Part shown: one piece after another, positions 1-64,000 of the stretch
Layout: each line of letters begins with the position of its first letter
How positions within the stretch are numbered: position 1 is the stretch's first letter
Assembly (NCBI GenBank): GCA_045602025.1
Contig: JAZSAT010000038.1
Location: 36,157-100,156 of the forward strand
DNA from: Eubacteriales bacterium
Lineage (GTDB): Bacteria; Bacillota; Clostridia; Oscillospirales; SIG627
DNA: 64,000 bases
Direction: 5' to 3'
Notes under the pieces: model-generated
Databases searched by the model: none
What the model was told of the DNA's origin: nothing
What the model saw: only the letters and a program-made list of their open reading frames with translations
Translations under genes and position numbers: made by a program

Positions 1-19
1 TTTTTTTATGCAGCTAAGA

Positions 20-47
20 AAAAAGAGCAGCTTTTGCTGCTCTTTTT
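20..47 (-). terminator. Rho-independent terminator after the FAD oxidoreductase gene
   Basis: The hairpin agagcagc/tttt/gctgctct (24-43) is flanked by an A-run and a T-run. It lies directly after the stop codon at 48-50. Confidence 0.6.
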
Positions 48-1565
48 TTATTTTTTCAAGAAGAGGTATTCTTTACCGTTTCTTGTTTTTGCATTGTGGA
101 ATTTCAGTGCAAATTCAGAGTAGTCCTTATCTTCCAGACCGGGAATCTTGCGGTAACCCTGGCCAATATTCCCCTTGTTGGCAACCAGAATATTCTGAAG
201 CTTGGGAATATCAACATCGCCTACCTTTACATTATCCTGGATCGCAAGAGCACTTGCAGTACCTGCTGCTTCACCCATTGCCATACAGCACATGATCAGT
301 CTGGTACCGCTCTGACCGGGTACATCAGAAGAAAGGTTACGGCCTGCCGCCAGAACATTATCCAGTCTCTTATGTACCAAAGCACGGAAAGGAATGTCGT
401 AGAAATACTGCTTGTCGCCGGGGATCAATTCAGACATAAAGATTCTCTTGGTTCCGTCATCCGGAGGCATCTGAGAGCCCCAACCGCTCATGTTGGAAAT
501 ATATGCCTCTTCACCGGAAGGAAGGGTACCCTTGAACCACTTTAAGTTACCGGACTTGGTAAAGCCGTGGATATCAAAGCCGTGGTAGCTGATTGCAATT
601 ACATCGTGGTGATTCTTAGCGGTAGCAATATCCATACCGGTTACGCGGTACTTACCGACGATTCTGCGGCTTTCGCGAACACCCAGGAGAGAACCGGTGT
701 AGGAAAGGTAGCTCTTTTCGAAGCCGGGAACATTTTCTTTGATGAATTTAGCAAGGATTGCAACCTGTTCTCTGCCCTCCAGATACATACGGGTCAAATC
801 CTCGTTCTTTGTGGGGAAGCAGTTTCTGGAGTGTGCAAAGCAAATGCTCACTTCGTCCATACCGCAATGCTCAGGACGGTCGGGAATATGGGTCATCCAG
901 TTCAAGTGGTTGTCGATATCGGGAATCTTGCCGTTGTCAATAGCGTCTGCAAGGAATCGGATCCACTTAGGGTCGTTGTTACGCAGATCACATTCCATAT
1001 ACTTGTCATAGTCTACACCGCCGAGAACAAATTCCAGGGAACAGCCCATGGACATGTGGTCCTTTTCGCGGCCAACCTCAACTTCGCCGCCTGCAAAGTA
1101 TACAAGATCAGAGTCGCCGGAAGCGTCAACAAAGGTTTTACCCATGATCGCTCTTCTACCTTCTTTGGTATGAACGATAACGCCCTTTACCGTGTCGCCG
1201 TCTACGATGGTATCTACAAGAGGCGTTACCAAAAGAAGGTCACAGCCTGCATCCTTTACCATACGGTCAAAAACGAGCTTATGCTTTTCGGGATCGGAAT
1301 TACGCTTGCGAAGACCGTTAATTTTTTCAAGCTCGGTAAATAGTTCCTGACCGAGACCGGAAAGGAAGTCCAAGGGAATGTTTACAAGACCCATAGTAGC
1401 AAGGCCCCCCAGAGCAGAGGTGTTTTCGATCAGGATGGTCTTTGCACCTGCCCTGCCTGCTGCAACGGCAGCACCCACACCGGCCATACCGCCGCCAACT
1501 ACAACTACATCATACTCACCGTAAAGGGGAGCATATTCTTCTTTGAATTCAGAAAAAGCAATCAT
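48..1565 (-). CDS. FAD-dependent oxidoreductase (FAD_oxidored-type, 505 aa)
   Basis: The N-terminal dinucleotide-binding motif is DVVVVGGGMAGVGAAVAAGRAGAKTILIE. The ORF is full length and an SD-like sequence (aaggagaaat) precedes the ATG. Confidence 0.85.
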   Translation of the reverse strand: MIAFSEFKEEYAPLYGEYDVVVVGGGMAGVGAAVAAGRAGAKTILIENTSALGGLATMGLVNIPLDFLSGLGQELFTELEKINGLRKRNSDPEKHKLVFDRMVKDAGCDLLLVTPLVDTIVDGDTVKGVIVHTKEGRRAIMGKTFVDASGDSDLVYFAGGEVEVGREKDHMSMGCSLEFVLGGVDYDKYMECDLRNNDPKWIRFLADAIDNGKIPDIDNHLNWMTHIPDRPEHCGMDEVSICFAHSRNCFPTKNEDLTRMYLEGREQVAILAKFIKENVPGFEKSYLSYTGSLLGVRESRRIVGKYRVTGMDIATAKNHHDVIAISYHGFDIHGFTKSGNLKWFKGTLPSGEEAYISNMSGWGSQMPPDDGTKRIFMSELIPGDKQYFYDIPFRALVHKRLDNVLAAGRNLSSDVPGQSGTRLIMCCMAMGEAAGTASALAIQDNVKVGDVDIPKLQNILVANKGNIGQGYRKIPGLEDKDYSEFALKFHNAKTRNGKEYLFLKK

Positions 1566-1614
1566 TTTATTTCTCCTTATTTATGGTCATATTTTATAGG
1601 TTTGGGTTCGATCG

Positions 1615-1800
1615 TTAAGCTTCGTAAGGCTCAATGGCACCGGGCTGGCATGCATCGTAGCAGCTGCCGCAACCGATGCATTTGGTTTCATCGATTACCG
1701 CGGAAACATCTTCCACAAGAGTGATGGCTCTTACAGGGCACTGATACAAACAAGTCATACAGCACTGACATCCACCTACTACATGATATTTCTTTGCCAT
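1615..1800 (-). CDS. Small 4Fe-4S ferredoxin (61 aa)
   Basis: I use the internal start MAKKYHVV. The protein has cysteine clusters CQCCMTCLYQCP and CIGCGSCYDACQPG. The longer 125-aa ORF overlaps the upstream gene and is rejected. Confidence 0.8.
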   Translation of the reverse strand: MAKKYHVVGGCQCCMTCLYQCPVRAITLVEDVSAVIDETKCIGCGSCYDACQPGAIEPYEA

Positions 1801-1817
1801 GATATTCATCTCCTTGT

Positions 1818-3062
1818 TTATTTCTTTAAAGCACATTCGTACTGTGCAAAGACACTTTTTACATCTCCCCGACCTACATCGGTCTGTATAGAATCGAAAA
1901 AGATCTTTTCTCCCCGGTACACAGGAGGGAAAATATCCCAAAGCTCTGTACCGTCGGGCATTTTTTTGCCGGTAAGATTTTCTGCCAGGCATTCGGTGCC
2001 GATCATATCGTCAGGCATTGGAATATGAAAGGGATCGGTATCCTCCACCGTCTCTTCCCCATCCTTCGGGGTGATACCCAAAAGGCGTTCCGATAAAAAT
2101 CTTGAGATTCGGTTGATATCCTCGATCTCCCAGGAATGGCGGGTAGGAGTCAATTCTTTTTCAAGATTTTCTTCTGCCGAAAGCTGAATGTAAGTATTCT
2201 TCACCTTGCGGTAGCATCTGAGAAAATGGTCCTGAGGCACCAGGTGATCAAATCTTCCACCCTCCAGAAGAAGAGGTTTCGGTGCGAACAAGCTGTAGAT
2301 CTCCCACATATTAGGGCCAAAGGCCGCGCCCAGGAGAAGATTACAGGAGCAGTGCTTTCTTTCCTTTTGCAGGATCTCTGAAAAATCAGAAGGATAACCG
2401 CCGGATGACAGCACCTTAAGATCAGGAACCAAGGCTCCGAGAAACATCCCAAGGGTTCCGCCGCCGGAATTACCGCAAGCTCCAAACCGTTCCGGGTCAA
2501 ATCTCTCATCCTTTTTCATAAATCGGATCAGCGCGATCATTTCCATCACGATCATTCCCTGAAGGGTAAGTCCGCAGTAGAAGGGGGCAAGGGCTGTCCA
2601 ATGATCGGAATTTTTGTATTCCTTGCTTCTGAAGTTCCGGTCGCCCTGGCCTAAATTATCCGCGATCATTGCCCCGATGCCAAGGCTTGCAAGTCTGTGA
2701 CCCATGACAGCGTAATCGTGTCTTCCTTTTTCTCCGTGACCGCAGAGAACAAATACTAAAGGAACCTTTTCCTCTTTTTCGGGAAGATATAAGGTAGCAG
2801 CTCCAAAGGTGCGGGGCCAGGTACGATACCGGTAACAAACAGTCTTGTACCCATTGTATTGCTTTGAGTCGAGCTCTTCCATCTGAGAAACAGTCGGAAT
2901 CAGATCTTCACGAAAACCGAGAAGCTTCTTTACTCCCTCCAAAATCTCCGGTCGATCCTTTTTCTCCCAAGGATGGGTGATCTTTTTTTCCAAACGCGCC
3001 GCCGCGAATCTTTTTTCATACTCATCGAAAAGCTCGTTTGTGCGTTGCCATTTTTCTTCCAT
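1818..3062 (-). CDS. Alpha/beta hydrolase (acetyl-esterase / dienelactone-hydrolase-like, 414 aa)
   Basis: It has a nucleophile-elbow GxSxG motif (CGNSGGG) and upstream LCGHGEKG. It is the first gene of a minus-strand operon with the ferredoxin and flavoprotein. Confidence 0.7.
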   Translation of the reverse strand: MEEKWQRTNELFDEYEKRFAAARLEKKITHPWEKKDRPEILEGVKKLLGFREDLIPTVSQMEELDSKQYNGYKTVCYRYRTWPRTFGAATLYLPEKEEKVPLVFVLCGHGEKGRHDYAVMGHRLASLGIGAMIADNLGQGDRNFRSKEYKNSDHWTALAPFYCGLTLQGMIVMEMIALIRFMKKDERFDPERFGACGNSGGGTLGMFLGALVPDLKVLSSGGYPSDFSEILQKERKHCSCNLLLGAAFGPNMWEIYSLFAPKPLLLEGGRFDHLVPQDHFLRCYRKVKNTYIQLSAEENLEKELTPTRHSWEIEDINRISRFLSERLLGITPKDGEETVEDTDPFHIPMPDDMIGTECLAENLTGKKMPDGTELWDIFPPVYRGEKIFFDSIQTDVGRGDVKSVFAQYECALKK

Positions 3063-3217
3063 TTTTGTCTCCCTTCCTTATAAACTCATTATATACCGCC
3101 TTTTACGGAAAAGCCATACACATACTTCCGAAAAAGTTGCACGATCTTCTGATTTTCTTCTTGCTATTTTTTTCTCTTTGCATTACAATAAAAGTACCAA
3201 AATTTAAAGGAAAAAAT

Positions 3218-4006
3218 ATGTTTTTACCATTTCAAGAGTTAAAAAACCGAGAATTCACCTTAAAAAACATCTATGTTTTTCACCAAAAACCCTCTTACCG
3301 CCGTCTGGATCCCAAGCCAAAAGGACGAAAAGCAAACGGCTTTTTGTACATTCTTCAAGGTGAAGGCCGCTATTCCTTCCCGGGCGGCAGCTTCCTTTTG
3401 TCCCCCGGCGACATCGTCTACCTCCCTTCGGGCTCGAAACACACCTTTGAGGTCCTCAGCGAAAAGATCGACTTCTACCGCATCGACTTTGATCTTTTCA
3501 TCGACGGCGAGGTGACCTTCTTTTCCGAAGGTCCTCTGAAAATGGCAGGCAGTGCCGATCGCAACCTTGTGAAAGCGATTTACGATCTTGCGGAAAACTA
3601 TGAGTTTGACAATGACACCGTTTCCAAAACGGCCTTGGTTTGTACCATCTTTCGGGCTCTCGGAAAAGAAAGTGTAGAAAAAAGCACCGCAAAGATCGCC
3701 CCTGCCGTTCATTATCTTTTAGAGCACCTAACGGAAAAGATCTCCTGCACCCACCTTGCCTCCCTTTGCTTTCTGTCCACCGCGCAGTTTTACAATCTTT
3801 TTCAGGAAGAGTATCATATGGCACCCTTGGAATACCGTTCTCAGCTTCTGTCTGACAAGGCAGCATACCTTCTGAAAACCGGAAGCTTTTCTGTCACCGA
3901 GGTATCGGAAATGATGGGTTTCGAAAGTGTCTCCTACTTCAGTCGTTTTTTCAAAAAACAGATTGGATACTCCCCCGCAGCATATATAAAAAAACAGAGC
4001 AGTTAA
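3218..4006 (+). CDS. AraC family transcriptional regulator (cupin + HTH, 262 aa)
   Basis: The start MFLPFQEL is preceded by aaaggaaaaaat. The N-terminal cupin-like part contains GDIVYLPSGSKHTF. The C-terminal AraC HTH contains VTEVSEMMGFESVSYFSRFFKKQIGYSPAAY. It is divergent from the hydrolase operon. Confidence 0.85.
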   Translation: MFLPFQELKNREFTLKNIYVFHQKPSYRRLDPKPKGRKANGFLYILQGEGRYSFPGGSFLLSPGDIVYLPSGSKHTFEVLSEKIDFYRIDFDLFIDGEVTFFSEGPLKMAGSADRNLVKAIYDLAENYEFDNDTVSKTALVCTIFRALGKESVEKSTAKIAPAVHYLLEHLTEKISCTHLASLCFLSTAQFYNLFQEEYHMAPLEYRSQLLSDKAAYLLKTGSFSVTEVSEMMGFESVSYFSRFFKKQIGYSPAAYIKKQSS

Positions 4007-4021
4007 ACTGCTCTGTTTTTC
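3992..4021. terminator. Bidirectional hairpin between the AraC gene and the sigma-like gene
   Basis: The hairpin is aacagagcag/ttaaa/ctgctctgtt followed by a T-run. The AraC stop codon sits in the loop. Confidence 0.55.
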
Positions 4022-4589
4022 ATGCACCCAAAAATACCACGCGGGCGCGATAATCTTCATTTCTGTGAAGCGCCGTACAGGAGGCAACGCTGCGGCTGAT
4101 TCTGTCAAGACTTACTTCTTTTCTTGGAAGCTTCTCCCTTACTCGATAGCGGGCCCGCTGGATACGAATCCGTTTCGGCTGTACCCGAAGCATTGCTTTT
4201 CTCAGCTCTTCTTTTGCTTTTTTACTGTGACGGTAAACCGTTCGTACACAAAAAAAACTCTGCTCTGCGATCTCTTCGTGGGTCAAGCCATAAAGATATC
4301 GGCAAAGAGCGATCTCCCGAAGCTGCGGAGATTCGATCAGAGAGATCGCTCTGGTAAGCCTGATGGCGTACCGTTCGCAAAGCCTTTGCTTTTTTTCAAA
4401 ATCCTGTCTCAATTTTTTCTCCGAGATCAAAACCGATGACAAAAGAGGGTCCTTTGCTCCTTCAAAGCGGCGAAGAAACGAGCGGTAAGCCCCGGAGGAA
4501 TATAGATTAAGGCTCCTCTCATCCTTTTCCGCACTGTGCTGCAGAAGACGGAAACGAGCAATGTATTCATCCAGCGTCATACAGCGCAC
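4020..4589 (-). CDS. Sigma-70 region-4-like HTH regulator (phage late-activator-like, 189 aa)
   Basis: It carries a region-4 type HTH, REIALCRYLYGLTHEEIAEQSFFCVRTVYRHSKKAKEEL. No region 2 is recognisable. It overlaps the small upstream ORF by 13 nt. Confidence 0.55.
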   Translation of the reverse strand: MRCMTLDEYIARFRLLQHSAEKDERSLNLYSSGAYRSFLRRFEGAKDPLLSSVLISEKKLRQDFEKKQRLCERYAIRLTRAISLIESPQLREIALCRYLYGLTHEEIAEQSFFCVRTVYRHSKKAKEELRKAMLRVQPKRIRIQRARYRVREKLPRKEVSLDRISRSVASCTALHRNEDYRARVVFLGA

Positions 4590-4792
4590 TCCTCAGGAAT
4601 GGAAAATCTTTCCAATGCATCAAGTCCTTCGCTCCGAACGCTTACAAGCTCTTTTCCAAGCTCCTCCCGAACCCAGCTTAACTCCTCCGAAATATCCGGG
4701 AGAACTTCGATCAGTGCATCGCTTGCATCTTCAATTTTTTCTTTGGCAAAGAGGATTGCCTCCTCTTTGACCGTTATGTATTCACGATTCAT
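4577..4792 (-). CDS. Small acidic hypothetical protein (71 aa)
   Basis: This ORF lies directly downstream of a consensus promoter and is coupled to the sigma-like gene. I recognise no family. Confidence 0.4.
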   Translation of the reverse strand: MNREYITVKEEAILFAKEKIEDASDALIEVLPDISEELSWVREELGKELVSVRSEGLDALERFSIPEECAV

Positions 4793-4832
4793 TCTTTACT
4801 CCTTTTCGTAATTTCTCCCATCGATCATCTGG

Positions 4833-4861
4833 ATTATATCACGATTTTTCGTAATTGTCAA
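4833..4861 (-). promoter_or_regulatory. Consensus sigma-A promoter (TTGACA-17-TATAAT)
   Basis: The minus strand reads TTGACA (4861-4856), then a 17-nt spacer, then TATAAT (4838-4833). It sits about 40 nt upstream of the 4792 start. Confidence 0.65.
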
Positions 4862-4865
4862 TACA

Positions 4866-4889
4866 AAATACGAACTTTCGTTCGTATTT
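4866..4889. promoter_or_regulatory. Perfect 10-bp-arm palindrome (operator or second terminator)
   Basis: The sequence aaatacgaac/tttc/gttcgtattt lies 4 nt upstream of the -35 box on the minus strand. Confidence 0.4.
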
Positions 4890-4894
4890 TTAGG

Positions 4895-4927
4895 TAAAAA
4901 AAGAAGCCGTTAAGGCTTCCTTTTTTA
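4895..4927. terminator. Terminator of the Gfo/TIM-barrel operon
   Basis: The hairpin gaagcc/gttaa/ggcttc is flanked by an A-run and a T-run and abuts the stop at 4928. Confidence 0.6.
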
Positions 4928-5911
4928 TTATTTTCTGTTCTGTCTGTAAAGCTCCCAAATGACCTTCAGGCTCTTAACAGCGCTTTCCAAGGGAACGGGA
5001 GATTCTTTTCCCTCTTCCAAAGCCTTGTAAAATTCTTCAATTAGGATGCTGTGGCCCTTACCCCAAACTTCCTTGCCGCGTCGCACACCCTTGGTGCCCT
5101 CGAAAACGATCTGGCCGTCCACAGAAAGACGGTCGCCGGAAAGGCGGAGATTTTTCTTCTCGCAGGCAATATCCACTTCCACTCTTGCGGATTTAAAGTA
5201 ACAGTTGGTTGCAAAGAAGATGCCCACCTTATCATCGGGATACTTCATAATGATGTGAGCGGTATCCTCCGTATCGTTATGGGGTCCTGTGGTATGGGTT
5301 GCGATGGCACCGGTTATGGATTCGGGTTCACCGAGAAAATACAAAAGAAGATCCAAGGAATGGATAGACTGATTGATCAGAACGCTCCCGCCTTCAGTAG
5401 CGATCTTTCCTCTCCAGGGGCTTTCGGTGTAATATTCACCGCCTCTTTTCCAGGTCACAATGGCTCTGCCGCCCAAAACCTTACCTGCCTCACCGGAGGC
5501 GATCATTTCTTCCGCAACACCGACTGCAGAAAGAAAACGGTTCTGGAAGCTAATGCAAAGGATGGCAGAAGAATTCTTCTCCGCCTCGATCAGAGCGGGA
5601 AGCTCCTCAGGTGTCATACAAGCAGGCTTCTCCAAAAAGACATTGATGCCTTTTTCCAAGGCATAGATTGCCATAGGCGCGTGGAGAAAGTGAGGGGTAC
5701 AAATATGCACTGCATCAGGCTTTTCCTTTTCCAGCATCTCCTTGTAATCGGTATAGATCTTCAGATCAAGACCTTCTCTGTCTATGGCAGCTTTCGCTGC
5801 ATTCGGATCAATATCACAAACCGCAGAAAAATTCACATTCGGCATTTCTTTTAAAATACCAATATGATTTTCGCTGATGGCACCGCATCCGATCAAAACT
5901 GCTTTTTTCAT
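4928..5911 (-). CDS. Gfo/Idh/MocA family oxidoreductase (327 aa)
   Basis: The start MKKAVLIGCGAISENH (Rossmann GxGxxG) has the SD aagaggaag. The 15-codon upstream extension lacks an SD. Confidence 0.85.
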   Translation of the reverse strand: MKKAVLIGCGAISENHIGILKEMPNVNFSAVCDIDPNAAKAAIDREGLDLKIYTDYKEMLEKEKPDAVHICTPHFLHAPMAIYALEKGINVFLEKPACMTPEELPALIEAEKNSSAILCISFQNRFLSAVGVAEEMIASGEAGKVLGGRAIVTWKRGGEYYTESPWRGKIATEGGSVLINQSIHSLDLLLYFLGEPESITGAIATHTTGPHNDTEDTAHIIMKYPDDKVGIFFATNCYFKSARVEVDIACEKKNLRLSGDRLSVDGQIVFEGTKGVRRGKEVWGKGHSILIEEFYKALEEGKESPVPLESAVKSLKVIWELYRQNRK

Positions 5912-6001
5912 ATTGACTTCCTCTTTTTCTGTTAAAAAGGGCTGTCGCACAGGCACGACAGCCCAAACTTTACTTGATTATAAATTAAGTGCGGAAAAAA
6001 A

Positions 6002-7222
6002 TCAATAGGTTCCGTCCAAATCAACGGGGCCGTCATTTGCTTTTACTTCCTTGCGACGGCTGGTCTTTACTCTCTTCATCAATTCTTCATAGTAAAGCTC
6101 CTCATCAATGGGAAGGGTAATGGTTTCATCCTTCCAGGAGGAAAGGATCATCGCATTTGCAAGCTCTACGCCGTGGATACCTTCTTCTGCACGGGCATAG
6201 AGAGGCTCAATGCCAAGAACCGCATTTGCCACATTGGAAAGAATACCTGCATGCTGGGGATTGGGTGCATCCACTTCAATTTCAATGATCTCAAAGAGAG
6301 GCTTCTTCATACCGCTGCCCTTATCGTTTGCATTGTATTCTCTCTCGTCGATCTCGTTCTTGTAGAAGGTAAGGGTGTTGGTTCTCTTGCGAGCTTCACC
6401 GTTGCCGGAAAATACATTTTCATATACAAGTTTACCCATGGTACCGGTTACCTCAAAACGGTTGGTGCCGGGGGTATCACCCGTAGTGGTAACAAAAAGA
6501 CCGGTTGCGCCGTTCTCATACTCAAAATATGCGGTTACATCGTCTTCTACCTCAATATCGCGCCACTTGCCTGCATGGCAGAATGCACGAACTTTCTTCG
6601 GCACCATGCCAACGATCCACCAAAACAGGTCGATATTGTGGGGAGCCTGATTCAGAAGAACACCGCCGCCCTCGCCGGACCAGGTTGCGCGCCAGTCACC
6701 GGAATCATAGTAGGTCTGAGTGCGGTACCAGTCGGTAATGAGCCAGTTGGTACGCTTGATCTCGCCAAGCTCTCCGTTTTCTACCATTTCCTTCATCTTC
6801 TTGAAGTAGGGATTGGTACGCTGGTTGAACATAATACCGAAGAGCTGATCGGGATGCTTCTTTGCTTCCTCGATCATTTCTTTCACCTGCTTGGTATAAA
6901 CGCCTGCGGGCTTTTCTACTACGATGTGAAGACCTGCCTTCAGTGCCTTGATGGCAATTTTAGGGTGATCGTAGTGAGGAACACCGATGATTACAACATC
7001 GCATTCACCGGAATTGATCAATTCTTCATCGCTGTTAAAGTATTTTACATTATCAAGAAGAGGATTTCCTGCATATTTTTCCTTAACAACCTCAAGCTTT
7101 TTGGGGTTCAGATCCGCAACCGCGGTGAGAATACCGTTCTCGATCTTACCGTCCATAAAGTTCTTCATGTGGGTGTGGCCGATGTTACCGGCACCGATCA
7201 TACCAAATCTTACTTTGTCCAT
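6002..7222 (-). CDS. Gfo/Idh/MocA family oxidoreductase (406 aa)
   Basis: It begins MDKVRFGMIGAGNIGHTH and contains the EKP motif (VVEKPAG) typical of the family. Confidence 0.85.
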   Translation of the reverse strand: MDKVRFGMIGAGNIGHTHMKNFMDGKIENGILTAVADLNPKKLEVVKEKYAGNPLLDNVKYFNSDEELINSGECDVVIIGVPHYDHPKIAIKALKAGLHIVVEKPAGVYTKQVKEMIEEAKKHPDQLFGIMFNQRTNPYFKKMKEMVENGELGEIKRTNWLITDWYRTQTYYDSGDWRATWSGEGGGVLLNQAPHNIDLFWWIVGMVPKKVRAFCHAGKWRDIEVEDDVTAYFEYENGATGLFVTTTGDTPGTNRFEVTGTMGKLVYENVFSGNGEARKRTNTLTFYKNEIDEREYNANDKGSGMKKPLFEIIEIEVDAPNPQHAGILSNVANAVLGIEPLYARAEEGIHGVELANAMILSSWKDETITLPIDEELYYEELMKRVKTSRRKEVKANDGPVDLDGTY

Positions 7223-8091
7223 GCCATATCCTCGCTTTCTTTAAATCCGTTTTTCTCAAGAACCTCTTTCAGGCTCTTTACTGCAAAGTCAAAGGATTCA
7301 TTTTTATCCTTGAATGCAAACTTGGTCTTAAATTCGCTCTTGTCAAATTCGCTGTATCCTTGGAACTTAAACAGGTGAGGCTCCATCGTAAGGAAGGAAT
7401 CTCCCTTGAAAATGTCATTGTGAAGGCAAATCGCTTCACCGATCAAACCGTCACCGTAGCCCGCGGGGACGATTTCTCCCTCATTTGTGCAATCTTTAAT
7501 ATGGAGATAATCAATATAAGGCATTACAAGCTTCGTTGTCAGTGCCTGATCTACACCTGCCTTGCGGTAGTTGGAGGGGTCGAAAATACCGCCGATCTCG
7601 GGAACATTTTCGTGAATGTCAAGGACCTCTTCCATCTTTTCGCCGTAAATGAGCGCTTCATTCTCATGCATCAATTGAATGCCCTGCGTTTCAGCATATG
7701 CGCAAAGCTTGTGGAGTCTTTCCAAAACCTCTTCGCGGTAATCTCTGGGATTTTCTCCTTCGGGAATGAAGTAGGAGAACATACGGATCCTCTTTGCCTC
7801 TAAAATGTGACAGATCTCACACAGACGGCGAAGAGATTCCAAAGAATAATCGAAAAATTTGGTGATATCCGTTTTGCCCAAACGGCTACCGATCGCAGAA
7901 ATGCCGATGCCGTTTGCATCCAGCTTTGCTTTTACCTCGCGTGTGGTGGCATTGGACTGTGCATCGATAGGACCGGTCTCAAGGCCGCGAAGCTCGATAA
8001 AGCGAATACGGTTTCTCAAAAGGGCTGCGATCTGGGTATCCAGTTCCTTTCCTGCTTCATCTGCAAATGCAGAAAGATAATACTTTGCCAT
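7210..8091 (-). CDS. Sugar phosphate isomerase/epimerase (xylose-isomerase-like TIM barrel, 293 aa)
   Basis: TIM-barrel family features include HENE (LMHENEALIYG) and HIKD (YLHIKD). It overlaps the downstream Gfo gene by 13 nt. Confidence 0.8.
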   Translation of the reverse strand: MAKYYLSAFADEAGKELDTQIAALLRNRIRFIELRGLETGPIDAQSNATTREVKAKLDANGIGISAIGSRLGKTDITKFFDYSLESLRRLCEICHILEAKRIRMFSYFIPEGENPRDYREEVLERLHKLCAYAETQGIQLMHENEALIYGEKMEEVLDIHENVPEIGGIFDPSNYRKAGVDQALTTKLVMPYIDYLHIKDCTNEGEIVPAGYGDGLIGEAICLHNDIFKGDSFLTMEPHLFKFQGYSEFDKSEFKTKFAFKDKNESFDFAVKSLKEVLEKNGFKESEDMAWTK

Positions 8092-8106
8092 GATTTTCCT
8101 CCTTTT

Positions 8107-8874
8107 TTAGCACCAATTCTGCTTTTTACAATATTCAATGCTACGGCGCATCTCGTCCAAAGGATCGGGCTTTTTGGAAGCGTTGTCCTGTTCAACAAGT
8201 GCATTGACACAGCCGTTTGCCTTCAGTGCCTCATACGCCTCGGGAAGGTTGACGACGCCCTCGCCCAGAGGACAGAAATCCTTCTGATCCAAAGGCTCGC
8301 GAATGTCCTTCAGGTGCGCATTTTCAATTCTTCCCTTAATACGGCCAAGCGTTTCGGGAACACTTCTTCCCGCATAGTGGATCCAGCAAACATCTGCAAT
8401 GATATCCCAGTTTACATCTTCTACCAGATGGTCGAAAATGCATCTGCCGTTATCCAAGGCTTTGAATTCAAAATCGTGATTGTGATATGCAAAGCGGAAG
8501 CCTTCGTCCTGCAAACGCTTTGCCACATCATCAAACAGGCCCATAAATCTCTTGGTGGTTGCGATGGTGCCGTCTCTCCACTTGGGAGGCATGGAACCGA
8601 TGCCCACAACAGGAATATTACAAACCTTGTGGAATTCAATAATATTCTTAATATTCAGAAGCAAACGCTCGGGATTCTGATGTGTGATCACGATATCCAA
8701 TCCGAATTCCTGCGTAAAATCTCTCAATGCATAAGGATCGATGGCGATCATAGCAGATCCGCTTGCCTGAATATTCTGATAGCCCATCTCTTTGATTTTT
8801 CCTAAAGTAGAACGAACATCCTCCAGGGTATCCATCGTTCCGTTTAAGGAAAACATTTGTGCGCCGATTTTCAT
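8107..8874 (-). CDS. Sugar phosphate isomerase/epimerase (xylose-isomerase-like TIM barrel, 255 aa)
   Basis: It contains YHNHDFEF and AHLKD motifs. It is the first gene of the 4-gene minus-strand operon. Confidence 0.8.
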   Translation of the reverse strand: MKIGAQMFSLNGTMDTLEDVRSTLGKIKEMGYQNIQASGSAMIAIDPYALRDFTQEFGLDIVITHQNPERLLLNIKNIIEFHKVCNIPVVGIGSMPPKWRDGTIATTKRFMGLFDDVAKRLQDEGFRFAYHNHDFEFKALDNGRCIFDHLVEDVNWDIIADVCWIHYAGRSVPETLGRIKGRIENAHLKDIREPLDQKDFCPLGEGVVNLPEAYEALKANGCVNALVEQDNASKKPDPLDEMRRSIEYCKKQNWC

Positions 8875-8987
8875 AGAAGAACTCCTTTTCTTATTTTGAT
8901 TTCGGTCTTGCTTTTATGCCATTATACTACATATCTTATTATAAATGCAAGCATTTGAAAGTTCCATTGTGAATATCGTTAAAACTA

Positions 8988-9016
8988 TTGCAAATCTTGC
9001 TTTTCTTTGGTAAAAT
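8988..9016 (+). promoter_or_regulatory. Putative promoter TTGCAA-17-(TGg)TAAAAT
   Basis: The -35 is at 8988-8993 and an extended -10 is at 9008-9016. It lies about 58 nt upstream of the GT2 start. Confidence 0.45.
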
Positions 9017-9073
9017 ATTTTCGTTTCGAATAACCTTGGAACCCCCGCAAAAAAGGGGAAGGAGAAGTAAAAA

Positions 9074-10165
9074 ATGACCATTGTAATCCCGGCATACAAG
9101 CCCGACGAAAAGCTATTATCTCTTTTAGCGGAACTGAAGAATATCACCTCCTCCCGCATCATCCTTGTCAACGACGGTTCGGGAAAGGAATTTGACCCCA
9201 TATTTGAAAAAGCCGCTTCCCTTTGCGACAAAATTCTGATCCACGAGATCAATCGGGGAAAGGGCGCGGCAATGAAGACTGCCTTCGCCTATCTTTTGGA
9301 GAAAGGCATAGAAAAGGAAGCTGTCTGCACCGCAGATGCAGACGGTCAGCACCTTCCCTGTGATATTCTCAGCTGCCTGGACTGCGCAACAAAAAATCCG
9401 GGTGCTCTGGTTCTGGGCTCCCGCCATTTTACAGGAGATGTCCCTGCAAGAAGCCGTTTCGGCAACACAGTGTCCCGCCATACCTTCCGTCTTCTGATGG
9501 GCAAAATGGTGTACGACACCCAAACAGGCCTTCGCGCCTTCTCTCCCTCTCTGCTGCCCCAGATGCTCGCGATCAAAGAAGACCGTTACGAATACGAAAT
9601 GCAAATGCTTTGTAATGCCGTCCGCCAAAAGACCCCCATTGTAGAGGTGGAGATCAGCACGGTCTATCTGGAAGAAAACAAATCCAGCCACTTCAGCCCT
9701 CTGAAGGACTCCCTGAAGGTCTACGGCCTTTTGATCCGCTGTGCCTTAGGTCCCTTTTTTCAGGTGATCTCTTTTCTCTTTTCTTCTTGCTTTGCCTTTG
9801 TAGTGGATGGAATCGCCTTCTTCCTTCTCCTCCACCTTTTGATGCCCCTTCTTTTAGGTGATCAGACGGACCTTATCGATTTTACTTCCCTTTTGATCGC
9901 CCGTGTGATCTCCTCCGTCCTGAACTTTGCCATCAACGGCAAGGTGGTTTTCCGCAACACTAAAAATCCCACAAGAAGCTTTGTTCTTTATTTTCTCCTT
10001 GTGGCGGCGATCTTCTTCGCCAATGATTTTCTCATTGATCAGCTCCGCTACGGGCTAAAGCTGCATTCCGTTCCCGCCCATATTCTGGCACAGGCGATCT
10101 GCTTCCCCGTAAGCTTTTTTGTTCAGAAATACATTGTTTTTCCTCATAAAAAGGAGAAAAAATGA
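9074..10165 (+). CDS. Family 2 glycosyltransferase fused to a GtrA-like membrane domain (363 aa)
   Basis: The N-terminal GT2 part has IVIPAYKPDEK, LVNDGS and DADGQH (DxD-type). The C-terminal part has 4 TM helices with the GtrA-like signature SSVLNFAINGKVVFRN. Confidence 0.8.
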   Translation: MTIVIPAYKPDEKLLSLLAELKNITSSRIILVNDGSGKEFDPIFEKAASLCDKILIHEINRGKGAAMKTAFAYLLEKGIEKEAVCTADADGQHLPCDILSCLDCATKNPGALVLGSRHFTGDVPARSRFGNTVSRHTFRLLMGKMVYDTQTGLRAFSPSLLPQMLAIKEDRYEYEMQMLCNAVRQKTPIVEVEISTVYLEENKSSHFSPLKDSLKVYGLLIRCALGPFFQVISFLFSSCFAFVVDGIAFFLLLHLLMPLLLGDQTDLIDFTSLLIARVISSVLNFAINGKVVFRNTKNPTRSFVLYFLLVAAIFFANDFLIDQLRYGLKLHSVPAHILAQAICFPVSFFVQKYIVFPHKKEKK

Positions 10166-11100
10166 CAGGAGACAGAAACGCCCGCCTTTTCATCTCCTTT
10201 TTGATCGACCTTATTCTTTTAGGTATTTTTCTCTGTATATTCGCCCTGTTTCACCATGTGCTTCCCCGCAGAAGCGGTGAAGGATTCGCCAGCACGGTAG
10301 AAACAGAATTTTCAGATTTTTCGGAAAAATTCTCTCAATTCTTCACCGACGGCGAGATCATACAAGAAGACAACTTTTATAACGACGAAAACATCCATCT
10401 CACCCTGTCCTGTCACGCCGAAAACGGTGTTACCTATTATGTAGCGGATTTTTATCTTCGCGATGTATCATATCTGAAGACCGCAATGGCCTCCGAAGAA
10501 TTTTCCACAGGAGTCTCCGATTCCGTTTTGAATATGGCAATGAAAAACAATGCTCTTCTTGCCGTCTCCGGGGACTATTTCGGCATTCGGGAACGGGGAA
10601 TCGTCATCCGAAACGGCAAGATCTTCCGCAAAACAAAAGCCCATCAGGTCTGTGTCCTGTATCGTGACGGCACTGTGGAAACCTATCCCTTTGCAGATTT
10701 CGATGTGGAAAAGGCCATTGATCGCGGTGCCTGGCAAGCCTGGGATTTCGGCCCCCTTCTCCTTGACGAAAAGGGCAGGGCCATCTCCGATTTTGATACG
10801 GGCATATCAGGGAAAAACCCTCGCATCGGCATTGGCTATTATGAGCCCGGCCATTACTGTCTTGTTGCCATTGACGGAAGGCAAAGCCATTCCAAAGGAA
10901 TGACCCTTTCCGAAATGGCCTCTCTTTTTGAAGCGCTTGGCTGCAAAAGAGCCTATAATCTGGACGGCGGCCACTCTGCTGTTATGACCTATGAAAACAA
11001 GATCTACTCCTCCCCTTCCAAAGAAGGCGGAAGAGATATCAGCGATATTGTATATCTTTCCCCGGGAGGGAAAGATCCCATTTTCAAGGAGGAAGAATGA
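10162..11100 (+). CDS. Phosphodiester glycosidase family protein (NAGPA/DUF2233-like, membrane anchored, 312 aa)
   Basis: It has an N-terminal TM helix. The C-terminal block RIGIGYYEPGHYCLVAIDGRQ...GMTLSEMASLFEALGCKRAYNLDGGHSA is typical of the family. The start is ATGA-coupled to the upstream gene. Confidence 0.7.
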   Translation: MTGDRNARLFISFLIDLILLGIFLCIFALFHHVLPRRSGEGFASTVETEFSDFSEKFSQFFTDGEIIQEDNFYNDENIHLTLSCHAENGVTYYVADFYLRDVSYLKTAMASEEFSTGVSDSVLNMAMKNNALLAVSGDYFGIRERGIVIRNGKIFRKTKAHQVCVLYRDGTVETYPFADFDVEKAIDRGAWQAWDFGPLLLDEKGRAISDFDTGISGKNPRIGIGYYEPGHYCLVAIDGRQSHSKGMTLSEMASLFEALGCKRAYNLDGGHSAVMTYENKIYSSPSKEGGRDISDIVYLSPGGKDPIFKEEE

Positions 11101-11324
11101 AACGCTTTCTTTCGTGCATTTTCCGCATCATTCCCCATCTTTGTCTGATCCTTGCCCTGATGATGCTCACTTTTTTTACCATTGATCTTTTTAATCCCTC
11201 TATGGCATTTTTAAATAACACCCTAACCAAATATCTTTTGGCACTTTTTTCTCTTCTTTCTCTTATTCCCGCACTGTATATGATCCTAAAAGAAGAAAAA
11301 GGTCAGAAAACAGAAAGGAAATAA
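11097..11324 (+). CDS. Small membrane protein (75 aa, 2 TM)
   Basis: It is hydrophobic and ATGA-coupled to the upstream gene. I recognise no family. Confidence 0.5.
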   Translation: MKRFLSCIFRIIPHLCLILALMMLTFFTIDLFNPSMAFLNNTLTKYLLALFSLLSLIPALYMILKEEKGQKTERK

Positions 11325-11325
11325 T

Positions 11326-12279
11326 ATGAAACAAAACCGAAATCTCTTAACATACACGGTGGTCCTCATTGCCGTTCTCATCCCCCCTGCCCTGGCACTC
11401 AGACTCTATGCATACTTTTACGATCTGGATGTTGCAACAGGCTTTTTCCTGGCAAAAAGCACCGCTTGCACCGTCTACAACGGAATCGGAATTTTTGTCT
11501 TTCTTTTGTGCCTTCTTCTCGGCGCACTGAAAAAAGACCTTCCCTCTCCCAAGAGAAAAGAAAAAATAACAGAGGAAGAAGGCACCGCTGTTTTTGACGA
11601 AGCCTTCTCCTTTCCGGAAGAAAAAGAAAGTCTGATCCTGGAGGAGGAAGATGTTTTCAAAGCCCCCCCTTTAAACCTTCCCCTTTTGGAGGGAAGTGCA
11701 AAAAAAGCATCCCTCTGGACCGGGACCCTTTCCGCCTTTGCATCCTTTTTACCCGGCTTTGCCTTTGCCGCTTATGCCGTGGTCTTCTTTATGCAAAATA
11801 AAACTGCGGGAACTGCATTTTTCTCCGCTCACGGGGTCCTCTCCCTTCTCAGCGGCCTCTTTTTCCTGATTTTTTCTCTTCGGAACTCCCCCAAAAAAAG
11901 CAAAGTCATTTCCTTTTTTGCATTGGTACCCGCCTTTTGGTGCACGCTGCGTATGGTGATCGAATATCGGGACCTGACCCGCTTTATGAATAAGCCACTC
12001 TATGTGGGACAGTTTCTGTTTATCATTTCCGCTTTGGTCTTCTTTTTGTATCAGGCAGAGCTTCTTTTGGGCGAAAAGAATTTTTCCAACCCCAATTTTT
12101 ACGCTTTCTTTGCCGCCAGCACCCTCTTTTTCGGCTTATCGGCAAGACTTTCCCAGCTGATCGCAGCCTTTGGAGGCGTGATCTCTCTTGACCTGATCGA
12201 TGCCGCTGCTATGCTCATTGATCTTACCATTACTCTTTTTGCGGCAACAAAGCTTTCATCCCTTCTAAAAAAAGACTGA
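11326..12279 (+). CDS. Multi-pass membrane protein with an acidic cytoplasmic loop (317 aa)
   Basis: It starts 2 nt after the previous stop. It has several TM segments and a loop of sequence EEEGTAVFDEAFSFPEEKESLILEEED. I recognise no family. Confidence 0.55.
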   Translation: MKQNRNLLTYTVVLIAVLIPPALALRLYAYFYDLDVATGFFLAKSTACTVYNGIGIFVFLLCLLLGALKKDLPSPKRKEKITEEEGTAVFDEAFSFPEEKESLILEEEDVFKAPPLNLPLLEGSAKKASLWTGTLSAFASFLPGFAFAAYAVVFFMQNKTAGTAFFSAHGVLSLLSGLFFLIFSLRNSPKKSKVISFFALVPAFWCTLRMVIEYRDLTRFMNKPLYVGQFLFIISALVFFLYQAELLLGEKNFSNPNFYAFFAASTLFFGLSARLSQLIAAFGGVISLDLIDAAAMLIDLTITLFAATKLSSLLKKD

Positions 12280-12306
12280 AAATGACAAAAATATCCTTTT
12301 CACCTC

Positions 12307-12336
12307 TTTACAAAACACCCGATTTTGTAGTATAAT
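12307..12336 (+). promoter_or_regulatory. Putative promoter TTTACA-18-TATAAT
   Basis: The -35 is at 12307-12312 and the -10 at 12331-12336, 44 nt upstream of pduL. The SD is ataggagat. Confidence 0.45.
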
Positions 12337-12379
12337 AAGGCGGTTAAGCCAATAATAACAAAGATAGGAGATACCAATT

Positions 12380-12952
12380 ATGGAAAAGAAAGTACTTGTT
12401 GAAACTTCCGCTCGTCATGTGCACCTGTCTCAGGAACACATTGAGGCACTCTTTGGCAAGGGATACCAGCTCACCCACAAGAAAGATCTTTCTCAGCCCG
12501 GTCAGTACGCTTGCGAAGAAAGAGTTGACATCACCGGACCCAAGGGTACCATTAAGAATGTTATCATCCTCGGACCTGCTCGTCCCGCTTCTCAGGTAGA
12601 GGTTTCCGCTACCGATGCAAGAACTCTGGGCATCAAAGCTCCCATCCGCGAATCCGGCGACGTTGCCGCTTCCGGTGCTTGCACCATCAGTGTCGGCGAC
12701 AAGAAAGTAGAATGCGCTGAGGGCGTGATCGTTGCAAAGCGTCACATCCACTTCACTCCCGAAGATGCTGCCGCTTTCGGCGTAGCTGATAAGCAGATCG
12801 TAAAGGTACGCGTAGAGGGCGAAAGAGCACTCATTTTCGATGAGGTTGTAGTAAGAGTCAGCGAGAAATTCGCAGCTGCTATGCACATCGATACCGACGA
12901 ATCCAACGCCGCCTGTGCCGCTCCCGGTACCATGGGCGTTTTGGTTGACTAA
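12380..12952 (+). CDS. pduL: Phosphate propanoyl/acyl-transferase PduL (190 aa)
   Basis: It has the duplicated PduL signature: SARHVHLSQEHIEALFG...LGPARPASQVEVSATDA, then KRHIHFTPEDA...AAAMHIDTDESNAA. Confidence 0.85.
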   Translation: MEKKVLVETSARHVHLSQEHIEALFGKGYQLTHKKDLSQPGQYACEERVDITGPKGTIKNVIILGPARPASQVEVSATDARTLGIKAPIRESGDVAASGACTISVGDKKVECAEGVIVAKRHIHFTPEDAAAFGVADKQIVKVRVEGERALIFDEVVVRVSEKFAAAMHIDTDESNAACAAPGTMGVLVD

Positions 12953-12975
12953 AAAATAAAGAAAGGAAATTCAAA

Positions 12976-13671
12976 ATGAACATGTTTACCGAAGACGTAC
13001 AGAACATGTGCGTTGTGGCAAAAGGCCCCAAGCACGGCCCCGCTCCCATCCCCGAAGAAGGCAGATGGGTCAAGGCTTATGATGTGACCGACATTTCCGG
13101 TCTCTCCCACGGCATCGGTTGGTGCGCACCCCAGCAGGGTATGTGCAAGCTGACCCTCAATGTAAAGAAAGGTATCATCGAAGAAGCACTGGTAGAAACC
13201 AGCGGCTGCTCCGGTATGACCCACTCCGCTGCTATGGCAGCTGAGATCCTTCAGGGCAAGACCATTCTGGAAGCTCTGAACACCGACCTTGTATGCGACG
13301 CGATCAATGTTGCAATGCGCGAGATCTTCCTTCAGCTGGTTTACGGCAGAACCCAGACCGCTTTCTCCGAAGACGGCCTTCCCATCGGTTCTACTCTCGA
13401 CGACCTTGGTAAGGGTCTGAGAAGCCAGGTTGGTACCATTTTTGCTACCAACGAGAAGGGTGTTCGCTACCTGGAAATGGCAGAGGGCTATATCCTCTCT
13501 CTCGGTCTTGACGAAGACAATGAGATCATCGGCTACAAATTCGTTCACCTTGGAAAGATGATGGAAGCGATCCGTCACGGCAAAGATCCCAAGGAAGCTT
13601 ACGAGAGCAATGTAAAGAGCTACGGCAGATACGATTCCGCAGTGAAGTACATTGATCCCCGTGAAGAGTAA
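12976..13671 (+). CDS. NifU/IscU-like iron-sulfur scaffold-like protein (231 aa)
   Basis: It has IscU-like blocks GIGWCAPQQGMCKLTL and VETSGCSGMTHSAAMAAEILQGKTILEA. It carries a long extra C-terminal domain. Confidence 0.6.
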   Translation: MNMFTEDVQNMCVVAKGPKHGPAPIPEEGRWVKAYDVTDISGLSHGIGWCAPQQGMCKLTLNVKKGIIEEALVETSGCSGMTHSAAMAAEILQGKTILEALNTDLVCDAINVAMREIFLQLVYGRTQTAFSEDGLPIGSTLDDLGKGLRSQVGTIFATNEKGVRYLEMAEGYILSLGLDEDNEIIGYKFVHLGKMMEAIRHGKDPKEAYESNVKSYGRYDSAVKYIDPREE

Positions 13672-13683
13672 GGAGGCATAACG

Positions 13684-14685
13684 ATGGTTAAATTTGAAGG
13701 TTACGAAAGAAGAATTGATAAAATCAATGAATGCCTCAAAGAGTACGGCATTGCTTCTTTGGAAGAAGCTCAGAAGATCTGCTTGGATCTGGGCGTTGAT
13801 GTTGACGCACTTGTAAAAGGCGTACAGCCCATCGCATTTGAAAATGCTTCCTGGGCATATACCCTCGGTGCTGCAATCGCAGTAAAGAAGGGTGTGAAAG
13901 ATGCTGCTGAGGCTGCCGAAGCAATCGGTATCGGTCTCCAGGCATTCTGTATCCACGGCTCCGTTGCTGAAACCAGAAATGTAGGTCTCGGCCACGGTAA
14001 TCTGGCTGCTATGCTTCTCAGAGAAGAGACCAAGTGCTTCTGCTTCCTGGCAGGTCACGAGTCCTTCGCAGCTGCAGAAGGCGCAATCGGTATTGCAAAG
14101 ACCGCAAACAAGGTTCGTAAAGAGCCCCTCCAGATCATCCTGAACGGTCTCGGCAAGGACGCTGCTCACATTATCAGTAGAATCAACGGCTTCACCTATG
14201 TGCAGACCGAGTTTGATTTCACCGAGAACAAGCTGAATGTAATCAAGTCCAAGGCTTATTCCGACGGCGAAAGAGCAAAGGTTCGTTGCTACGGTTCTAA
14301 CGACGTTCTGGAAGGTGTTGCAATCATGCAGCACGAGTCTGTTGACGTATCCATCACCGGTAACTCCACCAACCCCACCAGATTCCAGCACCCCGTTGCA
14401 GGTACCTATAAGAAGTGGGCGATCGAAAACGGCAAGAAGTACTTCTCCGTAGCTTCCGGCGGCGGTACCGGCAGAACCCTCCATCCCGATAACATGGCTG
14501 CAGGCCCTGCTTCCTACGGTATGACCGATACCATGGGCCGTATGCACGGCGATGCTCAGTTCGCAGGTTCCTCCTCCGTTCCCGCCCATGTTGAAATGAT
14601 GGGTCTGATCGGCGCAGGTAACAACCCCATGGTAGGTATGACGGTTGCAGTAGCAGTTGAGATCTCCATGGCTCTGAACAAATAA
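13684..14685 (+). CDS. GGGtGRT family protein (uncharacterised, 333 aa)
   Basis: It contains the family-naming motif literally (FSVASGGGTGRTLHPDN). Confidence 0.8.
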   Translation: MVKFEGYERRIDKINECLKEYGIASLEEAQKICLDLGVDVDALVKGVQPIAFENASWAYTLGAAIAVKKGVKDAAEAAEAIGIGLQAFCIHGSVAETRNVGLGHGNLAAMLLREETKCFCFLAGHESFAAAEGAIGIAKTANKVRKEPLQIILNGLGKDAAHIISRINGFTYVQTEFDFTENKLNVIKSKAYSDGERAKVRCYGSNDVLEGVAIMQHESVDVSITGNSTNPTRFQHPVAGTYKKWAIENGKKYFSVASGGGTGRTLHPDNMAAGPASYGMTDTMGRMHGDAQFAGSSSVPAHVEMMGLIGAGNNPMVGMTVAVAVEISMALNK

Positions 14686-14700
14686 GGCTTATATAAATGA

Positions 14701-14733
14701 AAAAGAACTGTCCTGTCGGACAGTTCTTTTTTT
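14701..14733 (+). terminator. Rho-independent terminator (copy 1 of a 35-nt repeat)
   Basis: The hairpin agaactgtcc/tgtc/ggacagttct is followed by T7. It lies 12 nt after the GGGtGRT stop. Confidence 0.8.
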
Positions 14734-14765
14734 CGAAAAATATTGGGTATAGACGTCTTTTTTTA

Positions 14766-15494
14766 TCAAACTTCCAAATCAGTAAAACAGGATGGACAGC
14801 ATATCTCTTTACAACCGTCAGGCAATTCAAACTCGGCTCCACACCGAGGACAAACACCGATAGAAGCGGCCTTCACAGGCTTGCACATGCGTTTTTCATT
14901 GGTAATCTTCTCTCCACGCTTCACCCTATCATTATTTTCTGATTCGTTCTCCTCGGAAGAAACGCATTCCATGTGTTTTTGAATCATTTGATCAATGGTC
15001 GCAGCTGCTTCTTCTGCATCATCCAAGCAAAGCTCTATAACACCGGTTCTGTGATAAACAGAAAAGTTCGTCCTTTTCCATTTTGGAATGCTTTCCTCAT
15101 AATCAATCTTCTGAATATCGGTATATTCCAATCGAATAGAATTTTTGATAGGGGGCTTTCTTTCAGAAGTCTGGGAATTATAGATAATCAAAATATGAGA
15201 TTTGTATACTTCCAAGCAGGACAACTCTACCCCTTGCAAAGCATTTGCAGCAGTCATCGCATCAAAAATACAAATTCCAAACATAATAATTAAGAATAAT
15301 ATCCAAAACACGCTATACTGTTGCTCATCTGTCATACTACCATTGATCAGACTGTTAAAATCAGGAATCTCAAATTTAAAAAAATTCCCAGAAAACGCAA
15401 GACCGAACGCAGGAAGCGCTGCTAAAAGCAATGAATTTTTTCTTCTCTTGCTATAGAAATTATACACTGTCCCATTATAAGTAAACTTTTTCAT
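14766..15494 (-). CDS. Membrane protein with C-terminal zinc ribbon (242 aa)
   Basis: It has two TM helices near the N-terminus and a C-terminal motif CPRCGAEFELPDGCKEICCPSC. I recognise no family. Confidence 0.55.
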   Translation of the reverse strand: MKKFTYNGTVYNFYSKRRKNSLLLAALPAFGLAFSGNFFKFEIPDFNSLINGSMTDEQQYSVFWILFLIIMFGICIFDAMTAANALQGVELSCLEVYKSHILIIYNSQTSERKPPIKNSIRLEYTDIQKIDYEESIPKWKRTNFSVYHRTGVIELCLDDAEEAAATIDQMIQKHMECVSSEENESENNDRVKRGEKITNEKRMCKPVKAASIGVCPRCGAEFELPDGCKEICCPSCFTDLEV

Positions 15495-15505
15495 GTCCCC
15501 TCCTT

Positions 15506-15576
15506 AGTACTTATAAGTACTACAAAAGTAGAATATCATATTTTTGTGGTAAAGTCAAGTAGTACTATTCTGTACT
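15506..15576. promoter_or_regulatory. Two AGTAC..GTACT palindromes in a divergent promoter region
   Basis: The first is agtacttataagtact (15506-15521, a perfect 16-bp palindrome). The second is agtactattctgtact (15561-15576). Both lie between the divergent zinc-ribbon and XRE genes. Confidence 0.45.
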
Positions 15577-15596
15577 ATCAAAGGAGGACTTCTTTT

Positions 15597-15851
15597 TTGT
15601 ATTTAAAAAGATTGCGGGATCTGCGAGAAGATCACGACCGGAAACAAACCCAAATTGCCGATTACCTCGGCATCCAGCAGACCGTTTACTCACGATACGA
15701 AAGAGGATTTCAAACAATTCCCTTGGAATTTTTGATTCGATTAGCTGACTATTACGGCGTTTCTACAGACTATATTCTGGAACGAACAGACGATCCCCGA
15801 ATCATAACCAACAAATCAAAGAGTGATTTACACCTTCATAAAAAGGATTAA
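15597..15851 (+). CDS. XRE family HTH transcriptional regulator (84 aa)
   Basis: A TTG start lies 8 nt after AGGAGG (15583-15588). The HTH is QTQIADYLGIQQTVYSRYERG. The ORF-track GTG start at 15546 lacks an SD. Confidence 0.7.
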   Translation: MYLKRLRDLREDHDRKQTQIADYLGIQQTVYSRYERGFQTIPLEFLIRLADYYGVSTDYILERTDDPRIITNKSKSDLHLHKKD

Positions 15852-15870
15852 TTCCGGCAAAGCCAAAACA

Positions 15871-15903
15871 AAAAGAACTGTCCTTTCGGACAGTTCTTTT
15901 TTT
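15871..15903. terminator. Bidirectional terminator (copy 2 of the 35-nt repeat)
   Basis: The hairpin agaactgtcc/tttc/ggacagttct is followed by a T-run. It differs from the 14701 copy by one loop base and abuts the stop of the 15904 gene. Confidence 0.8.
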
Positions 15904-17220
15904 CTACAAAATAGCCTTCGAATATTCCTCCATAAGTCCCAGATCCCAAAGAAGGCGGGAAAGCACATACTTATCCCGAATATCTCCCGTAAAGCGGAAG
16001 GTATCGGGGGTGAGAGTATTTTGAATGCCGATCTCTTCGGGAGTCATGGGAAGGGAGATCTTTTTATAAAGGGCAGCAAGCTCTTCCTGCGAGGGTACCT
16101 CCTCCCGAATGATCTCTACGATCTTCTCCCAATGGGACAAAATGGCATCCAGCCTCTTTTCGTGGAGGGCAGGATCGTACTTTTTCTCTTTTTTCTCCAA
16201 GGCGATCATGGGCTCCGCACTGCTGCCAAGGAATGCGCGAAGTGCCTTGTTGTGCTCCTCTAAGGAATAATTCCTCGCGTGATTAAGTGCCTTTTCTCTG
16301 TCGGGCGTTTCGCTGAGAAGCTTTGCATAAAGGCGGGCAGCGATGAGTGTACCCACCGCACACTGAAGACCGTGAAGCTCATAGGGCTCCCCTCTCTCCA
16401 GGGCTCGCATTTCCCAAACATGGGAAATATAATGCTCCACACCGGAAGCAGGACGGGATACCCCCGCAAAGGACATTGCCATTCCGCCTAAAACAAGCCC
16501 CTCGAATACCGCCTCTACCGCCGCATCTTCGCGGGCAAGAAGGCCTTCGGCGTTGGAAGTGCATTTTTGTAATGCTTTGCGCACAAGATCTGCAATTTCC
16601 TCGCAGTAGTATTCCCCCGTTACAAGATGCCCGATCCGCCATTCGCAAATACTGATATACTTTGCCAGCATATCACCAAGACCGGAGCGCAGCATTTTCA
16701 TCGGCGCGTTTTTCAAAATATCCGTATCTCCAATGATAACCGAGGCACAGCGGGAGGGCAGGGAGACCTTCACACCGCCCCGCACCATAGAAGAGGTTTC
16801 CGAGGCAAAGCCGTCCATAGAGGGAGCCGTTGCCACCGTGATCAGGGTTTTATCTGCCGCAAAACAAAGAAGCTTTGCCAGATCTCCGATGACACCGCTG
16901 CCGATGGCGATCACACAGTCACAGGAAGGGGTAAAATGCATAACCACTTCCCCCATCGCCTCTTCACTGGGCTCGGGATTCTTTTTGGATAAAATACATT
17001 CGGAATATAAAATTCCCTTTTCGGAAAGAATCTTTTTTACCTTCTCCCCTGCTGCCCTTTCGGTGTTAGGGTCAGAGAGAAGATATGGCTTTTTAAGTCC
17101 CCTTTTATTAAGAACATCGGGGAGGGATTGAAGGACACCCTTGCCCGACAGGATCTCTTCTACACGGCTTTCGTGCATTTTTCCGCATACCTTGCACGGA
17201 TTTTGAAACTGAAATTTCAT
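15904..17220 (-). CDS. sn-glycerol-1-phosphate dehydrogenase-like / iron-containing alcohol dehydrogenase family protein (438 aa)
   Basis: The start MKFQFQNPC has the SD gagaggaaag. It contains DHQS/Fe-ADH fold motifs (GSGVIGDLAK, SGVEHYISHVWE). Confidence 0.65.
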   Translation of the reverse strand: MKFQFQNPCKVCGKMHESRVEEILSGKGVLQSLPDVLNKRGLKKPYLLSDPNTERAAGEKVKKILSEKGILYSECILSKKNPEPSEEAMGEVVMHFTPSCDCVIAIGSGVIGDLAKLLCFAADKTLITVATAPSMDGFASETSSMVRGGVKVSLPSRCASVIIGDTDILKNAPMKMLRSGLGDMLAKYISICEWRIGHLVTGEYYCEEIADLVRKALQKCTSNAEGLLAREDAAVEAVFEGLVLGGMAMSFAGVSRPASGVEHYISHVWEMRALERGEPYELHGLQCAVGTLIAARLYAKLLSETPDREKALNHARNYSLEEHNKALRAFLGSSAEPMIALEKKEKKYDPALHEKRLDAILSHWEKIVEIIREEVPSQEELAALYKKISLPMTPEEIGIQNTLTPDTFRFTGDIRDKYVLSRLLWDLGLMEEYSKAIL

Positions 17221-17345
17221 TTGCTTTCCTCTCATTCTCATTTTACAAAACCATTATAAAGCACCCCGATTAAAATTACAATCTTTTTCTCTCAATACAA
17301 TTGCTTTTACGGCCAAACCATAGTAAAATAAATCGAGGTGATCGG

Positions 17346-17708
17346 ATGATAAAAAGAATCGTCATTGCAGGAAGCAGAGATTATAACGATTATAAAGAAG
17401 CAGAGGCATTTATCAAACAGTGCCTGGAAGCATTAAAGCCCTTTCAAAAGCTTATTATTCTGTCCGGCGGTTGCACCGGTGCTGATCAATTGGGAGAACG
17501 CTTTGCAAAAGAAAACGGCTACCTGATCGAACTGCATAAAGCCAAATGGGCCGAATACGGAAAAGCCGCCGGTCCCATCAGAAACCGCAAAATGGCAGAG
17601 AATTGTGATGCCGTCATTTGTTTTTGGGATCAAAAAAGCAGAGGCACCGCCTCTATGATCTCCTTTGCAAAAAAATACGAAAAATCCGTTTTCATCAAAC
17701 AGATATAA
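17346..17708 (+). CDS. DUF2493/SLOG-like protein (120 aa)
   Basis: It reads MIKRIVIAGSRDYNDY...LSGGCTGADQLGERFA...GPIRNRKM, which is a Rossmann-like SLOG pattern. The SD gaggtg precedes the ATG. Confidence 0.6.
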   Translation: MIKRIVIAGSRDYNDYKEAEAFIKQCLEALKPFQKLIILSGGCTGADQLGERFAKENGYLIELHKAKWAEYGKAAGPIRNRKMAENCDAVICFWDQKSRGTASMISFAKKYEKSVFIKQI

Positions 17709-17792
17709 AACCTTTTGTTTTTCAAAATCCGTAACCGTTCTCTTTCGGTCGTTGTTGAACAAAAGAAGACAACACCTATTTGATTCGCCTTT

Positions 17793-17826
17793 TCCGCTAA
17801 CGAAATCGTTAGCGGATCTTTTTTTG
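17793..17826 (+). terminator. Rho-independent terminator
   Basis: The hairpin tccgctaacg/aaat/cgttagcgga is followed by tcttttttt. Confidence 0.6.
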
Positions 17827-17915
17827 CAAAAAATTTCATAAAAAAGAAAAAATACGGAAGTCCTTCCGTGGAATCGACAGGAAATATCATCTAAAATGTC
17901 TTCCAGGGGGGAACC

Positions 17916-18155
17916 GTGTCAGATTTATACGATACCAAATACATCGCAGAAAATGTATACCTTTTGCGAAAACAAACACTTCACCTTTCTCAAGAGGCCT
18001 TCAGCGAAAAAACAAACCTCTCCAAGGATACCATCAGCAATATTGAGCGAGGCGTATACCGCCCCAACATCGACACCCTGGTCAGCATTTCCAATGCTAC
18101 CGGTGTTTCCATTGACTACTTTCTTCAAAAACCGCAAGGAAAGGACCAAGTATGA
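17916..18155 (+). CDS. XRE family HTH regulator (79 aa, GTG start)
   Basis: The HTH is LSQEAFSEKTNLSKDTISNIERG. Confidence 0.7.
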   Translation: MSDLYDTKYIAENVYLLRKQTLHLSQEAFSEKTNLSKDTISNIERGVYRPNIDTLVSISNATGVSIDYFLQKPQGKDQV

Positions 18156-18379
18156 TAAAAACCACCTACCGCCTCCGGGAGGATGCCGCCTTCGATGAGC
18201 AAGGAAACAAAATTTCCGTTTACGGCATCAACGCGTTTTCTCAAAAGAAAATACGCTCTTCCTACCCCGACCTTTTTATCGATCGGGAAAAAGCCGAAAG
18301 CTTTGTATCGCTTTGCAACCGTTCCCACCTTGCCCCCACGCATCTTCCCGATGTAATAGAGGATCTTTTGTCAAAATAA
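18152..18379 (+). CDS. Small hypothetical protein coupled to the XRE gene (75 aa)
   Basis: It has a 4-nt ATGA overlap with the upstream regulator. I cannot assign a family with confidence. Confidence 0.5.
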   Translation: MIKTTYRLREDAAFDEQGNKISVYGINAFSQKKIRSSYPDLFIDREKAESFVSLCNRSHLAPTHLPDVIEDLLSK

Positions 18380-18480
18380 GAAAATTTTCGGGAAATTTTG
18401 TAACCACTCTTCCTGATTTTTTGTTGTAATATTTGGAAAAGGGCCCTTTCCAAAAAAATAAAAAATAAGGAGTTACAAAA

Positions 18481-18918
18481 ATGAAAAAATCAATCCAAAA
18501 AATCCTTTCCCTCACCCTCGCCCTCTGTTTCCTCATTACCCCCATCGCACTCACGGCAAGTGCCGCCGAGGTACAGCCCCGCCTGAACAACACCATTTCC
18601 ACCGCCACGAATATGAAGATCACCAGCGCCGGCAAAATGAACATTTCTTATAATTATAGTGGAATTCCCGGTGTTACCACCAAAGGGGTGATCACTACCT
18701 ATGTGGAAAAGCGTTTTCTCGGCATTTTCTGGACCCGCGTGGATATCGGCACCACCGACGATGAATGGGTCGATACCATTTACGAAGAATACTATGCCGG
18801 TTCTCGCTCCTACCAGCTTTCCGCTTCCGGCACCTACCGCGTAACCGTACAGTATAAGATCTACGGCTCCGGCGGCGCAGCAGATGTTTTGGATTCCCAA
18901 ATCACCGATTCTTATTAA
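18481..18918 (+). CDS. Small secreted beta-rich protein (145 aa)
   Basis: The signal peptide is MKKSIQKILSLTLALCFLITPIALTASA. The SD is aaggag. It is rich in T/Y/G beta-strand-like sequence. Confidence 0.6.
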   Translation: MKKSIQKILSLTLALCFLITPIALTASAAEVQPRLNNTISTATNMKITSAGKMNISYNYSGIPGVTTKGVITTYVEKRFLGIFWTRVDIGTTDDEWVDTIYEEYYAGSRSYQLSASGTYRVTVQYKIYGSGGAADVLDSQITDSY

Positions 18919-18923
18919 AATAA

Positions 18924-18960
18924 AACAAACGGGAGGAAAATTCCTCCCGTTTGGTCTTTT
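18924..18960. terminator. Bidirectional terminator
   Basis: The hairpin caaacgggagg/aaaatt/cctcccgtttg lies between convergent genes. Confidence 0.65.
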
Positions 18961-18974
18961 GGGAACCAAAGGCC

Positions 18975-19643
18975 TTACTTTAAGTTCTTTATGATATCTT
19001 TTAAAAATGCAATGTCCATGTTTCCCGTACAAGTGATCTGGAAATAGTAACAATCTTTTATAAACATCGCTTGTTTTGCTTCATCCAAATCATAGATCAT
19101 CACTTCTGTTCCGTCTACGATCTCTTTCTGAGCATAGTCATTTTCCGTGTCAAGATTTAGATTCAAACCATCAAACATCGCTTGATAAACCAAAATGGTA
19201 TCCCCCGATGCATTTTCATAAGTTGTTGAAACAACAGACTCATCTGCTGTTCTGCTCACCTCTACAAAACCTTCCGGTACAGGGTCCAGCTCATACACCT
19301 TTTCTATCACCTTTTCCTCAGCATCCCCCTCAAAGAAATACGCGGTAAAGGTTTCATAAACCTCGGTAATGAATCTCATAATGGGCTCGCGAATGGGTTT
19401 GATGCTGCAAGCGGTAGCAAATAATATTGCCGCGGCAGCAAAGATCACCGCAACTCGTTTACCTACCGTATTCACATATTTCCAGTATGATTTTTTCTGA
19501 TTTCGAAACAGCCTCAGCATTCTTTTCATAAAAGAAGCAGAAAAGTGGTACTCGATCTCATCCTCGTTTTTCGGAATATGCTCAAACTCGGAAGAAACAA
19601 CCTTGCGAATCGCTTCAAAGAATTCATTTCTTGTGATTGCCAT
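18975..19643 (-). CDS. Anti-sigma-like membrane protein (DUF4367-like C-terminal domain, 222 aa)
   Basis: The start MAITRNEF overlaps the sigma gene end. It has a single TM helix (VAVIFAAAAILFATA) and an extracytoplasmic C-terminal domain. Confidence 0.55.
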   Translation of the reverse strand: MAITRNEFFEAIRKVVSSEFEHIPKNEDEIEYHFSASFMKRMLRLFRNQKKSYWKYVNTVGKRVAVIFAAAAILFATACSIKPIREPIMRFITEVYETFTAYFFEGDAEEKVIEKVYELDPVPEGFVEVSRTADESVVSTTYENASGDTILVYQAMFDGLNLNLDTENDYAQKEIVDGTEVMIYDLDEAKQAMFIKDCYYFQITCTGNMDIAFLKDIIKNLK

Positions 19644-20220
19644 GTGTTTTATCTCCCTTTTCATCCAGCAAGCTCAAAAGCATCTTTTTCCCGCGGACAA
19701 GCTGTTGCTTTGTAGCAGAAACAGACTGAAACATTAATTTCGCCACTTCCGAAACCGTCATTTCCATTACAAAATGGTAATAAAGAGCATCGCGATATTT
19801 TTCATTCAATGCGGCGATCCCTTTCAGTACCTTTTCATAATCCATTTTGTTGCATACCGTTTCAAAAAAACGGTCGTCACACAGCTCCTTCTTTCCCACA
19901 GAGCTGTATTCCGGAATTTGGTCTAAAGAAATATTTGCCTTCTTTTTCTCCTTGATCATATTAAGGCTCGTGTTTTTAGTGGCTTTCAGTAAATAATTTC
20001 GCATGTCCGTATCATTTTCGATACTGCGAACCACATCAAAATTCCGGGAAGCGATCCTTTCGAAAACCGTTGCAACTGCATCCTCCGCATCTTCCTCTTT
20101 TTTCAGGTACGACATTGCAAGGCTCATCATTTGTTTGGAGTAAGAATAAAAAATATCCTCCAAAAGTTTCTGATCCTTTTCGTCATCTAAATAGGCAAGT
20201 ATCAAATTGAGGTTGATCAT
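19624..20220 (-). CDS. RNA polymerase sigma-70 family factor (ECF/SigI-like, 198 aa)
   Basis: It has a region-2-like segment (DAEDAVATVFERI) and a region-4 HTH (YRDALYYHFVMEMTVSEVAKLMFQSVSATKQQLVRGKKML). Confidence 0.75.
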   Translation of the reverse strand: MINLNLILAYLDDEKDQKLLEDIFYSYSKQMMSLAMSYLKKEEDAEDAVATVFERIASRNFDVVRSIENDTDMRNYLLKATKNTSLNMIKEKKKANISLDQIPEYSSVGKKELCDDRFFETVCNKMDYEKVLKGIAALNEKYRDALYYHFVMEMTVSEVAKLMFQSVSATKQQLVRGKKMLLSLLDEKGDKTHGNHKK

Positions 20221-20314
20221 AGCTTCTCTCCTGTTTACCGCTACATATATACAACAGTAAAAAATTAAAAAAGATTACATTTTTTCTGTTTCAATATTTT
20301 TCCGTATTTTAATA

Positions 20315-20557
20315 TCACCGGATCTCTTGTTCCAGTTCTTCAAACAAGGGGGAATCAAAAAAAGTTAAAATCTTGATATCAAGGCCGTCACAAATCTTTT
20401 TCACAGTAGAAACCGTGGTACTGTGATTTCTTCCTATTGTAATATTCGACAAGGTAGATTGGGTAACGCCGCTCATGTTGGAAAGCTTGTTCACGGTAAT
20501 GTTTCTTTCCCGGCAAAGCTCCAAAATTCTTAATCGAACCGCTTCTCCTATCCGCAT
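20315..20557 (-). CDS. XRE family HTH regulator (80 aa)
   Basis: It contains NITVNKLSNMSGVTQSTLSNITIGRN. Confidence 0.75.
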   Translation of the reverse strand: MRIGEAVRLRILELCRERNITVNKLSNMSGVTQSTLSNITIGRNHSTTVSTVKKICDGLDIKILTFFDSPLFEELEQEIR

Positions 20558-20597
20558 TTTCTCCTCCGCATCGTTACTTTTTATAACGATATTACCC

Positions 20598-20630
20598 CTT
20601 TTGAGTTCAAAAGTTTAACTCTTTTGAGTT
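20598..20630. promoter_or_regulatory. Operator-like repeat upstream of the XRE gene
   Basis: The palindrome cttttga-gt-tcaaaag (20598-20613) is followed by a direct repeat of cttttgagtt at 20621-20630. Confidence 0.35.
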
Positions 20631-20720
20631 ATATGTATAGGATTGCAAGAATATGGGAGAAATATAAAGTATAATGTTTTTCTTGTAAAAGTATAGCAGA
20701 AACAGAAGAAAACATCAAAT

Positions 20721-20747
20721 AGAACAGCCGAGGGGCTGTTCTTTTTT
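20721..20747 (+). terminator. Orphan hairpin/T-run terminator
   Basis: The hairpin agaacagcc/gagg/ggctgttct is followed by T6. No plus-strand gene lies upstream of it. Confidence 0.45.
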
Positions 20748-20772
20748 ATCTCTACTACTTTTCTTTTTTCTC

Positions 20773-20801
20773 TTGCATTTTTATACTATTTATGATATAA
20801 T
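20773..20801 (+). promoter_or_regulatory. Promoter TTGCAT-17-TATAAT for putP
   Basis: The -35 is at 20773-20778 and the -10 at 20796-20801. The ORF-track TTG start at 20773 is actually the -35 box. Confidence 0.6.
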
Positions 20802-20832
20802 GTTTTATCTTTTTTTGTTAGGAGTTGTTACA

Positions 20833-22440
20833 GTGGATTCAAAAACATTACAAATTTTGATTGCGATGATCCTTTATATGGGAATCGTCATCTTCATCGG
20901 CGTATATTACGCCAAAAAGGCCAATCAAAACAGTGAAGCCTTCTTCCTCGGCGGCAGAAGCCTCGGTCCTTGGGTCACCGCAATGAGTGCAGAAGCCTCA
21001 GATATGAGCGGCTGGCTGCTTATGGGTCTGCCCGGTGTTGCTTACTGGTGCGGCCTTGCAGATGCTGCCTGGACTGCTATCGGTCTGGCAGTAGGTACTT
21101 ATTTTAACTGGCTCATCGTTTCCAAGAGACTGCGCAGATACAGTATCAAAGCAGGAAACGCCATTACTCTTCCGGAATTTTTCTCCAACCGCTATAAAGA
21201 GAAAAAGCCCGTGATCCTGATGATCTCCGCGCTGTTTATTTTGGTATTCTTCACCGTTTACGCCGCAAGCTGCCTTGCAACCTGCGGAAAACTCTTCTCC
21301 ACCCTGTTCGGTGCATCTTATGAATCGATGATGATCATCGGCGCGCTGTTCGTACTTTTATACACCATCCTCGGTGGCTTCCTTGCAGAAAGCGCATCCG
21401 ACTTTATGCAGGCGATCGTTATGATCTCCGCCCTCATTATCGTAGTATCTCTCGGCGTTGTTCACGCAGGCGGCTTTAACGCCATCGTAGAAAACGCAAA
21501 GAATATCCCCGGTTTTCTTGATTTCTTTACCCTCGCTTCCCCCAAAGCGGTAGATCCCGCTGCCGACACTGTGGTACAGCAGGTAGCAAACGGTGCTCCT
21601 CTTTGGAATGAAGCAGGAAAATACGGCTTCCTTACCATTTGCTCTACCATGGCTTGGGGTCTCGGATACTTTGGTATGCCTCAGGTACTTTTGAGATTTA
21701 TGGCGATCCGCAAGGAAAAGGAACTGAAGACCTCCCGTAGAATTGCGATGATCTGGGTTGTAATTTCTCTTACCGTTGCCGTATTTATCGGTATTATGGG
21801 CAGAACCACTCCCGATTTTTCCATCACCCACCTGACCGCAAGCGATGCGGAAAACATCTTCATCACCCTTTCCACAAGCTTCTTGCCTCCCATTCTTGCA
21901 GGCTTTGTTATGGCGGGTATTCTTGCTGCAACCATCAGCTCTTCCGACTCGTATCTGCTCATTGCCGCTTCCGCCTTCGCCAAGAACATTTTCCACGGCG
22001 TATTCAATAAAAAGGCAAGCGACAAGCAGGTTATGACCGTTACCAGAATCACCCTTCTTCTTATCACCGTATTTGCTGCCATTATCGCGTGGGACAGAAA
22101 CAGCATTATCTTCAACATTGTATCCTTTGCTTGGGCAGGCTTCGGTGCAACCTTCGGCCCTCTGATGCTCTTCTCTCTCTTCTGGAAGAGAACCACCAAG
22201 GAAGGTGCTGTTGCCGGTATGATCAGCGGTGGCGTAATGGTATTTGTATGGGAGCTTGTATTTACCGCAAAACTCGGTGCTGTCAGCCCCATCTTCAAGC
22301 TGTATGAGCTTCTCCCCGCATTCATCTTCTCTTCCATCGTGATCGTTGTGGTTTCCCTTCTTACAAAGAAGCCCTCTGCAGAAATTGAAGCTGAATTCGA
22401 TTCTGTAAAGACCGCCGATCCCGAAGCGATCGAAGCATAA
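20833..22440 (+). CDS. putP: Sodium:proline symporter (SSS family, 535 aa)
   Basis: A GTG start lies 8 nt after aggag. There are about 13 TM helices and SSF motifs (FFLGGRSLGPWVTAMSAEASDMSGWLLMGLPG). Confidence 0.85.
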   Translation: MDSKTLQILIAMILYMGIVIFIGVYYAKKANQNSEAFFLGGRSLGPWVTAMSAEASDMSGWLLMGLPGVAYWCGLADAAWTAIGLAVGTYFNWLIVSKRLRRYSIKAGNAITLPEFFSNRYKEKKPVILMISALFILVFFTVYAASCLATCGKLFSTLFGASYESMMIIGALFVLLYTILGGFLAESASDFMQAIVMISALIIVVSLGVVHAGGFNAIVENAKNIPGFLDFFTLASPKAVDPAADTVVQQVANGAPLWNEAGKYGFLTICSTMAWGLGYFGMPQVLLRFMAIRKEKELKTSRRIAMIWVVISLTVAVFIGIMGRTTPDFSITHLTASDAENIFITLSTSFLPPILAGFVMAGILAATISSSDSYLLIAASAFAKNIFHGVFNKKASDKQVMTVTRITLLLITVFAAIIAWDRNSIIFNIVSFAWAGFGATFGPLMLFSLFWKRTTKEGAVAGMISGGVMVFVWELVFTAKLGAVSPIFKLYELLPAFIFSSIVIVVVSLLTKKPSAEIEAEFDSVKTADPEAIEA

Positions 22441-22450
22441 ACAAAAAGTA

Positions 22451-22482
22451 AAAAAGAACACCCGATCGGGTGTTCTTTTTTT
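22451..22482. terminator. Bidirectional terminator
   Basis: The hairpin agaacaccc/gatc/gggtgttct is flanked by an A-run and a T-run, between convergent genes. Confidence 0.75.
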
Positions 22483-22484
22483 AT

Positions 22485-23666
22485 CTAATTATAAAATCTA
22501 AGGTCAAGCTCTTTTAAAAGCCTTGCCATTTTTTCGCCTTCTTCAGAAGGCATTGCAAGATTTTTCTTTGCCTCGTTGATGGTCTTATGAAAACCGGCAT
22601 AGCGAAAATGATTGAAAAAGCGGCGAATCTGATATAAAGGCATCAAATACTTTTTCCCCTCCAAAGAAGGGTACATTCTGCAAAGGGTTTCGTAAGAAGC
22701 AAAAATCCTCGCCTTCAGATAAGCAATTTTTCCCATATTTCCTCGGCGAACAGCGATAAACTGCTTTTGCTCGCCGAAAATACCCACAGAAAACACCAGA
22801 TCCTCAAGAAGCTGTGCTTTTTCGCTTCCCTCTCCGCCGTGGAACCACTTTTCACAGAGATTGAAGACCTCTTTTTCAAAGGTTTCAAGCCTTCCGTGCT
22901 GTAAAAGCTTTCGGTAAAGATCTTTGTCGTAGACCATTTTTTCTCTTAACAGATCATAATCCAAAAAGAACCGGATTCCCACGCCGCCGTTGTTGATGTG
23001 CTTTGCCATATGGGCAATGTGGTAAAACAGGAAAAATTCCGAGGGCAGTTTTTTCTCGAATTTCTTTCCCTCACAAGAAAGTGCCATATCCCAAACGCGC
23101 TTCAGCACCTTTTCTGCATCAGGCATCAGGTTTTCGCCAACCAGGTCAAAGTGCAGCTCCATATTCTCACCGCCGGGAGCCGTGAAGGACACATCGTGAT
23201 CTCCCCGCTCCTTCAGGGTATACTGAAGCTTTTTTATAAGGAGAGATGTAGCCTCATCCAGACGATCCTCGGGAATCAAAACATCTGCATCGGAGCTTGT
23301 CCTCATCCAGGTTTCCGGATAAAAATTCCGAACCACGGCACCCTTCAGTGCAATGTGCTCAATGCCAAATTCCTCAAGGGTATCACATAATTTTTCTCTT
23401 TGATGCTCGATCCGCTCAGACCGAAAGAGCGCGTAAGCAAGCTTCTTCTCAAAGGATGAAAATGTATCGCTTTCCTTGGACAAAAGTCCGTTTTTCTTCA
23501 GGGAAAAGCCTACCAGATGAGCAAGGTCCTGACGGTCGGAAAAGGTGTAAAGCTCCGAAAGGATCTCTTCCCCGATGATCGATTTGATCTCATCCGATAA
23601 ATTTTCCCCAAAAACAGCGAAACGAAGGAGAGCAAGTATTACTTCAAAAACATGCTTGCGTTTCAT
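22485..23666 (-). CDS. Uncharacterised nucleotidyltransferase family protein (393 aa)
   Basis: It resembles the NTP_transf_5-type proteins common at the ends of polysaccharide loci. It is the last gene of the locus. Confidence 0.5.
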   Translation of the reverse strand: MKRKHVFEVILALLRFAVFGENLSDEIKSIIGEEILSELYTFSDRQDLAHLVGFSLKKNGLLSKESDTFSSFEKKLAYALFRSERIEHQREKLCDTLEEFGIEHIALKGAVVRNFYPETWMRTSSDADVLIPEDRLDEATSLLIKKLQYTLKERGDHDVSFTAPGGENMELHFDLVGENLMPDAEKVLKRVWDMALSCEGKKFEKKLPSEFFLFYHIAHMAKHINNGGVGIRFFLDYDLLREKMVYDKDLYRKLLQHGRLETFEKEVFNLCEKWFHGGEGSEKAQLLEDLVFSVGIFGEQKQFIAVRRGNMGKIAYLKARIFASYETLCRMYPSLEGKKYLMPLYQIRRFFNHFRYAGFHKTINEAKKNLAMPSEEGEKMARLLKELDLRFYN

Positions 23667-23689
23667 TTCTTTCCTCCGTTTCTCTTTTT

Positions 23690-24712
23690 TTATTTTCTGT
23701 TACCGTACATTTTTTCGTAGTAATTCTGGTATTCACCGGAAATGATGGTCTCCCACCACTCCTTATTATCCAGATACCACTGAATGGTTTTTTCGATACC
23801 GTCTGCAAATTTGGTTTCGGGAAGCCATCCAAGCTCGTTATGAATCTTGGTGGGATCAATGGCATAACGCATATCGTGACCCTTGCGGTCTGCCACATAA
23901 GTGATCAGGCTTTCGGGCTTGCCGAGCTTTTTGCAAATTAGTTTTACAATGTCAATATTTGCCATTTCATTGTGGCCGCCTACATTGTATACTTCGCCAA
24001 CTTTTCCCTTGTGGATGATCAGATCGATTGCCTTGCAATGATCCTCTACATACAGCCAGTCACGAACATTTTCACCCTTGCCATAAACAGGCAGAGGCTT
24101 GTCGTTTAAAGCATTAGCGATCATAAGAGGGATGAGTTTCTCTGGAAAATGGTAAGGACCGTAGTTGTTGCAACAACGGCTGATGGTCACAGGCAGACCG
24201 AAGGTGCGGTGATAAGCCAGAACCAAAAGGTCCGCGCCTGCCTTGGAGCTGGAATAAGGAGAAGAGGTGTGTATGGGGGTTTCCTCCGTGAAGAACAGAT
24301 CAGGTCTGTCCAAAGGAAGATCGCCGTATACCTCGTCAGTGGATACCTGATGGTATCTTGTGATGCCGTATTTACGGCAAGCGTCCATCATAACCTGAGT
24401 ACCGAGAATATTGGTCTGCAAAAAGACCTCGGGATTTTCAATAGAACGGTCTACATGGCTTTCTGCGGCAAAGTTTACCACAATATCGGGCTTTTCTTCT
24501 TCAAAAAGCTTGTAGATCGCGCTTCTGTCGCAAATATCCGTTTTGCAAAAACGGAAATTGGGATTTTTCAAAGCTTCTTCCAGGGTAGAAAGATTTCCCG
24601 CATAGGTTAAGCAATCCACGCAAACAATGCGATAATCGGGATACTTTTTCAGCATGTGGTATACGAAATTGGAGCCGATAAAGCCTGCGCCACCTGTTAC
24701 AATAATAGTCAT
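23690..24712 (-). CDS. rfbB: dTDP-glucose 4,6-dehydratase
   Basis: The start is MTIIVTGGAGFIGSNF. Motifs include STDEVYG and the YSSSKAGAD catalytic YxxxK. Confidence 0.9.
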   Translation of the reverse strand: MTIIVTGGAGFIGSNFVYHMLKKYPDYRIVCVDCLTYAGNLSTLEEALKNPNFRFCKTDICDRSAIYKLFEEEKPDIVVNFAAESHVDRSIENPEVFLQTNILGTQVMMDACRKYGITRYHQVSTDEVYGDLPLDRPDLFFTEETPIHTSSPYSSSKAGADLLVLAYHRTFGLPVTISRCCNNYGPYHFPEKLIPLMIANALNDKPLPVYGKGENVRDWLYVEDHCKAIDLIIHKGKVGEVYNVGGHNEMANIDIVKLICKKLGKPESLITYVADRKGHDMRYAIDPTKIHNELGWLPETKFADGIEKTIQWYLDNKEWWETIISGEYQNYYEKMYGNRK

Positions 24713-24713
24713 T

Positions 24714-25280
24714 TTATTTTTCCCCCTTATAGGTAAAATTACAATCGCTGTCGTCAAGAAGCGGAGCATTCATATCCTTTGCACTGAGAAGGCTTTCTTC
24801 TACCTCGCCCCACTCAATACCAATGGTAGGATCGTCAAAGCGAATGCCTCTGTCACATTCCTTGCTGTAGAGGTTATCTACCTTATAGCAGAACTCTACA
24901 TCCTCCGTAAGAGATTTGAAGCCGTGTCCAAATCCGCGGGGAATAAGAAGCATGCGCTTGTTTTCCGCAGAAAGCTCAACCGCAACATACTTTTTATAAG
25001 TAGGACTGCCCTTCCTCAGATCCACTGCCACATCCATCACCGCACCGCGGATCACGCGGACAAGCTTTGTCTGGGACATGGGATCATTCTGAAAATGAAC
25101 ACCGCGAAGAGCACCCTTCTGTGCTGTAAAGGACTGATTGTCCTGAACAAAGTCAAAATTCAGACCGATATCCTGAAAATTCTTCGTGGACCAGGTCTCC
25201 ATAAAATACCCGCGGTGATCACCGAATACCTGAGGCTCAATGATATAAACACCGGGAATCGCTGTTTCGATCTTTTTCAT
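24714..25280 (-). CDS. rfbC: dTDP-4-dehydrorhamnose 3,5-epimerase
   Basis: It contains FGDHRGYFMETW and LRGVHFQ motifs and is 188 aa long. Confidence 0.9.
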   Translation of the reverse strand: MKKIETAIPGVYIIEPQVFGDHRGYFMETWSTKNFQDIGLNFDFVQDNQSFTAQKGALRGVHFQNDPMSQTKLVRVIRGAVMDVAVDLRKGSPTYKKYVAVELSAENKRMLLIPRGFGHGFKSLTEDVEFCYKVDNLYSKECDRGIRFDDPTIGIEWGEVEESLLSAKDMNAPLLDDSDCNFTYKGEK

Positions 25281-25289
25281 ATTTCCCCC

Positions 25290-26174
25290 TTAATAACGGA
25301 TCTTTTCGTCTGCTACATTCTTCAAATGCTGTCCGTAAGGACTCTTGCCGTAACGATCAGCAGATTCCAAAAGCTTTTCGCGGGTGATCCAGCCGTTTTT
25401 ATAAGCGATCTCTTCGGGCGCGGAGATTTTGATACCCTGTCTCTTTTCGATCATCTGCACAAATTCAGCAGCCTCTACAAGGCTGTCCGTCGTTCCCGTA
25501 TCCAGCCATGCAAATCCACGGCCCAAAAGCTGAACATCCAAAAGATCTTCATTCAGATACATTTCATTCAAGGTGGTGATCTCAAGCTCTCCTCTGGCAG
25601 AGGGCTTTACCTTCTTTGCCATATCGGAAACCCCTGCAGGATAGAAATACAGGCCTGTTACGCAGTAATTGCTCTTGGGGTTCTTGGGCTTTTCTTCAAT
25701 GGAAATAACCTTTCCGTTTTCGTCGAATTCCACGATACCGAATCTCTCGGGGTCATTGACATAATAGCCGAATACGGTAGCTCTGCCTGCCTCTGCATTG
25801 GCGGCTGCACCGCGCAGGATCTTACCAAAGCCCGCACCGTAGAAAATATTGTCGCCAAGTACCATTGCGCCGGCACCGCCCTCCAAGAATTCTTCGCCCA
25901 AAAGGAAGGCCTGTGCAAGACCGTCGGGAGAAGGCTGAACCTTGTAGGAAAGGCTGATACCAAACTGACTGCCGTCGCCCAAAAGATCCTGAAAACGGGG
26001 CGTATCGGTAGGCGTGGAAATGATCAGAATGTCCTTGATCCCCGCAAGCATCAGGGTAGACAGAGGATAATAGATCATGGGCTTATCATAAACGGGAAGC
26101 AACTGTTTTGACGTAACCATCGTCAAAGGATAAAGTCTGGTACCGGCACCGCCGGCAAGAATAATACCTTTCAT
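25290..26174 (-). CDS. rfbA: Glucose-1-phosphate thymidylyltransferase
   Basis: It contains [18 protein letters not shown] and [11 protein letters not shown]. Confidence 0.9.
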
Positions 26175-26178
26175 TTTG

Positions 26179-27009
26179 TCACCTCATATTTTCTAAAATC
26201 TGTTTGATTTTTGTATCATCTGCCCAAACCGCCTTGGAATCATAGGGGCGATCGGGAAATTTACCGTAGCCAAGCTTGATCGCGTATCCGTTTTCTTTAA
26301 TAAATCTTTCCACTCTGTCGCAAAGCTTTTCGGGTTTACCGGAGCAAATATTGATAATACCGTTTATCTCGTCCTGCATGGCAGTGCAAGCAACCTGCAG
26401 GCAGAAATCATCGTAATCCACAAAGTCATACTGATTCTGGCCTGTGGTAAAAGGAAATTCCGCTTTTCCTTCCGCCTCGGCGGAGGTGATCTTGGAAAAA
26501 ATGGAATTGCCGAATTTGGAATTTCCAACAATGTAATAGCCTCTCAGCCACTGGAAGGTGATGTTCTTCTCAATGCAAAGCTGTTTGGTAAGCTTTCTCA
26601 AGGCATCCTTTGCAATACCGTAAAGGTTCTGAGGATGACAGGGGGTATCTTCCTTGATGCAGCCTTCAAAAAAGCCGATCTCGTGCATGGTGCCCATTAC
26701 CGCAAGTCTCTTTACACCCTTTTCTGCCATTTGGCAAAGGAATGCGTAATGCGCGGGAAGATCCTCAACATGACTTTTTGCGTTATGTACAAATCCGTCT
26801 CTCCAGGCAAGGTGAAGCACCGCATCGGGCTTGTCAAAATAGCTGTAAGGGTCTTCAACCGAAAAAAGATTACAAGCAAATGCCTTTGCTCTTTTGTCAA
26901 TGTGATCCACGGCAAAATCCGCTGCAAAAACCTGAGCACCTTTGTCACAAAGAGCTTTTACCACGCCTTGGCCAAGATAGCCGTTTGCGCCTGTCACAAG
27001 AATTTTCAT
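26179..27009 (-). CDS. NAD-dependent epimerase/dehydratase family SDR (candidate dTDP-4-keto-6-deoxyhexose reductase, 276 aa)
   Basis: It contains [13 protein letters not shown] and a catalytic YGIAK. It is not a canonical RmlD because the STDYVF block is absent. Confidence 0.65.
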
Positions 27010-27031
27010 TGTCGAAATTTCCTTTCTGAAA

Positions 27032-28558
27032 TTACTTTTTCTTTACTTTTTTCAGCAATAGATTCTTTGCGTAGCCGAAAAGTGCCACAAACTCTTTTCT
27101 TTCAAAAAGAAGCACATATACAAGAAGGATAAGAACGGTTCCCACACCGCAAACGACTGCCTGCAGGATCCAGGAAACCCAGCTTCCGGAATAGCCATTT
27201 CCGTAAACCAAGGTGGAAAGGAGAACAGATGCGGCAACCATCATAACGACCACCGCCATACGCCTTAAGAAGGAGCCGATCTTCAGCCAAGCCACTTTCT
27301 TCTTCGCAACGATCATGCGGTAAATAAGAGAAGAAACATAGTAGAATACAGGTCCTGCCATAACAAGAGGCCAATAAACAGATCCCAAAAAAACTGCTAA
27401 GATCACGGAAATGACCGCCGAGATGATAGCCTGAAGATATGTCTCCTTGAAAAGACCGTGTACATTGGTAAGGGTATAGGTAGGCATATACATGCAGTAG
27501 AAAACATCGTACGCCACAATCAGTACTGCAAGAATGGGGTAAAGGTAATTCACATCAAGCCCATTCCCGTCGGTATAAAGGAAAATAAAGGGCATAAAGA
27601 GGAAGGAAGCACAGCTGCAAAGAACCGATGCCAAAACAAAGAAGGCAAATTCCATCAGGTTGTAAACGGACTTTACTCTTTCTTCCTTTTCAGATACCAC
27701 AAGATTTCCGAAGATCTCGGAAATAGAAAGCTGTACCGTTCTCACGACCATTTTGATCATATTCTGCACCAGGTTATATACCGCATAAACACTGGCAGAG
27801 GAAAGACCGGCAATGGAGGTGATCATCACACTGGGCATCGCATCCACCCCTTGGGTGGCGATCTGGTTGCATAAAAGATACCCTTTGTTCTGGATCTTAA
27901 AGCTGTTATCCTTTTCCACAGGTACAAGAAGGGGCTTAAACTCCTTGCGGTAAATGGCATAAAGGATCAGGATCTTCAGAACGGTTCCCAAAAGGGTCGC
28001 CACATACATCCAAACAAAGTGAAGCTTTAAGAAGATAATGCCAAAGATCATGGCATAGTAAAAAAGTCTTTCCGCAATACCCGCCGCAGATATGACAAAT
28101 CTCTTTTGGTGGGAAGAAAACAAAATATCAAACCAGGATGTGAAGAAGAAGTAGAAGGAGCCGTTCAGTCCCAGAAGAATAAAGGCAAAGGCCTTTTCCC
28201 AAAGGGCAATTTCCGATTCTACACCCGCACTCATAAAGGGAGTGATCACAAAAACAAGGAGCAAAAAGATCAGACCGATCTTTCTGAAATACCTTTTCGA
28301 GGAATCGATCACACGGCTGACCTGCAGGTAGTCCTTATCAGCCACAGGCTTATACATCTGGAAAATGGACGCGCCTACCGCTCCCGCCTGCAACAGGTTC
28401 AGAATCGACAAAACATGGGTCACGGTAGAAGTAAGTCCGTTTACCTCCGAACCGTAGGTTTCAATGATCAGCCTCGGCACCACAAGGCCGAAGAGGATCA
28501 GCATCACCTCATAAAGAAGCGACATGATCACATTTTTTAATGCACTAAGAGAACGCAT
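27032..28558 (-). CDS. Polysaccharide flippase (Wzx/MOP superfamily, 508 aa)
   Basis: It has about 14 TM helices and sits in the typical position within a Wzy-dependent locus. Confidence 0.7.
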   Translation of the reverse strand: MRSLSALKNVIMSLLYEVMLILFGLVVPRLIIETYGSEVNGLTSTVTHVLSILNLLQAGAVGASIFQMYKPVADKDYLQVSRVIDSSKRYFRKIGLIFLLLVFVITPFMSAGVESEIALWEKAFAFILLGLNGSFYFFFTSWFDILFSSHQKRFVISAAGIAERLFYYAMIFGIIFLKLHFVWMYVATLLGTVLKILILYAIYRKEFKPLLVPVEKDNSFKIQNKGYLLCNQIATQGVDAMPSVMITSIAGLSSASVYAVYNLVQNMIKMVVRTVQLSISEIFGNLVVSEKEERVKSVYNLMEFAFFVLASVLCSCASFLFMPFIFLYTDGNGLDVNYLYPILAVLIVAYDVFYCMYMPTYTLTNVHGLFKETYLQAIISAVISVILAVFLGSVYWPLVMAGPVFYYVSSLIYRMIVAKKKVAWLKIGSFLRRMAVVVMMVAASVLLSTLVYGNGYSGSWVSWILQAVVCGVGTVLILLVYVLLFERKEFVALFGYAKNLLLKKVKKK

Positions 28559-28572
28559 AAATTACCTCAAAA

Positions 28573-29895
28573 TCATTCCTTTTCCGTTTCTTTTTCTTCC
28601 TCTTGCAGGGCAAGGTTGGAAGCACCGCCTAAAAGCACACAAAGATAGAAAAATTTGCATACGGCATACCGCTGATAAATGGAAAGGAGAAATACAATAA
28701 GAAGCACCAGAATATACCGCTTCTTGATTCCCTTGACCCCTTTATACTTGATCAGGGTCACAAAAATAAAGGTAAGACCCATGATCACCAGTGCAAGAAC
28801 ACCGTAGTTATAAATAAACTCCTTGATGGAGTGCGTTTTCTGCCAAATGGTTCTGTTGGTGCCGGGCACCTTTCGGTTGTCCTCGCCGTAACCGAAGAGC
28901 ACATTTTTCGTACCGCTTTCTGCCCAGTTTTCATAAGCGGCAACCGCATATTCTTCCGTCATTCGGTTATCACCGGCAAGACCGTCTTCGGTAATGACAA
29001 GTCTTTCCTGCACCTCAGCCAAGGGAGAAGAAGCAGGCAAAGGAAGCGCTAAAAATACAAAGTACCCAACCACCGTAAGACCAACGGCCACCATACCGGA
29101 AATAAGACCTCTTTTGGTATTGGATGCCATGACCTTCTTTAACAAAAGGCCTAAGATCAACAGCACATAAAATGCTACAGAGAAGGTGAAAATACAGGCT
29201 ATGAGGATCACTGCATTTTCCCACTTTTTCAGATTGAATTTATCCCCTAAAAGATACAGAGCACCAAGGGTTCCTACAAAGCCGGGCTCTCGGAAAAGAC
29301 CGCAAAGACGGGGGAGCTCGCCGCTTGCATTCTCAAGCATGACCGCAAGGCCCATATAAAGGCGATAGGCTTGTCCCGCTTCCAGTTTTCCCATATCCGC
29401 GTCCAAGTGAACGGACGGAACCGGAAAGCCTACAAGAGACAACACGAAAATAATGATCGCAGGAATGAGTGTTATCGCAAAGATCTTTTTACTGTAAATA
29501 TACACCTTTTGCAAAGAGATGTGATCCTGCAGGGAAAAAAACATCAAGCCAACATGGATCAAGATCATTGCCACATTAAAGGGCTGCGCCGTATGGGTCA
29601 CAATACCGGAAAAGAACATCTGATACAGGATCAATACCACAAACCCTACCGAAGCTACCACAAGAGAAAGGGGTACCTTTTTATCCTCCCGCAGATCAGG
29701 AATTCCTCCCACGGTAAAACGCTTTGTGACAGTTAAGAACACCATTTCCAGCGTCGTTACAAGGATCATACCGGTATAAAGTGTATAACCAAGGGAAGAG
29801 ATATGCGACCAGGTAAAATAGGGCTGCATATCAAGAAACACAAGGAGGATCATCAAAAAGCTTGTGATCCTTGCACCGGTCAATTTTACATTCAT
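28573..29895 (-). CDS. O-antigen polymerase/ligase-like membrane protein (Wzy candidate, 440 aa)
   Basis: It has 10 or more TM helices with one larger loop, and lies next to wzx. Confidence 0.55.
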   Translation of the reverse strand: MNVKLTGARITSFLMILLVFLDMQPYFTWSHISSLGYTLYTGMILVTTLEMVFLTVTKRFTVGGIPDLREDKKVPLSLVVASVGFVVLILYQMFFSGIVTHTAQPFNVAMILIHVGLMFFSLQDHISLQKVYIYSKKIFAITLIPAIIIFVLSLVGFPVPSVHLDADMGKLEAGQAYRLYMGLAVMLENASGELPRLCGLFREPGFVGTLGALYLLGDKFNLKKWENAVILIACIFTFSVAFYVLLILGLLLKKVMASNTKRGLISGMVAVGLTVVGYFVFLALPLPASSPLAEVQERLVITEDGLAGDNRMTEEYAVAAYENWAESGTKNVLFGYGEDNRKVPGTNRTIWQKTHSIKEFIYNYGVLALVIMGLTFIFVTLIKYKGVKGIKKRYILVLLIVFLLSIYQRYAVCKFFYLCVLLGGASNLALQEEEKETEKE

Positions 29896-29926
29896 AAAAA
29901 TACCTCAAATCCAAACAGAGGGAAAA

Positions 29927-30919
29927 TTAAATTCTCTCGTCAATATACTCCAGCATCTTAATGGGAGAAAGTTTTTCCTTCCAGCCGTAGTCTGCCTCGA
30001 TGGGCTCTCGCAGTACAAAATCCGCATCCAGATCCTCTGCCTTTTCAAACACAGAGATACGGTCGGGATGGAAAAAGGGAGCGTCACAGATCTCGGGATT
30101 GTTTGTAATCAACTTTTTATCGTACATGATCACTTCACAAAAGCGAAGGGTATAGCCTCTGCCGCCGCCCTGCATAATTTCAAGAAGACACTTTGTCTTT
30201 TTGATATGCTTTAAGTTTTCCACATAAGGAATCTGCGTGCCGTAGGTGATCTCATCTGCATATTTTTGATCCTCGGGCTTTACTCCGGTAAGATAAAAAT
30301 CGCATTTCAGTCCCGCATCGCGAAACTTCTCAAAAGCAGTTAAGATCTCAGGCAACCTGTCTTTTGCTTTTCCTACAAAATATACATCACTCTCGGGAAT
30401 GCTGTCATCCTCCGGCACATCATAAGGAGAATACACCAGGGGATAATAATGCATGCCGTACTCTTTTGCCTCTGCATGGTCAAAAGAAAGAGCAATATCT
30501 ACATCATTTAAAAGAGCCTTGATTCCACCGGGGTACATATATTGGGGATAATCCCGAAACAGCACCGAAATCAGATCCTGAAAAACAACCGCGATCTTGC
30601 AATCGGGATATTTTTTTCTAAGATATGGAATAATTCCATTCTGAAGCCATCTGGACCAGGGATAAAAAACAAAGCACAAGGGCTTCTTTTCCGGGAAAGT
30701 GCCACGGAACATCATTCTGTTCCACACGCCTTGTCCGGGAAGTTTAAAAAAACGATTGGTTTTAGGAGAAGTATGAAGCTGATACAGCTTTGTCAAAATC
30801 TTGCTGTCGGAATCAATTCTGGTGCAAATATATTTCGCCCAATCCACCTTTTTCAAATCGCTGAAAGGGATCCGCATAAAATCCGCGTTGTTTCCAAAAT
30901 AAACGTAATTATACTTCAC
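29927..30919 (-). CDS. Hypothetical polysaccharide-locus protein (possible GT-B-like transferase, 330 aa)
   Basis: It is soluble. I recognise no family with confidence. The C-terminal half DVYFVGKAKDRL...LEIMQGGGRGYTLR is reminiscent of capsule polymerising/transferase proteins. Confidence 0.35.
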   Translation of the reverse strand: MKYNYVYFGNNADFMRIPFSDLKKVDWAKYICTRIDSDSKILTKLYQLHTSPKTNRFFKLPGQGVWNRMMFRGTFPEKKPLCFVFYPWSRWLQNGIIPYLRKKYPDCKIAVVFQDLISVLFRDYPQYMYPGGIKALLNDVDIALSFDHAEAKEYGMHYYPLVYSPYDVPEDDSIPESDVYFVGKAKDRLPEILTAFEKFRDAGLKCDFYLTGVKPEDQKYADEITYGTQIPYVENLKHIKKTKCLLEIMQGGGRGYTLRFCEVIMYDKKLITNNPEICDAPFFHPDRISVFEKAEDLDADFVLREPIEADYGWKEKLSPIKMLEYIDERI

Positions 30920-30931
30920 TTTTTTCCTCTT

Positions 30932-31507
30932 TCATTTCTCTTTTGCTGTCATTTTCAAGACTTCGTCTTTTTTATTCGTCAGATAATTATGTAAGTCAAA
31001 TTCGGGCATTCCTGCCATAAATTTTTCTTCCCATTCCTCTACCGAGCAAATTCTCTTTGCCGGAACACCGGCATATACACCGCCGGAAGGAAGATCTTTA
31101 TTGACAACCGTACAAGCTCCTACGATAACATTGTCACCAATGGTAACGCCGCGCAAGATCGTGCAGCGAGTGCCAATGTATACATTGTTTCCTACGGTAA
31201 TCCTGCCATAGCCAAAGGTATATTTATATTTTTCCGGATCTTTTCCCTTCAGAACCCAGTGAGCCCCTTCATGAGTAATAAACTGTGTGCCCGCACCGGC
31301 AAGCATTACATGATCTCCCAAGGTCACAAGGTAAGGTTCTGAACCGAAAGAGGGTCTTCCCAAAAGCTGACACTTTTTGCCGATTTTGACCCCTAATTTC
31401 TTCGCATATTTTTCATAAGAAACATAGGAGATCAACAAAAGATAAATTTTTTTGAAAATCCCGAAGAACTTCTTTATTTTTTTCTTCATATTCGGCTCCT
31501 TCATCAA
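30932..31507 (-). CDS. Hexapeptide-repeat O-acetyltransferase (191 aa)
   Basis: It has left-handed beta-helix repeats (GNNVYIGTRCTILRGVTIGDNVIVGACTVV). The start is ambiguous between 31507 and 31489. Confidence 0.75.
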   Translation of the reverse strand: MMKEPNMKKKIKKFFGIFKKIYLLLISYVSYEKYAKKLGVKIGKKCQLLGRPSFGSEPYLVTLGDHVMLAGAGTQFITHEGAHWVLKGKDPEKYKYTFGYGRITVGNNVYIGTRCTILRGVTIGDNVIVGACTVVNKDLPSGGVYAGVPAKRICSVEEWEEKFMAGMPEFDLHNYLTNKKDEVLKMTAKEK

Positions 31508-31514
31508 AAATGCT

Positions 31515-32585
31515 CTATTTCTTAATTATAAATGCTTCCCACTCCCCATAAATCTTTTCGGGAGCAAGGTCGTTTTGCAATTTTCTTGCATTTTTGGAAA
31601 TTTTATCGGCAAATTCTGCATCGGAAAGGATCTTTCTCATAGCCTCCGCCATTCTTTCTTCATCCTTTTGGGGAACAAGAAGACCGTTTTCTCCGTCCTT
31701 TATGAGAAATCTGGCTCCGCCCCCACCGCAATCGGTGGAAACAGAAGGTACGCCGCTTGCCATTGCCTCCATCAGGGCATTGGGCATTCCTTCAAAATCG
31801 GAGGAAAGCACAAACATCCCTGCCTTTTCAAGCACCTCGGGCATATTAGGAACATATCCGGGAAACTCTACCCGGTCTCCAACCCCTTTTTCCTTGGCCA
31901 GGTTCTGCAAGGATTCCAAAAGAGTACCCTTACCGTAAATACATAGCTTGTATTCGGGAAATTCCTTTGCGATCTTCGCAAAAGAGGAAATCAGCAAGGA
32001 GAAATTCTTCTGTCCGTTCAATCTTCCCGCACCGATGATCACCTTTTCCCTCTCGCCCTCATAAGCGGGACGGAGGAACACAGGGTTAATGGCATTGGGG
32101 ATCACTTTGTTTTCTGCCTTTTTCAAAAAGGGCAGATACCAGCTTTTTGCCACCTCAGTTTGGAAAACCACCCTATCAGCGCGGCAAATAAGCTTTGACA
32201 ACAAAAGCTTCATCAGTTTTGAATTTTTTTCGGGATCTCCCCGTTCAGAAACCACAATTCTTCCCTTGATGTTTTTTCTCAAAAGAAGAAGCATTACCGT
32301 AGTCAAAGGGAGAAAGACCACATAATGATCGTCAGCATTTTTCTTTACATAAGCCTTCAATCTTTTCATACAATGGAGAAGATTGTAAACGGAATTTTTT
32401 CTCTCCTTATCGTAAAGAAGAATATATCTTCCGATCTTGGGATTGGGGTCATAAAAACCTTCCGTCTCCACATTGGTAATAATCGTAACCTCGTGCCCCT
32501 TTTCGGTCAAAAAATTGGCAAGATTACAAAGAACTCTTTCTGCACCGCCGCCGGTGAGACTTCCGATAAACATTGAAATCTTCAT
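31515..32585 (-). CDS. Family 4 glycosyltransferase (356 aa)
   Basis: I use the start MKISMFIGSLTGGGAERV. The C-terminal EGMPNALMEAMASGVPSVSTD is the GT4 E-x7-E region. Confidence 0.8.
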   Translation of the reverse strand: MKISMFIGSLTGGGAERVLCNLANFLTEKGHEVTIITNVETEGFYDPNPKIGRYILLYDKERKNSVYNLLHCMKRLKAYVKKNADDHYVVFLPLTTVMLLLLRKNIKGRIVVSERGDPEKNSKLMKLLLSKLICRADRVVFQTEVAKSWYLPFLKKAENKVIPNAINPVFLRPAYEGEREKVIIGAGRLNGQKNFSLLISSFAKIAKEFPEYKLCIYGKGTLLESLQNLAKEKGVGDRVEFPGYVPNMPEVLEKAGMFVLSSDFEGMPNALMEAMASGVPSVSTDCGGGGARFLIKDGENGLLVPQKDEERMAEAMRKILSDAEFADKISKNARKLQNDLAPEKIYGEWEAFIIKK

Positions 32586-32587
32586 TT

Positions 32588-33172
32588 TCATTCCTCTTCG
32601 GATTTCTTTTTGTTCCAAGTACCTGATCCATTGTCACTGATCTTTTTGGCGGGCACTCCCGCAATGGCAATATTATCCTCCTCAAAGGACTTTGTCACTA
32701 CTGCATTGGCTCCAACAGCAATGCCGTTTCCTAAAGTAACGGAACCAACCACTACCGCGCCCACTCCGATCACATTTCTGCTTCCGATTACAGGTGTTCC
32801 CGTATCTCTTCCACCGGAAACAATTGACACATTTACATGAATAGAACAGTCTTCACCAAGATCTCCGTTTGTAAGAATAGATCCAAGATGCATGATCTTA
32901 AGACCCCTGCCGCAGCTGTTCAATTTCACCTTCATTCCGTAACGAAACTGAAGTCGGTGCAGCAAAATGCGGCTGATCAAATAGCGGATCTTGTGGTGAG
33001 TGTTGCTGTGATACTCCGTCGTGCGAAGTCTTTTCTGATACTTCCAGATAGCATCCTGTTCCGTCAAAAGGCCCAGGAAGTACAAAGGCGTTACTCTTTT
33101 GTATTTGCTTTTCTCATATTTCAGCCAATCCTTCAGATCGGCACGGTTTTCAATCGTTTTATGAAGTGCCAT
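32588..33172 (-). CDS. Serine-acetyltransferase-like hexapeptide acyltransferase (194 aa)
   Basis: It contains hexapeptide repeats GSRNVIGVGAVVVGSVTLGNGIAVGANAVV. Confidence 0.7.
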   Translation of the reverse strand: MALHKTIENRADLKDWLKYEKSKYKRVTPLYFLGLLTEQDAIWKYQKRLRTTEYHSNTHHKIRYLISRILLHRLQFRYGMKVKLNSCGRGLKIMHLGSILTNGDLGEDCSIHVNVSIVSGGRDTGTPVIGSRNVIGVGAVVVGSVTLGNGIAVGANAVVTKSFEEDNIAIAGVPAKKISDNGSGTWNKKKSEEE

Positions 33173-33196
33173 AGGCAGCTCCTTTTTTATATTTTC

Positions 33197-34072
33197 TTAC
33201 TTCTTTTCCGGAAGCTTGATCCAGCTTCCGAAGGTATAATCCCACTCAACGGGATCAAAGGGCTTTGTTCCGCCCCAATGGAAAAAGGTCACTTCGCCAA
33301 AGTAGGTCTTGCCGTTTACCTCGTAAAAGTCAATTCTCGCCTGAGGCAGATCCTTGGAAAGAATTGCCGCAAGAGACTTCATTTCCTCAAAGTTTTCAGG
33401 CTTTTCGGGAGGAACCTTAGCGTTTGGATGGCCGTTTGTAAAGGGAAGATGGTTAAAGTTTTCATCGAAAAAGTCAAACTTTGTCTCTTCCGTTTCACTT
33501 GCTCTCTCGGATGCAATAAACATCGCCTTTACTTCCCCGCGGAATGCGAAGAACTTATAGTCTCTCAATTCCGCTGTCTTTTCGTCTTCCATATAGGCCT
33601 CTGCAATAATGCGAGGCACAACATTTTTATAGGGCCACTCCCGGGAAACATCGTAAGGATTGCGGGAAAGGCACATCTTAAACATCTTCCTTGCCGCTTC
33701 CTTATCCAGCTTTGCCTTATCACGGCAAATGATAAGACCGCCCGAGTCGTGGGTGCATTTTAAAACGAACTGATCGGGAAGAGAATCAAAATCGATCTGA
33801 TCGAAATTGTCCCAAACACCCAGCGTGGGGATAATGTATTCCTCGCCGATCTTTTCCGCAACATATTTTTTCACCTCATATTTATCTACCAATGTAGTAT
33901 AAAGAGGGTTTTTGTCATACACCTTCAGCCACTGAAGCTTCTGACTGTAGGTTTTGGGATTTTTCCAATCCATGGGATAACCCATTTTCTTCTTGAATCG
34001 GTAAGAGATCCACATTTTGGAAGGAATGAAAGCGACGATCTTTTTACCGATCTCTTTTACTGTCTGATTCAT
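33197..34072 (-). CDS. TupA-like ATP-grasp amidoligase family protein (291 aa)
   Basis: Family blocks present are KLQWLKVYD, LKCTHDSGGLIICRD, DYKFFAFRGEVKAMF and RIDFYEVNGKTYFGEVTFFHWGG. Confidence 0.7.
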   Translation of the reverse strand: MNQTVKEIGKKIVAFIPSKMWISYRFKKKMGYPMDWKNPKTYSQKLQWLKVYDKNPLYTTLVDKYEVKKYVAEKIGEEYIIPTLGVWDNFDQIDFDSLPDQFVLKCTHDSGGLIICRDKAKLDKEAARKMFKMCLSRNPYDVSREWPYKNVVPRIIAEAYMEDEKTAELRDYKFFAFRGEVKAMFIASERASETEETKFDFFDENFNHLPFTNGHPNAKVPPEKPENFEEMKSLAAILSKDLPQARIDFYEVNGKTYFGEVTFFHWGGTKPFDPVEWDYTFGSWIKLPEKK

Positions 34073-34084
34073 TTTGCACCTCTT

Positions 34085-35176
34085 TTATGCCCGAAGGTCT
34101 AATACATCAAACCACATTTCCATCACATTTTTTTCGGAAAGGGTCTCCAAGAGCTTTCTGTTTGCAAGGCTCTTATTCTCCCACTCTTCTTTTTCGGAAA
34201 GCATCTTCTTCATTGCAGAAAGAAGGGCTTCTTCGTCACCAACAGGGATCACAATACCGTTTTCCTCTTTTACGATATCTCCTGCCACACCGGTGGAAAA
34301 ATCGGTAGAGATCACGGGAAGTCCCGTTGCCATTGCTTCCGCAAGGGCATTGGGAAAGCCTTCGTAGTTGGAGCTCATTACATAAAGGGCCACATCGGAA
34401 ATAAAGTACATTACATTTTTCTTCACACCCATGAGCTTCGCTCTGCCTGCAAGTCCTTTTTCCTCAATGAGAGCATTCAGCTTTTCTTCCAGAGGGCCGC
34501 CGCCGTAAATCTCGAGGGTGTAATCGGAAAATTCTTCGGGAAGGCGGGAAAAGGCACGGATCAGCATTTCAAAATTCTTCTGTCCGGAAAGTCTTCCCAC
34601 ACCTACAACCGTGTGTCTTCTCTCCCCTTCAAAGCGAGGAGGAATGGCACTTGCCGCAATGGGATTTGGGATCACCACCATCTTTTTTCTGTGCTCTTCC
34701 TTGAAAAACTCCATTACCTTTTTGCTTTGGCAAACGGTAATATCTGCCTTGTGGTAAAAGTGCTTTTCAAAGAAGCGATCGCCAAAGCCACGCTCCGCAG
34801 GGTCACAGCGTTCCGACACCACAAGTCGGAATTTGCCGCCGAACATTTTCAGTAGAATCGCCATCATATTGGCGGATTGGAGGAAAGACAGCACCACATC
34901 GGGCTTATCCTCCCGGATCTTTCTTCTCAGGGCAAAAAAGGTCTTGATACCGCCAAGTGCCATGGAGCAAAGAAGCGTCAGTTTGTTCTTGCGGTTCACA
35001 TTCTGACCGAGACCTGTGATCTTCACCCTCTCATCAAGAGCGTAAAAGCTTTCTGCATCGGTCATGGTTACGATCTGAACCTCGTTATCTGCACAAAGGT
35101 TGTTGGCAATGGTCGCCATCACGCGCTCTGCGCCGCCGTTTCCCATTCTCGGGATGAGAAGAAGACATTTTTTCAT
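34085..35176 (-). CDS. Family 4 glycosyltransferase (363 aa)
   Basis: It contains PRMGNGGAERV and EGFPNALAEAMATGLPVISTD. Confidence 0.8.
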   Translation of the reverse strand: MKKCLLLIPRMGNGGAERVMATIANNLCADNEVQIVTMTDAESFYALDERVKITGLGQNVNRKNKLTLLCSMALGGIKTFFALRRKIREDKPDVVLSFLQSANMMAILLKMFGGKFRLVVSERCDPAERGFGDRFFEKHFYHKADITVCQSKKVMEFFKEEHRKKMVVIPNPIAASAIPPRFEGERRHTVVGVGRLSGQKNFEMLIRAFSRLPEEFSDYTLEIYGGGPLEEKLNALIEEKGLAGRAKLMGVKKNVMYFISDVALYVMSSNYEGFPNALAEAMATGLPVISTDFSTGVAGDIVKEENGIVIPVGDEEALLSAMKKMLSEKEEWENKSLANRKLLETLSEKNVMEMWFDVLDLRA

Positions 35177-35198
35177 TTTTCTTATCCTTTATGACAAA

Positions 35199-36098
35199 TT
35201 ATTCCTTTGTTACGGGAGGGAGCTTAAAGTAAGAGCCAAGCTCAAAGTCAACAGAATCGGGCGTAAACTGCACGCAGCCGCTCCAGGGATAGAAGGTAAG
35301 CTCACCCACATATACCTTTTGGTTTACACTGTAAAAGTCCACTCTGACAAAGGGGAAATCCTTTGCAAGATCCTTTGCGATCTCCATCATTCTGTCAAGA
35401 CCGTAGGGTTTTTCGATGACCTTGTCGGATTTGGTGCGGTTGCTGGTGATGTCAAGAACATTCCAATCCATATCAAAGAAGGCTCTCTTGTGATCGGTTC
35501 CGCGGTCTACATCCACCCAAAGCACCTTCGGCTCGCCGTTGAAGCAAAGGAATTTGTAGTCATTCAGGGAATCCTTCTGTGTACCGTCGTGAGAAACGAG
35601 AAGCTCCTCCACAACGATCTTCGGCTCAATATTTTCATAAGCCCATTCTCTGCCCGCGGAAATGGTTTTTACCTTTTTCCAGGTAGAAGCCTCAGCACGA
35701 ACCTTTTCCAGGTCCATCTCTGCCTTGTTCTTAATAAAAATATTGGTACCGGAGCTGTTGTTGCACTTAATGGCAAAGGATTCGGGAAGGGTATCAAAAT
35801 TGATCTCTTCGAAATTGTCGCATACCTGATAAAGCTCGGGAGAGCACTCCTCATATCCCTTGTCCTTCAGGTAAAAGCGGATCTTATACTTATCCGCGCA
35901 CTGGGTCATAAGGGGCGTGCGGTAATTGAGCTTGTACCACTGAAGCTTTTCCGTGAAACGCTTCGGGTCCTTGAGGTTTGGAAATCTGCCGAGGCTTGCA
36001 TAATACTGCAATCTCACCACAAGCTTATCGGGGAGAATGTCAAGAACCTTATAAAGACTTCTTCTTGTTTTTTTACTCAGATGATCCTTAATACTCAT
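35199..36098 (-). CDS. TupA-like ATP-grasp amidoligase family protein, second paralog (299 aa)
   Basis: It has the same blocks as 33197..34072 but diverged: KLQWYKLNY, IKCNNSSGTNIFIKN, DYKFLCFNGEPKVLW and RVDFYSVNQKVYVGELTFYPWSG. Confidence 0.7.
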   Translation of the reverse strand: MSIKDHLSKKTRRSLYKVLDILPDKLVVRLQYYASLGRFPNLKDPKRFTEKLQWYKLNYRTPLMTQCADKYKIRFYLKDKGYEECSPELYQVCDNFEEINFDTLPESFAIKCNNSSGTNIFIKNKAEMDLEKVRAEASTWKKVKTISAGREWAYENIEPKIVVEELLVSHDGTQKDSLNDYKFLCFNGEPKVLWVDVDRGTDHKRAFFDMDWNVLDITSNRTKSDKVIEKPYGLDRMMEIAKDLAKDFPFVRVDFYSVNQKVYVGELTFYPWSGCVQFTPDSVDFELGSYFKLPPVTKE

Positions 36099-36105
36099 TT
36101 TCTTC

Positions 36106-36924
36106 TCACTTTCTCAAAAAGGTTTTGTATACCCAATGCTGAATTTTTACAGGCATCAAAAACATACCTGTCTGCGCCACAGCAACAATGACATAATCGG
36201 AAAAAGAGGAATAACCCATTTTCCAAAGCTTCTTGATGGTATCGATATAGCTTTTTGTGTTCTCCCAGCTTCTGCGTCTTTTCGCCAAGTCATCGTTGGA
36301 ACGGAAGAACAAAAGGGATTCTTCGATATTTCCCGCCTTACAGCCGGAAAAGAGCATTCTTGCAAACAGATCTACATCCTGATTTCTCCGAAGAGAGCTG
36401 TATCCGCCAACGGAAAGCACCTTTGACCTCTTGTATATCACCGTAGGATGGTTGAAGGCGCTGCGCCTTTTTGCAAATTCGTAAATTTCCTTATGCTCAC
36501 AGGGCACCACTCTGCGGGAGACCACCTTGTCGGGGGTATCGTGGAATTCATCCACGGCAGAACCGAGAAGCGAGAGCTCCGGGTCCTTTTCAAAACGAGC
36601 AAGCTGCTTTTCGCATCGATCTGGCTTTGCAATGTCGTCGGTATCCATACGGGCAACCAATTCATTGCGGCAATGTTCAAGCCCTAAGTTCAGCGCAAGG
36701 CCGAGACCGATGTTCTTTTCGCTGGGAACGATGGTAAAAATCTCGGGGTATGCTTCCTTGTACTTTGCCACGATCTCATCCAGCTCCTTTGTCAAAGGGC
36801 CGTCTTTTACGATGACGATCTCCTCAGGCTTTTCCGTCTGATTAAGCATACTGTCAATGGCAAGGGGGAGATACGCGGGCTTTTCCTTTGCGTAAAGGCT
36901 CATCAAAACACTGTACTTTTCCAT
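36106..36924 (-). CDS. Family 2 glycosyltransferase (272 aa)
   Basis: It contains YSVLMSLYAKEKP, IVIVKDGP and RMDTDDIA (DxD). Confidence 0.8.
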   Translation of the reverse strand: MEKYSVLMSLYAKEKPAYLPLAIDSMLNQTEKPEEIVIVKDGPLTKELDEIVAKYKEAYPEIFTIVPSEKNIGLGLALNLGLEHCRNELVARMDTDDIAKPDRCEKQLARFEKDPELSLLGSAVDEFHDTPDKVVSRRVVPCEHKEIYEFAKRRSAFNHPTVIYKRSKVLSVGGYSSLRRNQDVDLFARMLFSGCKAGNIEESLLFFRSNDDLAKRRRSWENTKSYIDTIKKLWKMGYSSFSDYVIVAVAQTGMFLMPVKIQHWVYKTFLRK

Positions 36925-36925
36925 A

Positions 36926-37621
36926 TCAACCTCTCAAAATATCTTTTGCTTCCTGCATTTTGGCATCATAGGTTTCTTTGTCTACCTTGCCCTCCTGCAT
37001 CAGCCAATCGCCGAAGTCCATATCGCTGACGGTTCCCTCGCGGACCGTGTCGCTTCTCTTCAAGACCTTGCCCACTGTTTGGAAAATGATCTTGATGTCA
37101 CCCAAAAGGGTGATACCGCTGTCGATGTACTTCAGATCATACTCAAATTTTTGCTCCCAGGTAATGTTGTTTCTGCCGTTTACCTGTGCAAGTCCGGTAA
37201 GTCCGGGACGAACATCGTGTCTTCTTCTCTGCTCGGGTGTCATAAAGGTCATATCCCTTACAAGCTGGGGACGGGGCCCTACGATAGAAAGATCACCTTT
37301 AAGGATATTAAAAAGCTCAGGCAATTCATCCAGGGAGGTAGAACGAAGAATCTTTCCGTATTTGTTCAGTCGCACCTCGTCGGGAAGAAGGTTTCCTTCC
37401 GCATCCTTTTTGTTACTCATGGTGCGGAACTTGATCATATTGAAAACGACCTCTTTTCCATCCTTTCCCTTCTTGCCGGGACGGGGCTGTACGAAAAAGG
37501 GATTTCCTCCCATGCCGATAGCACCCAAAAGCATCAGGATCAAAAGAACGGGAGATAGCACCAGAATCGCCAAAAGGGACAAAACAAAATCAAAAAATCT
37601 CTTGAAAAAAGCAGCGTACAT
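36926..37621 (-). CDS. Undecaprenyl-phosphate sugar phosphotransferase (short monotopic PGT, 231 aa)
   Basis: It has the bacterial sugar transferase signature KFRTM...DELPELFNILKGDLSIVGPRP. It is the first gene of the locus. Confidence 0.85.
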   Translation of the reverse strand: MYAAFFKRFFDFVLSLLAILVLSPVLLILMLLGAIGMGGNPFFVQPRPGKKGKDGKEVVFNMIKFRTMSNKKDAEGNLLPDEVRLNKYGKILRSTSLDELPELFNILKGDLSIVGPRPQLVRDMTFMTPEQRRRHDVRPGLTGLAQVNGRNNITWEQKFEYDLKYIDSGITLLGDIKIIFQTVGKVLKRSDTVREGTVSDMDFGDWLMQEGKVDKETYDAKMQEAKDILRG

Positions 37622-37840
37622 TTCTTGTCAGCAGCAGAAAAGAAGCTTTCTTCCTTTCCGCCTTTTCCTCCGTTGTTTTTCATTTTTTCTTTATTTTGAA
37701 AAGGTTTGATTTTTCAAAAATGCGTATAATTTATCCAATTATACTTCTACATCTTATCACACCTGCACAAAAAAATCAAGGAAATTCACCAAACTTTACA
37801 TCTTTATTATAGAGACAAAAAAATCTTGAGGAAAAACTCC

Positions 37841-38653
37841 TCAAGATTTGTCTTTTTTTTCTTTGTCGATTCCTAAATTCCGCTTCAGAATATCTCTCCC
37901 TCTCCAGGAAAAAGCACGGCTGAGAAACTCTTTTTTGGGAAGAGAGATCACCTCTTCGGAAAGATATGGGATGTGGTCCGTCTGAAAAAAAGGAATAGGC
38001 GTTTTCTCCGCCTTTTGATTCATCGGGCAGACGCTTTGGCAAAGGTCGCACCCCCATTTGCATTCCGCCTGTTCCAAAATTTTTTCTTCCTCTTCGGTCA
38101 AATTCTTTTTTTGAGACAAAAGAGAAAGGCATTTTGTTCTCTCTTTGTCAAAAATCGCACCGGTGGGACAAGCCTTTTCACACAGTCCGCAAGAGGAGCA
38201 TTTTTTGATTTCTCCCCTGTTTTCGGAAGGAAGTGAGCGATTCAGAAAAAATGCGCCGATGAAAAAATACGAGCCGTATTTTTCATTGATGCAAAGACCG
38301 TTCTTTCCCAACACACAAAGACCTGCGCCCAGAGCAGCATCCCGCTCCCCAAGAGGGGAAGAATCCGCAAAACCCTTGAAGGAAATATCAAGCTTTTTCT
38401 CGCGAAGATATTCTCCAAAACGGTGGGATAATTCTCTCATATACAAATGATAATCCTTTACCTGAGCATATACAGAAAGATTGGTGGTCTTCTGCCCGAA
38501 ATAATAGGGAATGAGAAAAACGCAAACACTCCCGATCTTCCCGATCTCCTCTTGGGCGCGCAAAAATTTCTTTTCATCCCAAATGATGACATCCGAGATG
38601 GAAAGAATCTTGTAATATTCAATATTCTCCTGATCAAAAAACGGTTTTAACAT
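37841..38653 (-). CDS. queG: Epoxyqueuosine reductase-like 4Fe-4S protein (QueG-like, 270 aa)
   Basis: The start MLKPFFDQ has the SD ggagg. It contains CSSCGLCEKACPTGAI and WGCDLCQSVCPMN. A terminator hairpin overlaps its last codons. Confidence 0.65.
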   Translation of the reverse strand: MLKPFFDQENIEYYKILSISDVIIWDEKKFLRAQEEIGKIGSVCVFLIPYYFGQKTTNLSVYAQVKDYHLYMRELSHRFGEYLREKKLDISFKGFADSSPLGERDAALGAGLCVLGKNGLCINEKYGSYFFIGAFFLNRSLPSENRGEIKKCSSCGLCEKACPTGAIFDKERTKCLSLLSQKKNLTEEEEKILEQAECKWGCDLCQSVCPMNQKAEKTPIPFFQTDHIPYLSEEVISLPKKEFLSRAFSWRGRDILKRNLGIDKEKKDKS

Positions 38654-38699
38654 ATTTTCCTCCAAGAAGAAGTGTATCAAAAAAAGCCCTTACCGTCAA

Positions 38700-40067
38700 T
38701 TATTTTTTCAAAAAGTCAAAATAGGGGCGTTTGGTTTCCTTTCCGAAAAATTCCGCACGAATATCACGGATCACCTCTTTCCCCTCTCTCGTTTCTCCCG
38801 GCAAAAAGGGTAATGAAGAAAGTCCGTAGCGCAGAGCATCGGGCGCGTGGGTATATTCGTGAGGGGTAAGGGCCGCGTCCTCTGCCACCGTCGGGTCAAA
38901 GGTAAGCTTTGGCAGAGTGCGGATCAGATTTTTGCAGGTGGAAAAGATCTCAAGATATGCGCCGTCTTCCCCATCGGCACGCAAAAATTCCCTGACTCTC
39001 CGCCATCCGGGAATCCGTGCATTTTCTGCGGGAACAAGGCCGTTTACCCCACCCTTTTTCAAAATATCAAAGCCTGTCTTTCCCGTATCCTGTCTCCTTC
39101 CCGCAAGATCGGGCGAGGCGGTGATATAGCGGATCTTTTCTGTTCCTGTCATACGACAGATCTTCTCCGCTGCAGCAGAAAGAATGAGGTTTTCTTCATA
39201 AAGCTCCCGATAGATCACAAGTCGACTGCGATCGGGCGGATAGGCAAAGAGAAGGCAGCAAGTCATATCAAGACCGTAGTCCATCGCCCCGAAGCGGTGC
39301 CAACTTTCCGGGATCTCAAAGGGCTCTGTCACATGCCTTGCCCGATCGAATTCGGGAAAATATTGCCCTTCAAAAGCATCCCAATCTCCCTCCAGCATTG
39401 CCTTTTTCCGAAGAGGCGGAAGGCTTTCCAGGTTCCTGACATATTCGGGATTTTCCTTTAAAAGATAGCGGTTGTCATAAACGGTGGAGGGAATGAAAAC
39501 ATAGTCCTCCTCCCTCTCCCCTTCCCGATAATCCCGATCGATAAAAAGCCGTTTCACCCAAGCATGTCCCACACCGCCGGGGTTACAGGTAAAGTACATC
39601 CTCGGAGTAAATTTCTCCCGCATGGATCCGGAAAGGCGGCAGCACTCTGTCATGGCATAATACTGGCTTTCCGTAAATTGGGTAGCCTCCTCCATCCCGA
39701 TCACCTCATAGGCCTGTCCCTGGTACTGCAGAGCATCCGCCTCCTCGGAAAGATAGCCGAGCTTAATGCGGGACCCGGAAGGAAAAATAAATTCCTTTGA
39801 GGATTCCCGAAAAGAGGCAATGCCGTAAAGCCATCTTCTCAAGGGATTGATATGATTTTCCCGAAGCTCGGGAAAGCTTCTTCTCAAAAGCAGGATCTGA
39901 ATCCCCGGAAAGCGAAGGGCAAGCAGAACCAGTTTTGCGCGCATAGCAAAGCTTTTTCCGCCGCCGCGGGCACCGCCGTAGGCGATCCTTCTCGCCCTCG
40001 CTTTGAAAAATTCCTCCTGTGGGGGAAAGGGACGAAGAGAAGACAAAAATTTTTCGATTGTATTCAT
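38700..40067 (-). CDS. Phage terminase large subunit (455 aa, apparently intact)
   Basis: It has a Walker A motif (GGARGGGKS), a Walker B-like motif (YEVIGMEEAT) and a C-terminal nuclease-like region (GAMDYGLD, HAPDALRY). No SD is recognisable before the ATG. Confidence 0.8.
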   Translation of the reverse strand: MNTIEKFLSSLRPFPPQEEFFKARARRIAYGGARGGGKSFAMRAKLVLLALRFPGIQILLLRRSFPELRENHINPLRRWLYGIASFRESSKEFIFPSGSRIKLGYLSEEADALQYQGQAYEVIGMEEATQFTESQYYAMTECCRLSGSMREKFTPRMYFTCNPGGVGHAWVKRLFIDRDYREGEREEDYVFIPSTVYDNRYLLKENPEYVRNLESLPPLRKKAMLEGDWDAFEGQYFPEFDRARHVTEPFEIPESWHRFGAMDYGLDMTCCLLFAYPPDRSRLVIYRELYEENLILSAAAEKICRMTGTEKIRYITASPDLAGRRQDTGKTGFDILKKGGVNGLVPAENARIPGWRRVREFLRADGEDGAYLEIFSTCKNLIRTLPKLTFDPTVAEDAALTPHEYTHAPDALRYGLSSLPFLPGETREGKEVIRDIRAEFFGKETKRPYFDFLKK

Positions 40068-40074
40068 TTATCAC

Positions 40075-40103
40075 TTGACAAATCGCAAAAAAGAGATTAA
40101 GAT
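40075..40103 (+). promoter_or_regulatory. Promoter TTGACA-17-TAAGAT for the thi operon
   Basis: The -35 is at 40075-40080, only 8 nt from the terminase start codon on the other strand. The -10 is at 40098-40103. Confidence 0.6.
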
Positions 40104-40107
40104 GAAT

Positions 40108-40262
40108 TCACGCACAAGAGCGGAAAAACAGGGGTGCTACGGCTGAGATGCAGATTGCTGCAAACCCTTTAACCTGAGATGGATAATACCGGCGTAGGGA
40201 GTTTTGAAAGAGATGCAGATTCGCGTTCGCACGGGACTTCCGTCCTGTGCGAATTTTTTATA
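40108..40262 (+). promoter_or_regulatory. TPP (THI-box) riboswitch with terminator expression platform
   Basis: Conserved aptamer elements are GGGGTGC, CTGAGA, ACCCTTTAACCTGAGATGGATAATACC and GGCGTAGGGA. They are followed by the hairpin ttcgcacgggac/ttcc/gtcctgtgcgaa plus T6 (40226-40259), then the SD taaggag. Confidence 0.85.
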
Positions 40263-40274
40263 AGGAGTCTTACA

Positions 40275-40931
40275 ATGAGAAAAGACAAAACAAAAAAACT
40301 GGTTACCTCGGCGATGCTGATCGCCCTGGGAAGCGCCATTTCCCTGGTGTCGGAATGGATTCCCTTTTTAAATCTTCCCTTCGGTGGCACCATTACACTG
40401 GCAAGCCTTCTTCCCCTTGTTCTGATCTCCTATCTTTACGGTGTAAAATGGGGACTTGGCTCTGCCTTCGTCTATTCTCTCATTCAGATGGCAATCGGGT
40501 TTAAAACCGTATCCGCCCTTTTCATTCCTACCTCCGATTCCTATATGGGAAGCGTTCTGGTCGCCTTTCTCATTCTCCTTTTAGACTATGTTTTCGCCTA
40601 TACTTCGGTAGGTTTTGCAGGGGTATTCCGAAACAGACTTTCCAAAAAATGGGCAGTGTGCTTCGGCTCCATCTTAGGCCTTTTCCTCTGCTACTTTTTC
40701 CACGTGCTCTCCGGTGCCATCTTCTACGGCGCCTGGGCAGAGTGGTTCTTTGTGGAAAGTGCTGCAAAGGACCTTGCCATTTCTTCCTGGGTCATGAAGA
40801 CCTTCTCCGGGGCAGGCCTTGCCGCCGTATACTCCATTGTGTATAACGGCCTTTATATGCTGCCGGAAATTGTCATTACCGCAGTAGCCGGCTTTGCCGT
40901 CACAAAAATTCCTTCTCTTAAGAAAGACTGA
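40275..40931 (+). CDS. thiT: ECF-type thiamine transporter S component ThiT (218 aa)
   Basis: It is a 6-TM protein directly behind a TPP riboswitch. The N-terminus is KKLVTSAMLIALGSAISLV. Confidence 0.8.
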   Translation: MRKDKTKKLVTSAMLIALGSAISLVSEWIPFLNLPFGGTITLASLLPLVLISYLYGVKWGLGSAFVYSLIQMAIGFKTVSALFIPTSDSYMGSVLVAFLILLLDYVFAYTSVGFAGVFRNRLSKKWAVCFGSILGLFLCYFFHVLSGAIFYGAWAEWFFVESAAKDLAISSWVMKTFSGAGLAAVYSIVYNGLYMLPEIVITAVAGFAVTKIPSLKKD

Positions 40932-40933
40932 TT

Positions 40934-41539
40934 ATGAAAACATGCCATGTGGTAGGGGCAGGAGACTTTGCTCCGCATCTTTTAAAAATCGAAAAAGGCG
41001 ATCTTGTGATTGCCGCCGATGCAGGGTTTGACCATTTAAAGCGCGCCGGAATCTCAGCCGATCTTTACATTGGTGACGGTGACTCCTTGGGCTTTGTTCC
41101 CGAAGAAGTCGATACCGTGGTTCTCCCCACTGTCAAAGACGATACCGATATTCACGCTGCGGTCAAAGCAGGCCTTAAAAGAGGCTTTACCCATTTTCTT
41201 ATCTACGGTGCTTTGGGCGGGAAACGATTTTCCCATTCCCTTGCCAACCTTCAGGTTCTCTTTTTCCTAAAAAAAGAAGGTGCCACGGGAAGCCTTGTAG
41301 ATGAAAATTATTCGGTTTTTCTTTTAAGCGAAGGCTCCTATACCTTTGATTTTGAAAAAGGATATTTTTCCCTTTTCGATTTCGAAGGAAAGGCTACCGT
41401 TTCCGTAAAAGGGGCAAAATACCCTTTGGAAAAAGCGACCCTTCCCAATCATACCACACTTGGCATTAGCAACGAAGGAGAAAAAAGCACCTCCATTACC
41501 GTACACGAAGGAACCATCTTTTTGGTCAGAGAGCCTTAA
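40934..41539 (+). CDS. thiN: Thiamine diphosphokinase (201 aa)
   Basis: The TPK catalytic block is VIAADAGFDHL...DLYIGDGDSL...DDTD. The C-terminal part is a thiamine-binding-like domain. Confidence 0.8.
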   Translation: MKTCHVVGAGDFAPHLLKIEKGDLVIAADAGFDHLKRAGISADLYIGDGDSLGFVPEEVDTVVLPTVKDDTDIHAAVKAGLKRGFTHFLIYGALGGKRFSHSLANLQVLFFLKKEGATGSLVDENYSVFLLSEGSYTFDFEKGYFSLFDFEGKATVSVKGAKYPLEKATLPNHTTLGISNEGEKSTSITVHEGTIFLVREP

Positions 41540-41935
41540 CTACTCTGCCCACACAGTACACACCCCAAGTCCTTCAGGAATATCCTCTCCACTCCCTTCC
41601 CCTCGCCAACGGTCAAAATTGGTTTCCAAAAACAGCTTTGCGCCGTGGAAGGTATCCTTGGAGAAGAGCTTTTCCTCCGCATTTTCCTCAATTCTTGAAA
41701 GCGCTCGGTCAATGAGTGCTTTTATTTTTTTATTCTTAATGGCAAAAAGTTCCTCTCGGCGGGAAAAGCCCAGGGCAAGAGCAAGCCCTGTTACCGTACA
41801 GGGCTTTTCCTCGTAAAGCACCTCTCCTCCTTTTCCTACCATCACATCTCCCTCCTGATTCTTTCTCTCTACCTTACGGGATTCAAAATATGAACATATC
41901 CTTTTCGTGACAAATTCCTCTGTCATCTTTTTCAC
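41540..41935 (-). CDS. Phage terminase small subunit (131 aa)
   Basis: It has the characteristic HTH block CTVTGLALALGFSRREEL. A GTG start at 41935 lies 7 nt after aaggag, and an alternative ATG is at 41926. Its stop abuts the thiN stop with no spacer. Confidence 0.7.
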   Translation of the reverse strand: MKKMTEEFVTKRICSYFESRKVERKNQEGDVMVGKGGEVLYEEKPCTVTGLALALGFSRREELFAIKNKKIKALIDRALSRIEENAEEKLFSKDTFHGAKLFLETNFDRWRGEGSGEDIPEGLGVCTVWAE

Positions 41936-42113
41936 GATCTTTCTCCTTTTTTTGAGGATTGTAACCGAAAGTAGCACTGACCCGCAATGACAAAAAAGAG
42001 CCCGAAGGCTCTTTTCAGATAAAAGATAAAAGAAATGGTTGGCATTTGCAAATGCAAATGTCTTCCTTACCTTTTCACTTTTCACTAAAAAAAGCACCCA
42101 ATCGGGTGCTTTT

Positions 42114-42800
42114 TTATCTGGGAAGTCTTGTGGGCGAGAAATAAAGCATATCGTCAAAATATGCCATATAGGGCTTGGAGGTAACAAATTCAAGACCGTC
42201 GCCGATGATGGCATTCATTTTTTCGATGAGCGCATCTCTCTTTGCGATCTCTTCCTCGGTAGTAGGCTGGATACGGGTATATGCCAGGGTAATATGGAAC
42301 ACATACTCATCATGCTTGGGAAGACGGTGACGGATCTCATCTGCCGCCCGGTCACGGAACGCGAGAAGGATATTTTTTGATTTCTCATCGGCAGGCTCCA
42401 GTTCCAAAAGAATGCAAACAGAACCGAATTTGATCTTGGAAACGCGCATGTTCACTCCGTCGGGAATGCCTGCGCGGGCAATGGCCTCGGATACATGGTC
42501 ATCCACCTTTTCCATGGGAAGATCCTTGGGAAGACAGGAAGGCCAGTAGGCATCAGTCCGCACCTGATCATTCAGTCCGCGGATCACCGTCATATGGTAG
42601 CTGTCCTCCGGCATGGGAATGTAGTAATCTGCAAGGTCGGAGGTAACAAGAGCCTCTCTCAATTTTTCCATAACGCCGAAAGCAGGACTTTCAGGGGTCA
42701 CATCGGCAACCACCGTGTTACCGGGATAGCGACGCACGCTGCCGTCCTCGAAAAACTTCTTTCCGATGGTTCTGCCCCAAACAATTTCTTTTTCCTTCAT
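42114..42800 (-). CDS. DUF1868-like 2H-phosphoesterase superfamily protein (228 aa)
   Basis: It has two HxT-type motifs (YHMTVI and FHITLAY). The SD is taaggag. Confidence 0.6.
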   Translation of the reverse strand: MKEKEIVWGRTIGKKFFEDGSVRRYPGNTVVADVTPESPAFGVMEKLREALVTSDLADYYIPMPEDSYHMTVIRGLNDQVRTDAYWPSCLPKDLPMEKVDDHVSEAIARAGIPDGVNMRVSKIKFGSVCILLELEPADEKSKNILLAFRDRAADEIRHRLPKHDEYVFHITLAYTRIQPTTEEEIAKRDALIEKMNAIIGDGLEFVTSKPYMAYFDDMLYFSPTRLPR

Positions 42801-42964
42801 CTACATTCTCCTTAAAAGAACACTTTCTGCTTTTATTATACCAAATATTCTTTAATTTGCAACGATATTTTTCAATCCATTCTTTCCGGAGTATTTTCCC
42901 CTCTCTCCTCTTGAAAAACGGTATAGAATGTAGTATAATACAAAAAAAAGAAAGGAGCCATGGC

Positions 42965-43687
42965 ATGAAACAAAAATTTTCCCTTTCCCTTTTCTGTTCC
43001 CTGGGAATGCTCCTTTTTACCTTTGTAACCTTTGCTTGGTTTTCCGATGTGGAAGGGTTTCAATTTGGCTTTGAGATCCCCGTAGGTACGGAAAACGGCC
43101 TTTTGTCCACCCTGGCAGACTGTGTCTGGATGGCTGCCCCCTTTCTTTTTACAGTCGGTTTATTCATTCACTCTGTTTCCGAAAGGATCCGTCTTTTCCT
43201 TTCCTCTTCCCCGCTTTTTTTGTATGCCATTCTCCGCATTCTATCCTACCTTGGCGGAAAGGAAAGTCACCCCATCCTCTTTTTTACCCTCTTTTCCCTG
43301 ATCCTCATCGGTGCCTTTTCCGCAGTGGCCGCCTTTGTTCCCGAGGCAAGAAAAAGCGCCGCATTGATCGCCTTTTCTTACGGTGCCGCGGAAACCCTAC
43401 TCCTTCTTTTTTCCGCCTTGTTTCAGGAAAAGTATTCCCTCTTTTATTTTTCTCAGCTGATTCCCATGGGGCATACCTCCTATTTAAGATATAGCTTTTT
43501 CACCATTTCCACTTATCTTTATTATCTCTTCTATGCATTGGGTCTCGGCATCCGCCTTTTACCCCCGAAGAAAAATTGCGAAGATACAAAAGAAAAAATC
43601 ATTCCGGAAATCATCAACGAAACGGAAGAAATCAACGAAGAAGATTTTTCCTCCCTCAGCTTAGAGGATCTTGGAATTTCAAAATAA
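42965..43687 (+). CDS. Multi-pass membrane protein with acidic C-terminal tail (240 aa)
   Basis: The start MKQKFSLSLF follows aaaggag. It has about 6 TM helices. I recognise no family. Confidence 0.5.
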   Translation: MKQKFSLSLFCSLGMLLFTFVTFAWFSDVEGFQFGFEIPVGTENGLLSTLADCVWMAAPFLFTVGLFIHSVSERIRLFLSSSPLFLYAILRILSYLGGKESHPILFFTLFSLILIGAFSAVAAFVPEARKSAALIAFSYGAAETLLLLFSALFQEKYSLFYFSQLIPMGHTSYLRYSFFTISTYLYYLFYALGLGIRLLPPKKNCEDTKEKIIPEIINETEEINEEDFSSLSLEDLGISK

Positions 43688-43704
43688 TTACAGAAAGGAT
43701 CATT

Positions 43705-44958
43705 ATGAAAAAAGTATTAGAATTTGGCTACGGCAAAGGAATTCAGCAGGTTCAGCTTCCCGAAGAAAATGTAATGGGTGTTCTTGTTTCCAACGAGATC
43801 GACCACGAAAGAAAACACGAGGAAGCTGTCATCTACGCCCTGGAAAACCCCATCGGCAAAGAAAGACTTTCCACCTATGACCTTCGAAACAAAAAGATCG
43901 CCATTGTTACCAGCGACATTTCCCGCCCCCTTCCCAGCTACCGCATTCTTCCCGCACTTTTGGACGAGCTTGAAAAAGCAGGCGCCGAAATGAAAAACAT
44001 CGTGGTCGTTTTGGCTCTCGGCTCTCACAGGAACCACACCGAGGAAGAAAAAATTGCCCTTTGCGGAAAAGAAGCATATGATAGAGTTCGCTGCATCGAT
44101 TCCACCCCGGGTGACTGCATTCATATGGGCGTAACAAAAGCCGGCACCCCTGTGGATGTATCCCGCGAGGTGGCAGAAGCAGATTTCAAAATCTGCCTCG
44201 GCAACATTGAATTCCACTACTTTGCAGGCTATTCCGGCGGTGCCAAGGCCATTATGCCCGGTGTTTCTACCCCCGAAGCCATTCAGGCAAACCACCGTAT
44301 GATGGTTTCTCCCGATGCCCACGCAGGAAAGCTGGAAGGCAACCCCATCCGCGAGGACATTGAGGAAGCAGGCAATATTTGCGGCATCGACTACATTGTA
44401 AATGCCGTGCTTGACGAACATAAGAACATTGTTTATGCCGTTGCGGGTGATGTAACAAAAGCTCACCGTGAGGGCTGCAAATACTTAGATAAAATGTACC
44501 GCAAGCCTCTGAAGGAAAGAGCCGACATCGTTCTGGTCTCCCAGGGCGGCGCACCCAAGGATGCAAACCTCTATCAGACTCAGAAAGCACTTGACAATGC
44601 CAAGCACGCCGTGAAAAAGGGCGGCACCATCATTCTCATCGGTGCTTGTAATGAAGGTATGGGCAGCAAAAAGTTCGAATCCTGGCTCACCTCCGCTCCC
44701 ACCGCTCATTCCATGGTAGAGCGTATCCACAAGGAATTTGAGCTTGGCGGCCACAAAGCAGCGGCCATCGGTATGGTACTTGAGGATGCTGACATTTTCT
44801 TTGTTTCCGAAATGGATCCCGATTTTGTCCGCAGCATTTTCCTGACTCCCTTCTCCTCTGCTCAGGATGCGTTTGATGTGGCCTTTGAAAAATACGGCCC
44901 CGATGCCAAGGTTCTGGCAATGCCCTTCGGCGGTGCTACCCTCCCCATGGCAGACTAA
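43705..44958 (+). CDS. larA: Nickel-pincer-dependent lactate racemase family protein LarA (417 aa)
   Basis: It reads MKKVLEFGYGKG..., then VTSDISRPLPS, LGSHR and IEFHYFAGYSGGAKAIMPG. These match LarA conserved blocks. Confidence 0.85.
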   Translation: MKKVLEFGYGKGIQQVQLPEENVMGVLVSNEIDHERKHEEAVIYALENPIGKERLSTYDLRNKKIAIVTSDISRPLPSYRILPALLDELEKAGAEMKNIVVVLALGSHRNHTEEEKIALCGKEAYDRVRCIDSTPGDCIHMGVTKAGTPVDVSREVAEADFKICLGNIEFHYFAGYSGGAKAIMPGVSTPEAIQANHRMMVSPDAHAGKLEGNPIREDIEEAGNICGIDYIVNAVLDEHKNIVYAVAGDVTKAHREGCKYLDKMYRKPLKERADIVLVSQGGAPKDANLYQTQKALDNAKHAVKKGGTIILIGACNEGMGSKKFESWLTSAPTAHSMVERIHKEFELGGHKAAAIGMVLEDADIFFVSEMDPDFVRSIFLTPFSSAQDAFDVAFEKYGPDAKVLAMPFGGATLPMAD

Positions 44959-44965
44959 AATTAAT

Positions 44966-45002
44966 AAAAAAAAAGAACAGCCTCTCGGCTGTTCTTTTTT
45001 TC
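44966..45002. terminator. Bidirectional terminator
   Basis: The hairpin agaacagcc/tctc/ggctgttct is flanked by A9 and T8. Confidence 0.8.
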
Positions 45003-45004
45003 TT

Positions 45005-46360
45005 TTAATCCTTCAATTCATCAAGCTTTAATTCATCAAGCATATCCAGATACTCGGTAACCATCTCCTCGCCGGTTCCGGCTGCAAAGGTGCAGGCCTC
45101 TACCTCATAACCGCCGTTCTTGAAGCCGAGAGCGGAGGGAATATACCCGAAGGCGTGGTTGGTATATGCCAAAACAAAGGTCATATCAAAGGGGGAAGCC
45201 GCCTTGATCTGAACACCGTTGGTACAGAACATTTCATAAGGTGCGGTAACAAATGCTACCGGTCCGAGAGAAATGGCACTGACATGAATATTTTCTCCCA
45301 TATCCGGTGTACGGTTACTTCTTCCCAAAATACCCTTTGCGTGATAATAGGAATGATAACCGTATTTTTCGCAAAGCTTATTGATCTCTGTCCAGTCTTC
45401 ACCGCGGTCAAAGGCAGCACAGATCTCTTTTGCCTCCTCAGCATTGAATCCGGGAGGATTCAGCTGAAGATGACCGAAGTGATCCCTCTCTACCACGCGG
45501 ATCTTGTCAAATTCCACAAGCTTCATATTGTCAAGGGCTTTGGCAAGGTAATTTGTCAGCTCAATGCCGTGCTTGATATGGTTGGAGTTGGAGATCTCTC
45601 CCTTAACGGAGGAGTTGGGAACCACATTTCCTGCTGCTCCCTGATAGAAAGCAAACAGAATATCCAGTTTTTTCTCAGCAGCATCACGGAAGCCGCCCAC
45701 CCAGTCAGCCGATACATCGGTGCGCTTCAGGCCGCTTGTGGTCGTAACATGGCAGGGGAAGTTTACCATAACAACATCCTTTGCGCCGGCTCTGCGGAAA
45801 CGGATCACCTGAAGAGTCGGGTCAACACGGGTCTCGTGCATAGCAATGGGCGCATTGCTGGGGGTAACATACGCAACACCGGAGAAGGTACCGTCAGCGC
45901 GGTAGTAGCGGCGCACATAGTTCATCTGATGGGTATCAATGCTACCCACATACATCTCGGCAGTCTTAAGACTGTCTACAGCATCCTTTGCCGCCTTCTG
46001 CATGCCTTCATAGAAGGTGGGAAGGAAGGACTCTACGGATTTTGCACCGTCACGCACATTGGGAGCAGAGTGGTTATGGGTGGCAGTAATAAAAATATTC
46101 TTTCTGGGGATAGAAAGGTTTTCCTCCACCCATTCAGAAACGATGCGGTGGTTTTTCCTGGAAACACCAAGAAGGTCCACGCTGTAAAACAGAAGGGTTT
46201 CTTCTCCGTCGGAAATGGCAACACAGGTCAGACACAGGTCGTCCATAATGTTTTCACTCAGTCTCGCATCCGTATTACCGAAGCCTCCGAGGCCGACTCC
46301 CTTCGGGATATCCATTGCAACACGGCCGTATCCCACACGCAATGTTTTCTTTTCTTTCAT
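45005..46360 (-). CDS. Neutral/alkaline ceramidase N-terminal-domain-like hydrolase (451 aa)
   Basis: The block FITATHNHSAPN parallels the ceramidase metal-binding THTHSGP block. The N-terminus is RVGYGRVAMDIPKGVGLGGFG. Confidence 0.55.
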   Translation of the reverse strand: MKEKKTLRVGYGRVAMDIPKGVGLGGFGNTDARLSENIMDDLCLTCVAISDGEETLLFYSVDLLGVSRKNHRIVSEWVEENLSIPRKNIFITATHNHSAPNVRDGAKSVESFLPTFYEGMQKAAKDAVDSLKTAEMYVGSIDTHQMNYVRRYYRADGTFSGVAYVTPSNAPIAMHETRVDPTLQVIRFRRAGAKDVVMVNFPCHVTTTSGLKRTDVSADWVGGFRDAAEKKLDILFAFYQGAAGNVVPNSSVKGEISNSNHIKHGIELTNYLAKALDNMKLVEFDKIRVVERDHFGHLQLNPPGFNAEEAKEICAAFDRGEDWTEINKLCEKYGYHSYYHAKGILGRSNRTPDMGENIHVSAISLGPVAFVTAPYEMFCTNGVQIKAASPFDMTFVLAYTNHAFGYIPSALGFKNGGYEVEACTFAAGTGEEMVTEYLDMLDELKLDELKD

Positions 46361-46544
46361 TATTTTTCTCCTCTTTATTTTTCAGGTTACAACCTTTAAA
46401 TTCAAAAGCATTTTTATACATAACTACTTCTTTTTTCATTATAGTTTCTTCAATCCGCGATTGCAAGGCTTTTTTGAAAAAAAGTCCGTGTCAAGGTTTT
46501 TTCCTTCGCATAAAATATACTGTGGAAAAAGAAGGGAGAATCTT

Positions 46545-47327
46545 ATGAAAACCATCTATCTTCAAGGTGTTGACCCAAGACTTGTTCTTTTGGGAGAGCG
46601 CGCCCTGGAAACAGGCCTTCGCGTATATAAAAAGATTCCCGACAAGGCAGAAAAAGAAGCCGTTTTTGTTTTTGATCCTACAGAAAAAACCGAAAACATA
46701 CTTCCCGTATTGGAAAAAGCAGAAAAAGGCTCTCTTTTTTTGCTGTGGAGAACCGATCCCGAGATCTTCGCTCGCGCCGAAGAAAAAAAGATCCGTGTCA
46801 AAAACATTTTGGAAGACAAGACATATCTTTTAAAAAATGCGCGGGAAACCGCGGAAGGGGTGCTTGCCAGTGTGATCGTGGAAACCGACCGTGTCCTTTC
46901 GGATCAGTGCATCTTAGTCTACGGCTACGGAAATTGTGGGCAAGAAATTGCAAAGCTCCTGTGGCTTCTCGGGTGCGAGGTCTTTATCTGGTCCAGAGAA
47001 CGGGGCTGCAAAAAGGCCTTGGACGACGGCTTTAATATTTACCCCGCACCAACAAAGGGTCTTTTTATGTTCGACGGCGTAGTCAACACCGTTCCCGAAC
47101 AGATTTTTTCTCCCGAGCTTCTCTCCACTCTGCGGCCAAATACACATTTTTTTCAAGTAGCAAGCGGCACAAGCGGCATTTCGGAAAAGCTTCTGAAAAA
47201 CAAAGGAATCCTTTATCACGATCTTCACGGGCTTCCGGGGAAATTTTCTCCCGCTACCGACGCCGATGCCCTCTTTGATGTTCTGACCGCAGTCATTTCC
47301 GACGAAAAAGAAAGGATATCCCTATGA
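46545..47327 (+). CDS. dpaA: Dipicolinate synthase subunit A (260 aa)
   Basis: The start MKTIYLQG follows gaagggagaa. It has a Rossmann motif (VYGYGNCGQEIAKLL) and a 4-nt overlap with dpaB. Confidence 0.8.
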   Translation: MKTIYLQGVDPRLVLLGERALETGLRVYKKIPDKAEKEAVFVFDPTEKTENILPVLEKAEKGSLFLLWRTDPEIFARAEEKKIRVKNILEDKTYLLKNARETAEGVLASVIVETDRVLSDQCILVYGYGNCGQEIAKLLWLLGCEVFIWSRERGCKKALDDGFNIYPAPTKGLFMFDGVVNTVPEQIFSPELLSTLRPNTHFFQVASGTSGISEKLLKNKGILYHDLHGLPGKFSPATDADALFDVLTAVISDEKERISL

Positions 47328-47887
47328 AAACCATCGGATTTGCCATGACGGGGTCCTTCTGTACTTTGGAAAAAAGCCTTTTCTTAATGGAGGAGATGAC
47401 AAAAAAGTATACAGTCCTTCCCATTATTTCCGAGCGTGTTGCAGAAACAGACACCCGTTTTTTTAAAAAAGAAGAGGTAATCGCCCGCATAGAAAAAATT
47501 ACGGGGCAAAAGCCCCTGAAAAGCATTTGCCAAGTGGAGCCGATCGGACCGAAAAAGATGCTGGACCTTCTTCTCATCTGTCCTTGCACGGGAAATACCC
47601 TTTCCAAAATGGCTTATGGAATCACTGACAGCTGTGTGACCATGGCAGCAAAATCCCAGCGGCGGATCGGTGGAAATGTACTGATCGCGCTTTCTACCAA
47701 TGACGCCCTCTCGGGCAGTGCCGCGAGCCTTGGAACAATGCTTGACAAAAAAGGCTTTTTCTTTGTTCCCTTAAAGCAGGACGACCCTTTGGGGAAACCC
47801 GCTTCCCTGCAATGTGATTTTTCTCTCGTTCCGAAAGCCCTTGAGGCTGCTCTGGAGGGAAAAAGCCTCACACCTCTTTTTTTATAA
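47324..47887 (+). CDS. dpaB: Dipicolinate synthase subunit B (flavoprotein, 187 aa)
   Basis: It contains MKTIGFAMTGSFCT and CPCTGNTLSKMAYGITDS. Confidence 0.85.
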   Translation: MKTIGFAMTGSFCTLEKSLFLMEEMTKKYTVLPIISERVAETDTRFFKKEEVIARIEKITGQKPLKSICQVEPIGPKKMLDLLLICPCTGNTLSKMAYGITDSCVTMAAKSQRRIGGNVLIALSTNDALSGSAASLGTMLDKKGFFFVPLKQDDPLGKPASLQCDFSLVPKALEAALEGKSLTPLFL

Positions 47888-47888
47888 A

Positions 47889-47927
47889 GAAAAAAAGAAA
47901 CCAAACCGAGGTTTGGTTTCTTTTTGT
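47889..47927. terminator. Bidirectional terminator shared by dpaB and giant gene 1
   Basis: The hairpin is aagaaaccaaac/cgag/gtttggtttctt with flanking A and T runs. Confidence 0.8.
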
Positions 47928-47931
47928 TTGT

Positions 47932-50900
47932 TTAGAGTTCTACCTTGCCGCCAAGCTCAGCTTCTGTGCCGGCTTCGGGAGGATTCACGATCGAAACATC
48001 TCTGTTCAGGTAGTTATCAACTGCCTGAATGTAAATGAGGACATGCTTTGCAAGGCTGTTGTCAGGCTCCTTATTGATAATGCTCTGAGCCACCCAATCT
48101 ACCTGATCGGAAAGGGTAAGACACTTCTTACCGTTCTGATCAAAAATCTCAAAGTCCATCTTGTTCTGCATTTTAGATACGCTGAAGAAAATATCCACCG
48201 TAAATTCATATCTATCGCCCACCAAAACAGGCTCGGATACATCGCATACAGAGGTAACATCCTCTCCGTCTACCAGGATCTTCAAGCCATTTACACTCTC
48301 TGCGCTTGCCGCGGTACCGTAGAGACGGATACCGAGCGCATCATTCATCAGAAGGTTCTTGCCGGTAAAGGTAAGAAGTGCACCCTCTTCCGCTGCGCTG
48401 CCGCTTGCTCTGCTCGTCACAGCAGTATGATGAAGGTCGTGCTCTGCAAAACCGGGATTCAGTACGACTCTGCCAAGATCCGCAATGGAGTAGAAAAGCT
48501 GCTTGTCTCTGAATTCTGTGCAGCTTGCCGCGCCAAGCTCCGCAAGCTTAACAATGGTATTGTATTTTGCGCTGTTGGCATCATAGATTGTTTCACCCAG
48601 GATCGCAAATTCTGTCATAAAGTCGGAAAGTCCGATTCCGCCAAAGGAAAGAACATAATATTCTCCTTCTGCAGTCAAATCGGCAAAGCCGCCTTCTGCC
48701 AGCTTCTGTCCGCCCAGAAGAACCGTATAGGTAAAGTCTTCTGTGATATCCGCCTTGTTAAAGTAGAATTTCACACCTACTCTGGTATCCAAAAGAAGCT
48801 TTGCGGATACAGGAGCTACAAAGGTAGCCTCCTTGTAAGTACCTACAACCGTATTTGCATCTACCGCACCCTGACCGCAAACATAATCAGCAACCGAAAG
48901 CGTAAGCTTTCCGGTAGAATCGGTCAGGTAGGTACGGTCCTGCCAGTATTCTACCTGTGATACGGTTACATTGCCTTCCTCTGCGCCTGTAATGGTAACA
49001 GAGGCATCCTTGCCCACCTGAATGATACCGCTGCCGGTAAGAGATTCAACGGTGGTAGTACCGTAGAAGGTAATGGGCTTTGTGCCCAGGTTAAATGTAA
49101 GGGTTGCAGTGGTAACACCGCTGGTTTTCGCGCCCTTTGTAACGCTGCCGCGGAAAGCACCGCCGTTGATCGTGGTATTTACCGTGGGAATGGTAGCACT
49201 TTCACCTCCGCCGTAGAAGGTAGTGATATCACCGCCGGAAATGGTATTGGTTACCGTACCGGTTACCGTTCCGCCCTTGGAGCCGCCGTAGAAGGTACCG
49301 ATCGTACCGCCGTAAATTTCATTTTCAATGCTGCCGCTGAAGGTATTCACGCGGCTGCCGCCATAGAAGGTACCAACCTTACCGCCAAGGAAAATGTTCT
49401 TTACAAGTGCCGCAGAGCCGCCGTTGGCCGCCGCATATATGCCTTCCATGTCTGCGCCGTCTCTGATATAAGTTACAATTTTCGTTGTTACCTTACCGCT
49501 GTTACATCCGCCGCTGGGGTATCCTGTCATTTTTGCGGCAAAATGGTTTTCGATCTCATTGACTGTTGCGGAGTTACTGCCACAGTAGAAGCCTGTAGTA
49601 AACTTGGTCTGAGCCCCGCAAATGGTATTCTTAATGATCTTGTCGGTAGCAGTGGAAGCAGAAGCTCCGGAATAGCGAATAAAGCTTGCACCGTCGATCT
49701 CATTGATAATACGGTAAGTAAGGGAATCGTTTTCAGCAAAGGTAGCCAGGCTGTTACCGCCGTAGAACCAGTCGCCCTGGAAGGAAGCACCCTTGATCTT
49801 GTTGGTGATAGAGCCCTTAACGGTATATCCGCTCTTTTCGGTACCACCGTAGGTATTGTAAGAAGCAAGCTTCGCGCCTGTATCATCGTAGGTAATACCG
49901 CCGTAAGTACCGCCGATAAAGCTGTTTTCAATATTGCCGATAATGTTTCTGGTATAGTTACCGCAGAAAAGATTACCGAAAATAGTACAGTTCTTAAAGG
50001 TATTCTTAATGTTACCGTTCACCTGATTCTCGTAAGCGCCCATATAATGGCTGGCAGTAGCAGGCATGGTTACATTTTCAAAATAGTTCTCAATGGAAGC
50101 GGGAGAACCGCATCTTACACCGATAAAGGTAGACCCTGTAGCATTGGCAAAGCTTACATTTCTCAAAATATTGGTTACCTTGCCGCTGCCGCCACCGCCG
50201 TGGATCGCATCGCCCAGGGAGACACCCTGAATATTAAAGGTAACATCGCCCGTACAGCTACCGGGATTTGAACCGGAGCCGAAAAGACCTCTCAGATACT
50301 TCTGAATGGTAATTTCGCCGTCGGTAGGAGCAACTGTCAGGTTCATATCACCTTGAAGGTGACCGTCCCAAAGCATGTTAACACCGCGAAGAGAGCCACC
50401 GGTTACAATAACATTCATATCACCGTAGTACTGCTCGCCCTGACCCTCGGTATCGCCGCTCTGAGAGGTGCTGTGATCACCGTAGATCATATTCACGGTA
50501 CCCTTCTTCAAATGAACGGTAGCATCGGAGGGAGCTCCGCCCAGCTTTGTACTGATGTTCTGAAGGATCGTACCTTCACCGTCAATGGTCAAAGTAGGCT
50601 TAACCTGATAGGGTCTGATATCTGCCGCACCGGACACACCGGAAGCATAATACTTGATCGCCTTTGCCTCAGCATCGGAAAGAGCAGTGGTATTCTGGTT
50701 GAAAAGATAACCGGAAGCCGCTGCGCGGATTACGTTAGAATCCACAAATTCCACACCGTCACCGATGGTAACACCGGTCTTAACGGTTTCCCCTTCCTTC
50801 AGGGCAGGCCAACCAACAAATACAGCATCGGTACAGTTGTCTGCAAACAGGTATCCCTTATGCTCAAAATCAGCACCGTATGCACCGATGGGAGAGTTAC

Positions 50901-52356
50901 CTACTTCATACCAAAGCATTCTGGCATTGGGATTATTTTCCTTGAAGAAATCATATACATCGCCGATACCAAATTTAGCAACCCCATTTTCCTTATAAAC
51001 GCAGTTATCGATAACCTTGGTCTTATTTACCTCGTGATCTCCGGGATAAAAACCAAAGTCATCCAGGTGGTTGGTGGTTTCAAATACTGCTACGCTATCC
51101 CATGCCTTTGCGGGAAGAATGTCGGAAAGCAGTCTTATCGTATTCATCTCGTTGGATTTTACCGCACCCTGGCCGTTTGCATCGTACCAAACCTGCATGG
51201 AGTAGTCGCCGTTATCATTATAAATGTTGGAAGCAATGGTAGAGAATGCAATACTGGAGGTGTAGGCGTGGTGCACCTTCATATTCACACCTGCAGCACG
51301 GGCAACGGAAGCAAGCTCATCAATGCAGTAGTAAGCATTGGAAGAGCCGATAATCAAAAAGTTATAAATATTGTCAGCACCGATATCATCGGGCAAAACC
51401 TCTGTGCAGTAGCCTTCACCGTATTCCGCCGCAACCGCTGCATGAGCGATCTCCTGAAGCTCTTCAAAGGTCATATCGCTGTTTTTCAGGCTATAGGAAG
51501 GACGGAAGGTGTTGCCGATACAGCTTTTTCTCGTCAGTGTTTCAAACAGTACACAGGCATACAGATACTGACCGCCGCCGATATCACCCTCGTGACGCCA
51601 GTCACCGTAGTCAAGACCGTTTTTCATGGAATTTGCAAAAAGGAGATGACCCAGTTCTTCATCGCCGAATGCCGCGCTTTCCGCAGCCAGCATAGCAGCG
51701 TCGTTTACAGGGATCAGATCCACATCGTAAGTATCTCTTACATGCTCGGAAAGATGGGTGGAAAGAGCCGCCATCTCTTCAAATTCATCTCTGGTGGGAA
51801 CCATCAGCTGTGTGGTTCCGGAAAAGTTCAGATCGCAGTCTACAAACTTAATATTACCGGAGCCTGCATAAAACTGTGTATTCTGAGCCGCAAGAGGCAC
51901 CGTCATATTCACAAAGGTATAGTCGTTGGCACAGGCATACCAGCCGCCTGCTGCATCCAGATAAATAGATGAATCACGCTCGTAATTCTTATCAATACCG
52001 CGGATGGTAATGGGAAGCTTGGTACCGTCCTCTCTCCAGATAGTCGTAGCAGAAAAGAGAAGTCCCTGCTTACCCGTGGTAGTGGAATCGATACCCTGAG
52101 GTCCTGCCGATACCAGATCGCCCTGGAAACGGATCTCAAGGACATCGTCCTTGCCCCAGGAAACCTTTGCTGCCTTCTGCATTGCTGCAACAAAGTTAGA
52201 AAAATGCAGCTTTCCTTCTTCTTCGTAATCCGCTACGGTATAGATCTCCGTAGGGGTCTGCACTTGCGCCTTTGCACCGATGAAAAGCGCACCTGTCACA
52301 CAGGTGACCAGCATCATGATCGCAAGAACAAGTGATATCAGCTTGCGTTTTGTCAT
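47932..52356 (-). CDS. Giant secreted glycine-rich solenoid (beta-helix-like) protein with nested SGNH/DUF4886-like module, paralog 1 (1474 aa)
   Basis: The start MTKRKLISLVLAIMMLV (signal peptide) has the SD ggagg. It contains long imperfect repeats of the form N.I.GG....FYGG. It aligns end to end with 52914..57341. Confidence 0.8.
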   Translation of the reverse strand: MTKRKLISLVLAIMMLVTCVTGALFIGAKAQVQTPTEIYTVADYEEEGKLHFSNFVAAMQKAAKVSWGKDDVLEIRFQGDLVSAGPQGIDSTTTGKQGLLFSATTIWREDGTKLPITIRGIDKNYERDSSIYLDAAGGWYACANDYTFVNMTVPLAAQNTQFYAGSGNIKFVDCDLNFSGTTQLMVPTRDEFEEMAALSTHLSEHVRDTYDVDLIPVNDAAMLAAESAAFGDEELGHLLFANSMKNGLDYGDWRHEGDIGGGQYLYACVLFETLTRKSCIGNTFRPSYSLKNSDMTFEELQEIAHAAVAAEYGEGYCTEVLPDDIGADNIYNFLIIGSSNAYYCIDELASVARAAGVNMKVHHAYTSSIAFSTIASNIYNDNGDYSMQVWYDANGQGAVKSNEMNTIRLLSDILPAKAWDSVAVFETTNHLDDFGFYPGDHEVNKTKVIDNCVYKENGVAKFGIGDVYDFFKENNPNARMLWYEVGNSPIGAYGADFEHKGYLFADNCTDAVFVGWPALKEGETVKTGVTIGDGVEFVDSNVIRAAASGYLFNQNTTALSDAEAKAIKYYASGVSGAADIRPYQVKPTLTIDGEGTILQNISTKLGGAPSDATVHLKKGTVNMIYGDHSTSQSGDTEGQGEQYYGDMNVIVTGGSLRGVNMLWDGHLQGDMNLTVAPTDGEITIQKYLRGLFGSGSNPGSCTGDVTFNIQGVSLGDAIHGGGGSGKVTNILRNVSFANATGSTFIGVRCGSPASIENYFENVTMPATASHYMGAYENQVNGNIKNTFKNCTIFGNLFCGNYTRNIIGNIENSFIGGTYGGITYDDTGAKLASYNTYGGTEKSGYTVKGSITNKIKGASFQGDWFYGGNSLATFAENDSLTYRIINEIDGASFIRYSGASASTATDKIIKNTICGAQTKFTTGFYCGSNSATVNEIENHFAAKMTGYPSGGCNSGKVTTKIVTYIRDGADMEGIYAAANGGSAALVKNIFLGGKVGTFYGGSRVNTFSGSIENEIYGGTIGTFYGGSKGGTVTGTVTNTISGGDITTFYGGGESATIPTVNTTINGGAFRGSVTKGAKTSGVTTATLTFNLGTKPITFYGTTTVESLTGSGIIQVGKDASVTITGAEEGNVTVSQVEYWQDRTYLTDSTGKLTLSVADYVCGQGAVDANTVVGTYKEATFVAPVSAKLLLDTRVGVKFYFNKADITEDFTYTVLLGGQKLAEGGFADLTAEGEYYVLSFGGIGLSDFMTEFAILGETIYDANSAKYNTIVKLAELGAASCTEFRDKQLFYSIADLGRVVLNPGFAEHDLHHTAVTSRASGSAAEEGALLTFTGKNLLMNDALGIRLYGTAASAESVNGLKILVDGEDVTSVCDVSEPVLVGDRYEFTVDIFFSVSKMQNKMDFEIFDQNGKKCLTLSDQVDWVAQSIINKEPDNSLAKHVLIYIQAVDNYLNRDVSIVNPPEAGTEAELGGKVEL

Positions 52357-52409
52357 TGTTTTTCCTCCAAAAAACTTTTTCAGGAATATTTCATTCCTTC
52401 GCACCTTAC

Positions 52410-52438
52410 ATTCTACCTTAAATATGGGCTTCTTTCAA
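52410..52438 (-). promoter_or_regulatory. Putative promoter TTGAAA-17-TAGAAT for giant gene 1
   Basis: On the minus strand the -35 is at 52438-52433 and the -10 at 52415-52410. Confidence 0.4.
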
Positions 52439-52584
52439 CCTCTTTTTCTTTCCAATCGAAAAAAACAGCAAAAAAGACTATTAATTTCGAAAAAATTTGT
52501 GTATTTTAACGAAAAAAGAAACCAAACCGAGAGAAACACTTCGTGAAGAAGTTGTCTCTCTCGGTTTTTATTCCAACAAAAAAA

Positions 52585-52617
52585 TGACACTTTGCACAAA
52601 GATTATGAAAGTGTCAT
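52585..52617 (-). terminator. Hairpin + T-run inside the insertion
   Basis: The hairpin is atgacacttt/14-nt loop/aaagtgtcat, followed on the minus strand by T7. Confidence 0.5.
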
Positions 52618-52685
52618 AGTGGGTTACATACTTTGAGAAAGGTAATACTTGCCGAAAATGAAGAATATCTTTCTCAGCAGGTAAA

Positions 52686-52862
52686 GTGATTTTGCAAACT
52701 AAAAGTTTGCAGTGATATTTTTGCCTTGCGGCAAAAGTGATATGAAAACCTTGCGGTTTTCGTGATATTATATTCGCCCTAAAAACTGTCCGCAGGACAA
52801 TACCACTAGCATCAGCTAATATCACTGCGAAGCAATATCACTCGCCGTCAGGCGAATATAAC
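52686..52862. repeat. Composite palindromic array: 4x GTGAT(A/T)T+hairpin, then 4x hairpin+ATA(T/C)(C/A)AC
   Basis: GTGATAT-type heptamers lie at 52686, 52712, 52737 and 52762, each followed by a 7-8 bp hairpin. Their reverse complements lie at 52800, 52819, 52835 and 52856, each preceded by a short hairpin. An inverted repeat tatattcgcc/ggcgaatata is present at 52769-52778 and 52851-52860. Confidence 0.65.
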
Positions 52863-52913
52863 TGAGGCACCTTCCTTACGGAGGGTGCCTCGAAGTTTGG
52901 TTTCTTTTTTTGT

Positions 52914-55900
52914 TTAGAGTTCAACCTTTCCGCCGATCTCAGCTTCTCCGCCGGGTGTGGAAGGAGCAATGGGATGTATGGTCGGGTTGATGTAATCGTT
53001 TGTCTTCTGAATATAGATCAAAATCTGCTTTGCCAATGCATTGTCAGGCTCCTTGTTGATGATCATCTGTGCAACCCAATCCACCTGATCGGAAAGCGTA
53101 AGGCATCTCTTACCGTTTTCATCCAGAATCTGAATATCGAACCGGTTCTGCATTTTGGATACGCTGAAGAAAACATCCACCGTAAATTCATATCCGTCGG
53201 TACCTAAAACTGCCTCGGAAATATCGCACATTGCCGTTACATCTTTTCCGTCAAAAATCACCTTCATGCCGTCCACAGCTTCCGCACTCTGCGCTCTTGA
53301 GTAAAGACGGAGACCGATGGCATCGCTCATCAGAAGGTTTTTACCGGTAAAGCTGAGAAGTGCACCGTCCTCGCCGATCTGACCGGAGGAAGCGGAAACA
53401 ATATCACGGTAAGCCAGATTGTGCTGTACCGATGCAGGATCCTTTGCGCATCTGCCAAGATCCGCAATGGCATAGAACATTTGCTTTTCTCTGTATTTTT
53501 CGCAGTTTGCCGCACCAAGCTCCGCAAGCTCTACAACCGTATTGTGGTTTTCTGCACTTTCGTCATAGATCGCTTCGCTTTCAATGGAAAACTCGGTCAT
53601 AAAGTCGGAAAGTCCGATGCCGCCGAAGGAAAGGACAAGATATTCCCCTTCCTCAGTCAGGTCTTTGTATTCACCGGAGGCCAGCTCTTTTTCGCCCATG
53701 ACCACGGTGTAAGAGAAGCTTTCGGAAACATCTGATTTGTTAAAGTAGAATTTGATTCCTACTCTGGTATCCAAAACAAGTCTTGCCGCTACGGGAGTAG
53801 CCAGCTTTTCGGAAGGAGCAACGCCCACTACCGTATGACCGGAAACAGATGCCGTACCGGGTGCATCATCGATAACAGAAAGAGTGATCTTTTCGGTAGA
53901 ATCGGTAAAATAAGTCTGATCCTGCCAGTATTCTACCTGCTCCACCGCAACGTTTCCTGCCGTGCCGCCGCTTACGGTAACAGATGCGTTTTTACCCACC
54001 TGAATCACACCGCTTCCGGTAAGATTTTCAAGGGTAAAGGTGCCGTAGAATCTGATGGGAGCCTGTCCCAGCCGGAATTCTAAGGTCGCGGTGGTAACTG
54101 CACCGGTATTGCCTCCTTTTGTGATACTGTTGCGGAAAGCACCGCCGGAGATGGTGGTGTTCACTGCGGATGCACTGCCTGCATTACCGCCGCCGTAGAA
54201 ATTGGTGAAATCGCCGCCCTGAATCAGGTTTGTAACGGTACCTGAAACGGCAGAGCTTGCGGTATTACCGCCGCCGTAGAAATCACCGATCACACCGCCG
54301 GTCACCGTGTTTGTAACGCTTGCAACCTCTGCTGCTCGGCTACCGCCGTAGAAGGCTTCAACCTTACCGCCGGAAATAAAGTTTCGGACGAGTGTAGCAC
54401 CGTAGTTATTTCCCGCGGCGTAAATGTTGATCAGGTCCGCACCGTCCTCAATATAGTTGGTAACATTTTCTACGGTCGCATTGTTACCGCCGCCTACAAC
54501 CATACCGCCGGTAATTTTACCTTTGAAGTAATTGGTGATAGAGGTAACATTCGATGCAGAGGAAGCACAGTAAGTATATTTAAACTCATTCTCTCCGGCA
54601 AAGGTATTCTTTACCGTATCTACCGCTTTGTTTTCACAAGATCCGATAAATCTGGTATTGGAAGCCGTTACATTCGAGATCTCGTTTTCAATACGGAAAT
54701 CATATGCATCGCCTTCCGCAAAGGAGGCATAAGAGCTACCGCAGTAGAGATAAGTTGCGCTAAAGGAGGTACCGTCAATGGTGTTTTTGATCTGTCCGCC
54801 GATGGTATCCGTTCTGGTAGAGGAGGATGCAGTGCCGCCGTAATAAGTACCGATCACACTGCCGCCGGTTATGGTGTTGGTAACAGAGCCTGCAATGGAA
54901 GACAGGCGGTTTCCGCCGTAAAAATTCTTTTCAAAGGTAGAATTTTTGATGGTATTGGTAATGCTTCCGCGCACATAGCCGGATTTGTTTCCACCGTAAA
55001 CATTTCCTGCAAAACTGCAGTTTTCAATGGTATTTACTACATTGGTACAAGCATCGCCGTTGGTTCCGAGATAAAAATCCGCAGTCCCGCCAAAGCTTGT
55101 ATTTCTCAGTGTATTGGTCACGGTCACGGGCTGGTTGTTCATCGAACCGATGAAAATGCCGCCGATGGTACAATCTTCAATGGTATTATATACGTTTGCC
55201 TGATTGCTGCCGCCAAGCTTTACCTCGCCCACAATATTGGCGCCTTTGATATAGGTGGTGGAATCACCCGTGTATCTGCCCACCGTATTGTTACCCATAT
55301 TACCGCTGACGTTGCCTAAAATATTGATGTTTTCTTTGCCTGTTTTCTCAATATGAAGATTTACGTTTCCTACCACAGTGGAATCCCAGGTGGTATTCAC
55401 CGATCCTGCCACCGTGCCGCCGTTTACGATGATACCAAGATCACCGTAGAAATACTCTTCCTTGCCGTCAAGACCGTTGTCTGTGGACTGCACGGTATAG
55501 TTGTCACAGCCGATTCTCTGTACGCCGCCTTTTTTCAAATGAACGGTAGCGGCACAGGGAGAAGAACCGACCTTTGCCGCAACGTTATATACCTTGGCAT
55601 TTTCACCGTCAATATAGAAGGTGACCTCAGTATCTACGGGACGAATGTCGGGAATATCCTCCAAGCCGCTTTCCATAAATTTGACTTCTTTTGCGGAAGC
55701 AGCATCCAATTTAGAATAGGCCTCGTCGGGGTGATAGCCGGAAGCCGCCACCAAAATGGCTGCTCTGGACTCGGCGGTGGAAGTATCTTCATACACCACG
55801 TTATTACCGAAGGTGATGCTCGTTTTTACTTTTTCACCGGCCTTCAATTCAGGCCAACCTGCAAATACCGCATCGGTACAGGTATCTGCATAAATATATC

Positions 55901-57341
55901 CGTTCAATTCTCCGGTGCTGGTGCCGAATGCGCCGATGGGCGCTACGGGCGGCTGATACCAGAAAAGACCCGCGCCTTCCGGCAAATTCTCTCTCAGGAA
56001 GGCATAGGTTCCTTCCGCACCTGCCATATCCGGCATGATCTTATTGATGTTTGCAGGGTAATCGGATTCTTTCAAGCCATAATCGTCAAACTGGGAAGCG
56101 CCGGTATAAACAAAGCACGCGTCCCAGGTCTTCAAAGGCATAATGTTTTGAAGGGACTGTTTTGCGGTGGTAGTCAGTTTTGCGCCGCTTCCGGTATCTT
56201 TCCATACGCGCAGCTGATATTCTTCTGCGGCGGTATTTATTTTCTCCCACTGCGGATTGATTTTAAGGCTTGAGATATATGGGTTGTAAACGTTCATATC
56301 AAGCCCTGCGTGGTAGCCGAGGGAAGCAAGTTCATCTGCAAAATAGTAACAAGTAGAAGAACCGGGGAACAAAATGTTAAATTCCCCATCGTTTCCAATG
56401 TCGGTAAAGGACGCATTAAAATAGTCCTCACCGTAATAATTTACGACAGCGCGGTGTGCAAGTTCGCGAAGCGCCTTGAAGGACATATTGGGATTTACAA
56501 GTCCATAGCTGGGTTCCCAATCAATATTAAGGCAACTCATGTGCGTCACCACTTCAAAAACGATACAAGCGTTCAGGTACTGACCGCCGCCTACATCACC
56601 GTCATGGGTCCAGTCACCGTACAGCGTACCCTTGGAAGCCATCGCGCGAAGAACGTGACCGTATTCTGTGCTGTGGAAGGGTGATGAAGGGTCATTTACA
56701 ACTTCAGCCCAAGCATCTCCCGCGGGAATCATACCCACGTTGTAAAGGCTGCAAATTCGATCCGAAACCTCTTTAGAAAGGCGAATGAGTTGCTTTTGAG
56801 AAGAAGCATCCGGTACCATAATACGAGAAGAAGTGGTTGCCAGATGACATTCCTCAAATTTTACGTTGCCCGAACCTGCATAAAAAGTGACGCCCCAAGT
56901 GCCGATGGGCATGGTAAGGTTTACGAAGGTGTAGTCGTTGGCACAAGCATACCAGCCGCCTGCGTGGTCAAGGTCGATCAGTGCATCGCGGCTTTTTTTG
57001 GTATCAATACCACGGATGGTAATAGGAAGTTTCGTTCCGTCTTCTCTCCAAATGGTCTTTTGTGCAAAAAGAAGACCGTCCTGCGCCCCTGCGCCCGACT
57101 GTGTTCCGGAAAAGCGGATTTCCAGAGCATCGTCCTTTTTCCACTGACCGCTTTCTTTGGCAGCGTTTGCAAGGGCGGTGGTAATATCGATAAAATGCTC
57201 TTTTCCTTCTTCGGTGTAATCACAAGCAGTATAAATCACCGTAGCCTCCTTTGCTCCCGCTCCTAAAATAAGGACTCCCAAAACACAAGAAGCCAAAAGG
57301 AGAACGGAAAGCAGCAAAGATAATACTTTTATTTTTTTCAT
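52914..57341 (-). CDS. Giant secreted glycine-rich solenoid protein with nested SGNH/DUF4886-like module, paralog 2 (1475 aa)
   Basis: The signal peptide has a lipobox-like LLASC. The SD is ggagg. The architecture matches paralog 1 and the C-terminal GGKVEL is identical. Confidence 0.8.
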   Translation of the reverse strand: MKKIKVLSLLLSVLLLASCVLGVLILGAGAKEATVIYTACDYTEEGKEHFIDITTALANAAKESGQWKKDDALEIRFSGTQSGAGAQDGLLFAQKTIWREDGTKLPITIRGIDTKKSRDALIDLDHAGGWYACANDYTFVNLTMPIGTWGVTFYAGSGNVKFEECHLATTSSRIMVPDASSQKQLIRLSKEVSDRICSLYNVGMIPAGDAWAEVVNDPSSPFHSTEYGHVLRAMASKGTLYGDWTHDGDVGGGQYLNACIVFEVVTHMSCLNIDWEPSYGLVNPNMSFKALRELAHRAVVNYYGEDYFNASFTDIGNDGEFNILFPGSSTCYYFADELASLGYHAGLDMNVYNPYISSLKINPQWEKINTAAEEYQLRVWKDTGSGAKLTTTAKQSLQNIMPLKTWDACFVYTGASQFDDYGLKESDYPANINKIMPDMAGAEGTYAFLRENLPEGAGLFWYQPPVAPIGAFGTSTGELNGYIYADTCTDAVFAGWPELKAGEKVKTSITFGNNVVYEDTSTAESRAAILVAASGYHPDEAYSKLDAASAKEVKFMESGLEDIPDIRPVDTEVTFYIDGENAKVYNVAAKVGSSPCAATVHLKKGGVQRIGCDNYTVQSTDNGLDGKEEYFYGDLGIIVNGGTVAGSVNTTWDSTVVGNVNLHIEKTGKENINILGNVSGNMGNNTVGRYTGDSTTYIKGANIVGEVKLGGSNQANVYNTIEDCTIGGIFIGSMNNQPVTVTNTLRNTSFGGTADFYLGTNGDACTNVVNTIENCSFAGNVYGGNKSGYVRGSITNTIKNSTFEKNFYGGNRLSSIAGSVTNTITGGSVIGTYYGGTASSSTRTDTIGGQIKNTIDGTSFSATYLYCGSSYASFAEGDAYDFRIENEISNVTASNTRFIGSCENKAVDTVKNTFAGENEFKYTYCASSASNVTSITNYFKGKITGGMVVGGGNNATVENVTNYIEDGADLINIYAAGNNYGATLVRNFISGGKVEAFYGGSRAAEVASVTNTVTGGVIGDFYGGGNTASSAVSGTVTNLIQGGDFTNFYGGGNAGSASAVNTTISGGAFRNSITKGGNTGAVTTATLEFRLGQAPIRFYGTFTLENLTGSGVIQVGKNASVTVSGGTAGNVAVEQVEYWQDQTYFTDSTEKITLSVIDDAPGTASVSGHTVVGVAPSEKLATPVAARLVLDTRVGIKFYFNKSDVSESFSYTVVMGEKELASGEYKDLTEEGEYLVLSFGGIGLSDFMTEFSIESEAIYDESAENHNTVVELAELGAANCEKYREKQMFYAIADLGRCAKDPASVQHNLAYRDIVSASSGQIGEDGALLSFTGKNLLMSDAIGLRLYSRAQSAEAVDGMKVIFDGKDVTAMCDISEAVLGTDGYEFTVDVFFSVSKMQNRFDIQILDENGKRCLTLSDQVDWVAQMIINKEPDNALAKQILIYIQKTNDYINPTIHPIAPSTPGGEAEIGGKVEL

Positions 57342-57463
57342 GGTTTTCCTCCACGCTTTATATAAGATCCTACTTTTAATTTAACATAAAACACATCGCT
57401 TGTCCATAACAAAACGGCTTTTTTTCACAAATTCACCATCTGTTTTTTCTATATGGATTGCAC

Positions 57464-57495
57464 AAAAAAAGAGAAGCATTCGCTTCTCTTTTTTT
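57464..57495 (-). terminator. Terminator of the AEC transporter gene
   Basis: The hairpin gagaagc/attc/gcttctc is flanked by A7 and T8. Confidence 0.7.
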
Positions 57496-57497
57496 CT

Positions 57498-58433
57498 TTA
57501 AAGAAACATAAACAAGATCGGAATGGTAATGCAGGATAACAGATGAGAGATCAATACCATTCCCGCCGCGAGAGAGGTATCCTTGCCGTAAGCCGCAGGG
57601 ATAACGATGGAACTAAGACTCATAGGCATAGCAAAAGAGCAAAGGGAGCAAAGGAAGCCCACCCCGCTGTCAAAACGAAAGATCTTTGCCAAAATAAGAA
57701 ACGCCGCAGGGAAAACGACCAGTCGCAGAAAACAGGCGGCATAAATGCTCTTTTCCGAAAAGACTTTCTTCAGATCCACAAAAGCCAAGGTAATACCCGT
57801 TAAAAGCATCGCAAAGGGCGCCATACATTTTTCCGCATCGCCGATCACATTCATTGTCCACTGAGGAATGTATTTTGAAACGGAGAAAAGACCCAACACC
57901 ATCCCCAAAAGCATACAGATGAAAATGGGATTTAAAAAGCTCTTCAGTCTTTGAGAAAAGGTCTTTTTTCCTTCATCTGCAATAAGAAGCTCGGGCATCC
58001 CCCATACATATACACCCGCCCAAAGGACCAGGGTAAAGATCACATATTCAAAATAGATCTCGGGAAAAAGCACCTTGACCACCGCATAGCCCATAAAGGC
58101 AAAATTAGAAAAGGAAAGGCCAAAGGCGTGAACCTTTTGCATATACCCGTCTTTGGAAAGAATTTTTCCGAAGAAAAGAGCAAAGGGAATGGAAAGGAGC
58201 ATCACCGCAAAGCTGTAAAGAATGGTTTTCCACATGGTGGAAAGGGTCTGGGGAGTAAATCTTTGCAAAAAGGTGTTCAGTACCATGGCAGGGATCAAAA
58301 GATTGTTTTCAAGCTTGGATAAAAGCTTTGCACTGTCCTCTCCCACCACCTTGCATTTTGCCAAAATAAAGCCAAGGAGAATGAAGGTAAAAAGATAGGC
58401 CATTTGGCTCATAGTTGATAAAAATAGTTCCAT
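57498..58433 (-). CDS. AEC (auxin efflux carrier) family transporter (311 aa)
   Basis: It has about 10 TM helices in the two-repeat layout typical of the membrane transport protein family. Confidence 0.75.
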   Translation of the reverse strand: MELFLSTMSQMAYLFTFILLGFILAKCKVVGEDSAKLLSKLENNLLIPAMVLNTFLQRFTPQTLSTMWKTILYSFAVMLLSIPFALFFGKILSKDGYMQKVHAFGLSFSNFAFMGYAVVKVLFPEIYFEYVIFTLVLWAGVYVWGMPELLIADEGKKTFSQRLKSFLNPIFICMLLGMVLGLFSVSKYIPQWTMNVIGDAEKCMAPFAMLLTGITLAFVDLKKVFSEKSIYAACFLRLVVFPAAFLILAKIFRFDSGVGFLCSLCSFAMPMSLSSIVIPAAYGKDTSLAAGMVLISHLLSCITIPILFMFL

Positions 58434-58444
58434 AATATCCTCTT

Positions 58445-59470
58445 TTATTCTAAAGTATCTGCAATTTTCAAGATCAGATCATGGGATTTTTCCCAACCGA
58501 GGCAGGGGTCGGTAATGGATTTACCGAATACATTTTCCCCGATCTTCTGGCAGCCGTCTTCCAGATAGCTTTCGATCATCAGTCCCTTGACCATGGTGCG
58601 GATGTCCTTGTTGTGATTGCAGCTGTAAACCACATCTTTTGCAATACGGATCTGCTCTAAGTACTTCTTTCCGGAATTTGCGTGATTGGTATCAATGATC
58701 ACGGCGGGGTTTTTCAGGTGAGACTCACTATAAAGGCTCGCAAGCTCCACCAGGTTTTCATAATGATAATTGGAAACATTCTTCCCCATAAAGTCCACAT
58801 ATCCCCGAAGGATGGCGTGGGCATAAGGGTTGCCGTCACTGTGTACCTCCCAGCCACGGTAAAGGAAGGTGTGAGCGCACTGGGCCGCGTGAATGGAATT
58901 CATCATTACATGCATATCGCCGCCTGTTGGGTTTTTCATTCCCACAGGCACATCCATACCGCTGGAGGTCAGTCTGTGCTGCTGATTCTCTACACTTCTT
59001 GCACCGATGGCAATATATGCCAGAAGGTCGGACAAATACCGATGGTTCTCAGGGTAGAGCATTTCGTCCGCACAGGTAAAGCCGTAATCGGAAAGCGCTT
59101 TTCTGTGAAGCTCGCGAATGGCAATAATTCCCTTTAACATATCGGGACGGGCATTGGGATCGGGCTGATGCAGCATTCCCTTGTACCCCTCTCCCGTGGT
59201 ACGGGGCTTGTTGGTATAAATGCGGGGAATGATCAAAAGCTTTTCGCGCGTTTCCTCCTGAGCACGGCAAAGCTTTTCCAGATAAGTAAGCACCGCCTCG
59301 GAATTGTCCGCAGAGCAAGGCCCGATGATCAGAACAAACTTGTCACTCTCGCCACGGAAAATGCTCTTTAATTCCTCAAGCTTTTCCTCACGAACCTTTT
59401 CCCATTCGGGCTTTACGGGAAATTCCGCCTTGATCTCTTTTGGAATGGGTAATTTGCGAACAAAATTCAT
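58445..59470 (-). CDS. 3-deoxy-7-phosphoheptulonate (DAHP) synthase, class I (341 aa)
   Basis: It contains LIIGPCSADN and RIYTNKPRTTGEGYKGMLHQPD. Confidence 0.85.
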   Translation of the reverse strand: MNFVRKLPIPKEIKAEFPVKPEWEKVREEKLEELKSIFRGESDKFVLIIGPCSADNSEAVLTYLEKLCRAQEETREKLLIIPRIYTNKPRTTGEGYKGMLHQPDPNARPDMLKGIIAIRELHRKALSDYGFTCADEMLYPENHRYLSDLLAYIAIGARSVENQQHRLTSSGMDVPVGMKNPTGGDMHVMMNSIHAAQCAHTFLYRGWEVHSDGNPYAHAILRGYVDFMGKNVSNYHYENLVELASLYSESHLKNPAVIIDTNHANSGKKYLEQIRIAKDVVYSCNHNKDIRTMVKGLMIESYLEDGCQKIGENVFGKSITDPCLGWEKSHDLILKIADTLE

Positions 59471-60342
59471 TTTTCTTCTCCTTTTTTATCGAACAAGGCA
59501 CGGCGAGCAGTGGAAAGACGCATCAGGGCCTTCATCTTCTCAGTGTCTTCCTCTTTGATGGCGTTTTTTAGTGTCTGAAAAGCCCCCTCAAACCGATCCA
59601 TCTGGGAAAGGAGGGCATCTTTATTCAAAAGAAACAGCTCCGTCCACATATCCTCCTGGATCCGTGCGATACGGGTCAGATCACGGAAGGAGTCACCGGT
59701 ATAATCCACAAGACCTCTGTCCTCCCCTGCACACATAAGGGAAACGGCAATACAGTGGGTCAGCTGAGACAGAAAGGCGATCATTTCATCGTGCTTTTCG
59801 GGGCTGAGAACGGAAACGGTGGCAAAGCCAAGCTCTCTTCCAAGCTCCTTGCAAAGCTCTACCCCTTCGTGGGTATTTTTATCCGTTGGGACCACAATAA
59901 AATTTGCACCGCTGAAAATGGCATCGTCACTGTTTCTGACGCCTCCCACTTCTCTACCTGCCATGGGATGGGCGGCAATAAATTCCACACCTCGGGGAAG
60001 ATGCGCCTGTACCTTCTCCACAACGGCACTTTTGACACCGGTTACATCGGTCAGATACGCCCCTGCAGGGAATTTCTCACCGTTTTCTTTGATCCAATCC
60101 AAAAAAACATGAGGGTAAAGTGCAAATACGGTAATGACCGCTTCTTTGATAAAATTCTCCTCTACCACCGTAGAACCGTAGTCAATAATGTTCTGTGATA
60201 GAGCGTAATCGATAGCATCCTCATTTTTATCAATAGCGTAGACCGTATAACCCTTTTTCTTCAGGGCCTTTGCATAAGAACCGCCCAAAAGGCCAAGACC
60301 TACGATCAAAATTTTCGTATCTGCATTTTTATTCAGTTTCAT
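59467..60342 (-). CDS. tyrA: Prephenate dehydrogenase (291 aa)
   Basis: It contains ILIVGLGLLGGSYA and AAHPMAGRE. Confidence 0.85.
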   Translation of the reverse strand: MKLNKNADTKILIVGLGLLGGSYAKALKKKGYTVYAIDKNEDAIDYALSQNIIDYGSTVVEENFIKEAVITVFALYPHVFLDWIKENGEKFPAGAYLTDVTGVKSAVVEKVQAHLPRGVEFIAAHPMAGREVGGVRNSDDAIFSGANFIVVPTDKNTHEGVELCKELGRELGFATVSVLSPEKHDEMIAFLSQLTHCIAVSLMCAGEDRGLVDYTGDSFRDLTRIARIQEDMWTELFLLNKDALLSQMDRFEGAFQTLKNAIKEEDTEKMKALMRLSTARRALFDKKGEEK

Positions 60343-61541
60343 TTTACTTTCACTTCGATTCCTAATTTTTTTATCTCTTCAAAAAAGTCAGGGTAGCTTT
60401 TGGATACTGCCTCCACACCTTCGATCTCGCCGCCGAGGCGGCTGAGAAGAACACTCATAGCCATTACGATACGGTGGTCGTTGTGTCCCGAAATGACCTC
60501 CTCGGGAGAAAAAAGCTCCTGTTTGAAAACGGTAATCTTATTTTCTTCGATCCGAATATCTCCGCCGCATTTTTCAATTTCTTTTTTCATCGCTTCGCCG
60601 CGATCGCTTTCTTTGATGCGAAGCCTTGCGGTTCCCGTAAAACGGGCACCGTGAAAATAGGCAGCAAGGGCGAAAAGGATAGGAGCAAGATCGGGGCAGT
60701 CTGTCAGATCAATTTCACAGAACCCCTTCTGCAAAGCATCAAAATGCTTTTTATATACCCGATCCCCCTGAAGAGAATCCGCATTTGTTCCCAAAACCGT
60801 GACCTTCCCGCCAACTGCGGAAAAAGCATCCAGGAAAGCAGCGTTGGAATGGTCCCCCTCCACCGTAAAAGTGCGGGAAAGGTATTTTTGTCCGCCGGGG
60901 ATGAAAAAGCCGTCGTCTCTTCTTTCCGCCTTCACACCGAAAAAGGCCATCGCAGACAGGGTCATATCAATATACGAGGCACTTTCGGTCTTTCCCGTAA
61001 TATGGAGAAAGCTGTCCTTTTCCAAAAGAGAAAGAGCAAATAAAAGGCCCGTAATAAATTGGCTTGAAATATTACCGGGAACCGTATATTCCCCCGGGGT
61101 AAGCTTTCCTGAGACAAAAACTTTTCCGTCTCTTCTCTCAAAAAGAAAGCCCTTCTCCTTTGCCAGATCTTCGTAGACCGAAAGCGGTCTTTCCAAAAGA
61201 CGCTCGGAACCGGAAAGGACATATTCCTTGCCGGAAAGAAGACACAGCGGGATCAGAAAACGGAGTGTACTGCCGCTTTCTCTCGCGCAAAGCTCCTTCC
61301 CGAAGGAAGGCTTTCCGCCAAACCCCTTGACCCGTACCGTGTGGCCCTCACGATAAAATGCGGCACCGAGGGATTCCAAACAATCCATGGTAGCAAGCAT
61401 ATCCTCCGACAGGGCAATGGGGGAAAGAGTGCTTTCTCCCTCTGCAAGGGCCGCGGCGATCAGAGCTCTGTGGGCCATACTTTTGGAAGGAGGCGCAAAT
61501 ACCGTCCCCTCCGCAAAGGAGGGCGAGAAAAATGCTTTCAT
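60339..61541 (-). CDS. aroA: 3-phosphoshikimate 1-carboxyvinyltransferase (EPSP synthase, 400 aa)
   Basis: It contains PPSKSMAHRALIAAALAEG, ESGSTLRFL and LRIKESDR. Confidence 0.9.
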   Translation of the reverse strand: MKAFFSPSFAEGTVFAPPSKSMAHRALIAAALAEGESTLSPIALSEDMLATMDCLESLGAAFYREGHTVRVKGFGGKPSFGKELCARESGSTLRFLIPLCLLSGKEYVLSGSERLLERPLSVYEDLAKEKGFLFERRDGKVFVSGKLTPGEYTVPGNISSQFITGLLFALSLLEKDSFLHITGKTESASYIDMTLSAMAFFGVKAERRDDGFFIPGGQKYLSRTFTVEGDHSNAAFLDAFSAVGGKVTVLGTNADSLQGDRVYKKHFDALQKGFCEIDLTDCPDLAPILFALAAYFHGARFTGTARLRIKESDRGEAMKKEIEKCGGDIRIEENKITVFKQELFSPEEVISGHNDHRIVMAMSVLLSRLGGEIEGVEAVSKSYPDFFEEIKKLGIEVKVK

Positions 61542-61978
61542 GCCTTCTGACCCTTCCTGTCAATGAGAAGGTCCATCGCTTCCAGATATCCTTCAAAGCC
61601 TTTGCCGGTAATGGTCTTGATACAGGCAGAACGGATAAAGCTGACCTGTCTGAATTCTTCCCTTTCGGAAACCTTGGAAATATGCACCTCCACCGTGGGA
61701 AGCGATACGGATTTTACCGCGTCAAGAATGGCAACGCTGGTATGGGTATAAGCGGCAGGATTGATCACAATACCGTCAAATTCTCCGTATGCAGACTGAA
61801 TGGCATCCACAAGATCTCCTTCGTGGTTAGACTGAAAGATCTTCACCTCCACCCCTCTTTTTTCCCCGTGGGCACGGATCAGATCACACAGATCCTTATA
61901 TGTTTTATTTCCGTAATGCTCCGGCTCCCGAATTCCGAGAAAGTTTAGATTCGGGCCGTTGATCACCATCAATTTCAT
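61538..61978 (-). CDS. aroQ: Type II 3-dehydroquinate dehydratase (146 aa)
   Basis: It contains MVINGPNLNFLGIREPEHYG, QSNHEGDLVD and INPAAYTHTSVA. Confidence 0.9.
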   Translation of the reverse strand: MKLMVINGPNLNFLGIREPEHYGNKTYKDLCDLIRAHGEKRGVEVKIFQSNHEGDLVDAIQSAYGEFDGIVINPAAYTHTSVAILDAVKSVSLPTVEVHISKVSEREEFRQVSFIRSACIKTITGKGFEGYLEAMDLLIDRKGQKA

Positions 61979-63207
61979 TGTAACACCTTTAATATTTTTT
62001 CTGTATTTTCCGTAAGATCTCTGGATACCTCCACCGCAAGATCTGCGCAGGAGGTATAAATACCGTAACGCTCCTCATATCTCTTTTTCATATCCTCGGG
62101 ATTTGAGGTAAGAGGTCTGTCTTTTGTGGAGATCAAGGCTTCAAGAGGCGCATCAAGAAACAGAATATCACCGTTTCCCTTCAGATAAGAAACATTTTCC
62201 TCCCGAAGAACAGCACCGCCGCCCGTGGCAATGACCTTCCCCTGAAAAGGCGCGATTTCCCGGATCACTTCACTTTCCAGATCACGGAAATGCTTTTCTC
62301 CCATTTGAGCGAAAATCTCGGGGATCTTTTTCCCTGCCTTTTCTCGGATCAGATCGTCCGTATCTAAAAAGTCCATATGCAAACTGCGGGCGATTTCTTT
62401 TCCGATGGTGCTCTTCCCGCTGCCGGGCATTCCCACAAGAACAATATTTCTCTTTTCCTTTTGAATGCTCTTGTAAATGGGCAGAGTTTTTTCAAGAAGT
62501 CCCTTTTGCCCCGTAAAGATCTCCGCAGCGTATACCGCCTGAGATACCAGCATATAAAGACCGTCAATACACGGGATCCCTCTCTTTTTCGCATCTAAAA
62601 GAAGCTTTGTTCTTCTCGGGTTGTAGATGGCATCCGCTACACCTGAAAGCTGTGGAAAGAAGGAGAGATCGATGGGACTTTCTCCCATATGAGGAAACAT
62701 TCCGCAAGGAGTGGTATTGATGATCACTTCCGTATCGGAGAGAGTGATCGCTTTTTCATAAGTAATGCAGTCATCCTTTCCGGTTCGGCTGACTCTGAAC
62801 ACACTTTTTGCATGTAAGTGCTCACAAAGCTTTTTTGCCGTGCCGGAGGTTCCTCCGGAGCCGAGAATGAGAACCTTTTTTCCTTTTACAAAAATATTTC
62901 CGTATTCCAGCATTGCCTTCATACCGAGAAAATCCGTATTGTATCCGAAAAGCTCTCCCCCGCGCTTTACAACGGTATTCACCGCACCGCAGAGCACCGC
63001 TTCCTCGGAGATCTCCTTCAAATACGGGATCACATCTTTTTTGTAAGGGATGGTCACATTGATGCCGTCAAAATCCCGACGGGTCATAAAATCATCAAGC
63101 TTTTCCTTTTCCACAGGCCAGAGAGCATAATCATAAAGCCCGATCTTTTCGTGAATGATCGCCGAAAAGCTGTGTCCCAATTTTTCACCGATGCAGCCGT
63201 AGTTCAT
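61975..63207 (-). CDS. aroE: Bifunctional shikimate dehydrogenase / shikimate kinase fusion (410 aa)
   Basis: I use the start MNYGCIGEKLGHSFS. The AroE blocks are NVTIPYK and NTDFLG. The C-terminal AroK part has a P-loop (LVGMPGSGKSTIG). The 48-codon upstream extension overlaps aroC. Confidence 0.85.
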   Translation of the reverse strand: MNYGCIGEKLGHSFSAIIHEKIGLYDYALWPVEKEKLDDFMTRRDFDGINVTIPYKKDVIPYLKEISEEAVLCGAVNTVVKRGGELFGYNTDFLGMKAMLEYGNIFVKGKKVLILGSGGTSGTAKKLCEHLHAKSVFRVSRTGKDDCITYEKAITLSDTEVIINTTPCGMFPHMGESPIDLSFFPQLSGVADAIYNPRRTKLLLDAKKRGIPCIDGLYMLVSQAVYAAEIFTGQKGLLEKTLPIYKSIQKEKRNIVLVGMPGSGKSTIGKEIARSLHMDFLDTDDLIREKAGKKIPEIFAQMGEKHFRDLESEVIREIAPFQGKVIATGGGAVLREENVSYLKGNGDILFLDAPLEALISTKDRPLTSNPEDMKKRYEERYGIYTSCADLAVEVSRDLTENTEKILKVLQ

Positions 63208-64000
63208 TTTTCTGCCTCCGGCAAGAAAAAGTCTGTTCCGAAACGGGCGGTTAGCATATCGCAAAGAACCAGTGCCACCACGGAATCCAAAACGATCCTT
63301 GCCCGGTGAACGATACAGGGGTCGTGTCTGCCGCCAAAGGAGGTGCGGCACTCCTTCCCCTCGGATAAAAGCACCGTTTCCTGTTCCTTGGAAATAGTGG
63401 GAGTCGGCTTTACTGCACAGCGGAAGAGAAGGGGCATTCCGTTTGTAATACCGCCGTTGATACCGCCGTTTCGGTTGGTACGGGTCAAGACCCTTCCTTC
63501 GCTGTCAAGGCAGAAGGGATCGTTTGCTGCGCTTCCCTTCATTCGGCAAAGATCAAACCCGTCGCCGAATTCCACCCCTTTGATGGCGGGAATGGAAAAA
63601 ACAGCGTGGGACAAAACCCCTTCCAGTGTATCAAACCAAGGCTCACCCAATCCGCCGGGAACACCGAGAACACAGGTCTCAAGCACGCCGCCTACACTGT
63701 CCCCTTCTGTCTTGGCTTCCAAAATGACCTTTTTCATTTCTTCTTCCGCCAAGGAAGAAAGGGTAGGAAAGCTTTTTTCTTCTAAATCCAAAATATCTTT
63801 TTCTATATTTTCAAAGGAAATATCCTTTACATCCATGATCGACTGAATATGGGTTCCGATGCGTATTCCTTTTTCCTTCAGCATTTCTCTGAAAATAGCA
63901 CCTGCCGCAACCAGCGGTGCCGTAATTCTGCCGGAAAAATGGCCTCCCCCGTTGGGATCCTGAAATCCGTGATACTTCAGCTGCGCCGAAAAATCCGCAT
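63204..64000 (-). CDS. aroC: Chorismate synthase (5' end beyond the window)
   Basis: The reading frame stays open to base 64000. My manual translation gives ..NGGGHFSGRITAPLVAAGAIFREMLKEKGIRIG.., and GGRHDPC follows later. The track's M at 63884 is internal. Confidence 0.85.
   Translation of the reverse strand, partial: ADFSAQLKYHGFQDPNGGGHFSGRITAPLVAAGAIFREMLKEKGIRIGTHIQSIMDVKDISFENIEKDILDLEEKSFPTLSSLAEEEMKKVILEAKTEGDSVGGVLETCVLGVPGGLGEPWFDTLEGVLSHAVFSIPAIKGVEFGDGFDLCRMKGSAANDPFCLDSEGRVLTRTNRNGGINGGITNGMPLLFRCAVKPTPTISKEQETVLLSEGKECRTSFGGRHDPCIVHRARIVLDSVVALVLCDMLTARFGTDFFLPEAEK

Follow-up and report, generated by a model that had tools for sequence, protein, structure and literature searches.

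What keeps two intact phage packaging genes in a bacterial chromosome, with no phage around them and with a thiamine operon running in the opposite direction between them? The question is raised by a stretch of 64,000 nucleotides from a Eubacteriales bacterium, called here the window, in which the genes for a small (TerS) and a large (TerL) terminase subunit lie on the same strand. I propose that they do the packaging for a particle system that derives from a phage and is inherited with the chromosome, a candidate gene transfer agent (GTA) of Oscillospirales-type Clostridia, and that they do not belong to a decaying prophage. Sequence comparison makes this the probable answer. That such a system produces particles and packages DNA at random is a further step, which I infer from the same comparison.

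Two terminase genes and the operon between them

The features of the locus are collected in Table 1. The earlier note, made from the sequence alone, had taken TerL to be intact, with Walker A and B motifs and a nuclease region, and Pfam, PHROG and structural alignment agree. A profile of the family, built from 26 relatives, aligns with the solved large terminase 5oe8 (residues 31-418). The protein is full length and contains what is required of a large terminase: Walker A, Walker B with the catalytic glutamate, a coupling motif and three acidic nuclease residues. G31-S39 (Walker A), M125-E126-E127 and T160/N162 are kept in the window and in 26/26 relatives, and the same is true of the nuclease residues D263, D320 and D410 (D or E). 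TerL has more than 7,900 homologues, the best 120 of which are 59-100% identical to it and about 455 amino acids long. It also has a weak, below-cutoff match to the PBSX-family terminase model TIGR01547.

Table 1. Features of the terminase-thi locus, numbered from the first nucleotide of the window
Feature	Position	Strand	Remarks
TerL, large terminase subunit (ATPase and nuclease), 455 aa	38700-40067	-	Pfam Terminase_6N and Terminase_3; PHROG 979 and 2
thi promoter (TTGACA, 17 nt, TAAGAT)	40075-40103	+	-35 element at 40075-40080
TPP riboswitch aptamer (RF00059)	40120-40217	+	Rfam 63.5 bits; gathering score 54.3
Riboswitch terminator and T run	40225-40260	+	hairpin 40225-40254
thiT, thiamine-specific ECF S component, 218 aa	40275-40931	+	PF09515; AAGGAG upstream
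thiN, thiamine pyrophosphokinase	40934-41539	+	PF04263 and PF04265
TerS, small terminase subunit, 131 aa	41540-41935	-	PF16677 GP3_package, phrog_606; GTG start at 41935
Intrinsic terminator of the thi operon, antisense within the TerS coding sequence	41696-41734	+	stem 41696-41724, then T run
Promoter-like cassette upstream of TerS (GTCATTGCGGGTCAG, 13 nt, TACAAT)	41958-41991	-
Terminator hairpin and T run immediately upstream of the TerS cassette	about 41992-42015

TerS is a small terminase of the P22 gp3 type, as judged both by its match to PF16677 (33 bits, against a cutoff of 29.4) and by its predicted structure (pLDDT 84.8), which has the P22 gp3 fold, with 3p9a as the best Foldseek match (probability 0.99, TM 0.48). 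The predicted model keeps the C-terminal tail and the oligomerisation core. TerS had been described as intact and as possessing a helix-turn-helix. The matches to PF16677 and phrog_606 uphold the first, but the second is not established, with an HTH-like pair of helices seen only in the predicted model. The gene is preceded by a Shine-Dalgarno sequence, AGGAGA, at 41942-41947, 6 nt upstream of the GTG.

The promoter, TPP riboswitch, thiT and thiN that had been recognized on the opposite strand between the terminase genes are all confirmed by Rfam and Pfam. The riboswitch scores above the gathering threshold of its covariance model and is followed by an expression platform, and it exceeds the gathering score in 8/8 orthologous loci tested. 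A search of the literature for an association of terminase with thiT found none.

The junctions are as tight as had been claimed. The stop codon of thiN reaches to 41539 and that of TerS occupies the positions from 41540 on, leaving 0 nt between them. At the other end, the thi -35 element is indeed close to the TerL ATG (40067), at a measured distance of 7 nt rather than 8. The corresponding distance is 2-10 nt (mostly 5-10) in 13/14 thi-carrying loci inspected, L014 being the exception. The terminator embedded in TerS belongs with the insert as well: most of the loci with thi genes have its hairpin and T run at the corresponding place in TerS (absent in L013, weak in L014), with 94.5% of cells paired in the alignment and one compensatory pair. 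It has decayed in L009, is absent from clades B and C, both of which lack the insert, and was found in no locus without thi genes.

Conservation of the layout and the loci of relatives

If the terminase genes were merely left over, they should be falling apart. Instead, the arrangement of TerS, thiT (with or without thiN) and TerL is found in 15 distinct genomes (the window, L086, L005-L008, L010-L014, L018, L019, L021 and L089), with TerL identity as low as 61%, answering the question of conservation across species that the earlier note had put. All carry thiT between the terminase genes, and thiN is present in 10/15. TerS is full length in 15/15, the TerL copies are all 455-457 amino acids long with invariant catalytic motifs, and there is neither a frameshift nor a truncation in the terminase genes of relatives, nor a complete prophage at the site.

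The purifying selection that the earlier note asked about is evident from the NG86 omega values amongst orthologues, 0.03-0.12 for TerL and 0.08-0.17 for TerS (0.14-0.38 for ThiN), values that are rough because dS is saturated (at least 0.9). Between the window and L086, amino acid identity is 89% for TerL, 88% for ThiT, 80% for ThiN, 79% for TerS and 75% for QueG. TerL diverges more slowly than the neighboring GrpE, HrcA, ThiN and QueG, and its identity tracks that of host genes, lying between DnaK and GrpE/HrcA.

Where, then, is the rest of the phage? The observation that the 64 kb hold no other phage gene stands: amongst 45 other ORFs compared with PHROGs and Pfam, none belongs to a phage structural or integration family. 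In tblastn searches with portal, capsid and tail proteins encoded at related loci, no match was found in the window, nor did a search for capsid find one on the window's own contig of 135,099 bp.

The relatives suggest where to look. In a simple neighbor-joining tree of TerL, the split loci fall into a single clade, and its sister clade carries a contiguous 9-kb cluster, TerS-TerL-portal-scaffold-capsid-...-holin, which lies beside lepA-hemN. Across 28 loci of the sister clade, only the block from TerS to holin is conserved, without any integrase or replication family, and the flanks consist of lepA-hemN and other housekeeping genes. All clades sit within a conserved lepA...prmA neighborhood. 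The clade to which the window belongs has its portal-capsid genes at a locus of their own. One contig (JAZLXM010000010.1 of GCA_054271275.1) has TerS/thiT/TerL near 23-26 kb and, 64 kb away, the block portal-scaffold-capsid-127-569-248 near 90-96 kb, and in L005 the TerS/TerL and portal-capsid blocks are separated by 3.9 kb. The head genes are more conserved than a neighboring host gene (capsid 85% and portal 79% identical, versus 61% for MnmA), and the capsids belong to PF25209 (P22-coat-like). The coat protein has 278 amino acids, and the portal, of PF16510, about 525. The window's own genome presumably carries a portal-capsid locus elsewhere, as its relatives do. Clade B loci consist of TerS-TerL only, plus a serine recombinase next to TerL; apart from that recombinase, no integrase, primase or replication gene, att site or repeat is conserved around any locus. 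The 9-kb cluster has relatives amongst IMG/VR contigs and also on a 9.6-kb scaffold from a faecal virome. Of the 80 closest TerL relatives retained from IMG/VR, none falls in the split clade (best identity 59%).

The separated blocks are tied together by a promoter-like motif. GTCATTGYNNGKCA occurs once in each of 13/169 fetched loci, always in the sense of TerL. It immediately precedes TerS or, in L087 and L088, which are separate structural loci, the portal gene. It was found in none of 80 viral loci. The window has a single exact copy, at TerS, and TerL has none. In L014, the cassette stands before a tail fibre-endolysin-holin-TerS operon, whose tail-fibre and lysis proteins have no homologue in the window or the other loci.

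Taken together, the loci display three of the traits by which a GTA is known. In the window and the 28 sister-clade loci, phage-derived genes are chromosomal and unaccompanied by genes for replication, integration or lysogeny. Vertical inheritance and purifying selection are indicated by omega, by the tracking of DnaK, GrpE and HrcA, by the fixed neighborhood and by the single clade. In relatives, the genes are spread over several loci that share a promoter motif, on the same contig 64 kb apart.

A model for the split cluster, and its rivals

In the ancestor, the genes would have lain compactly within about 9 kb, as TerS-TerL-portal-scaffold-capsid-connector/tail-holin, in the neighborhood lepA-hemN...dnaK-dnaJ-prmA. 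In the window's clade, the cluster may have broken into separate loci, TerS and TerL remaining paired and the portal-capsid block moving off with its own copy of the insulated promoter cassette found at TerS. A TPP-riboswitch-controlled thiT would then have inserted, in opposite orientation, exactly at the translationally coupled TerS-TerL junction and been retained since, thiN joining it later. With its own sigma-70 promoter and riboswitch attenuator, the thi operon would have evolved its final terminator inside the TerS frame, on the opposite strand. Of the options offered in the earlier note, this model retains a domesticated module acting GTA-like in trans, favored by conservation, selection, synteny and a separate portal-capsid locus with the same motif. 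The PICI-like variant of that option fails, no integrase, replication gene or att site being conserved around any locus.

How is TerL transcribed in this arrangement? The earlier note had found no recognizable Shine-Dalgarno sequence before it, which is true of the window but not of the family, since some orthologues have AAGGAG or AAGAGA there. Because that sequence is missing, gene callers have truncated TerL to 415 amino acids in several database entries. A sigma-70 promoter just upstream of TerL was sought, and nothing turned up other than the thi -35 element in reverse. There is no upstream ORF to which the TerL start could be coupled, and a search of the thi cassette for a conserved terminator reading in the same sense as TerL gave none. 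All this agrees with the contention that a TerL transcript must start upstream and cross the thi operon. With no promoter motif of its own, TerL is therefore most likely expressed from the TerS promoter, by transcription that reads on through 1.5 kb of thiN-thiT in antisense, though it may instead use an internal promoter that has escaped recognition.

Such a route invites the thought that the TPP riboswitch decides whether convergent thi transcription collides with the terminase transcript, because TerL is apparently reached only antisense through thiN-thiT, with the thi promoter head-on 7 nt away. Ample TPP would terminate thi transcription early, leaving read-through into TerL unobstructed; thiamine starvation would permit thi transcription, which would block TerL and hence DNA packaging. 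I consider this a doubtful idea. If true, production of GTA-like particles would be gated by a metabolite riboswitch, in a layout kept down to 61% TerL identity. The more general option of antisense coupling to thiamine status, the third in the earlier note, may hold, given that long conservation, the lack of a promoter motif at TerL and the lack of a conserved terminator in its path.

What else might the terminase genes be doing? They may serve killer or lysis particles, tailocin-like or in the manner of PBSX, that package DNA and do not deliver it, and thus are not functionally a GTA. Holin and endolysin genes within the regulon of relatives fit this, and the same doubt has been raised regarding FpGTA (PMC12946183). 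The conserved nuclease and ATPase of TerL argue that packaging matters, though they would matter equally to PBSX. On balance, killer particles are an unlikely account, yet the one that best survives beside the GTA.

A good deal less likely is that TerS and TerL have been exapted for a capsid-free host function, for instance in DNA processing, repair or defence, and that the relatives' portal-capsid loci have nothing to do with them. The lack of any structural gene in the 64-kb window is what one would then expect, as are clade B loci reduced to the terminase genes and a serine recombinase. It is hard, however, to see why unrelated loci should bear the same rare promoter cassette before TerS and before the portal gene, occur as two blocks in the same genomes, and constrain capsid and portal just as strongly, or why the TerS model should retain its C-terminal tail and oligomerisation core.

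The remaining two explanations have very little chance of being correct. A prophage remnant, decaying neutrally or carried along by chance with the thi operon, might leave just two phage genes in an interrupted order with a poor TerL Shine-Dalgarno sequence, but not full-length ORFs in at least 15 genomes down to 61% identity, with omega no higher than 0.17, TerL more conserved than most of its neighbors and catalytic residues invariant; with no frameshift, truncation or complete prophage at the site in relatives, the remnant offered in the earlier note is rejected. Equally improbable is a phage satellite (a PICI or capsid-forming PICI) or mobile mini-element hijacking a helper phage, which would account for the compactness of a gene set that includes TerS and TerL and for the IMG/VR and virome relatives, but not for borders devoid of conserved integrase, primase/replication gene or att repeat, a chromosomal neighborhood fixed across clades, divergence that tracks host genes, or the missing split clade amongst those 80 best IMG/VR relatives. 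The candidate GTA is left as the probable reading.

Significance and comparison with known systems

Long-read sequencing of virus-like particles has shown that host DNA is packaged in a GTA-like manner in Oscillospiraceae, Ruminococcaceae and Christensenellaceae, and Faecalibacterium is the only case in which the genes responsible are known (PMC12946183). In one Oscillospiraceae genus, a further study came upon no convincing cluster (10.64898/2026.07.08.737213). Packaging of 4.6 kb or 8.4-8.9 kb has been reported for Ruminococcus callidus, Gemmiger and Onthomonas. The terminase family described here offers a testable candidate for GTA-like particles in many uncultured gut and rumen Clostridia. 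The family includes a 9-kb cluster encoding a P22-like coat, and one clade has the genes at several loci instead, recognizable by a particular promoter cassette. Since TerL is truncated in several database entries and has no phage genes beside it, the system would be hidden from prophage and GTA finders. The loci also illustrate how a domesticated phage operon can be remodelled: split into separate loci, its promoter duplicated, a riboswitch operon inserted at a coupled junction and an antisense terminator placed within a coding sequence.

Genuine phages of the Oscillospiraceae type (IMG/VR contigs of 35-41 kb) have TerL proteins 50-55% identical to that of the window. These are full-size viral genomes, none within the split clade and none with the promoter motif. 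PBSX of Bacillus subtilis is likewise defective and chromosomally fixed in a Gram-positive host, and packages host DNA, but it is contiguous and unsplit, spans about 28 kb, and has a contractile tail, its own repressor and no thi insert.

RcGTA-type agents, regulated by CtrA/GafA, are an unrelated lineage, of siphovirus type with an HK97 capsid and a packaging operon free of any metabolic insert. These viriforms of Alphaproteobacteria likewise consist of vertically inherited, phage-derived head and packaging genes under purifying selection, distributed over several apparently co-regulated loci without a self-replication module (10.1101/2022.06.10.494566).

The closest known system is FpGTA of Faecalibacterium prausnitzii, as compared by annotation only and despite a different capsid family. 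Its TerL and portal carry the accessions RCH50852 and RCH50851. The TerL is labelled 'Terminase-like family', which I take to be an older name for PF03237, the family matched by TerL of the window. The FpGTA capsid is of the N4-gp56 family, with a Prp-like protease between portal and capsid, whereas the capsids here are PF25209; these and the small protein between portal and capsid (L087, L004) matched no NCBIfam model and do not have the features by which FpGTA is annotated. TerS of both FpGTA and RcGTA is described as lacking a DNA-binding domain, while TerS here is predicted to have the full P22 gp3-like fold. The FpGTA genes span about 10 kb, in the order TerS-TerL-portal-(small protein)-major capsid-several unknowns (Nat Commun 2026, PMC12946183). 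There TerS, TerL and head genes are contiguous, whereas here TerS and TerL stand apart from the head genes and from each other. The likenesses are a host amongst Gram-positive gut Clostridia, podovirus-type parts and freedom from replication and integration genes, and FpGTA too has a second chromosomal locus, with tail-fibre and lysis genes, that resembles the multi-locus layout seen here (PMC12946183).

The terminase genes and their constraint

The gene identities and order that the earlier note read at 38700-41935 hold up, with Pfam, PHROG and Rfam-type scores in agreement. Its tight junctions are there too, the stop codons of thiN and TerS directly adjoining (0 nt), except that 7 nt, not 8, separate the -35 hexamer of the thi promoter from the TerL ATG. 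TerS begins with GTG, with AGGAGA 6 nt upstream. That no other phage genes lie nearby also stands: none of the 45 other ORFs of the window matches a phage structural, packaging or integration family, and the portal, capsid and tail proteins of related loci, used as queries, match nothing there. The window has no tRNA genes, and no compositional island was seen in it.

Positions of features in the window (unless a related locus is named)
Feature	Position	Strand	Description
ECF-type sigma factor and putative anti-sigma partner	19624-20220 and 18975-19664	minus	
QueG-like 4Fe-4S protein	37841-38680	minus	downstream neighbour of TerL
TerL	38700-40067	minus	455 aa; Pfam Terminase_6N + Terminase_3; PHROGs 979 and 2, "terminase large subunit"
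thi promoter	40075-40103	plus	sigma-70-type, TTGACA-17-TAAGAT
TPP riboswitch	40120-40217	plus	63.5 bits (gathering score 54.3)
Riboswitch terminator	40225-40254 (hairpin)	plus	hairpin + T run
thiT	40275-40931	plus	PF09515
thiN	40934-41539	plus	thiamine pyrophosphokinase; PF04263 + PF04265
TerS	41540-41935	minus	131 aa; PF16677 (P22 gp3-type packaging protein), phrog_606
Intrinsic thi operon terminator	41696-41734	plus	hairpin + T run, antisense inside TerS reading frame, codons KNKKIKALIDRALS
Promoter-like "insulated" cassette	41958-42015; L087 7850-7905; L088 7830-7885	minus (window)	
Palindrome GCATTTGCAAATGC	42042-42055		perfect, 14 bp; upstream of TerS promoter cassette, between two terminator-like hairpins
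Two giant ORFs	47932-52404 and 52914-57341	minus	1,490 and 1,475 aa
Fibre/lysis/TerS operon of L014	4662-9131		tail fibre 546 aa, collagen-like repeats

The QueG-like gene keeps its place 19-50 nt downstream of TerL in every type A locus, including L009, a relative discussed below, and it may be co-transcribed with TerL. The palindrome GCATTTGCAAATGC looks like an operator and is not conserved in alignments of orthologous loci. A pair homologous to the ECF sigma and anti-sigma genes (63% and 35% identical) occurs only 4.7 kb downstream of TerL in L001/L010 (L001 16098-17320), which may reflect loose linkage to the terminase locus or chance.

Both terminase genes are intact, as had been claimed. 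The database holds more than 7,900 TerL homologues, of which the best 120 are 59-100% identical and mostly 445-470 aa long, a minority being truncated gene calls or fragments; many of these 120 lie on chromosomal contigs of 100-400 kb. A profile of 26 homologues aligns with the solved large terminase 5oe8 over residues 31-418. Substitutions in Walker A, the Walker B/catalytic glutamates, the T-x-N coupling motif and the three nuclease acidic residues are conservative where there are any. Across orthologous loci, omega (Nei-Gojobori) is 0.03-0.12 for TerL, 0.08-0.17 for TerS, 0.14-0.38 for ThiN and 0.05-0.14 for the QueG-like gene, values that are rough because dS is saturated; the purifying selection that the earlier note had made its check is there. 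Between the window and its closest relative (L086), amino-acid identity is 89% for TerL, 88% for ThiT, 80% for ThiN, 79% for TerS and 75% for QueG. In genomes with the dnaK operon nearby, TerL identity lies between that of DnaK and those of GrpE and HrcA (in one example 93% against 97%, 90% and 88%; in another 80% against 90%, 65% and 66%), which argues that TerL diverges in step with its host under strong purifying selection.

The earlier note gave TerS a helix-turn-helix. An AlphaFold model built from 34 homologues (mean pLDDT 84.8) has a helix at the N terminus, a beta-hairpin insertion found only in the split clade (the thi-carrying lineages and clade B), two helices paired like a helix-turn-helix, a long helix for oligomerisation and, at the C terminus, a disordered tail. 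The structure it matches best is 3p9a, the small terminase of P22. The predicted fold thus makes the assignment plausible, a DNA-binding role going no further than that.

Spread and ancestry of the split arrangement

A survey limited to one genome for each species yielded 80 loci, and later look-ups added more. The TerS-thiT(-thiN)-TerL layout, with thiT on the opposite strand, is conserved in 15 genomes, the window's and 14 others (L086, L005-L008, L010-L014, L018, L019, L021 and L089), over TerL identities to the window from 89% down to 61%; thiN is present in 10 of the 15. The TPP riboswitch sits at the same position in all eight loci tested, and the last thi gene is abutted or overlapped by TerS in every thi-carrying locus. 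Of 14 such loci inspected for the spacing, 13 have the thi -35 at 2-10 nt, mostly 5-10, from the TerL ATG; L014 is the exception. To judge from these sequences, the split arrangement is old. L009 falls among the thi carriers in the neighbour-joining TerL tree, yet lacks the insert and has the ancestral TGA-n-ATG junction; TerS and TerL are rejoined there at 9604-11365. It is most likely a secondary loss, which could have come about by precise loss of the 1.5-kb cassette or by allelic replacement through recombination.

In this simple tree the loci without adjacent head genes, those of clade B and the thi-carrying lineages, form one clade. Clade B has TerS and TerL followed directly by a serine recombinase. 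The recombinase is large, with Resolvase, Recombinase and Zn_ribbon_recom domains (L002, L016, L017, L020 and L067; about 11550-12890 in L002), and no other phage genes stand beside the three in these five loci. In the sister clade, which has some 45 genomes at species level (Ruminococcus, Oscillospiraceae and "Eubacteriales" MAGs), the genes form one contiguous stretch of about 9 kb. It holds TerS and TerL, portal (P22_portal), a scaffold-like protein (about 180 aa) and coat (PF25209, about 275 aa), then two small proteins, a virion/connector protein (phrog_3287, about 570 aa), another protein of about 400 aa, and holin(s). Across 28 sister-clade loci no family is conserved outside this block, so that an integrase, a repressor or a replication gene as a conserved member is excluded.

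The flanks of the sister-clade cluster are housekeeping genes, and in at least 14 loci lepA and hemN are the immediate upstream neighbours of TerS. The thi clade has hrcA-grpE-dnaK-dnaJ 5-8 kb upstream of TerS in four loci, and clade B has prmA-rsmE immediately downstream of TerL. I take all of these to be parts of the Firmicutes lepA-hemN-hrcA-grpE-dnaK-dnaJ-prmA-rsmE neighbourhood, and therefore the simplest history is one ancient insertion followed by vertical descent. True phage relatives are distant: those in IMG/VR are contigs of 35-41 kb whose TerL is 50-55% identical, the best match to TerL in that database reaches 59%, and isolated phages reach at most 39%. A human faecal virome scaffold recorded as "unverified bacteriophage" (L085, MT836592.1, 9,588 bp; TerL 51% identical) fits the same TerL-portal-scaffold-coat-connector order into 9.6 kb; it may be a copy of a related GTA-like cluster that was packaged or mis-binned.

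Partner loci and expression

The dispersed head genes that the earlier note proposed to look for exist in relatives as separate loci, and not in the window. In L005 (TerL 84% identical to the window's), genes for scaffold, coat and proteins of 127, 567 and 244 aa lie 3.9 kb upstream of TerS, beyond four host genes. Window positions 42980-47881 are syntenic with those four genes; past them the window has its two giant ORFs where L005 has head genes. No Pfam match was found for the syntenic 1,525-aa protein of L086, and the window's two ORFs were scanned in bulk only. Homologues of the L005 coat number more than 2,000; identity among the best 120 is 66-98%, and nearly all of them have 272-286 aa (mode 278). 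Two of these belong to L087 and L088, six-gene clusters of portal, scaffold, coat and proteins of 127, 567-569 and 248-319 aa, flanked by housekeeping genes with no terminase near. One 154-kb contig, JAZLXM010000010.1, has both one of these six-gene clusters and a TerS-thiT-TerL-QueG locus, about 64 kb apart.

One and the same cassette precedes TerS in the thi clade and clade B, and the portal gene in L087 and L088: a terminator hairpin and T run, GTCATTGYNNGKCA, a TANAAT box 13-15 nt on, and a strong SD. The -35 region is not sigma-70-like, and in clade B the GTCAT repeat is present two to four times. Written as a regular expression, the cassette matched 16 times in 2.97 Mb, always upstream of TerS or portal with one exception: in L014 it precedes an operon that encodes a tail fibre with collagen repeats, small proteins, an endolysin (GH25-like), a holin-like protein and, last, TerS. 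Its 14-nt core is present in 13 of 169 loci, once in each, in none of the 80 viral loci, and a single time in the window, at 41978-41991. No copy of the cassette lies at TerL. The separate head-gene loci and TerS appear to be co-regulated.

A hairpin and T run on the thi strand lies 157 nt beyond the thiN stop, within TerS. The other type A loci have this structure too, at the corresponding codons of TerS (94.5% of cells are paired, and one change, C-G to U-A, is compensatory); the distant thiT-only loci L018, L019 and L021 have a different, GC-rich hairpin and T run in the same place, while that of L014 is weak and L013 has none. Clades B and C, without the insert, have neither hairpin nor T run, and L009 keeps the TerS protein sequence KKVKALIDRALL with hairpin and T run broken (dG -2.5). 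The thi terminator was thus written into the antisense strand of TerS, and its decay in L009 fits the secondary loss proposed above.

Across the thi cassette there is no conserved terminator-like site in the TerL sense, and there is no recognisable promoter between the riboswitch and the TerL ATG. From this I infer that TerL transcripts would start at the TerS promoter and cross about 1.5 kb of thi sequence in antisense; an unrecognised internal promoter driving TerL is possible. The earlier note found no recognisable SD for TerL, which is right in that the window's is poor, but orthologues carry AAGAGA or AAGGAG there. Gene callers often shorten TerL to 415 aa, likely because the true start lacks an SD and abuts the thi promoter; such calls (L089 11257-12627; database entries P0031, P0033, P0036 and P0041) begin at Met42 and lose Walker A.

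Comparison with known systems

Of the explanations offered earlier, the best supported is that of a domesticated packaging module, GTA-like and with its partners in trans, such partner loci having been seen in relatives; this is probably what TerS and TerL represent. Antisense coupling of thiamine status and terminase expression is an attractive possibility. No paper was found that connects terminase genes to thiT or to a TPP riboswitch. A PICI-type satellite is ruled out, there being no integrase, replication genes or att sites. Simple prophage decay is rejected: the genes are intact and constrained (low, if rough, omega) in a layout conserved to 61% TerL identity.

The nearest described system is FpGTA, the gene transfer agent of Faecalibacterium, in which a 10.5-kb operon has TerS, TerL, portal and capsid, a second locus has fibre and lysis genes, and 40-nm particles carry 8.4-8.9 kb of host DNA (PMC12946183). 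GTA-like packaging was also reported in Oscillospiraceae, Christensenellaceae and Ruminococcus callidus, the responsible genes not being identified (PMC12946183). The likeness is one of layout and does not make the window's family an established member. The fibre/endolysin/holin operon of L014 resembles the FpGTA II-type fibre/lysis module, in L014 joined to the packaging locus. In FpGTA the capsid carries the annotation N4-gp56 family and has a Prp-like protease as its neighbour (PMC12946183), whereas the coat of the window's family is PF25209, and neither the coat proteins nor the adjacent small protein have an NCBIfam match; it is annotation that sets the families apart. Unlike the TerS of RcGTA and FpGTA, described as missing a domain, that of the window apparently misses none. 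I propose the window's family as a candidate GTA family, distinct by annotation from FpGTA and unusually fragmented, in whose packaging operon a metabolic operon has become fixed.

Follow-up and report, generated by a model that had tools for sequence, protein, structure and literature searches.

The locus examined here raises the question of why, of the terminators that follow two giant paralogous genes, one is split and the other contiguous. It lies in a 64,000-nucleotide stretch of an Eubacteriales bacterium contig (JAZSAT010000038.1), referred to below as the window. Both giant genes are carried on the minus strand (gene A, 57341 to 52914; gene B, 52404 to 47932), so the split terminator is the one after the upstream paralog, gene A, whose stop codon is at 52914, and it is located upstream of gene B's own promoter. 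The terminator after gene B is the contiguous sequence aaaaaaagaaaccaaac-cgag-gtttggtttcttttt (47890-47925), and the corresponding arms behind gene A, gaaaaaagaaaccaaac(cgag) ending at 52531 and gtttggtttcttttttt beginning at 52895, are separated by 363 nt. The initial annotation had described an intact terminator after one paralog, a split one after the other and a gap of this size, all of which agree with the sequence coordinates, but its orientation is corrected here, the split terminator being the one after the upstream minus-strand paralog. The relevant features are as follows.

47889..47927, no strand assigned: intact paralogous terminator after gene B, an empty site within the window.
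52410..52438, minus strand: gene B promoter (TTGAAA-17-TAGAAT), outside the insert and conserved in orthologs.
52511..52527, minus strand: distal half and T-run of the gene A terminator (host DNA), reading GTTTGGTTTCTTTTTT.
52895..52911, minus strand: proximal half of the gene A intrinsic terminator (host DNA), reading AAAAAAAGAAACCAAAC.
52528..52894, minus strand: whole inter-arm segment, 367 nt, comprising the original 4-nt loop and a net insertion of 363 nt.
52891..52894, minus strand: left junction, TTCG, equal to the ancestral loop in both orthologs.
52528..52531, minus strand: right junction, CTCG, a partial repeat of the loop (TCG or CG).

The two host arms (52895-52911 and 52511-52527) have the composition of an intrinsic terminator, with a GC-containing stem and a T-run directly after a stop codon, and in both the paralog and the orthologs they are joined as a single hairpin. 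The proximal arm has the same sequence as in the intact terminators at 47889-47927 and at 3078-3112 of L122, and the sequence downstream of the distal arm can be aligned with orthologous intergenic regions. A 51-nt inverted repeat identified by the repeat search (I1; 52508-52558 and 52864-52914, 76% complementary) is composed of these host arms together with ~30 nt of the element.

Orthologs of the window genes were reached by homology search, and the orthologous host protein is 69-71% identical. Two orthologous sites are empty: GCA_054275365.1 contains aaaaagaagccaaac-ttcg-gtttggcttttttt in an intergenic region of only 203 nt, and GCA_017560245.1 contains aaaaagaaaccaaac-ttcg-gtttggtttcttttttt, with arms identical to those of the window. 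It was to relatives that the initial annotation had looked for empty sites, and both have a contiguous terminator with a TTCG loop. Together with the paralogous terminator these provide three independent empty sites, which support the interpretation that the 363-nt segment is a secondary insertion into the loop of the gene A terminator. The earlier proposal that something later entered the loop gains further support from other copies of the segment, which split other terminators.

The insertion point is no more than 1 nt from the dyad centre of the gene A terminator, at or beside a CG. Both junctions carry CG or TCG in all six copies of the window's subfamily, and the junctions of other subfamilies carry AT, TT, AA or TA. 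A 2-nt repeat fits 15 of the 15 junctions read (CG, AT, TT, AA, TA). A target-site duplication had been suspected from the occurrence of cgag and cgaa at the two junctions; the junction repeat is real, but its length in the window is ambiguous, since 0, 3 and 4 nt fit as well as 2. The repeat at the right junction is a candidate for either a 2-4-nt target duplication or a crossover dinucleotide, and the alternative reading has no duplication, the element having entered between C and G. The class-2 Gut-1 element, as we refer to the insert for reasons given below, is 359-363 bp long, the exact figure varying with the reading of the junction repeat.

Read on the minus strand, the element consists of an end hairpin, four units of GTKATAT plus hairpin, an inverted array, a tail with an oriT-like site, and an inverted end hairpin.

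52864..52891, minus strand: left end hairpin, GAGGCACCCTCC-GTAA-GGAAGGTGCCTC (I12; arms 52864-52875 and 52880-52891), conserved in the family.
52795..52864, minus strand: left hairpin array with GUGAUAU spacers, the match to Rfam Gut-1 (RF01706).
52768..52778, minus strand: distal arm of a long-range helix, GGCGAATATAA, which pairs with TTATATTCGCC at 52851-52861 and holds TATAAT.
52684..52770, plus strand: right hairpin array, repeating the left one in inverted form, with GTGATTT or GTGATAT plus hairpin four times.
52634..52676, no strand assigned: tail hairpin, TGAGAAAGGTA / TATCTTTCTCA (I17), conserved in class-2 copies.
52584..52631, plus strand: MOBV-type oriT-like site, a hairpin (52584-52617) and then ATAGTGGG/TTACATAC (52616-52631).
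52524..52567, minus strand: right end hairpin, GAGAGAGACAACTTC-TTCAC-GAAGTGTTTCTCTC, repeating the left end hairpin in inverted form at ~70% identity.

The GC-rich left end hairpin adjoins the right host arm (the 52895 side), and the right end hairpin (I7; 52524-52538 and 52553-52567, 93% complementary) is the long hairpin built on the old left arm that had been recognised originally. Being inverted and ~70% identical, the two ends are of the kind expected of terminal inverted repeats, although this label may overstate their specificity because the end hairpin sequence, CTCCGTAAGGAAG, proved to be a common generic hairpin in a scan of viral contigs. A second hairpin with T7, noted before at 52585-52617, is also present (I18; 52584-52593 and 52608-52617, 100% complementary); it has A7 ahead of it on the plus strand and on the minus strand is followed by T7 (52583-52577), resembling an intrinsic terminator. 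The right array reads on the minus strand as hairpin plus ATATCAC, and its loop types are the reverse complements of those in the left array. The 11-bp long-range helix is 100% complementary (I11), and its 11 pairs are invariant or nearly so among 81 copies. Two matches to the GTGATAT array were seen with none expected, and folding of the insert region gives z = -14 for either strand, a degree of structure far beyond chance. An 85-aa open reading frame (52568-52825, minus strand, GTG start) had been dismissed as an artefact; a reading frame of at least 70 aa is found at that place in only 30 of 126 copies, with variable lengths and positions, which supports the view that the insert lacks genes and that the reading frames inside it are repeat-derived artefacts. 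The initial annotation mentions neither the Gut-1 match nor the oriT-like site, nor that the arrays have two-fold symmetry.

The left array scores 48.9 bits against the RF01706 covariance model (E 1.3e-8 in a 611-nt search, 1.3e-6 over the whole window), 1.1 bits short of the 50-bit gathering threshold that sets formal membership, and the right array is a second match on the plus strand, with 20.5 bits and many compensatory changes. Homology to Gut-1 is evident from similarity to a seed sequence, GUGAWAU-spaced hairpins and compensatory changes, which are abundant in the 81 copies, and Watson-Crick pairs occupy 96% of 2996 stem positions. The Rfam seed BAAZ01000095 is 78% identical over ~230 nt covering the end hairpin and both arrays, and itself sits inside a split hairpin; Gut-1 seeds have the same wider architecture as the window element. 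Gut-1 was first described by Weinberg et al. 2010 (PMC2864571), where it is rated 'Y' for RNA and reported from 'human gut only', with no function, mobility or terminator link given. It is typed 'Gene; sRNA' in Rfam RF01706, the curators having classed it as RNA, and a literature search returned no paper besides Weinberg 2010 that mentions Gut-1 or RF01706. The element shares with the published motif the 3-4 short hairpins with a conserved heptamer between them (GUGAAAU or GUGAUAU), but the Rfam model spans only 77 nt of what is here a core unit of ~172 nt, or a class-2 unit of ~360 nt, and the published range contrasts with the many ruminant and human gut Clostridia MAGs in which it is found here.

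The initial annotation had also anticipated MITE-like multiplicity, and a pattern scan identified at least 120 matching stretches in other genomes, all Clostridia gut MAGs (Acutalibacteraceae, Oscillospiraceae, Faecousia and others). Twelve MAGs have 2-3 copies each on different contigs, and the 64-kb window has one. Class-2 copies from different species, including the window element, are 78-94% identical; class-1 copies have the arrays without the oriT-like site. Host terminator halves flank 15 of 25 complete relatives, and each of these terminators is different. Terminator targeting was tested by window-based pairing of the flanks, using flanks of different copies as the control; mean pairing energy is -23.2 kcal/mol for flanks of the same copy versus -14.7 kcal/mol (sd 4.4) for the control, and 15 of the 25 copies lie beyond the control's 5th percentile. 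The sequence of the terminator arms varies from copy to copy, an A-run and a T-run being present, and the orientation of class-2 copies relative to nearby genes mostly gives no information. We considered whether the window's arms hold an integron-like R-box (GTT/AAC) and rejected this because the box is missing from other copies. The window element is thus inserted in a terminator loop, with symmetric arrays and an oriT-like tail, and its relatives split other terminators likewise. It is small (359-363 bp) and non-coding, with both filled and empty sites and copies at unrelated loci, as is typical of MITEs, and we put at about three in four the probability that 52528-52894 is a gene-less, non-autonomous, MITE-like mobile repeat of ~360 bp (a class-2 Gut-1 element) that targets terminator dyads.

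Such an insertion would be tolerated because each end hairpin adjoins a host arm and T-run. The right end hairpin, host arm and T-run would form a replacement terminator, as had been suggested from this copy, and the idea fits the anatomy of the whole family, in which an end hairpin abuts the host T-run. With a hairpin beside a host T-run on each side of the element, and an internal hairpin and T7 that may also halt read-through from gene A, termination would be restored on both strands. The gene B promoter would be left untouched, and the gene A mRNA would carry the arrays as a 3' UTR of ~300 nt.

As to how the repeat moves, we suppose that the family is non-autonomous and MITE-like, having probably arisen by deletion from an integrative or mobilisable element. 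A trans-acting enzyme would recognise the palindromic DNA, or the extruded hairpin, of bidirectional terminators and cut at the dyad centre, leaving a 2-4-nt repeat. Our leading guess for this enzyme is a large serine recombinase of the sort that Tn4451-type mobilisable transposons use, with a crossover of 2 nt; the alternative would be a DDE transposase with a 2-3-bp target duplication. Searches detected no transposase, recombinase or relaxase genes in the window or linked to the copies. Nor did 0.8 Mb of loci and a set of viral contigs yield an autonomous relative that encodes a transposase and shares the ends of the element; in the viral contigs the end-hairpin scan returned unrelated coding regions and generic terminators only. 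Neither tandem copies nor a circle junction were found in the collected loci; the junction of an excised circle would be expected to read ...GTTTCTCT-CG-AGGCACC... or, in degenerate form, ...GAAGTGTYTCTCT-CG-AGGCRCMCTCC... Serine-recombinase homologues were found by tblastn in L095 and L076 only. The L095 recombinase was rejected as a partner, its adjacency to a core being coincidental, because the array occurs in only 1 of 80 metagenome loci with L095-like recombinases and the L095 element is at a different site in L134, another assembly. BLAST against plasmids and phages gave only two kinds of match, one of 35 nt to the oriT-like site, from Kurthia plasmids, and one to part of an array, from a single faecal phage record.

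The oriT-like site may connect the element with mobilisation. Tn4451/Tn4453-type mobilisable transposons combine a large serine recombinase, TnpX, with a MOBV relaxase, TnpZ, that acts on RS_A. The window site resembles RS_A in having an inverted repeat, GTGnG/TT no more than ~8 nt further on, and homology to sites upstream of Mob_Pre genes. A 17-mer, GTAACCCACTATGACAC, is present in nine IMG/VR contigs, seven of which contain a Mob_Pre relaxase homologue (tblastn). In the Tn4451-like contigs the motif lies ~60 nt upstream of the Mob_Pre gene (PF01076, E 1e-52), which has an AAA_25 protein, CAT and a large serine recombinase as neighbours. The element has an oriT/RS_A-like motif in common with these Tn4451-like elements, and a serine-recombinase crossover could account for its junction repeat of 2 nt. 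However, it is gene-less, no large serine recombinase gene lies in it or nearby, its ends show no similarity to the Tn4451-like end examined (L125), and the junction dinucleotide of its family is not GA and varies between subfamilies. The nick site of pMV158 is TGTG/TTATAC, with an inverted repeat a few nucleotides upstream (PMC5863519). Like the pMV158 oriT (MOBV1), the window site (52584-52631) has a hairpin, a few nucleotides and then a GTGnG/TTAyAC nick sequence, but it lacks an adjacent mob gene or promoter and its nick, at 52623|52624, is predicted from sequence. Rfam contains no family for the oriT-like region, its full form included.

The arrays themselves invite other readings. It is possible, though on balance we think it unlikely, that the segment is primarily an RNA gene, the arrays being a processed gene A 3' UTR or an sRNA in which single-stranded GUGAUAU linkers titrate an RNA-binding protein or a complementary RNA, with mobility secondary. 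The match to RF01706, typed as an sRNA gene and rated as RNA in the original description, is in accord with this, as are the strong covariation of the stems, 51 C(UUCG)G loops on the minus (left-array) strand in the 81 copies, a conserved T.G pair that closes H1 and an excess of G.T over A.C in the other stems (20 versus 8). The ~35 class-1 copies adjacent to tRNA or tmRNA genes are all co-oriented with the tRNA, and the internal hairpin and T7 could end such a transcript. However, a search of the minus strand inside the element found no promoter, and the right array is an exact inverted counterpart of the left in linker and loop type, so that both DNA strands show the same pattern, which an RNA gene does not need. 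The linkers of the left array also vary (GTG/GTT/GTTC), so linker-linker pairing is not conserved, and the complement of the left array has 90 copies of GCGAAGC, a very stable DNA mini-hairpin. Taken together, the signals of strand are ambiguous.

In a second reading, which we regard as doubtful, the arrays belong to a miniature mobilisable element and act in cis as single-stranded DNA sites. They would be an sso/ssi-like origin or priming signal, or landing sites for a relaxase or accessory protein ('hairpin + AGTG...'), working with the adjacent oriT after nicking and transfer. The oriT-like site is within 60 nt of the arrays, and the two-fold symmetry provides one GAA-loop array per strand, the complement of the left array having 90 GCGAAGC and 145 CGAAG and the right array 10 and 38. 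Each array hairpin has A-GTGATAT-T after it, which resembles the oriT hairpin followed by ATAGTGGG-TT, and the invariant long-range helix would give a double-stranded TATAAT in folded single-stranded DNA. The argument is nevertheless purely one of sequence analogy, class-1 copies have arrays with no oriT, and a 360-bp circle is a doubtful substrate for conjugation.

Quite improbable is a third reading, in which the double array is an attC-like, structure-specific recombination site of a gene-cassette system and the window copy a stray. Class-1 cores in L038 separate small, variable genes in the same direction, direct repeats of a tRNA 3' end and terminator flank some (L099, L105), and of 77 cores 8-16 have a conserved promoter and RBS after them. 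Against this, no linked integrase was found, the window copy has no cassette gene, and class-2 copies, which possess ends of their own, occupy terminators unrelated to one another. An ancestral segment that was lost by precise deletion from the orthologs and from the paralogous terminator, a purely formal possibility raised in the initial annotation, is effectively refuted because it needs three independent exact deletions, each remaking a perfect terminator with a 4-nt loop, and the same element lies inside different terminators at 15 or more unrelated loci.

The mobile-repeat interpretation can be extended, as a less likely possibility, to the proposal that Gut-1 is the cis-acting core of miniature integrative-mobilisable elements in gut Clostridia rather than an sRNA gene, the arrays at tRNA ends marking a related, cassette-type integration system. 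The hairpin ends would then allow the element to excise from, and integrate into, the dyad of any bidirectional terminator, the MOBV oriT would ride on resident conjugation machinery, and the symmetric arrays of stable DNA mini-hairpins would be single-strand priming or protein-loading sites, so that ~360 bp may hold all of the sites needed in cis.

Bacterial MITEs and repeats that reside in or target hairpins include Correia/CREE, BOX and RUP, and IS1397/ISKpn1 insert in REP loops. The element resembles these in being small, gene-less, multi-copy and intergenic, with inverted ends and a short junction repeat, and in affecting transcript ends. It differs in that its target is the loop of generic intrinsic terminators, and not a sequence or a REP, and in having a symmetric hairpin array, an oriT-like site and no known parent IS. 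Class C group II introns, which insert just after intrinsic terminators, are also mobile DNAs that home to terminators, but they insert downstream of the stem and not in the loop, need or encode a reverse transcriptase and have ribozyme domains; neither a reverse transcriptase nor ribozyme domains are present at the window element. A literature search for terminator-targeting MITEs in Clostridia turned up nothing relevant.

Gut-1, which has had no assigned function or host since 2010, would in this way gain an identity as part of a mobile repeat, one that is widespread in uncultured Oscillospirales-type gut bacteria. Terminator loops are documented as its preferred insertion site, with both empty and filled sites known, and this provides a clean system for the study of structure- or palindrome-directed integration. 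The elements rewrite gene 3' ends and may scatter oriT-like sites over chromosomes, and in the gut microbiome they could therefore influence both the expression of genes and their horizontal transfer. We also note that the family yields spurious open reading frames of 70-150 aa in genome annotation.

The giant paralogs, gene A and the downstream gene B, are 47% identical, and their terminators are built from the same two arms, which after gene A lie 367 nt apart. The features of the region are:

57341 to 52914, minus strand: gene A, 1475 aa
52404 to 47932, minus strand: gene B, 1490 aa
47890-47925: intact, contiguous bidirectional terminator after gene B, aaaaaaagaaaccaaac-cgag-gtttggtttcttttt
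ending at 52527 (52531 with cgag): left arm of the split terminator
starting at 52895: right arm of the split terminator
52568-52825, minus strand: 85-aa ORF with a GTG start, spanning the hairpin arrays

The initial annotation had described a terminator that is intact after one paralog and split by an insert after the other, and the arm spacing confirms this; the observation stands as written, but its strand and gene direction do not, as the minus strand encodes both paralogs. A repeat search placed the split arms within a 51-nt inverted repeat (I1) and also recovered the three hairpins previously noted in the insert (I7, I18 and I12), and the insert region has a folding z of about -14 on either strand. 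Both proteins (47932-52404 and 52914-57341, minus) have signal-peptide-like N-termini and no confident Pfam domain, the best match being a weak one to DUF4886.

Genome comparisons show that the 363-nt segment is a secondary insertion into the terminator loop, as had been proposed, and not a deletion from the other copy. A homology search with gene A gave orthologs of 69% and 71% identity, on contigs with a syntenic order of aro genes, a membrane transporter, gene A, gene B and a convergent flavoprotein gene; the tandem pair is kept in at least one related genome (ortholog locus L121, GCA_054275365.1). Both L121 and a second ortholog locus, L122 (GCA_017560245.1), have an unbroken terminator 3' of gene A (aaaaagaagccaaac-ttcg-gtttggcttttttt and aaaaagaaaccaaac-ttcg-gtttggtttcttttttt, the L122 arms being identical to those in the window), and the rest of the intergenic region, including the gene B promoter TTGAAA-17-TAGAAT, can be aligned in the three genomes. 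There are therefore three empty sites in total, L121, L122 and the in-window paralog. The filled site reads AAAC-TTCG/AGGCACC ... GTTTCTCT-CTCG/GTTTGG on the minus strand (slashes mark the junctions), with a net gain of 363 nt and a junction repeat of TCG, CG or YTCG.

The inserted element belongs to a repeat family that includes the Rfam motif Gut-1 (RF01706). A permissive Rfam scan gave a match at 52864 to 52795 (minus) of 48.9 bits (E 1.3e-8), which falls below the family threshold of 50 bits, and a second, weaker one at 52684-52753 (plus), with no others elsewhere in the 64-kb window. The Gut-1 seed alignment shares the wider architecture of the window element, and one seed, 78% identical to it over the end hairpin and both arrays, itself lies within a split hairpin (GGGGCTGCCG...CGGCAGCCCC). 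As defined in 2010, Gut-1 comprised human-gut environmental sequence only, with no function stated (Weinberg et al. 2010, PMC2864571). A scan of species-representative genomes with the conserved centre, GCGAATATAATATCAC-N14-24-ATATCAC, matched at least 120 stretches, and at least 12 MAGs have two or three copies spread over different contigs, which bears out the multiplicity elsewhere that was to be checked. Among the matches listed, all hosts are Clostridia MAGs from human and ruminant gut (Acutalibacteraceae, Oscillospiraceae, Ruminococcus, Faecousia and others), and only one IMG/VR contig has the pattern.

The anatomy of the core, a double hairpin array of approximately 172 nt, was derived from 81 aligned copies among the matches listed. 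An invariant 11-bp long-range helix (AGTTATATTCGCC/GGCGAATATAAT) accompanies four units of GTKATAT plus hairpin followed by four of hairpin plus ATATCAC, and the stems are 96% Watson-Crick despite differing sequence, each pair showing dozens of double compensatory changes. The two arrays are true inverted copies with complementary loop types (left TTC/TTGC/TTAC, right GAA/GCAA/GTAA), such that both DNA strands present the same pattern. Linkers are near-invariant in the right array and variable at positions 3-4 in the left, which counts against conserved linker-linker pairing. Two classes are distinguished among the matches listed, 93 copies being bare cores (class 1) and 33, including the window element, being extended by a conserved terminal hairpin, a tail of about 130 nt and, at the opposite end, the hairpin again as an inverted copy (class 2). 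ORFs comparable to the 85-aa ORF (at least 70 aa) occur in just 30 of the 126 copies among the matches listed and vary in extent, and their likeness arises because the nucleotides are conserved; the ORF is an artefact of the repeats, as the initial annotation had it.

Class-2 elements are located in terminator loops. In the 25 copies with both flanks, pairing between a copy's 35-nt left flank and its own right flank averages -23.2 kcal/mol, versus -14.7 (sd 4.4) when the flanks come from different copies, with 15 copies beyond the 5th percentile of the control and nine beyond the 1st. The arms differ by locus and each has an A-run before and a T-run after, and they are thus host bidirectional terminators. 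The junctions carry CG (or TCG) on both sides in 6/6 copies of the window's subfamily and AT, TT, AA or TA in other subfamilies, and the repeat never lies more than about 2 nt from the dyad centre; these strings are compatible with a repeat of 2 nt, with one of 3-4 nt in some copies, or with zero duplication, in which case the element runs exactly from hairpin to hairpin. We note that solo class-2 end hairpins (GGAGACACTTCGTWAAGAAGTTGTCT) serve as gene terminators at L041 (~7499) and L069 (~7575, reverse strand), and may represent either precursors of the element or footprints left by it.

The tail has homology to an oriT. BLAST of the insert against plasmids gave a 35-nt, 97% match in two Kurthia plasmids, within the leader of a catB-like gene, and the 17-mer GTAACCCACTATGACAC is present in nine IMG/VR contigs, seven of which have a Mob_Pre relaxase homologue (tblastn). 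In the Tn4451-like contigs the motif precedes the relaxase gene (PF01076, E 1e-52) by about 60 nt, with an AAA_25 protein, a chloramphenicol acetyltransferase and a large serine recombinase encoded alongside, and alignment shows approximately 45 conserved nt common to class-2 tails and mob-upstream regions. The MOBV prototype pMV158 is nicked at 5'-TGTG/TTATAC-3' just upstream of mobM, with an inverted repeat lying 8 nt upstream of this nick (PMC5863519); similarly, the window plus strand has a hairpin at 52584-52617 followed by ATAGTGGG/TTACATAC (52616-52631). From this likeness and the mob-upstream homology, the 'second hairpin plus T7' of the initial annotation, which is present as described, is re-read also as a putative MOBV-type oriT, and we read the site as doubling on the minus strand as a terminator. 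No Rfam family covers the oriT-like region. In one of the Kurthia plasmids, K. gibsonii pND2a (L124, NZ_CP147848.1 20300-20700), the CatB-related acetyltransferase leader combines the motif with a promoter (TTTTTATGCTATACT) and RBS (GAAGGCGGTG), adjoined by an IS1182 transposase, indicating modules common to Bacillales plasmids and Clostridia chromosomes.

The arrays may act as RNA or, at the DNA level, as single strands. A role as RNA is favored by the Rfam classification, a conserved T.G pair in H1 with G.T exceeding A.C elsewhere (20 versus 8), 51 C(UUCG)G loops and co-orientation with tRNA genes. The perfect two-fold symmetry of the arrays, the absence of a promoter and the nearby oriT-like site point to single-stranded DNA, as does GCGAAGC, found 90 times on the left-array complement and ten times on the right array, with no occurrence on the other strand of either array (81 cores, alignment A1). 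GCGAAGC forms an exceptionally stable DNA mini-hairpin known from single-strand origins; in the window this strand-specific loop signature is at 52836-52846 (plus).

The orphan Gut-1 motif is thus part of a mobile, terminator-loop-seeking family with an oriT-like module, and the initial finding is real and its interpretation right. The family is multi-copy, with inverted hairpin ends and a gene-less interior, and belongs to known kinds, MITE-like or defective mobilisable elements; no description of such a Gut-1 family was found in the literature searched. Class-2 copies are 78-94% identical across species (89.8% over 361 nt between the window element and L114, another class-2 locus), exceeding the identity of surrounding orthologous proteins, which fits a recently spreading element. 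L112, an 8-kb stretch from a Faecousia MAG, contains two class-2 elements of different subfamilies (~1630-1990 and ~5980-6400), with nearest relatives in L114 (89%) and L117 (80%).

A plausible scenario is that the element is non-autonomous and moved in trans, probably descending from an integrative or mobilisable element whose genes, since lost, would have occupied the space separating the arrays from the oriT, the place of the mob gene in complete elements. The mover would recognise the symmetric A-run/stem/stem/T-run DNA or a hairpin extruded from it and cleave this in the middle. An appealing candidate is a large serine recombinase, in that its crossover would leave a 2-nt repeat, it uses palindromic substrates and it accompanies MOBV oriTs in Tn4451-type elements; however, tblastn linked no recombinase to the copies, the Tn4451-like end is unrelated to the element's ends and the sole adjacency, at L095, fails to recur. 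A DDE transposase making 2-3-bp duplications is equally possible. At L095 the end of a large-serine-recombinase element (384-2155) and a class-1 core are 13 nt apart; on comparison with L134 (4001-5800) and L008 the boundary can be read directly after ...AAAAATGCAGT, and the recombinase was rejected as a partner, since its 99%-identical counterpart in L134 has a different flank.

Insertion was probably near-neutral, judging from the sequence, because the end hairpins abut a host arm and T-run on each side, the internal hairpin plus T7 would stop gene A read-through and the gene B promoter is outside the insert. The gene A transcript is predicted to gain a structured 3' UTR of about 300 nt.

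Class-1 cores abut a terminator T-run in 55 of 73 readable copies, approximately 35 times that of a tRNA or tmRNA operon, with which the core is then always co-oriented. The tRNA-adjacent double arrays directly follow the last gene's terminator (L002, L004, for example at 7310-7600, L010, L017, L045 and about 30 other loci) and involve at least 12 different anticodons, with one copy after a tmRNA gene. A T-loop-like GTTCRAAYC follows the core in 20/77 class-1 copies. Some copies lie between long direct repeats, of 60 nt in L099 (1-340) and, in L105 (3190-3700), comprising the tRNA-Trp 3' end and a near-copy of its terminator; these would be the expected trace of site-specific integration at a tRNA end.

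Among various other arrangements, L038 (whole 8 kb, reverse strand), L064 and L118 contain cassette-like rows in which double arrays alternate with small, variable, same-direction genes (lipoprotein-like, XRE-TPR, bactofilin-like), each with a conserved promoter (TTTTATGCTATAAT) and RBS (AGGCGGTGA) before it and a conserved CCAGTTCTTTTTCGGACA motif after. One L038 spacer is of a different array family, with linkers ACATCAT / GATGTKG in the opposite (divergent) arrangement. Within the window, the sole non-Gut-1 Rfam match at gathering score is a TPP riboswitch (RF00059, 63.5 bits) at 40120-40217 (plus), upstream of a plus-strand ORF starting at 40179.

Follow-up and report, generated by a model that had tools for sequence, protein, structure and literature searches.

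A mirror-image Gut-1 array of hairpins and heptamers in what appears to be a 363-bp, oriT-bearing mobile insert of gut Clostridia

A compact array of heptamers and small hairpins lies at positions 52686-52862 of the window, that is, of the whole 64,000-nucleotide stretch that was analysed, between the two halves of the terminator of a gene at 52914-57341. The minus strand is the leading, G-rich strand here. The features of the locus are given below from the upstream gene onwards.

52895-52911, minus strand: upstream half of the terminator of the gene at 52914-57341, an A-run plus stem arm GAAACCAAAC
52529-52891, minus strand: 'type A' insert, 363 bp, non-coding, GAGGCACC...GTTTCTCTC, delimited by comparing an empty with the filled site
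52864-52891, minus strand: terminal hairpin 1, GAGGCACC-CTCCGTAAGGAAG-GTGCCTC, with a GTAA loop on the minus strand
52785-52862, plus strand: short-hairpin arm, four hairpins followed in turn by ATACCAC, ATATCAC, ATATCAC and ATATAAC
52800, 52819 and 52835, 52856: the reverse-complement heptamers ATACCAC, ATATCAC (twice) and ATATAAC
52826-52834: mini-hairpin TGC-GAA-GCA, part of the short-hairpin arm
52762-52784, no strand assigned: dyad centre, GTGATATTATATTCGCCCTAAAAAC
52686-52768, minus strand: long-hairpin arm, four heptamers (ATATCAC three times, AAATCAC once) with three 7-8-bp hairpins between them
52686; 52712, 52737 and 52762, plus strand: the heptamers GTGATTT and GTGATAT (three times)
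52634-52676, no strand assigned: leader between oriT and array, with a hairpin TGAGAAAGGTA/TATCTTTCTCA, conserved in type-A copies
52584-52635, plus strand: putative MOBV-type oriT, inverted repeat ATGACACTTT/AAAGTGTCAT (52584-52593 and 52608-52617), then ATAGTGGG/TTAC
52529-52562, minus strand: terminal hairpin 2, GAGAGAGAC-AACTTCTTCACGAAGT-GTTTCTCTC, an inverted version of the hairpin-1 type
52511-52528, minus strand: downstream half of the terminator, loop G (52528) and stem arm GTTTGGTTTC (52527-52518), followed by a T-run

A sequence-only reading of this DNA had described eight heptamers in an inverted four-plus-four layout, each with its own hairpin, and every coordinate that it gave was confirmed. 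The seven spacers between the heptamers form hairpins whose stems, of 8, 7, 7, 5, 4, 3 and 5 bp, are perfectly Watson-Crick paired and are matched by at most 1.6% of each spacer's own shuffles. Six exact GTGATWT heptamers fall within these 177 nt, compared with 0.075 expected from the remaining window (Poisson P = 2.3e-10), and the entire window holds 33 sites versus 16.5 expected. The 25-26 nt period that had been reported holds for the left arm, the right arm being built on 16-21 nt. The inverted repeat described as tying the two halves together is indeed perfect, and is 11 bp long rather than 10, with one arm in the dyad centre (TTATATTCGCC, 52768-52778) and its partner at 52851-52861 (GGCGAATATAA). 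The dyad centre also contains overlapping -10-like hexamers, TATTAT on the plus strand and TATAAT on the minus strand. The array unit can be written as 5'-ATATCAC-stem-C(GNA/GNNA)G-stem; in the window the short-arm loops read GCA, ATCA, GAA and GTCA on the plus strand and the long-arm loops GCAA, GCAA and TTT on the minus strand, ATCA and TTT falling outside the GNA/GNNA type.

Comparison with Rfam related this array to Gut-1 (RF01706), described as a three-hairpin sRNA without assigned function and reported only from human-gut metagenome reads (Weinberg et al. 2010, PMC2864571). The full-length model (1-77) matches the minus strand at 52864..52795 with 48.9 bits (E = 3.8e-8). As the gathering score is 50 bits, the window falls short and is unlisted at threshold, a marginal miss that leaves the homology to Gut-1 clear. 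A second, weak match covers the long arm on the plus strand (52684-52753, 20.5 bits), and in the relatives L198, L144, L122, L243, L138 and L124 one arm scores 54-61 bits and the other 45-52 bits on the opposite strand. As in Gut-1, at least three covarying hairpins are split by conserved GUGA(A/U)AU heptamers, and the right arm of the window aligns with the family end to end. Over TTATATTCGCCTGACGGCGAGTGATATTG, several Gut-1 seed sequences are almost the same as the window, and the flanks of the published seed contain the same double array. The array in the window is the Gut-1 motif in two mirror-image copies. The motif itself is thus already known, and what is new is the mirror-image double array, its abundance and its mobile insert: unlike the original description, we found a two-armed structure in Oscillospirales MAGs, beside terminators and tRNAs, and in the window it sits in a predicted oriT-bearing insert. 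The strand assigned to Gut-1 by Rfam is probably arbitrary, since the model also matches the other arm on the opposite strand.

The search for further arrays proposed as a check returned at least 120 homologous stretches in Oscillospirales-type gut MAGs among the matches listed. The four-plus-four layout was seen in 66-69 of 95 copies, and one Gut-1 subgroup has a single arm only. A phage origin was rejected, a single viral contig and a single 'unverified phage' record being the only phage-type entries with the array; a broader search pattern (GTGAWAT three times) was dropped as too noisy in viral contigs. A low-complexity coincidence, for which the AT-richness of the heptamer speaks and nothing beyond, has a negligible probability and is refuted by the heptamer density, the homologous copies and the covariation described below. 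A CRISPR array, already dismissed in the sequence-only reading, was set aside on anatomy, the 7-nt 'repeats' being inverted between the halves and the spacers palindromic; a match to CRISPR-DR57 was at chance level (18.4 bits versus 39). Type III toxin-antitoxin RNA, an integron attC and a Xer/dif site were likewise set aside on anatomy, and an invertible segment on the finding of no inverted variants in 71 aligned copies.

In an alignment of 71 relatives, compensatory double changes were found in 23 of 36 predicted pairs, so that the stems covary and the earlier view that the conserved element is the heptamer plus 'a hairpin', not a particular hairpin sequence, was borne out. The hairpins do differ between units as had been claimed, but they are not fully private, since a limited repertoire of them recurs among copies. 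Read on one strand, 239 of the 342 short-arm hairpins have TNC/TNNC loops and none has GNA, whereas 171 of the 294 long-arm hairpins have GNA/GNNA loops and one has TNC, with a C..G closing pair; the loop polarity therefore reverses from one arm to the other. GCGNAGC occurs in 76 of 105 arrays of relatives. A hand-parsed count of wobble pairs by strand favoured the GNA polarity (20 versus 7), RNAfold-based counts showing no such preference. The ssDNA fold has z = -7.05, and the RNA fold, with four hairpins and a terminator, has z = -5.2; the best-conserved hairpin, 3 bp plus a triloop, is missing from the RNA centroid fold. GNA-type mini-hairpins are extraordinarily stable as DNA while their TTC-loop versions are not, and they are found at the G4 and ssiA priming sites and at N4 promoters (PMC13037366; PMC3201870). 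The hairpins of the array are of this strand-specific, stable type with C..G closure.

The array had been delimited as a feature of its own and is real as such; it lies within a larger conserved unit extending from about 52529 to 52891. At the orthologous site of locus L244 the terminator is intact and empty (AGAAACCAAAC-TTCG-GTTTGGTTTCTTTTTTT), whereas in the window it is split, its loop bases TTC standing at 52894-52892 beside the upstream half and its separated arms forming a 16-nt perfect inverted repeat. The two sites thus differ by presence or absence of 363 bp with precise boundaries. The junction reads TTC|GAGGC...CTCTC|G compared with TTCG when empty, which gives 0 bp of target duplication with an ambiguity of up to 3 nt, the edges being uncertain by 1-3 nt. 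This comparison indicates that the array is the core of a gene-less insertion in the loop of the upstream gene's two-way intrinsic terminator. The suggestion that it might be the recombination end of a mobile element holds in so far as it belongs to a discrete insertion with an empty counterpart, but the array is central in it and not an end. The loop regions of the two terminal hairpins are inverted copies of each other (about 10 of 13 nt) and both ends begin with GAG, with differing stems; that of hairpin 1 is conserved in type-A copies, and so is that of hairpin 2 (ACTTCGTAAAGAAGT), inverted relative to it. Together with the host T-run, hairpin 1 makes an outward-facing terminator-like site on the plus strand (52863-52892) and hairpin 2 is likewise terminator-like when read outwards, so the two inverted bounding hairpins and the split A/T runs rebuild outward-facing terminator-like sites at both ends. 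The leader has an alternative pairing, TGCCGAAAA/TTTCTCGGCA.

Thirty-eight type-A copies were collected. Nearly all of the 24 whose flanks were examined lie in a different split A-run/T-run terminator with its own private inverted repeat, and locus L232 has two copies within one 8-kb stretch. The copy at L189 carries 2.6 kb of cargo (a methylase plus GmrSD/HNH), and one of the four matches to the terminal hairpin type away from arrays, that examined at L189, is the far end of this cargo-carrying copy.

Between hairpin 2 and the leader, the insert carries what is by its sequence a MOBV1-type oriT, with a predicted plus-strand nick site at 52623/52624. A 29-nt box (52607-52635) is identical at 29/29 positions to a sequence in L242 located 66 nt upstream of a Mob_Pre (PF01076) gene, and in 48 of 83 metagenome loci with a 25-nt box a Mob_Pre gene begins 67-78 nt beyond it, while 5 have the array instead. 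The layout of IR1, 8 nt and a G/T nick matches that of pMV158, whose oriT reads AAGtaTAGTGTG/TTATAC (PMC5863519). The resemblance extends to RS_A of Tn4451-type mobilisable transposons, with an inverted repeat, the 8 nt ATAGTG(T/G)G and a G/T nick, and in MOBV1 systems the nicked strand runs into the mob gene. As the putative oriT is placed relative to the array as it is to mob genes elsewhere, the array sits where the relaxase gene would be. This sets the insert apart from MOBV1 oriTs and 'orphan oriT' hitch-hikers, in that it has no relaxase gene and a Gut-1 array in that place, and its carrier is a 363-bp element in a terminator loop, not a plasmid or an integrase-bearing element. Of 127 copies, the 82 of type B lacked a recognisable oriT and had no relaxase gene nearby (about 2 kb), so that a transfer-linked role is documented only for a subset of copies that includes the window. 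Blocks conserved after type-B arrays were considered as other oriTs and rejected, having no plasmid matches.

Many copies of the array are situated about 45 nt after a tRNA gene, and tRNA-adjacent arrays were co-oriented with the tRNA in 31 cases and opposed in 0. Next to protein genes the corresponding counts were 9 versus 2 for type A and 16 versus 7 for type B. In some copies the array abuts promoter-like sequence. A look at proteins encoded beside other copies, also proposed earlier, found none conserved: the largest ORF cluster covered 9 of 128 elements, on which a conserved protein partner was rejected, and among array neighbours there was no heptamer-binding protein, primase or transposase, and neither RAYT nor TnpA. 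The two giant proteins flanking the window array are paralogs of each other and are absent at other loci.

Two of the readings that compete with a DNA-level role treat the array as an RNA gene, an option that had been raised before and that is strengthened by the match to an Rfam RNA family. The closer rival, which we regard as possible though not probable, is that the short arm is an sRNA gene on the plus strand, opposite to the strand of Rfam. Its promoter would lie in the dyad centre, with the -35 in the first long-arm hairpin and an extended -10, TGaTATTAT, at 52763-52771; the RNA, about 125 nt in all, would have its 5' end near 52778 and be terminated by hairpin 1 and its U-rich tail near 52905, and would act as a protein or RNA sponge or scaffold through its four AUAU(C/A)AC linkers between capped hairpins. 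The window does contain such a promoter-like site (52742-52771, ATGAAA-18-TATTAT with TG), and a -35 matching at least 4 of 6 positions was found in 40 of 74 distinct contexts compared with 31 of 188 at control offsets. Moreover, of 54 cases in which the hairpin next to this arm has a T-run, 51 have an A-run as well and are two-way terminators; with a promoter-like site on one side and a terminator on the other, the short arm is laid out as in a common sRNA gene. Where a tRNA lies upstream of the array, a T-run alone would suffice. The RNA fold, the GNRA-like loops and the covariation across the family also agree with it. However, likeness to a -10 follows automatically from the AT-rich heptamer, and the 25 cases with TTGAAA as -35 are not independent, since one hairpin type is common to all; the GUGAAAU subfamily has no -10 there, and at least one member has a one-way hairpin only. 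In addition, the best-conserved hairpin, with 3 bp and a triloop, is marginal as RNA and hyper-stable as DNA (PMC13037366), and the 11-bp closing repeat would fall outside the RNA. The long arm would be an upstream mirror copy, or a divergent RNA from the minus-strand TATAAT; that reverse promoter was rejected, a -35 accompanying it in only 1 of 102 cases, and thus the equally conserved long arm is left unexplained. Transcription of the strand annotated by Rfam, by read-through from an upstream gene or tRNA, is unlikely. The RNA would have a 12-bp closing stem, GUUAUAUUCGCC/GGCGAAUAUAAU, around three hairpins split by GUGAUAU, followed by the long-arm hairpins. The minus-strand Rfam match, the closing stem and hairpins predicted by RNAalifold, the covariation of that stem between the GUGAUAU and GUGAAAU subfamilies and the co-orientation with upstream genes and tRNAs all fit. 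Against it, a strong terminator lies directly upstream with no promoter before the motif, the short-arm loops would read UNC/UNNC on stems of 3-5 bp, and the model also matches the other arm on the opposite strand.

An iteron-like array bound as duplex DNA, such as a centromere, an operator or an att-arm-like site where a dimeric or multimeric protein occupies eight TCAC-type heptamers (4+4) around an AT-rich centre, had been suggested too and is similarly improbable. Its models would be the omega-protein heptads of inc18 (WATCACW), box A of P1 parS (ATTTCAC) and the lambda Int arm sites; the first two, which presumably also occur as direct or inverted arrays near promoters, we take to fit the heptamers here, TATCACT agreeing with WATCACW and the ATTTCAC of a sister subfamily being the P1 box A. 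The inverted symmetry, the strong conservation of the heptamers and the copies that abut promoter-like sequence are in line with this. Yet the omega and parS sites are contiguous or phased on the duplex beside par or repressor genes, whereas the heptamers here are split by variable hairpins and have no such genes linked to them; their spacing, anywhere from 16 to 25 bp, provides no helical phasing, duplex binding does not require hairpin spacers with compensatory changes and strand-specific loops, and there is no conserved adjacent protein gene. Least probable of the structural readings is a ladder of four-way junctions, in RNA or DNA, where GUGAUAU of the left arm pairs with AUAUCAC of the right across the dyad. 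The plus-strand minimum-free-energy fold does show such pairs. This earlier proposal was nevertheless rejected, as among 346 short-arm heptamers 170 have GTT (GTG in 153), mismatched to an invariant ATATCAC in the left arm with no compensation; furthermore, the outermost heptamer pairs with the dyad centre instead (11-12-bp repeat), topologically enclosing the short arm, and one subgroup is single-armed.

The reading that we prefer, in which our confidence is evenly balanced, is that of a non-coding mobilisable element with a hairpin-heptamer array that acts single-stranded, most likely as ssDNA. Such an element would not be autonomous but would hitch-hike: once its plus strand was nicked at 52623/52624 by a resident Mob_Pre relaxase, this strand would leave 5'-first, the array being the first DNA behind the nick. 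Once single-stranded, each spacer would snap into its hairpin and the 7-nt heptamers would stay exposed as single-stranded linkers for a sequence-specific partner. The C-GNA-G and C-GNNA-G loops are those of 'mini-hairpin DNA', as in GCGAAGC, and with one arm per strand make the ssDNA form the most likely one, so that the array may serve for single-strand initiation or recognition on whichever strand is exposed, comparable to RSF1010 ssiA/ssiB and the G4 complementary-strand origin. Against this reading, the heptamer to our knowledge holds none of the known Firmicute DnaG initiation trinucleotides, no heptamer-binding protein, primase or transposase was found, and loops such as ATCA and TTT in the window depart from the GNA/GNNA type. 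Movement of the element itself may be due to ssDNA-based transposition supplied in trans, as suggested by the lack of target duplication, the insertion in a hairpin loop and the strand bias. These considerations suggest that the Gut-1 'RNA' belongs to a hitch-hiking DNA element.

The same combination of properties has partial counterparts in known systems. In RSF1010, the two ssi signals occupy opposite strands of a single inverted repeat. Transposition through ssDNA generally produces no target duplication and shows a strand bias, two traits also seen for the insert. Like MITEs, REP/BIME, REPINs and IS200/IS605-derived palindrome-associated elements, the insert is small, gene-less, hairpin-rich, multi-copy and extragenic at gene 3' ends, and with MITE/REP-type elements it shares presence/absence polymorphism and a short conserved sequence beside each hairpin, which in REPs is GTAG. 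Its multiple copies in unrelated flanks would suit a MITE, although a target-site duplication is missing, and neither a related autonomous transposase-encoding element nor a conserved protein neighbour was found among the arrays. The element differs from the MITE/REP types in that a single array contains units with different hairpin sequences, the heptamer is kept from one bacterial family to another and an oriT is apparently carried; and from IS200/IS605 ends in that its terminal hairpins are inverted, not co-oriented, with no TnpA found. RSF1010 ssiA/ssiB, the phage G4 complementary-strand origin and plasmid sso also consist of strand-specific hairpins with GNA/GNNA caps and adjacent single-stranded bases (PMC13037366). 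Unlike the array, such signals contain no repeated heptamer, and their hairpins number one to three; a primase dedicated to the array was not found. The heptamer was also considered as an anti-ribosome-binding-site pairing with GGUGAUAU, a candidate rejected as the window's 33 GTGATWT sites lie outside RBS contexts.

Gut-1, an orphan since 2010, hereby gains host taxa (Oscillospirales), a mirror-image anatomy and a habit of residing at terminators and tRNA 3' flanks. A subset of its arrays is also placed in a predicted mechanistic context, that of a mobile insert bearing a site for nicking by a relaxase, which makes a DNA-level function directly testable. More boldly, and in our view rather doubtfully, the Gut-1 arrays of gut Clostridia might represent hitch-hiking DNA of a new, gene-less class that works as folded single strands: inserted without duplication in the loops of two-way terminators and beside tRNAs, borrowing a relaxase through a captured oriT, with the array as a new type of module that an ssDNA-binding enzyme recognises or primes from and the Rfam 'sRNA' as a misassigned DNA element. 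If true, a very small (363 bp) oriT-bearing element would join the conjugative hitch-hikers, and it could make a chromosomal site an origin for the transfer of neighbouring chromosomal DNA. For RNA-motif pipelines the case is a caution that covarying hairpins can stem from single-stranded DNA biology. It would also provide a natural multi-copy example of 'mini-hairpin DNA'. Written as DNA, one hairpin unit of the array reads TGCGAAGCA.

The heptamer/hairpin anatomy of the array at 52686-52862 was borne out, the coordinates of heptamers and spacer hairpins being as follows.

52686, + strand: GTGATTT, then a 7-8-bp hairpin
52712 and 52737, + strand: GTGATAT, each then a 7-8-bp hairpin
52762, + strand: GTGATAT, then a 15-nt hairpin
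52800, read on the + strand: ATACCAC, preceded by that same hairpin (3-5 bp)
52819 and 52835, read on the + strand: ATATCAC, with a 3-5-bp hairpin before each
52856, read on the + strand: ATATAAC, with a 3-5-bp hairpin before it

Six exact heptamers were present within 177 nt, compared to 0.075 expected (P = 2.3e-10), and each spacer stem was equalled by at most 1.6% of its own shuffles. The inverted repeat reported to join both halves exists, with a length of 11 bp (52768-52778 / 52851-52861) instead of 10 bp. Its sequence places the array in an already known, though orphan, motif family, Gut-1 (Rfam RF01706): the model aligned end-to-end to 52864..52795 on the - strand (48.9 bits, E = 3.8e-8; gathering score 50), and the left arm gave a weak Gut-1 match on the + strand (20.5 bits). 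The sole Rfam match above gathering score in the window was a TPP riboswitch (RF00059, 63.5 bits; 40120-40217, + strand), which precedes ORFs at 40179-41539. Gut-1 was first reported in 2010 as a candidate sRNA without function, from human-gut metagenome reads only (PMC2864571), and no later account was found in the literature searched. The flanks of its published seed alignment already contain a second, inverted arm and the identical centre GGCGAAUAUAAUAUCAC; the GUGAAAU subfamily mirrors the arm as AUUUCAC, and one subgroup has a single arm only.

In the window, conserved sequence reaches past the array on both sides, in this order on the - strand:

52891-52864: hairpin 1
then the short arm, the centre and the long arm
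then a conserved block of ~110 nt
52562-52529: hairpin 2

In a related MAG (L244, flanking protein 69% identical), the orthologous intergenic region holds an intact terminator, AGAAACCAAAC-TTCG-GTTTGGTTTCTTTTTTT, whereas at the same site the window shows a split one, ...AAAC-TTC[GAGGCACC...363 nt...CTCTC]G-GTTTGG..., and therefore the insert is a discrete insertion in a terminator loop, without target duplication. Of the sequence-only proposal that the array is the recombination end of a small mobile element, the mobile insert stood, with the array as its core and not its end. This layout (type A) was found in 38 of 127 copies among the matches listed. In nearly all of the 24 examined, the 10-20 nt outside the hairpins are mutually reverse-complementary and copy-specific, bordered by an A-run and a T-run. 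One related copy (L189) carries an EcoRI-type adenine methyltransferase and a GmrSD_N/HNH nuclease as cargo (L189 4937-7272). This cargo has the conserved block on one side and a hairpin-2 remnant on the other, and the copy too is flanked by a split terminator. A good sigma-70-like promoter for gene 47932-52404, TTGAAA-17-TAGAAT (52410-52438, - strand), lies just outside the insert, which thus parts the promoter region of this gene from the terminator of the upstream gene, both undamaged. Genes 47932-52404 and 52914-57341, both on the - strand, lie in tandem and encode secreted paralogues of ~1480 aa that are 47% identical and have nearly no Pfam signal (marginal DUF4886 only); the first, searched by its N-terminal 352 aa against a 5.8-billion-protein database, yielded only distant relatives.

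The conserved block of the type-A insert is a predicted relaxase origin of transfer (oriT), on the grounds of sequence identity and position. A stretch of 29 nt (52635-52607, - strand) is identical to a site 66 nt upstream of a Mob_Pre relaxase (PF01076) gene that an IncHI2 plasmid carries as part of a Tn4451-like module. A Kurthia plasmid also has these 29 nt. Its 25-nt core is very common in gut metagenomes (at least 83 occurrences, L248-L330); among the 83 listed, Mob_Pre starts 67-78 nt from the core on the expected strand in 48, and a Gut-1 array takes its place in 5. On the + strand the window site reads ATGACACTTT-loop-AAAGTGTCAT-AGTGGG/TTAC, in agreement with the pMV158 oriT rule, by which 8 nt separate an inverted repeat from a G/T nick in the strand entering mob (PMC5863519). 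According to this match, the nick is predicted at 52623/52624 (+ strand); of the DNA behind the nick, the array would come first. In enterobacterial IncHI2 plasmids the oriT box accompanies a Tn4451-like module with a serine recombinase, TnpW, Mob_Pre and aac(6')-aph(2''), and in Kurthia plasmids it adjoins a catB-type gene. Plasmid loci with the box are:

L242, 3001-3047
L241, 3001-3035

The Gut-1 motif itself was already known. New here are its double mirror array and host taxa, its terminator/tRNA habit, its place in an element that inserts into terminator loops and its fusion to a MOBV oriT, for none of which was a description found in the searchable literature. Besides Gut-1, the known kinds of which the window element is a variant are MITE-like repeats and orphan oriT hitch-hikers.

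Further copies were sought by scanning one genome per species for the dyad centre plus one heptamer, and at least 120 homologous stretches were found, the hosts listed being all Oscillospirales-type gut MAGs (Acutalibacteraceae, Oscillospiraceae, Ruminococcus, Faecousia and unclassified Clostridia, from humans and ruminants). The modal layout was 4+4 heptamers (66 and 69 copies among 95 fully covered), one arm having a spacing of 16-22 nt, the other of 22-25 nt. In relatives, Gut-1 scores were 54-61 bits for the short arm and, on the opposite strand, 45-52 bits for the long arm; further arrays without the exact centre occur nearby. The hairpins covary, with compensatory double changes in 23 of 36 pairs (RNAalifold, 71 copies). 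They do differ between units, as had been noted, and are not fully private to each, a limited shuffled repertoire being recurrent. Array pairs within 1-4 kb were seen at L217, L144, L232, L134, L211, L132 and L158 (near 4670-4890 and 7400-7630), the last with each array upstream of small membrane or lipoprotein genes without Pfam match. At L193, L213, L151 and L170 the short arm is collapsed to one or two hairpins, consistent with recombination between repeated units; at L170 the closing repeat folds into its own hairpin.

Copies without a window-type oriT (type B) accounted for 82 of 127 among the matches listed, and 31 of the 73 testable ones follow the 3' end of a tRNA at ~45 nt, with the distance from tRNA end to array centre tightly clustered at ~120 nt. 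Such arrays are always co-oriented with the tRNA (13 different types), and in 51 of 54 cases the intervening hairpin has both an A-run and a T-run. Relative to the upstream protein gene, co-oriented and opposed copies numbered 9 vs 2 (type A) and 16 vs 7 (type B); the - strand of the window is the G-rich leading strand. Inspection of the proteins encoded beside the arrays surveyed found no consistently adjacent family.

In Rfam orientation (the - strand of the window), 239 of 342 short-arm hairpins have TNC/TNNC loops and none has a GNA loop, while 171 of 294 long-arm hairpins have GNA/GNNA loops and 1 has a TNC loop, with a C..G pair closing the GNA/GNNA loops. Based on this polarity and closure, the unit, read away from the centre along opposite strands, is 5'-ATATCAC-stem-C(GNA/GNNA)G-stem-3'. 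The arms are genuine mirror copies yet non-equivalent. Long-arm heptamers are nearly invariant (ATATCAC, 341), and those of the short arm are split between GTG (153) and GTT (170) without compensation, which argues against the heptamer pairing across the dyad suggested earlier. In 76 of 105 arrays, the best-conserved hairpin matches GCGNAGC, a DNA mini-hairpin. DNA mini-hairpins are hyper-stable, nuclease-resistant and dependent on C..G closure, TTC-loop forms being unstable, and are found at the phage G4 origin, RSF1010 ssiA and N4 promoters (PMC13037366, PMC3201870).

The element may be a non-autonomous hitch-hiker mobilised in trans, whose array would act as a folded single strand displaying 7-nt linkers between capped hairpins. 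We tentatively favour ssDNA as this form, at slightly short of an even chance, because of the mini-hairpin loop chemistry, the 3 bp of the best-conserved hairpin, a two-strand symmetry comparable to that of ssiA/ssiB, and the evident single-strand lifestyle (oriT, duplication-free loop insertion and strand bias). A close rival, albeit a rather doubtful one, is a + strand sRNA: the array centre holds a promoter-like TTGAAA/ATGAAA-16..18-TGaTATTAT which, together with a two-way terminator, brackets the short arm as in a standard sRNA gene. However, the -10 of this site arises incidentally from the heptamer sequence and is absent from the GUGAAAU subfamily, and the long arm is left unaccounted for. 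An sRNA on the strand annotated by Rfam, a duplex protein-binding array and a ladder of four-way junctions are less likely. A wobble-pair test for the functional strand did not clearly favour either strand.

A terminator-type hairpin, CGACAAGTTTC-GACA-GAAACTTGTCG, recurs in direct orientation on both sides of the "B1/B2" copies (L198, L217, L225, L180, L208, L138), its two copies differing by compensatory changes. Between them lie the array and a conserved block of 70-100 nt with an GGTTCGAA-like motif, for which no plasmid matches were found. At L124, L137, L158, L179, L181, L184, L188, L169 and others, the long arm is directly followed by a conserved cassette, CTTGCACCTCCACCGCTTTTATGCTATAAT...AAGGCGGTGATnnATG, fused to unrelated ORFs. 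The cassette resembles a promoter with a Shine-Dalgarno sequence that CACCGC/GCGGTG could sequester, suggesting a portable expression or regulatory module.
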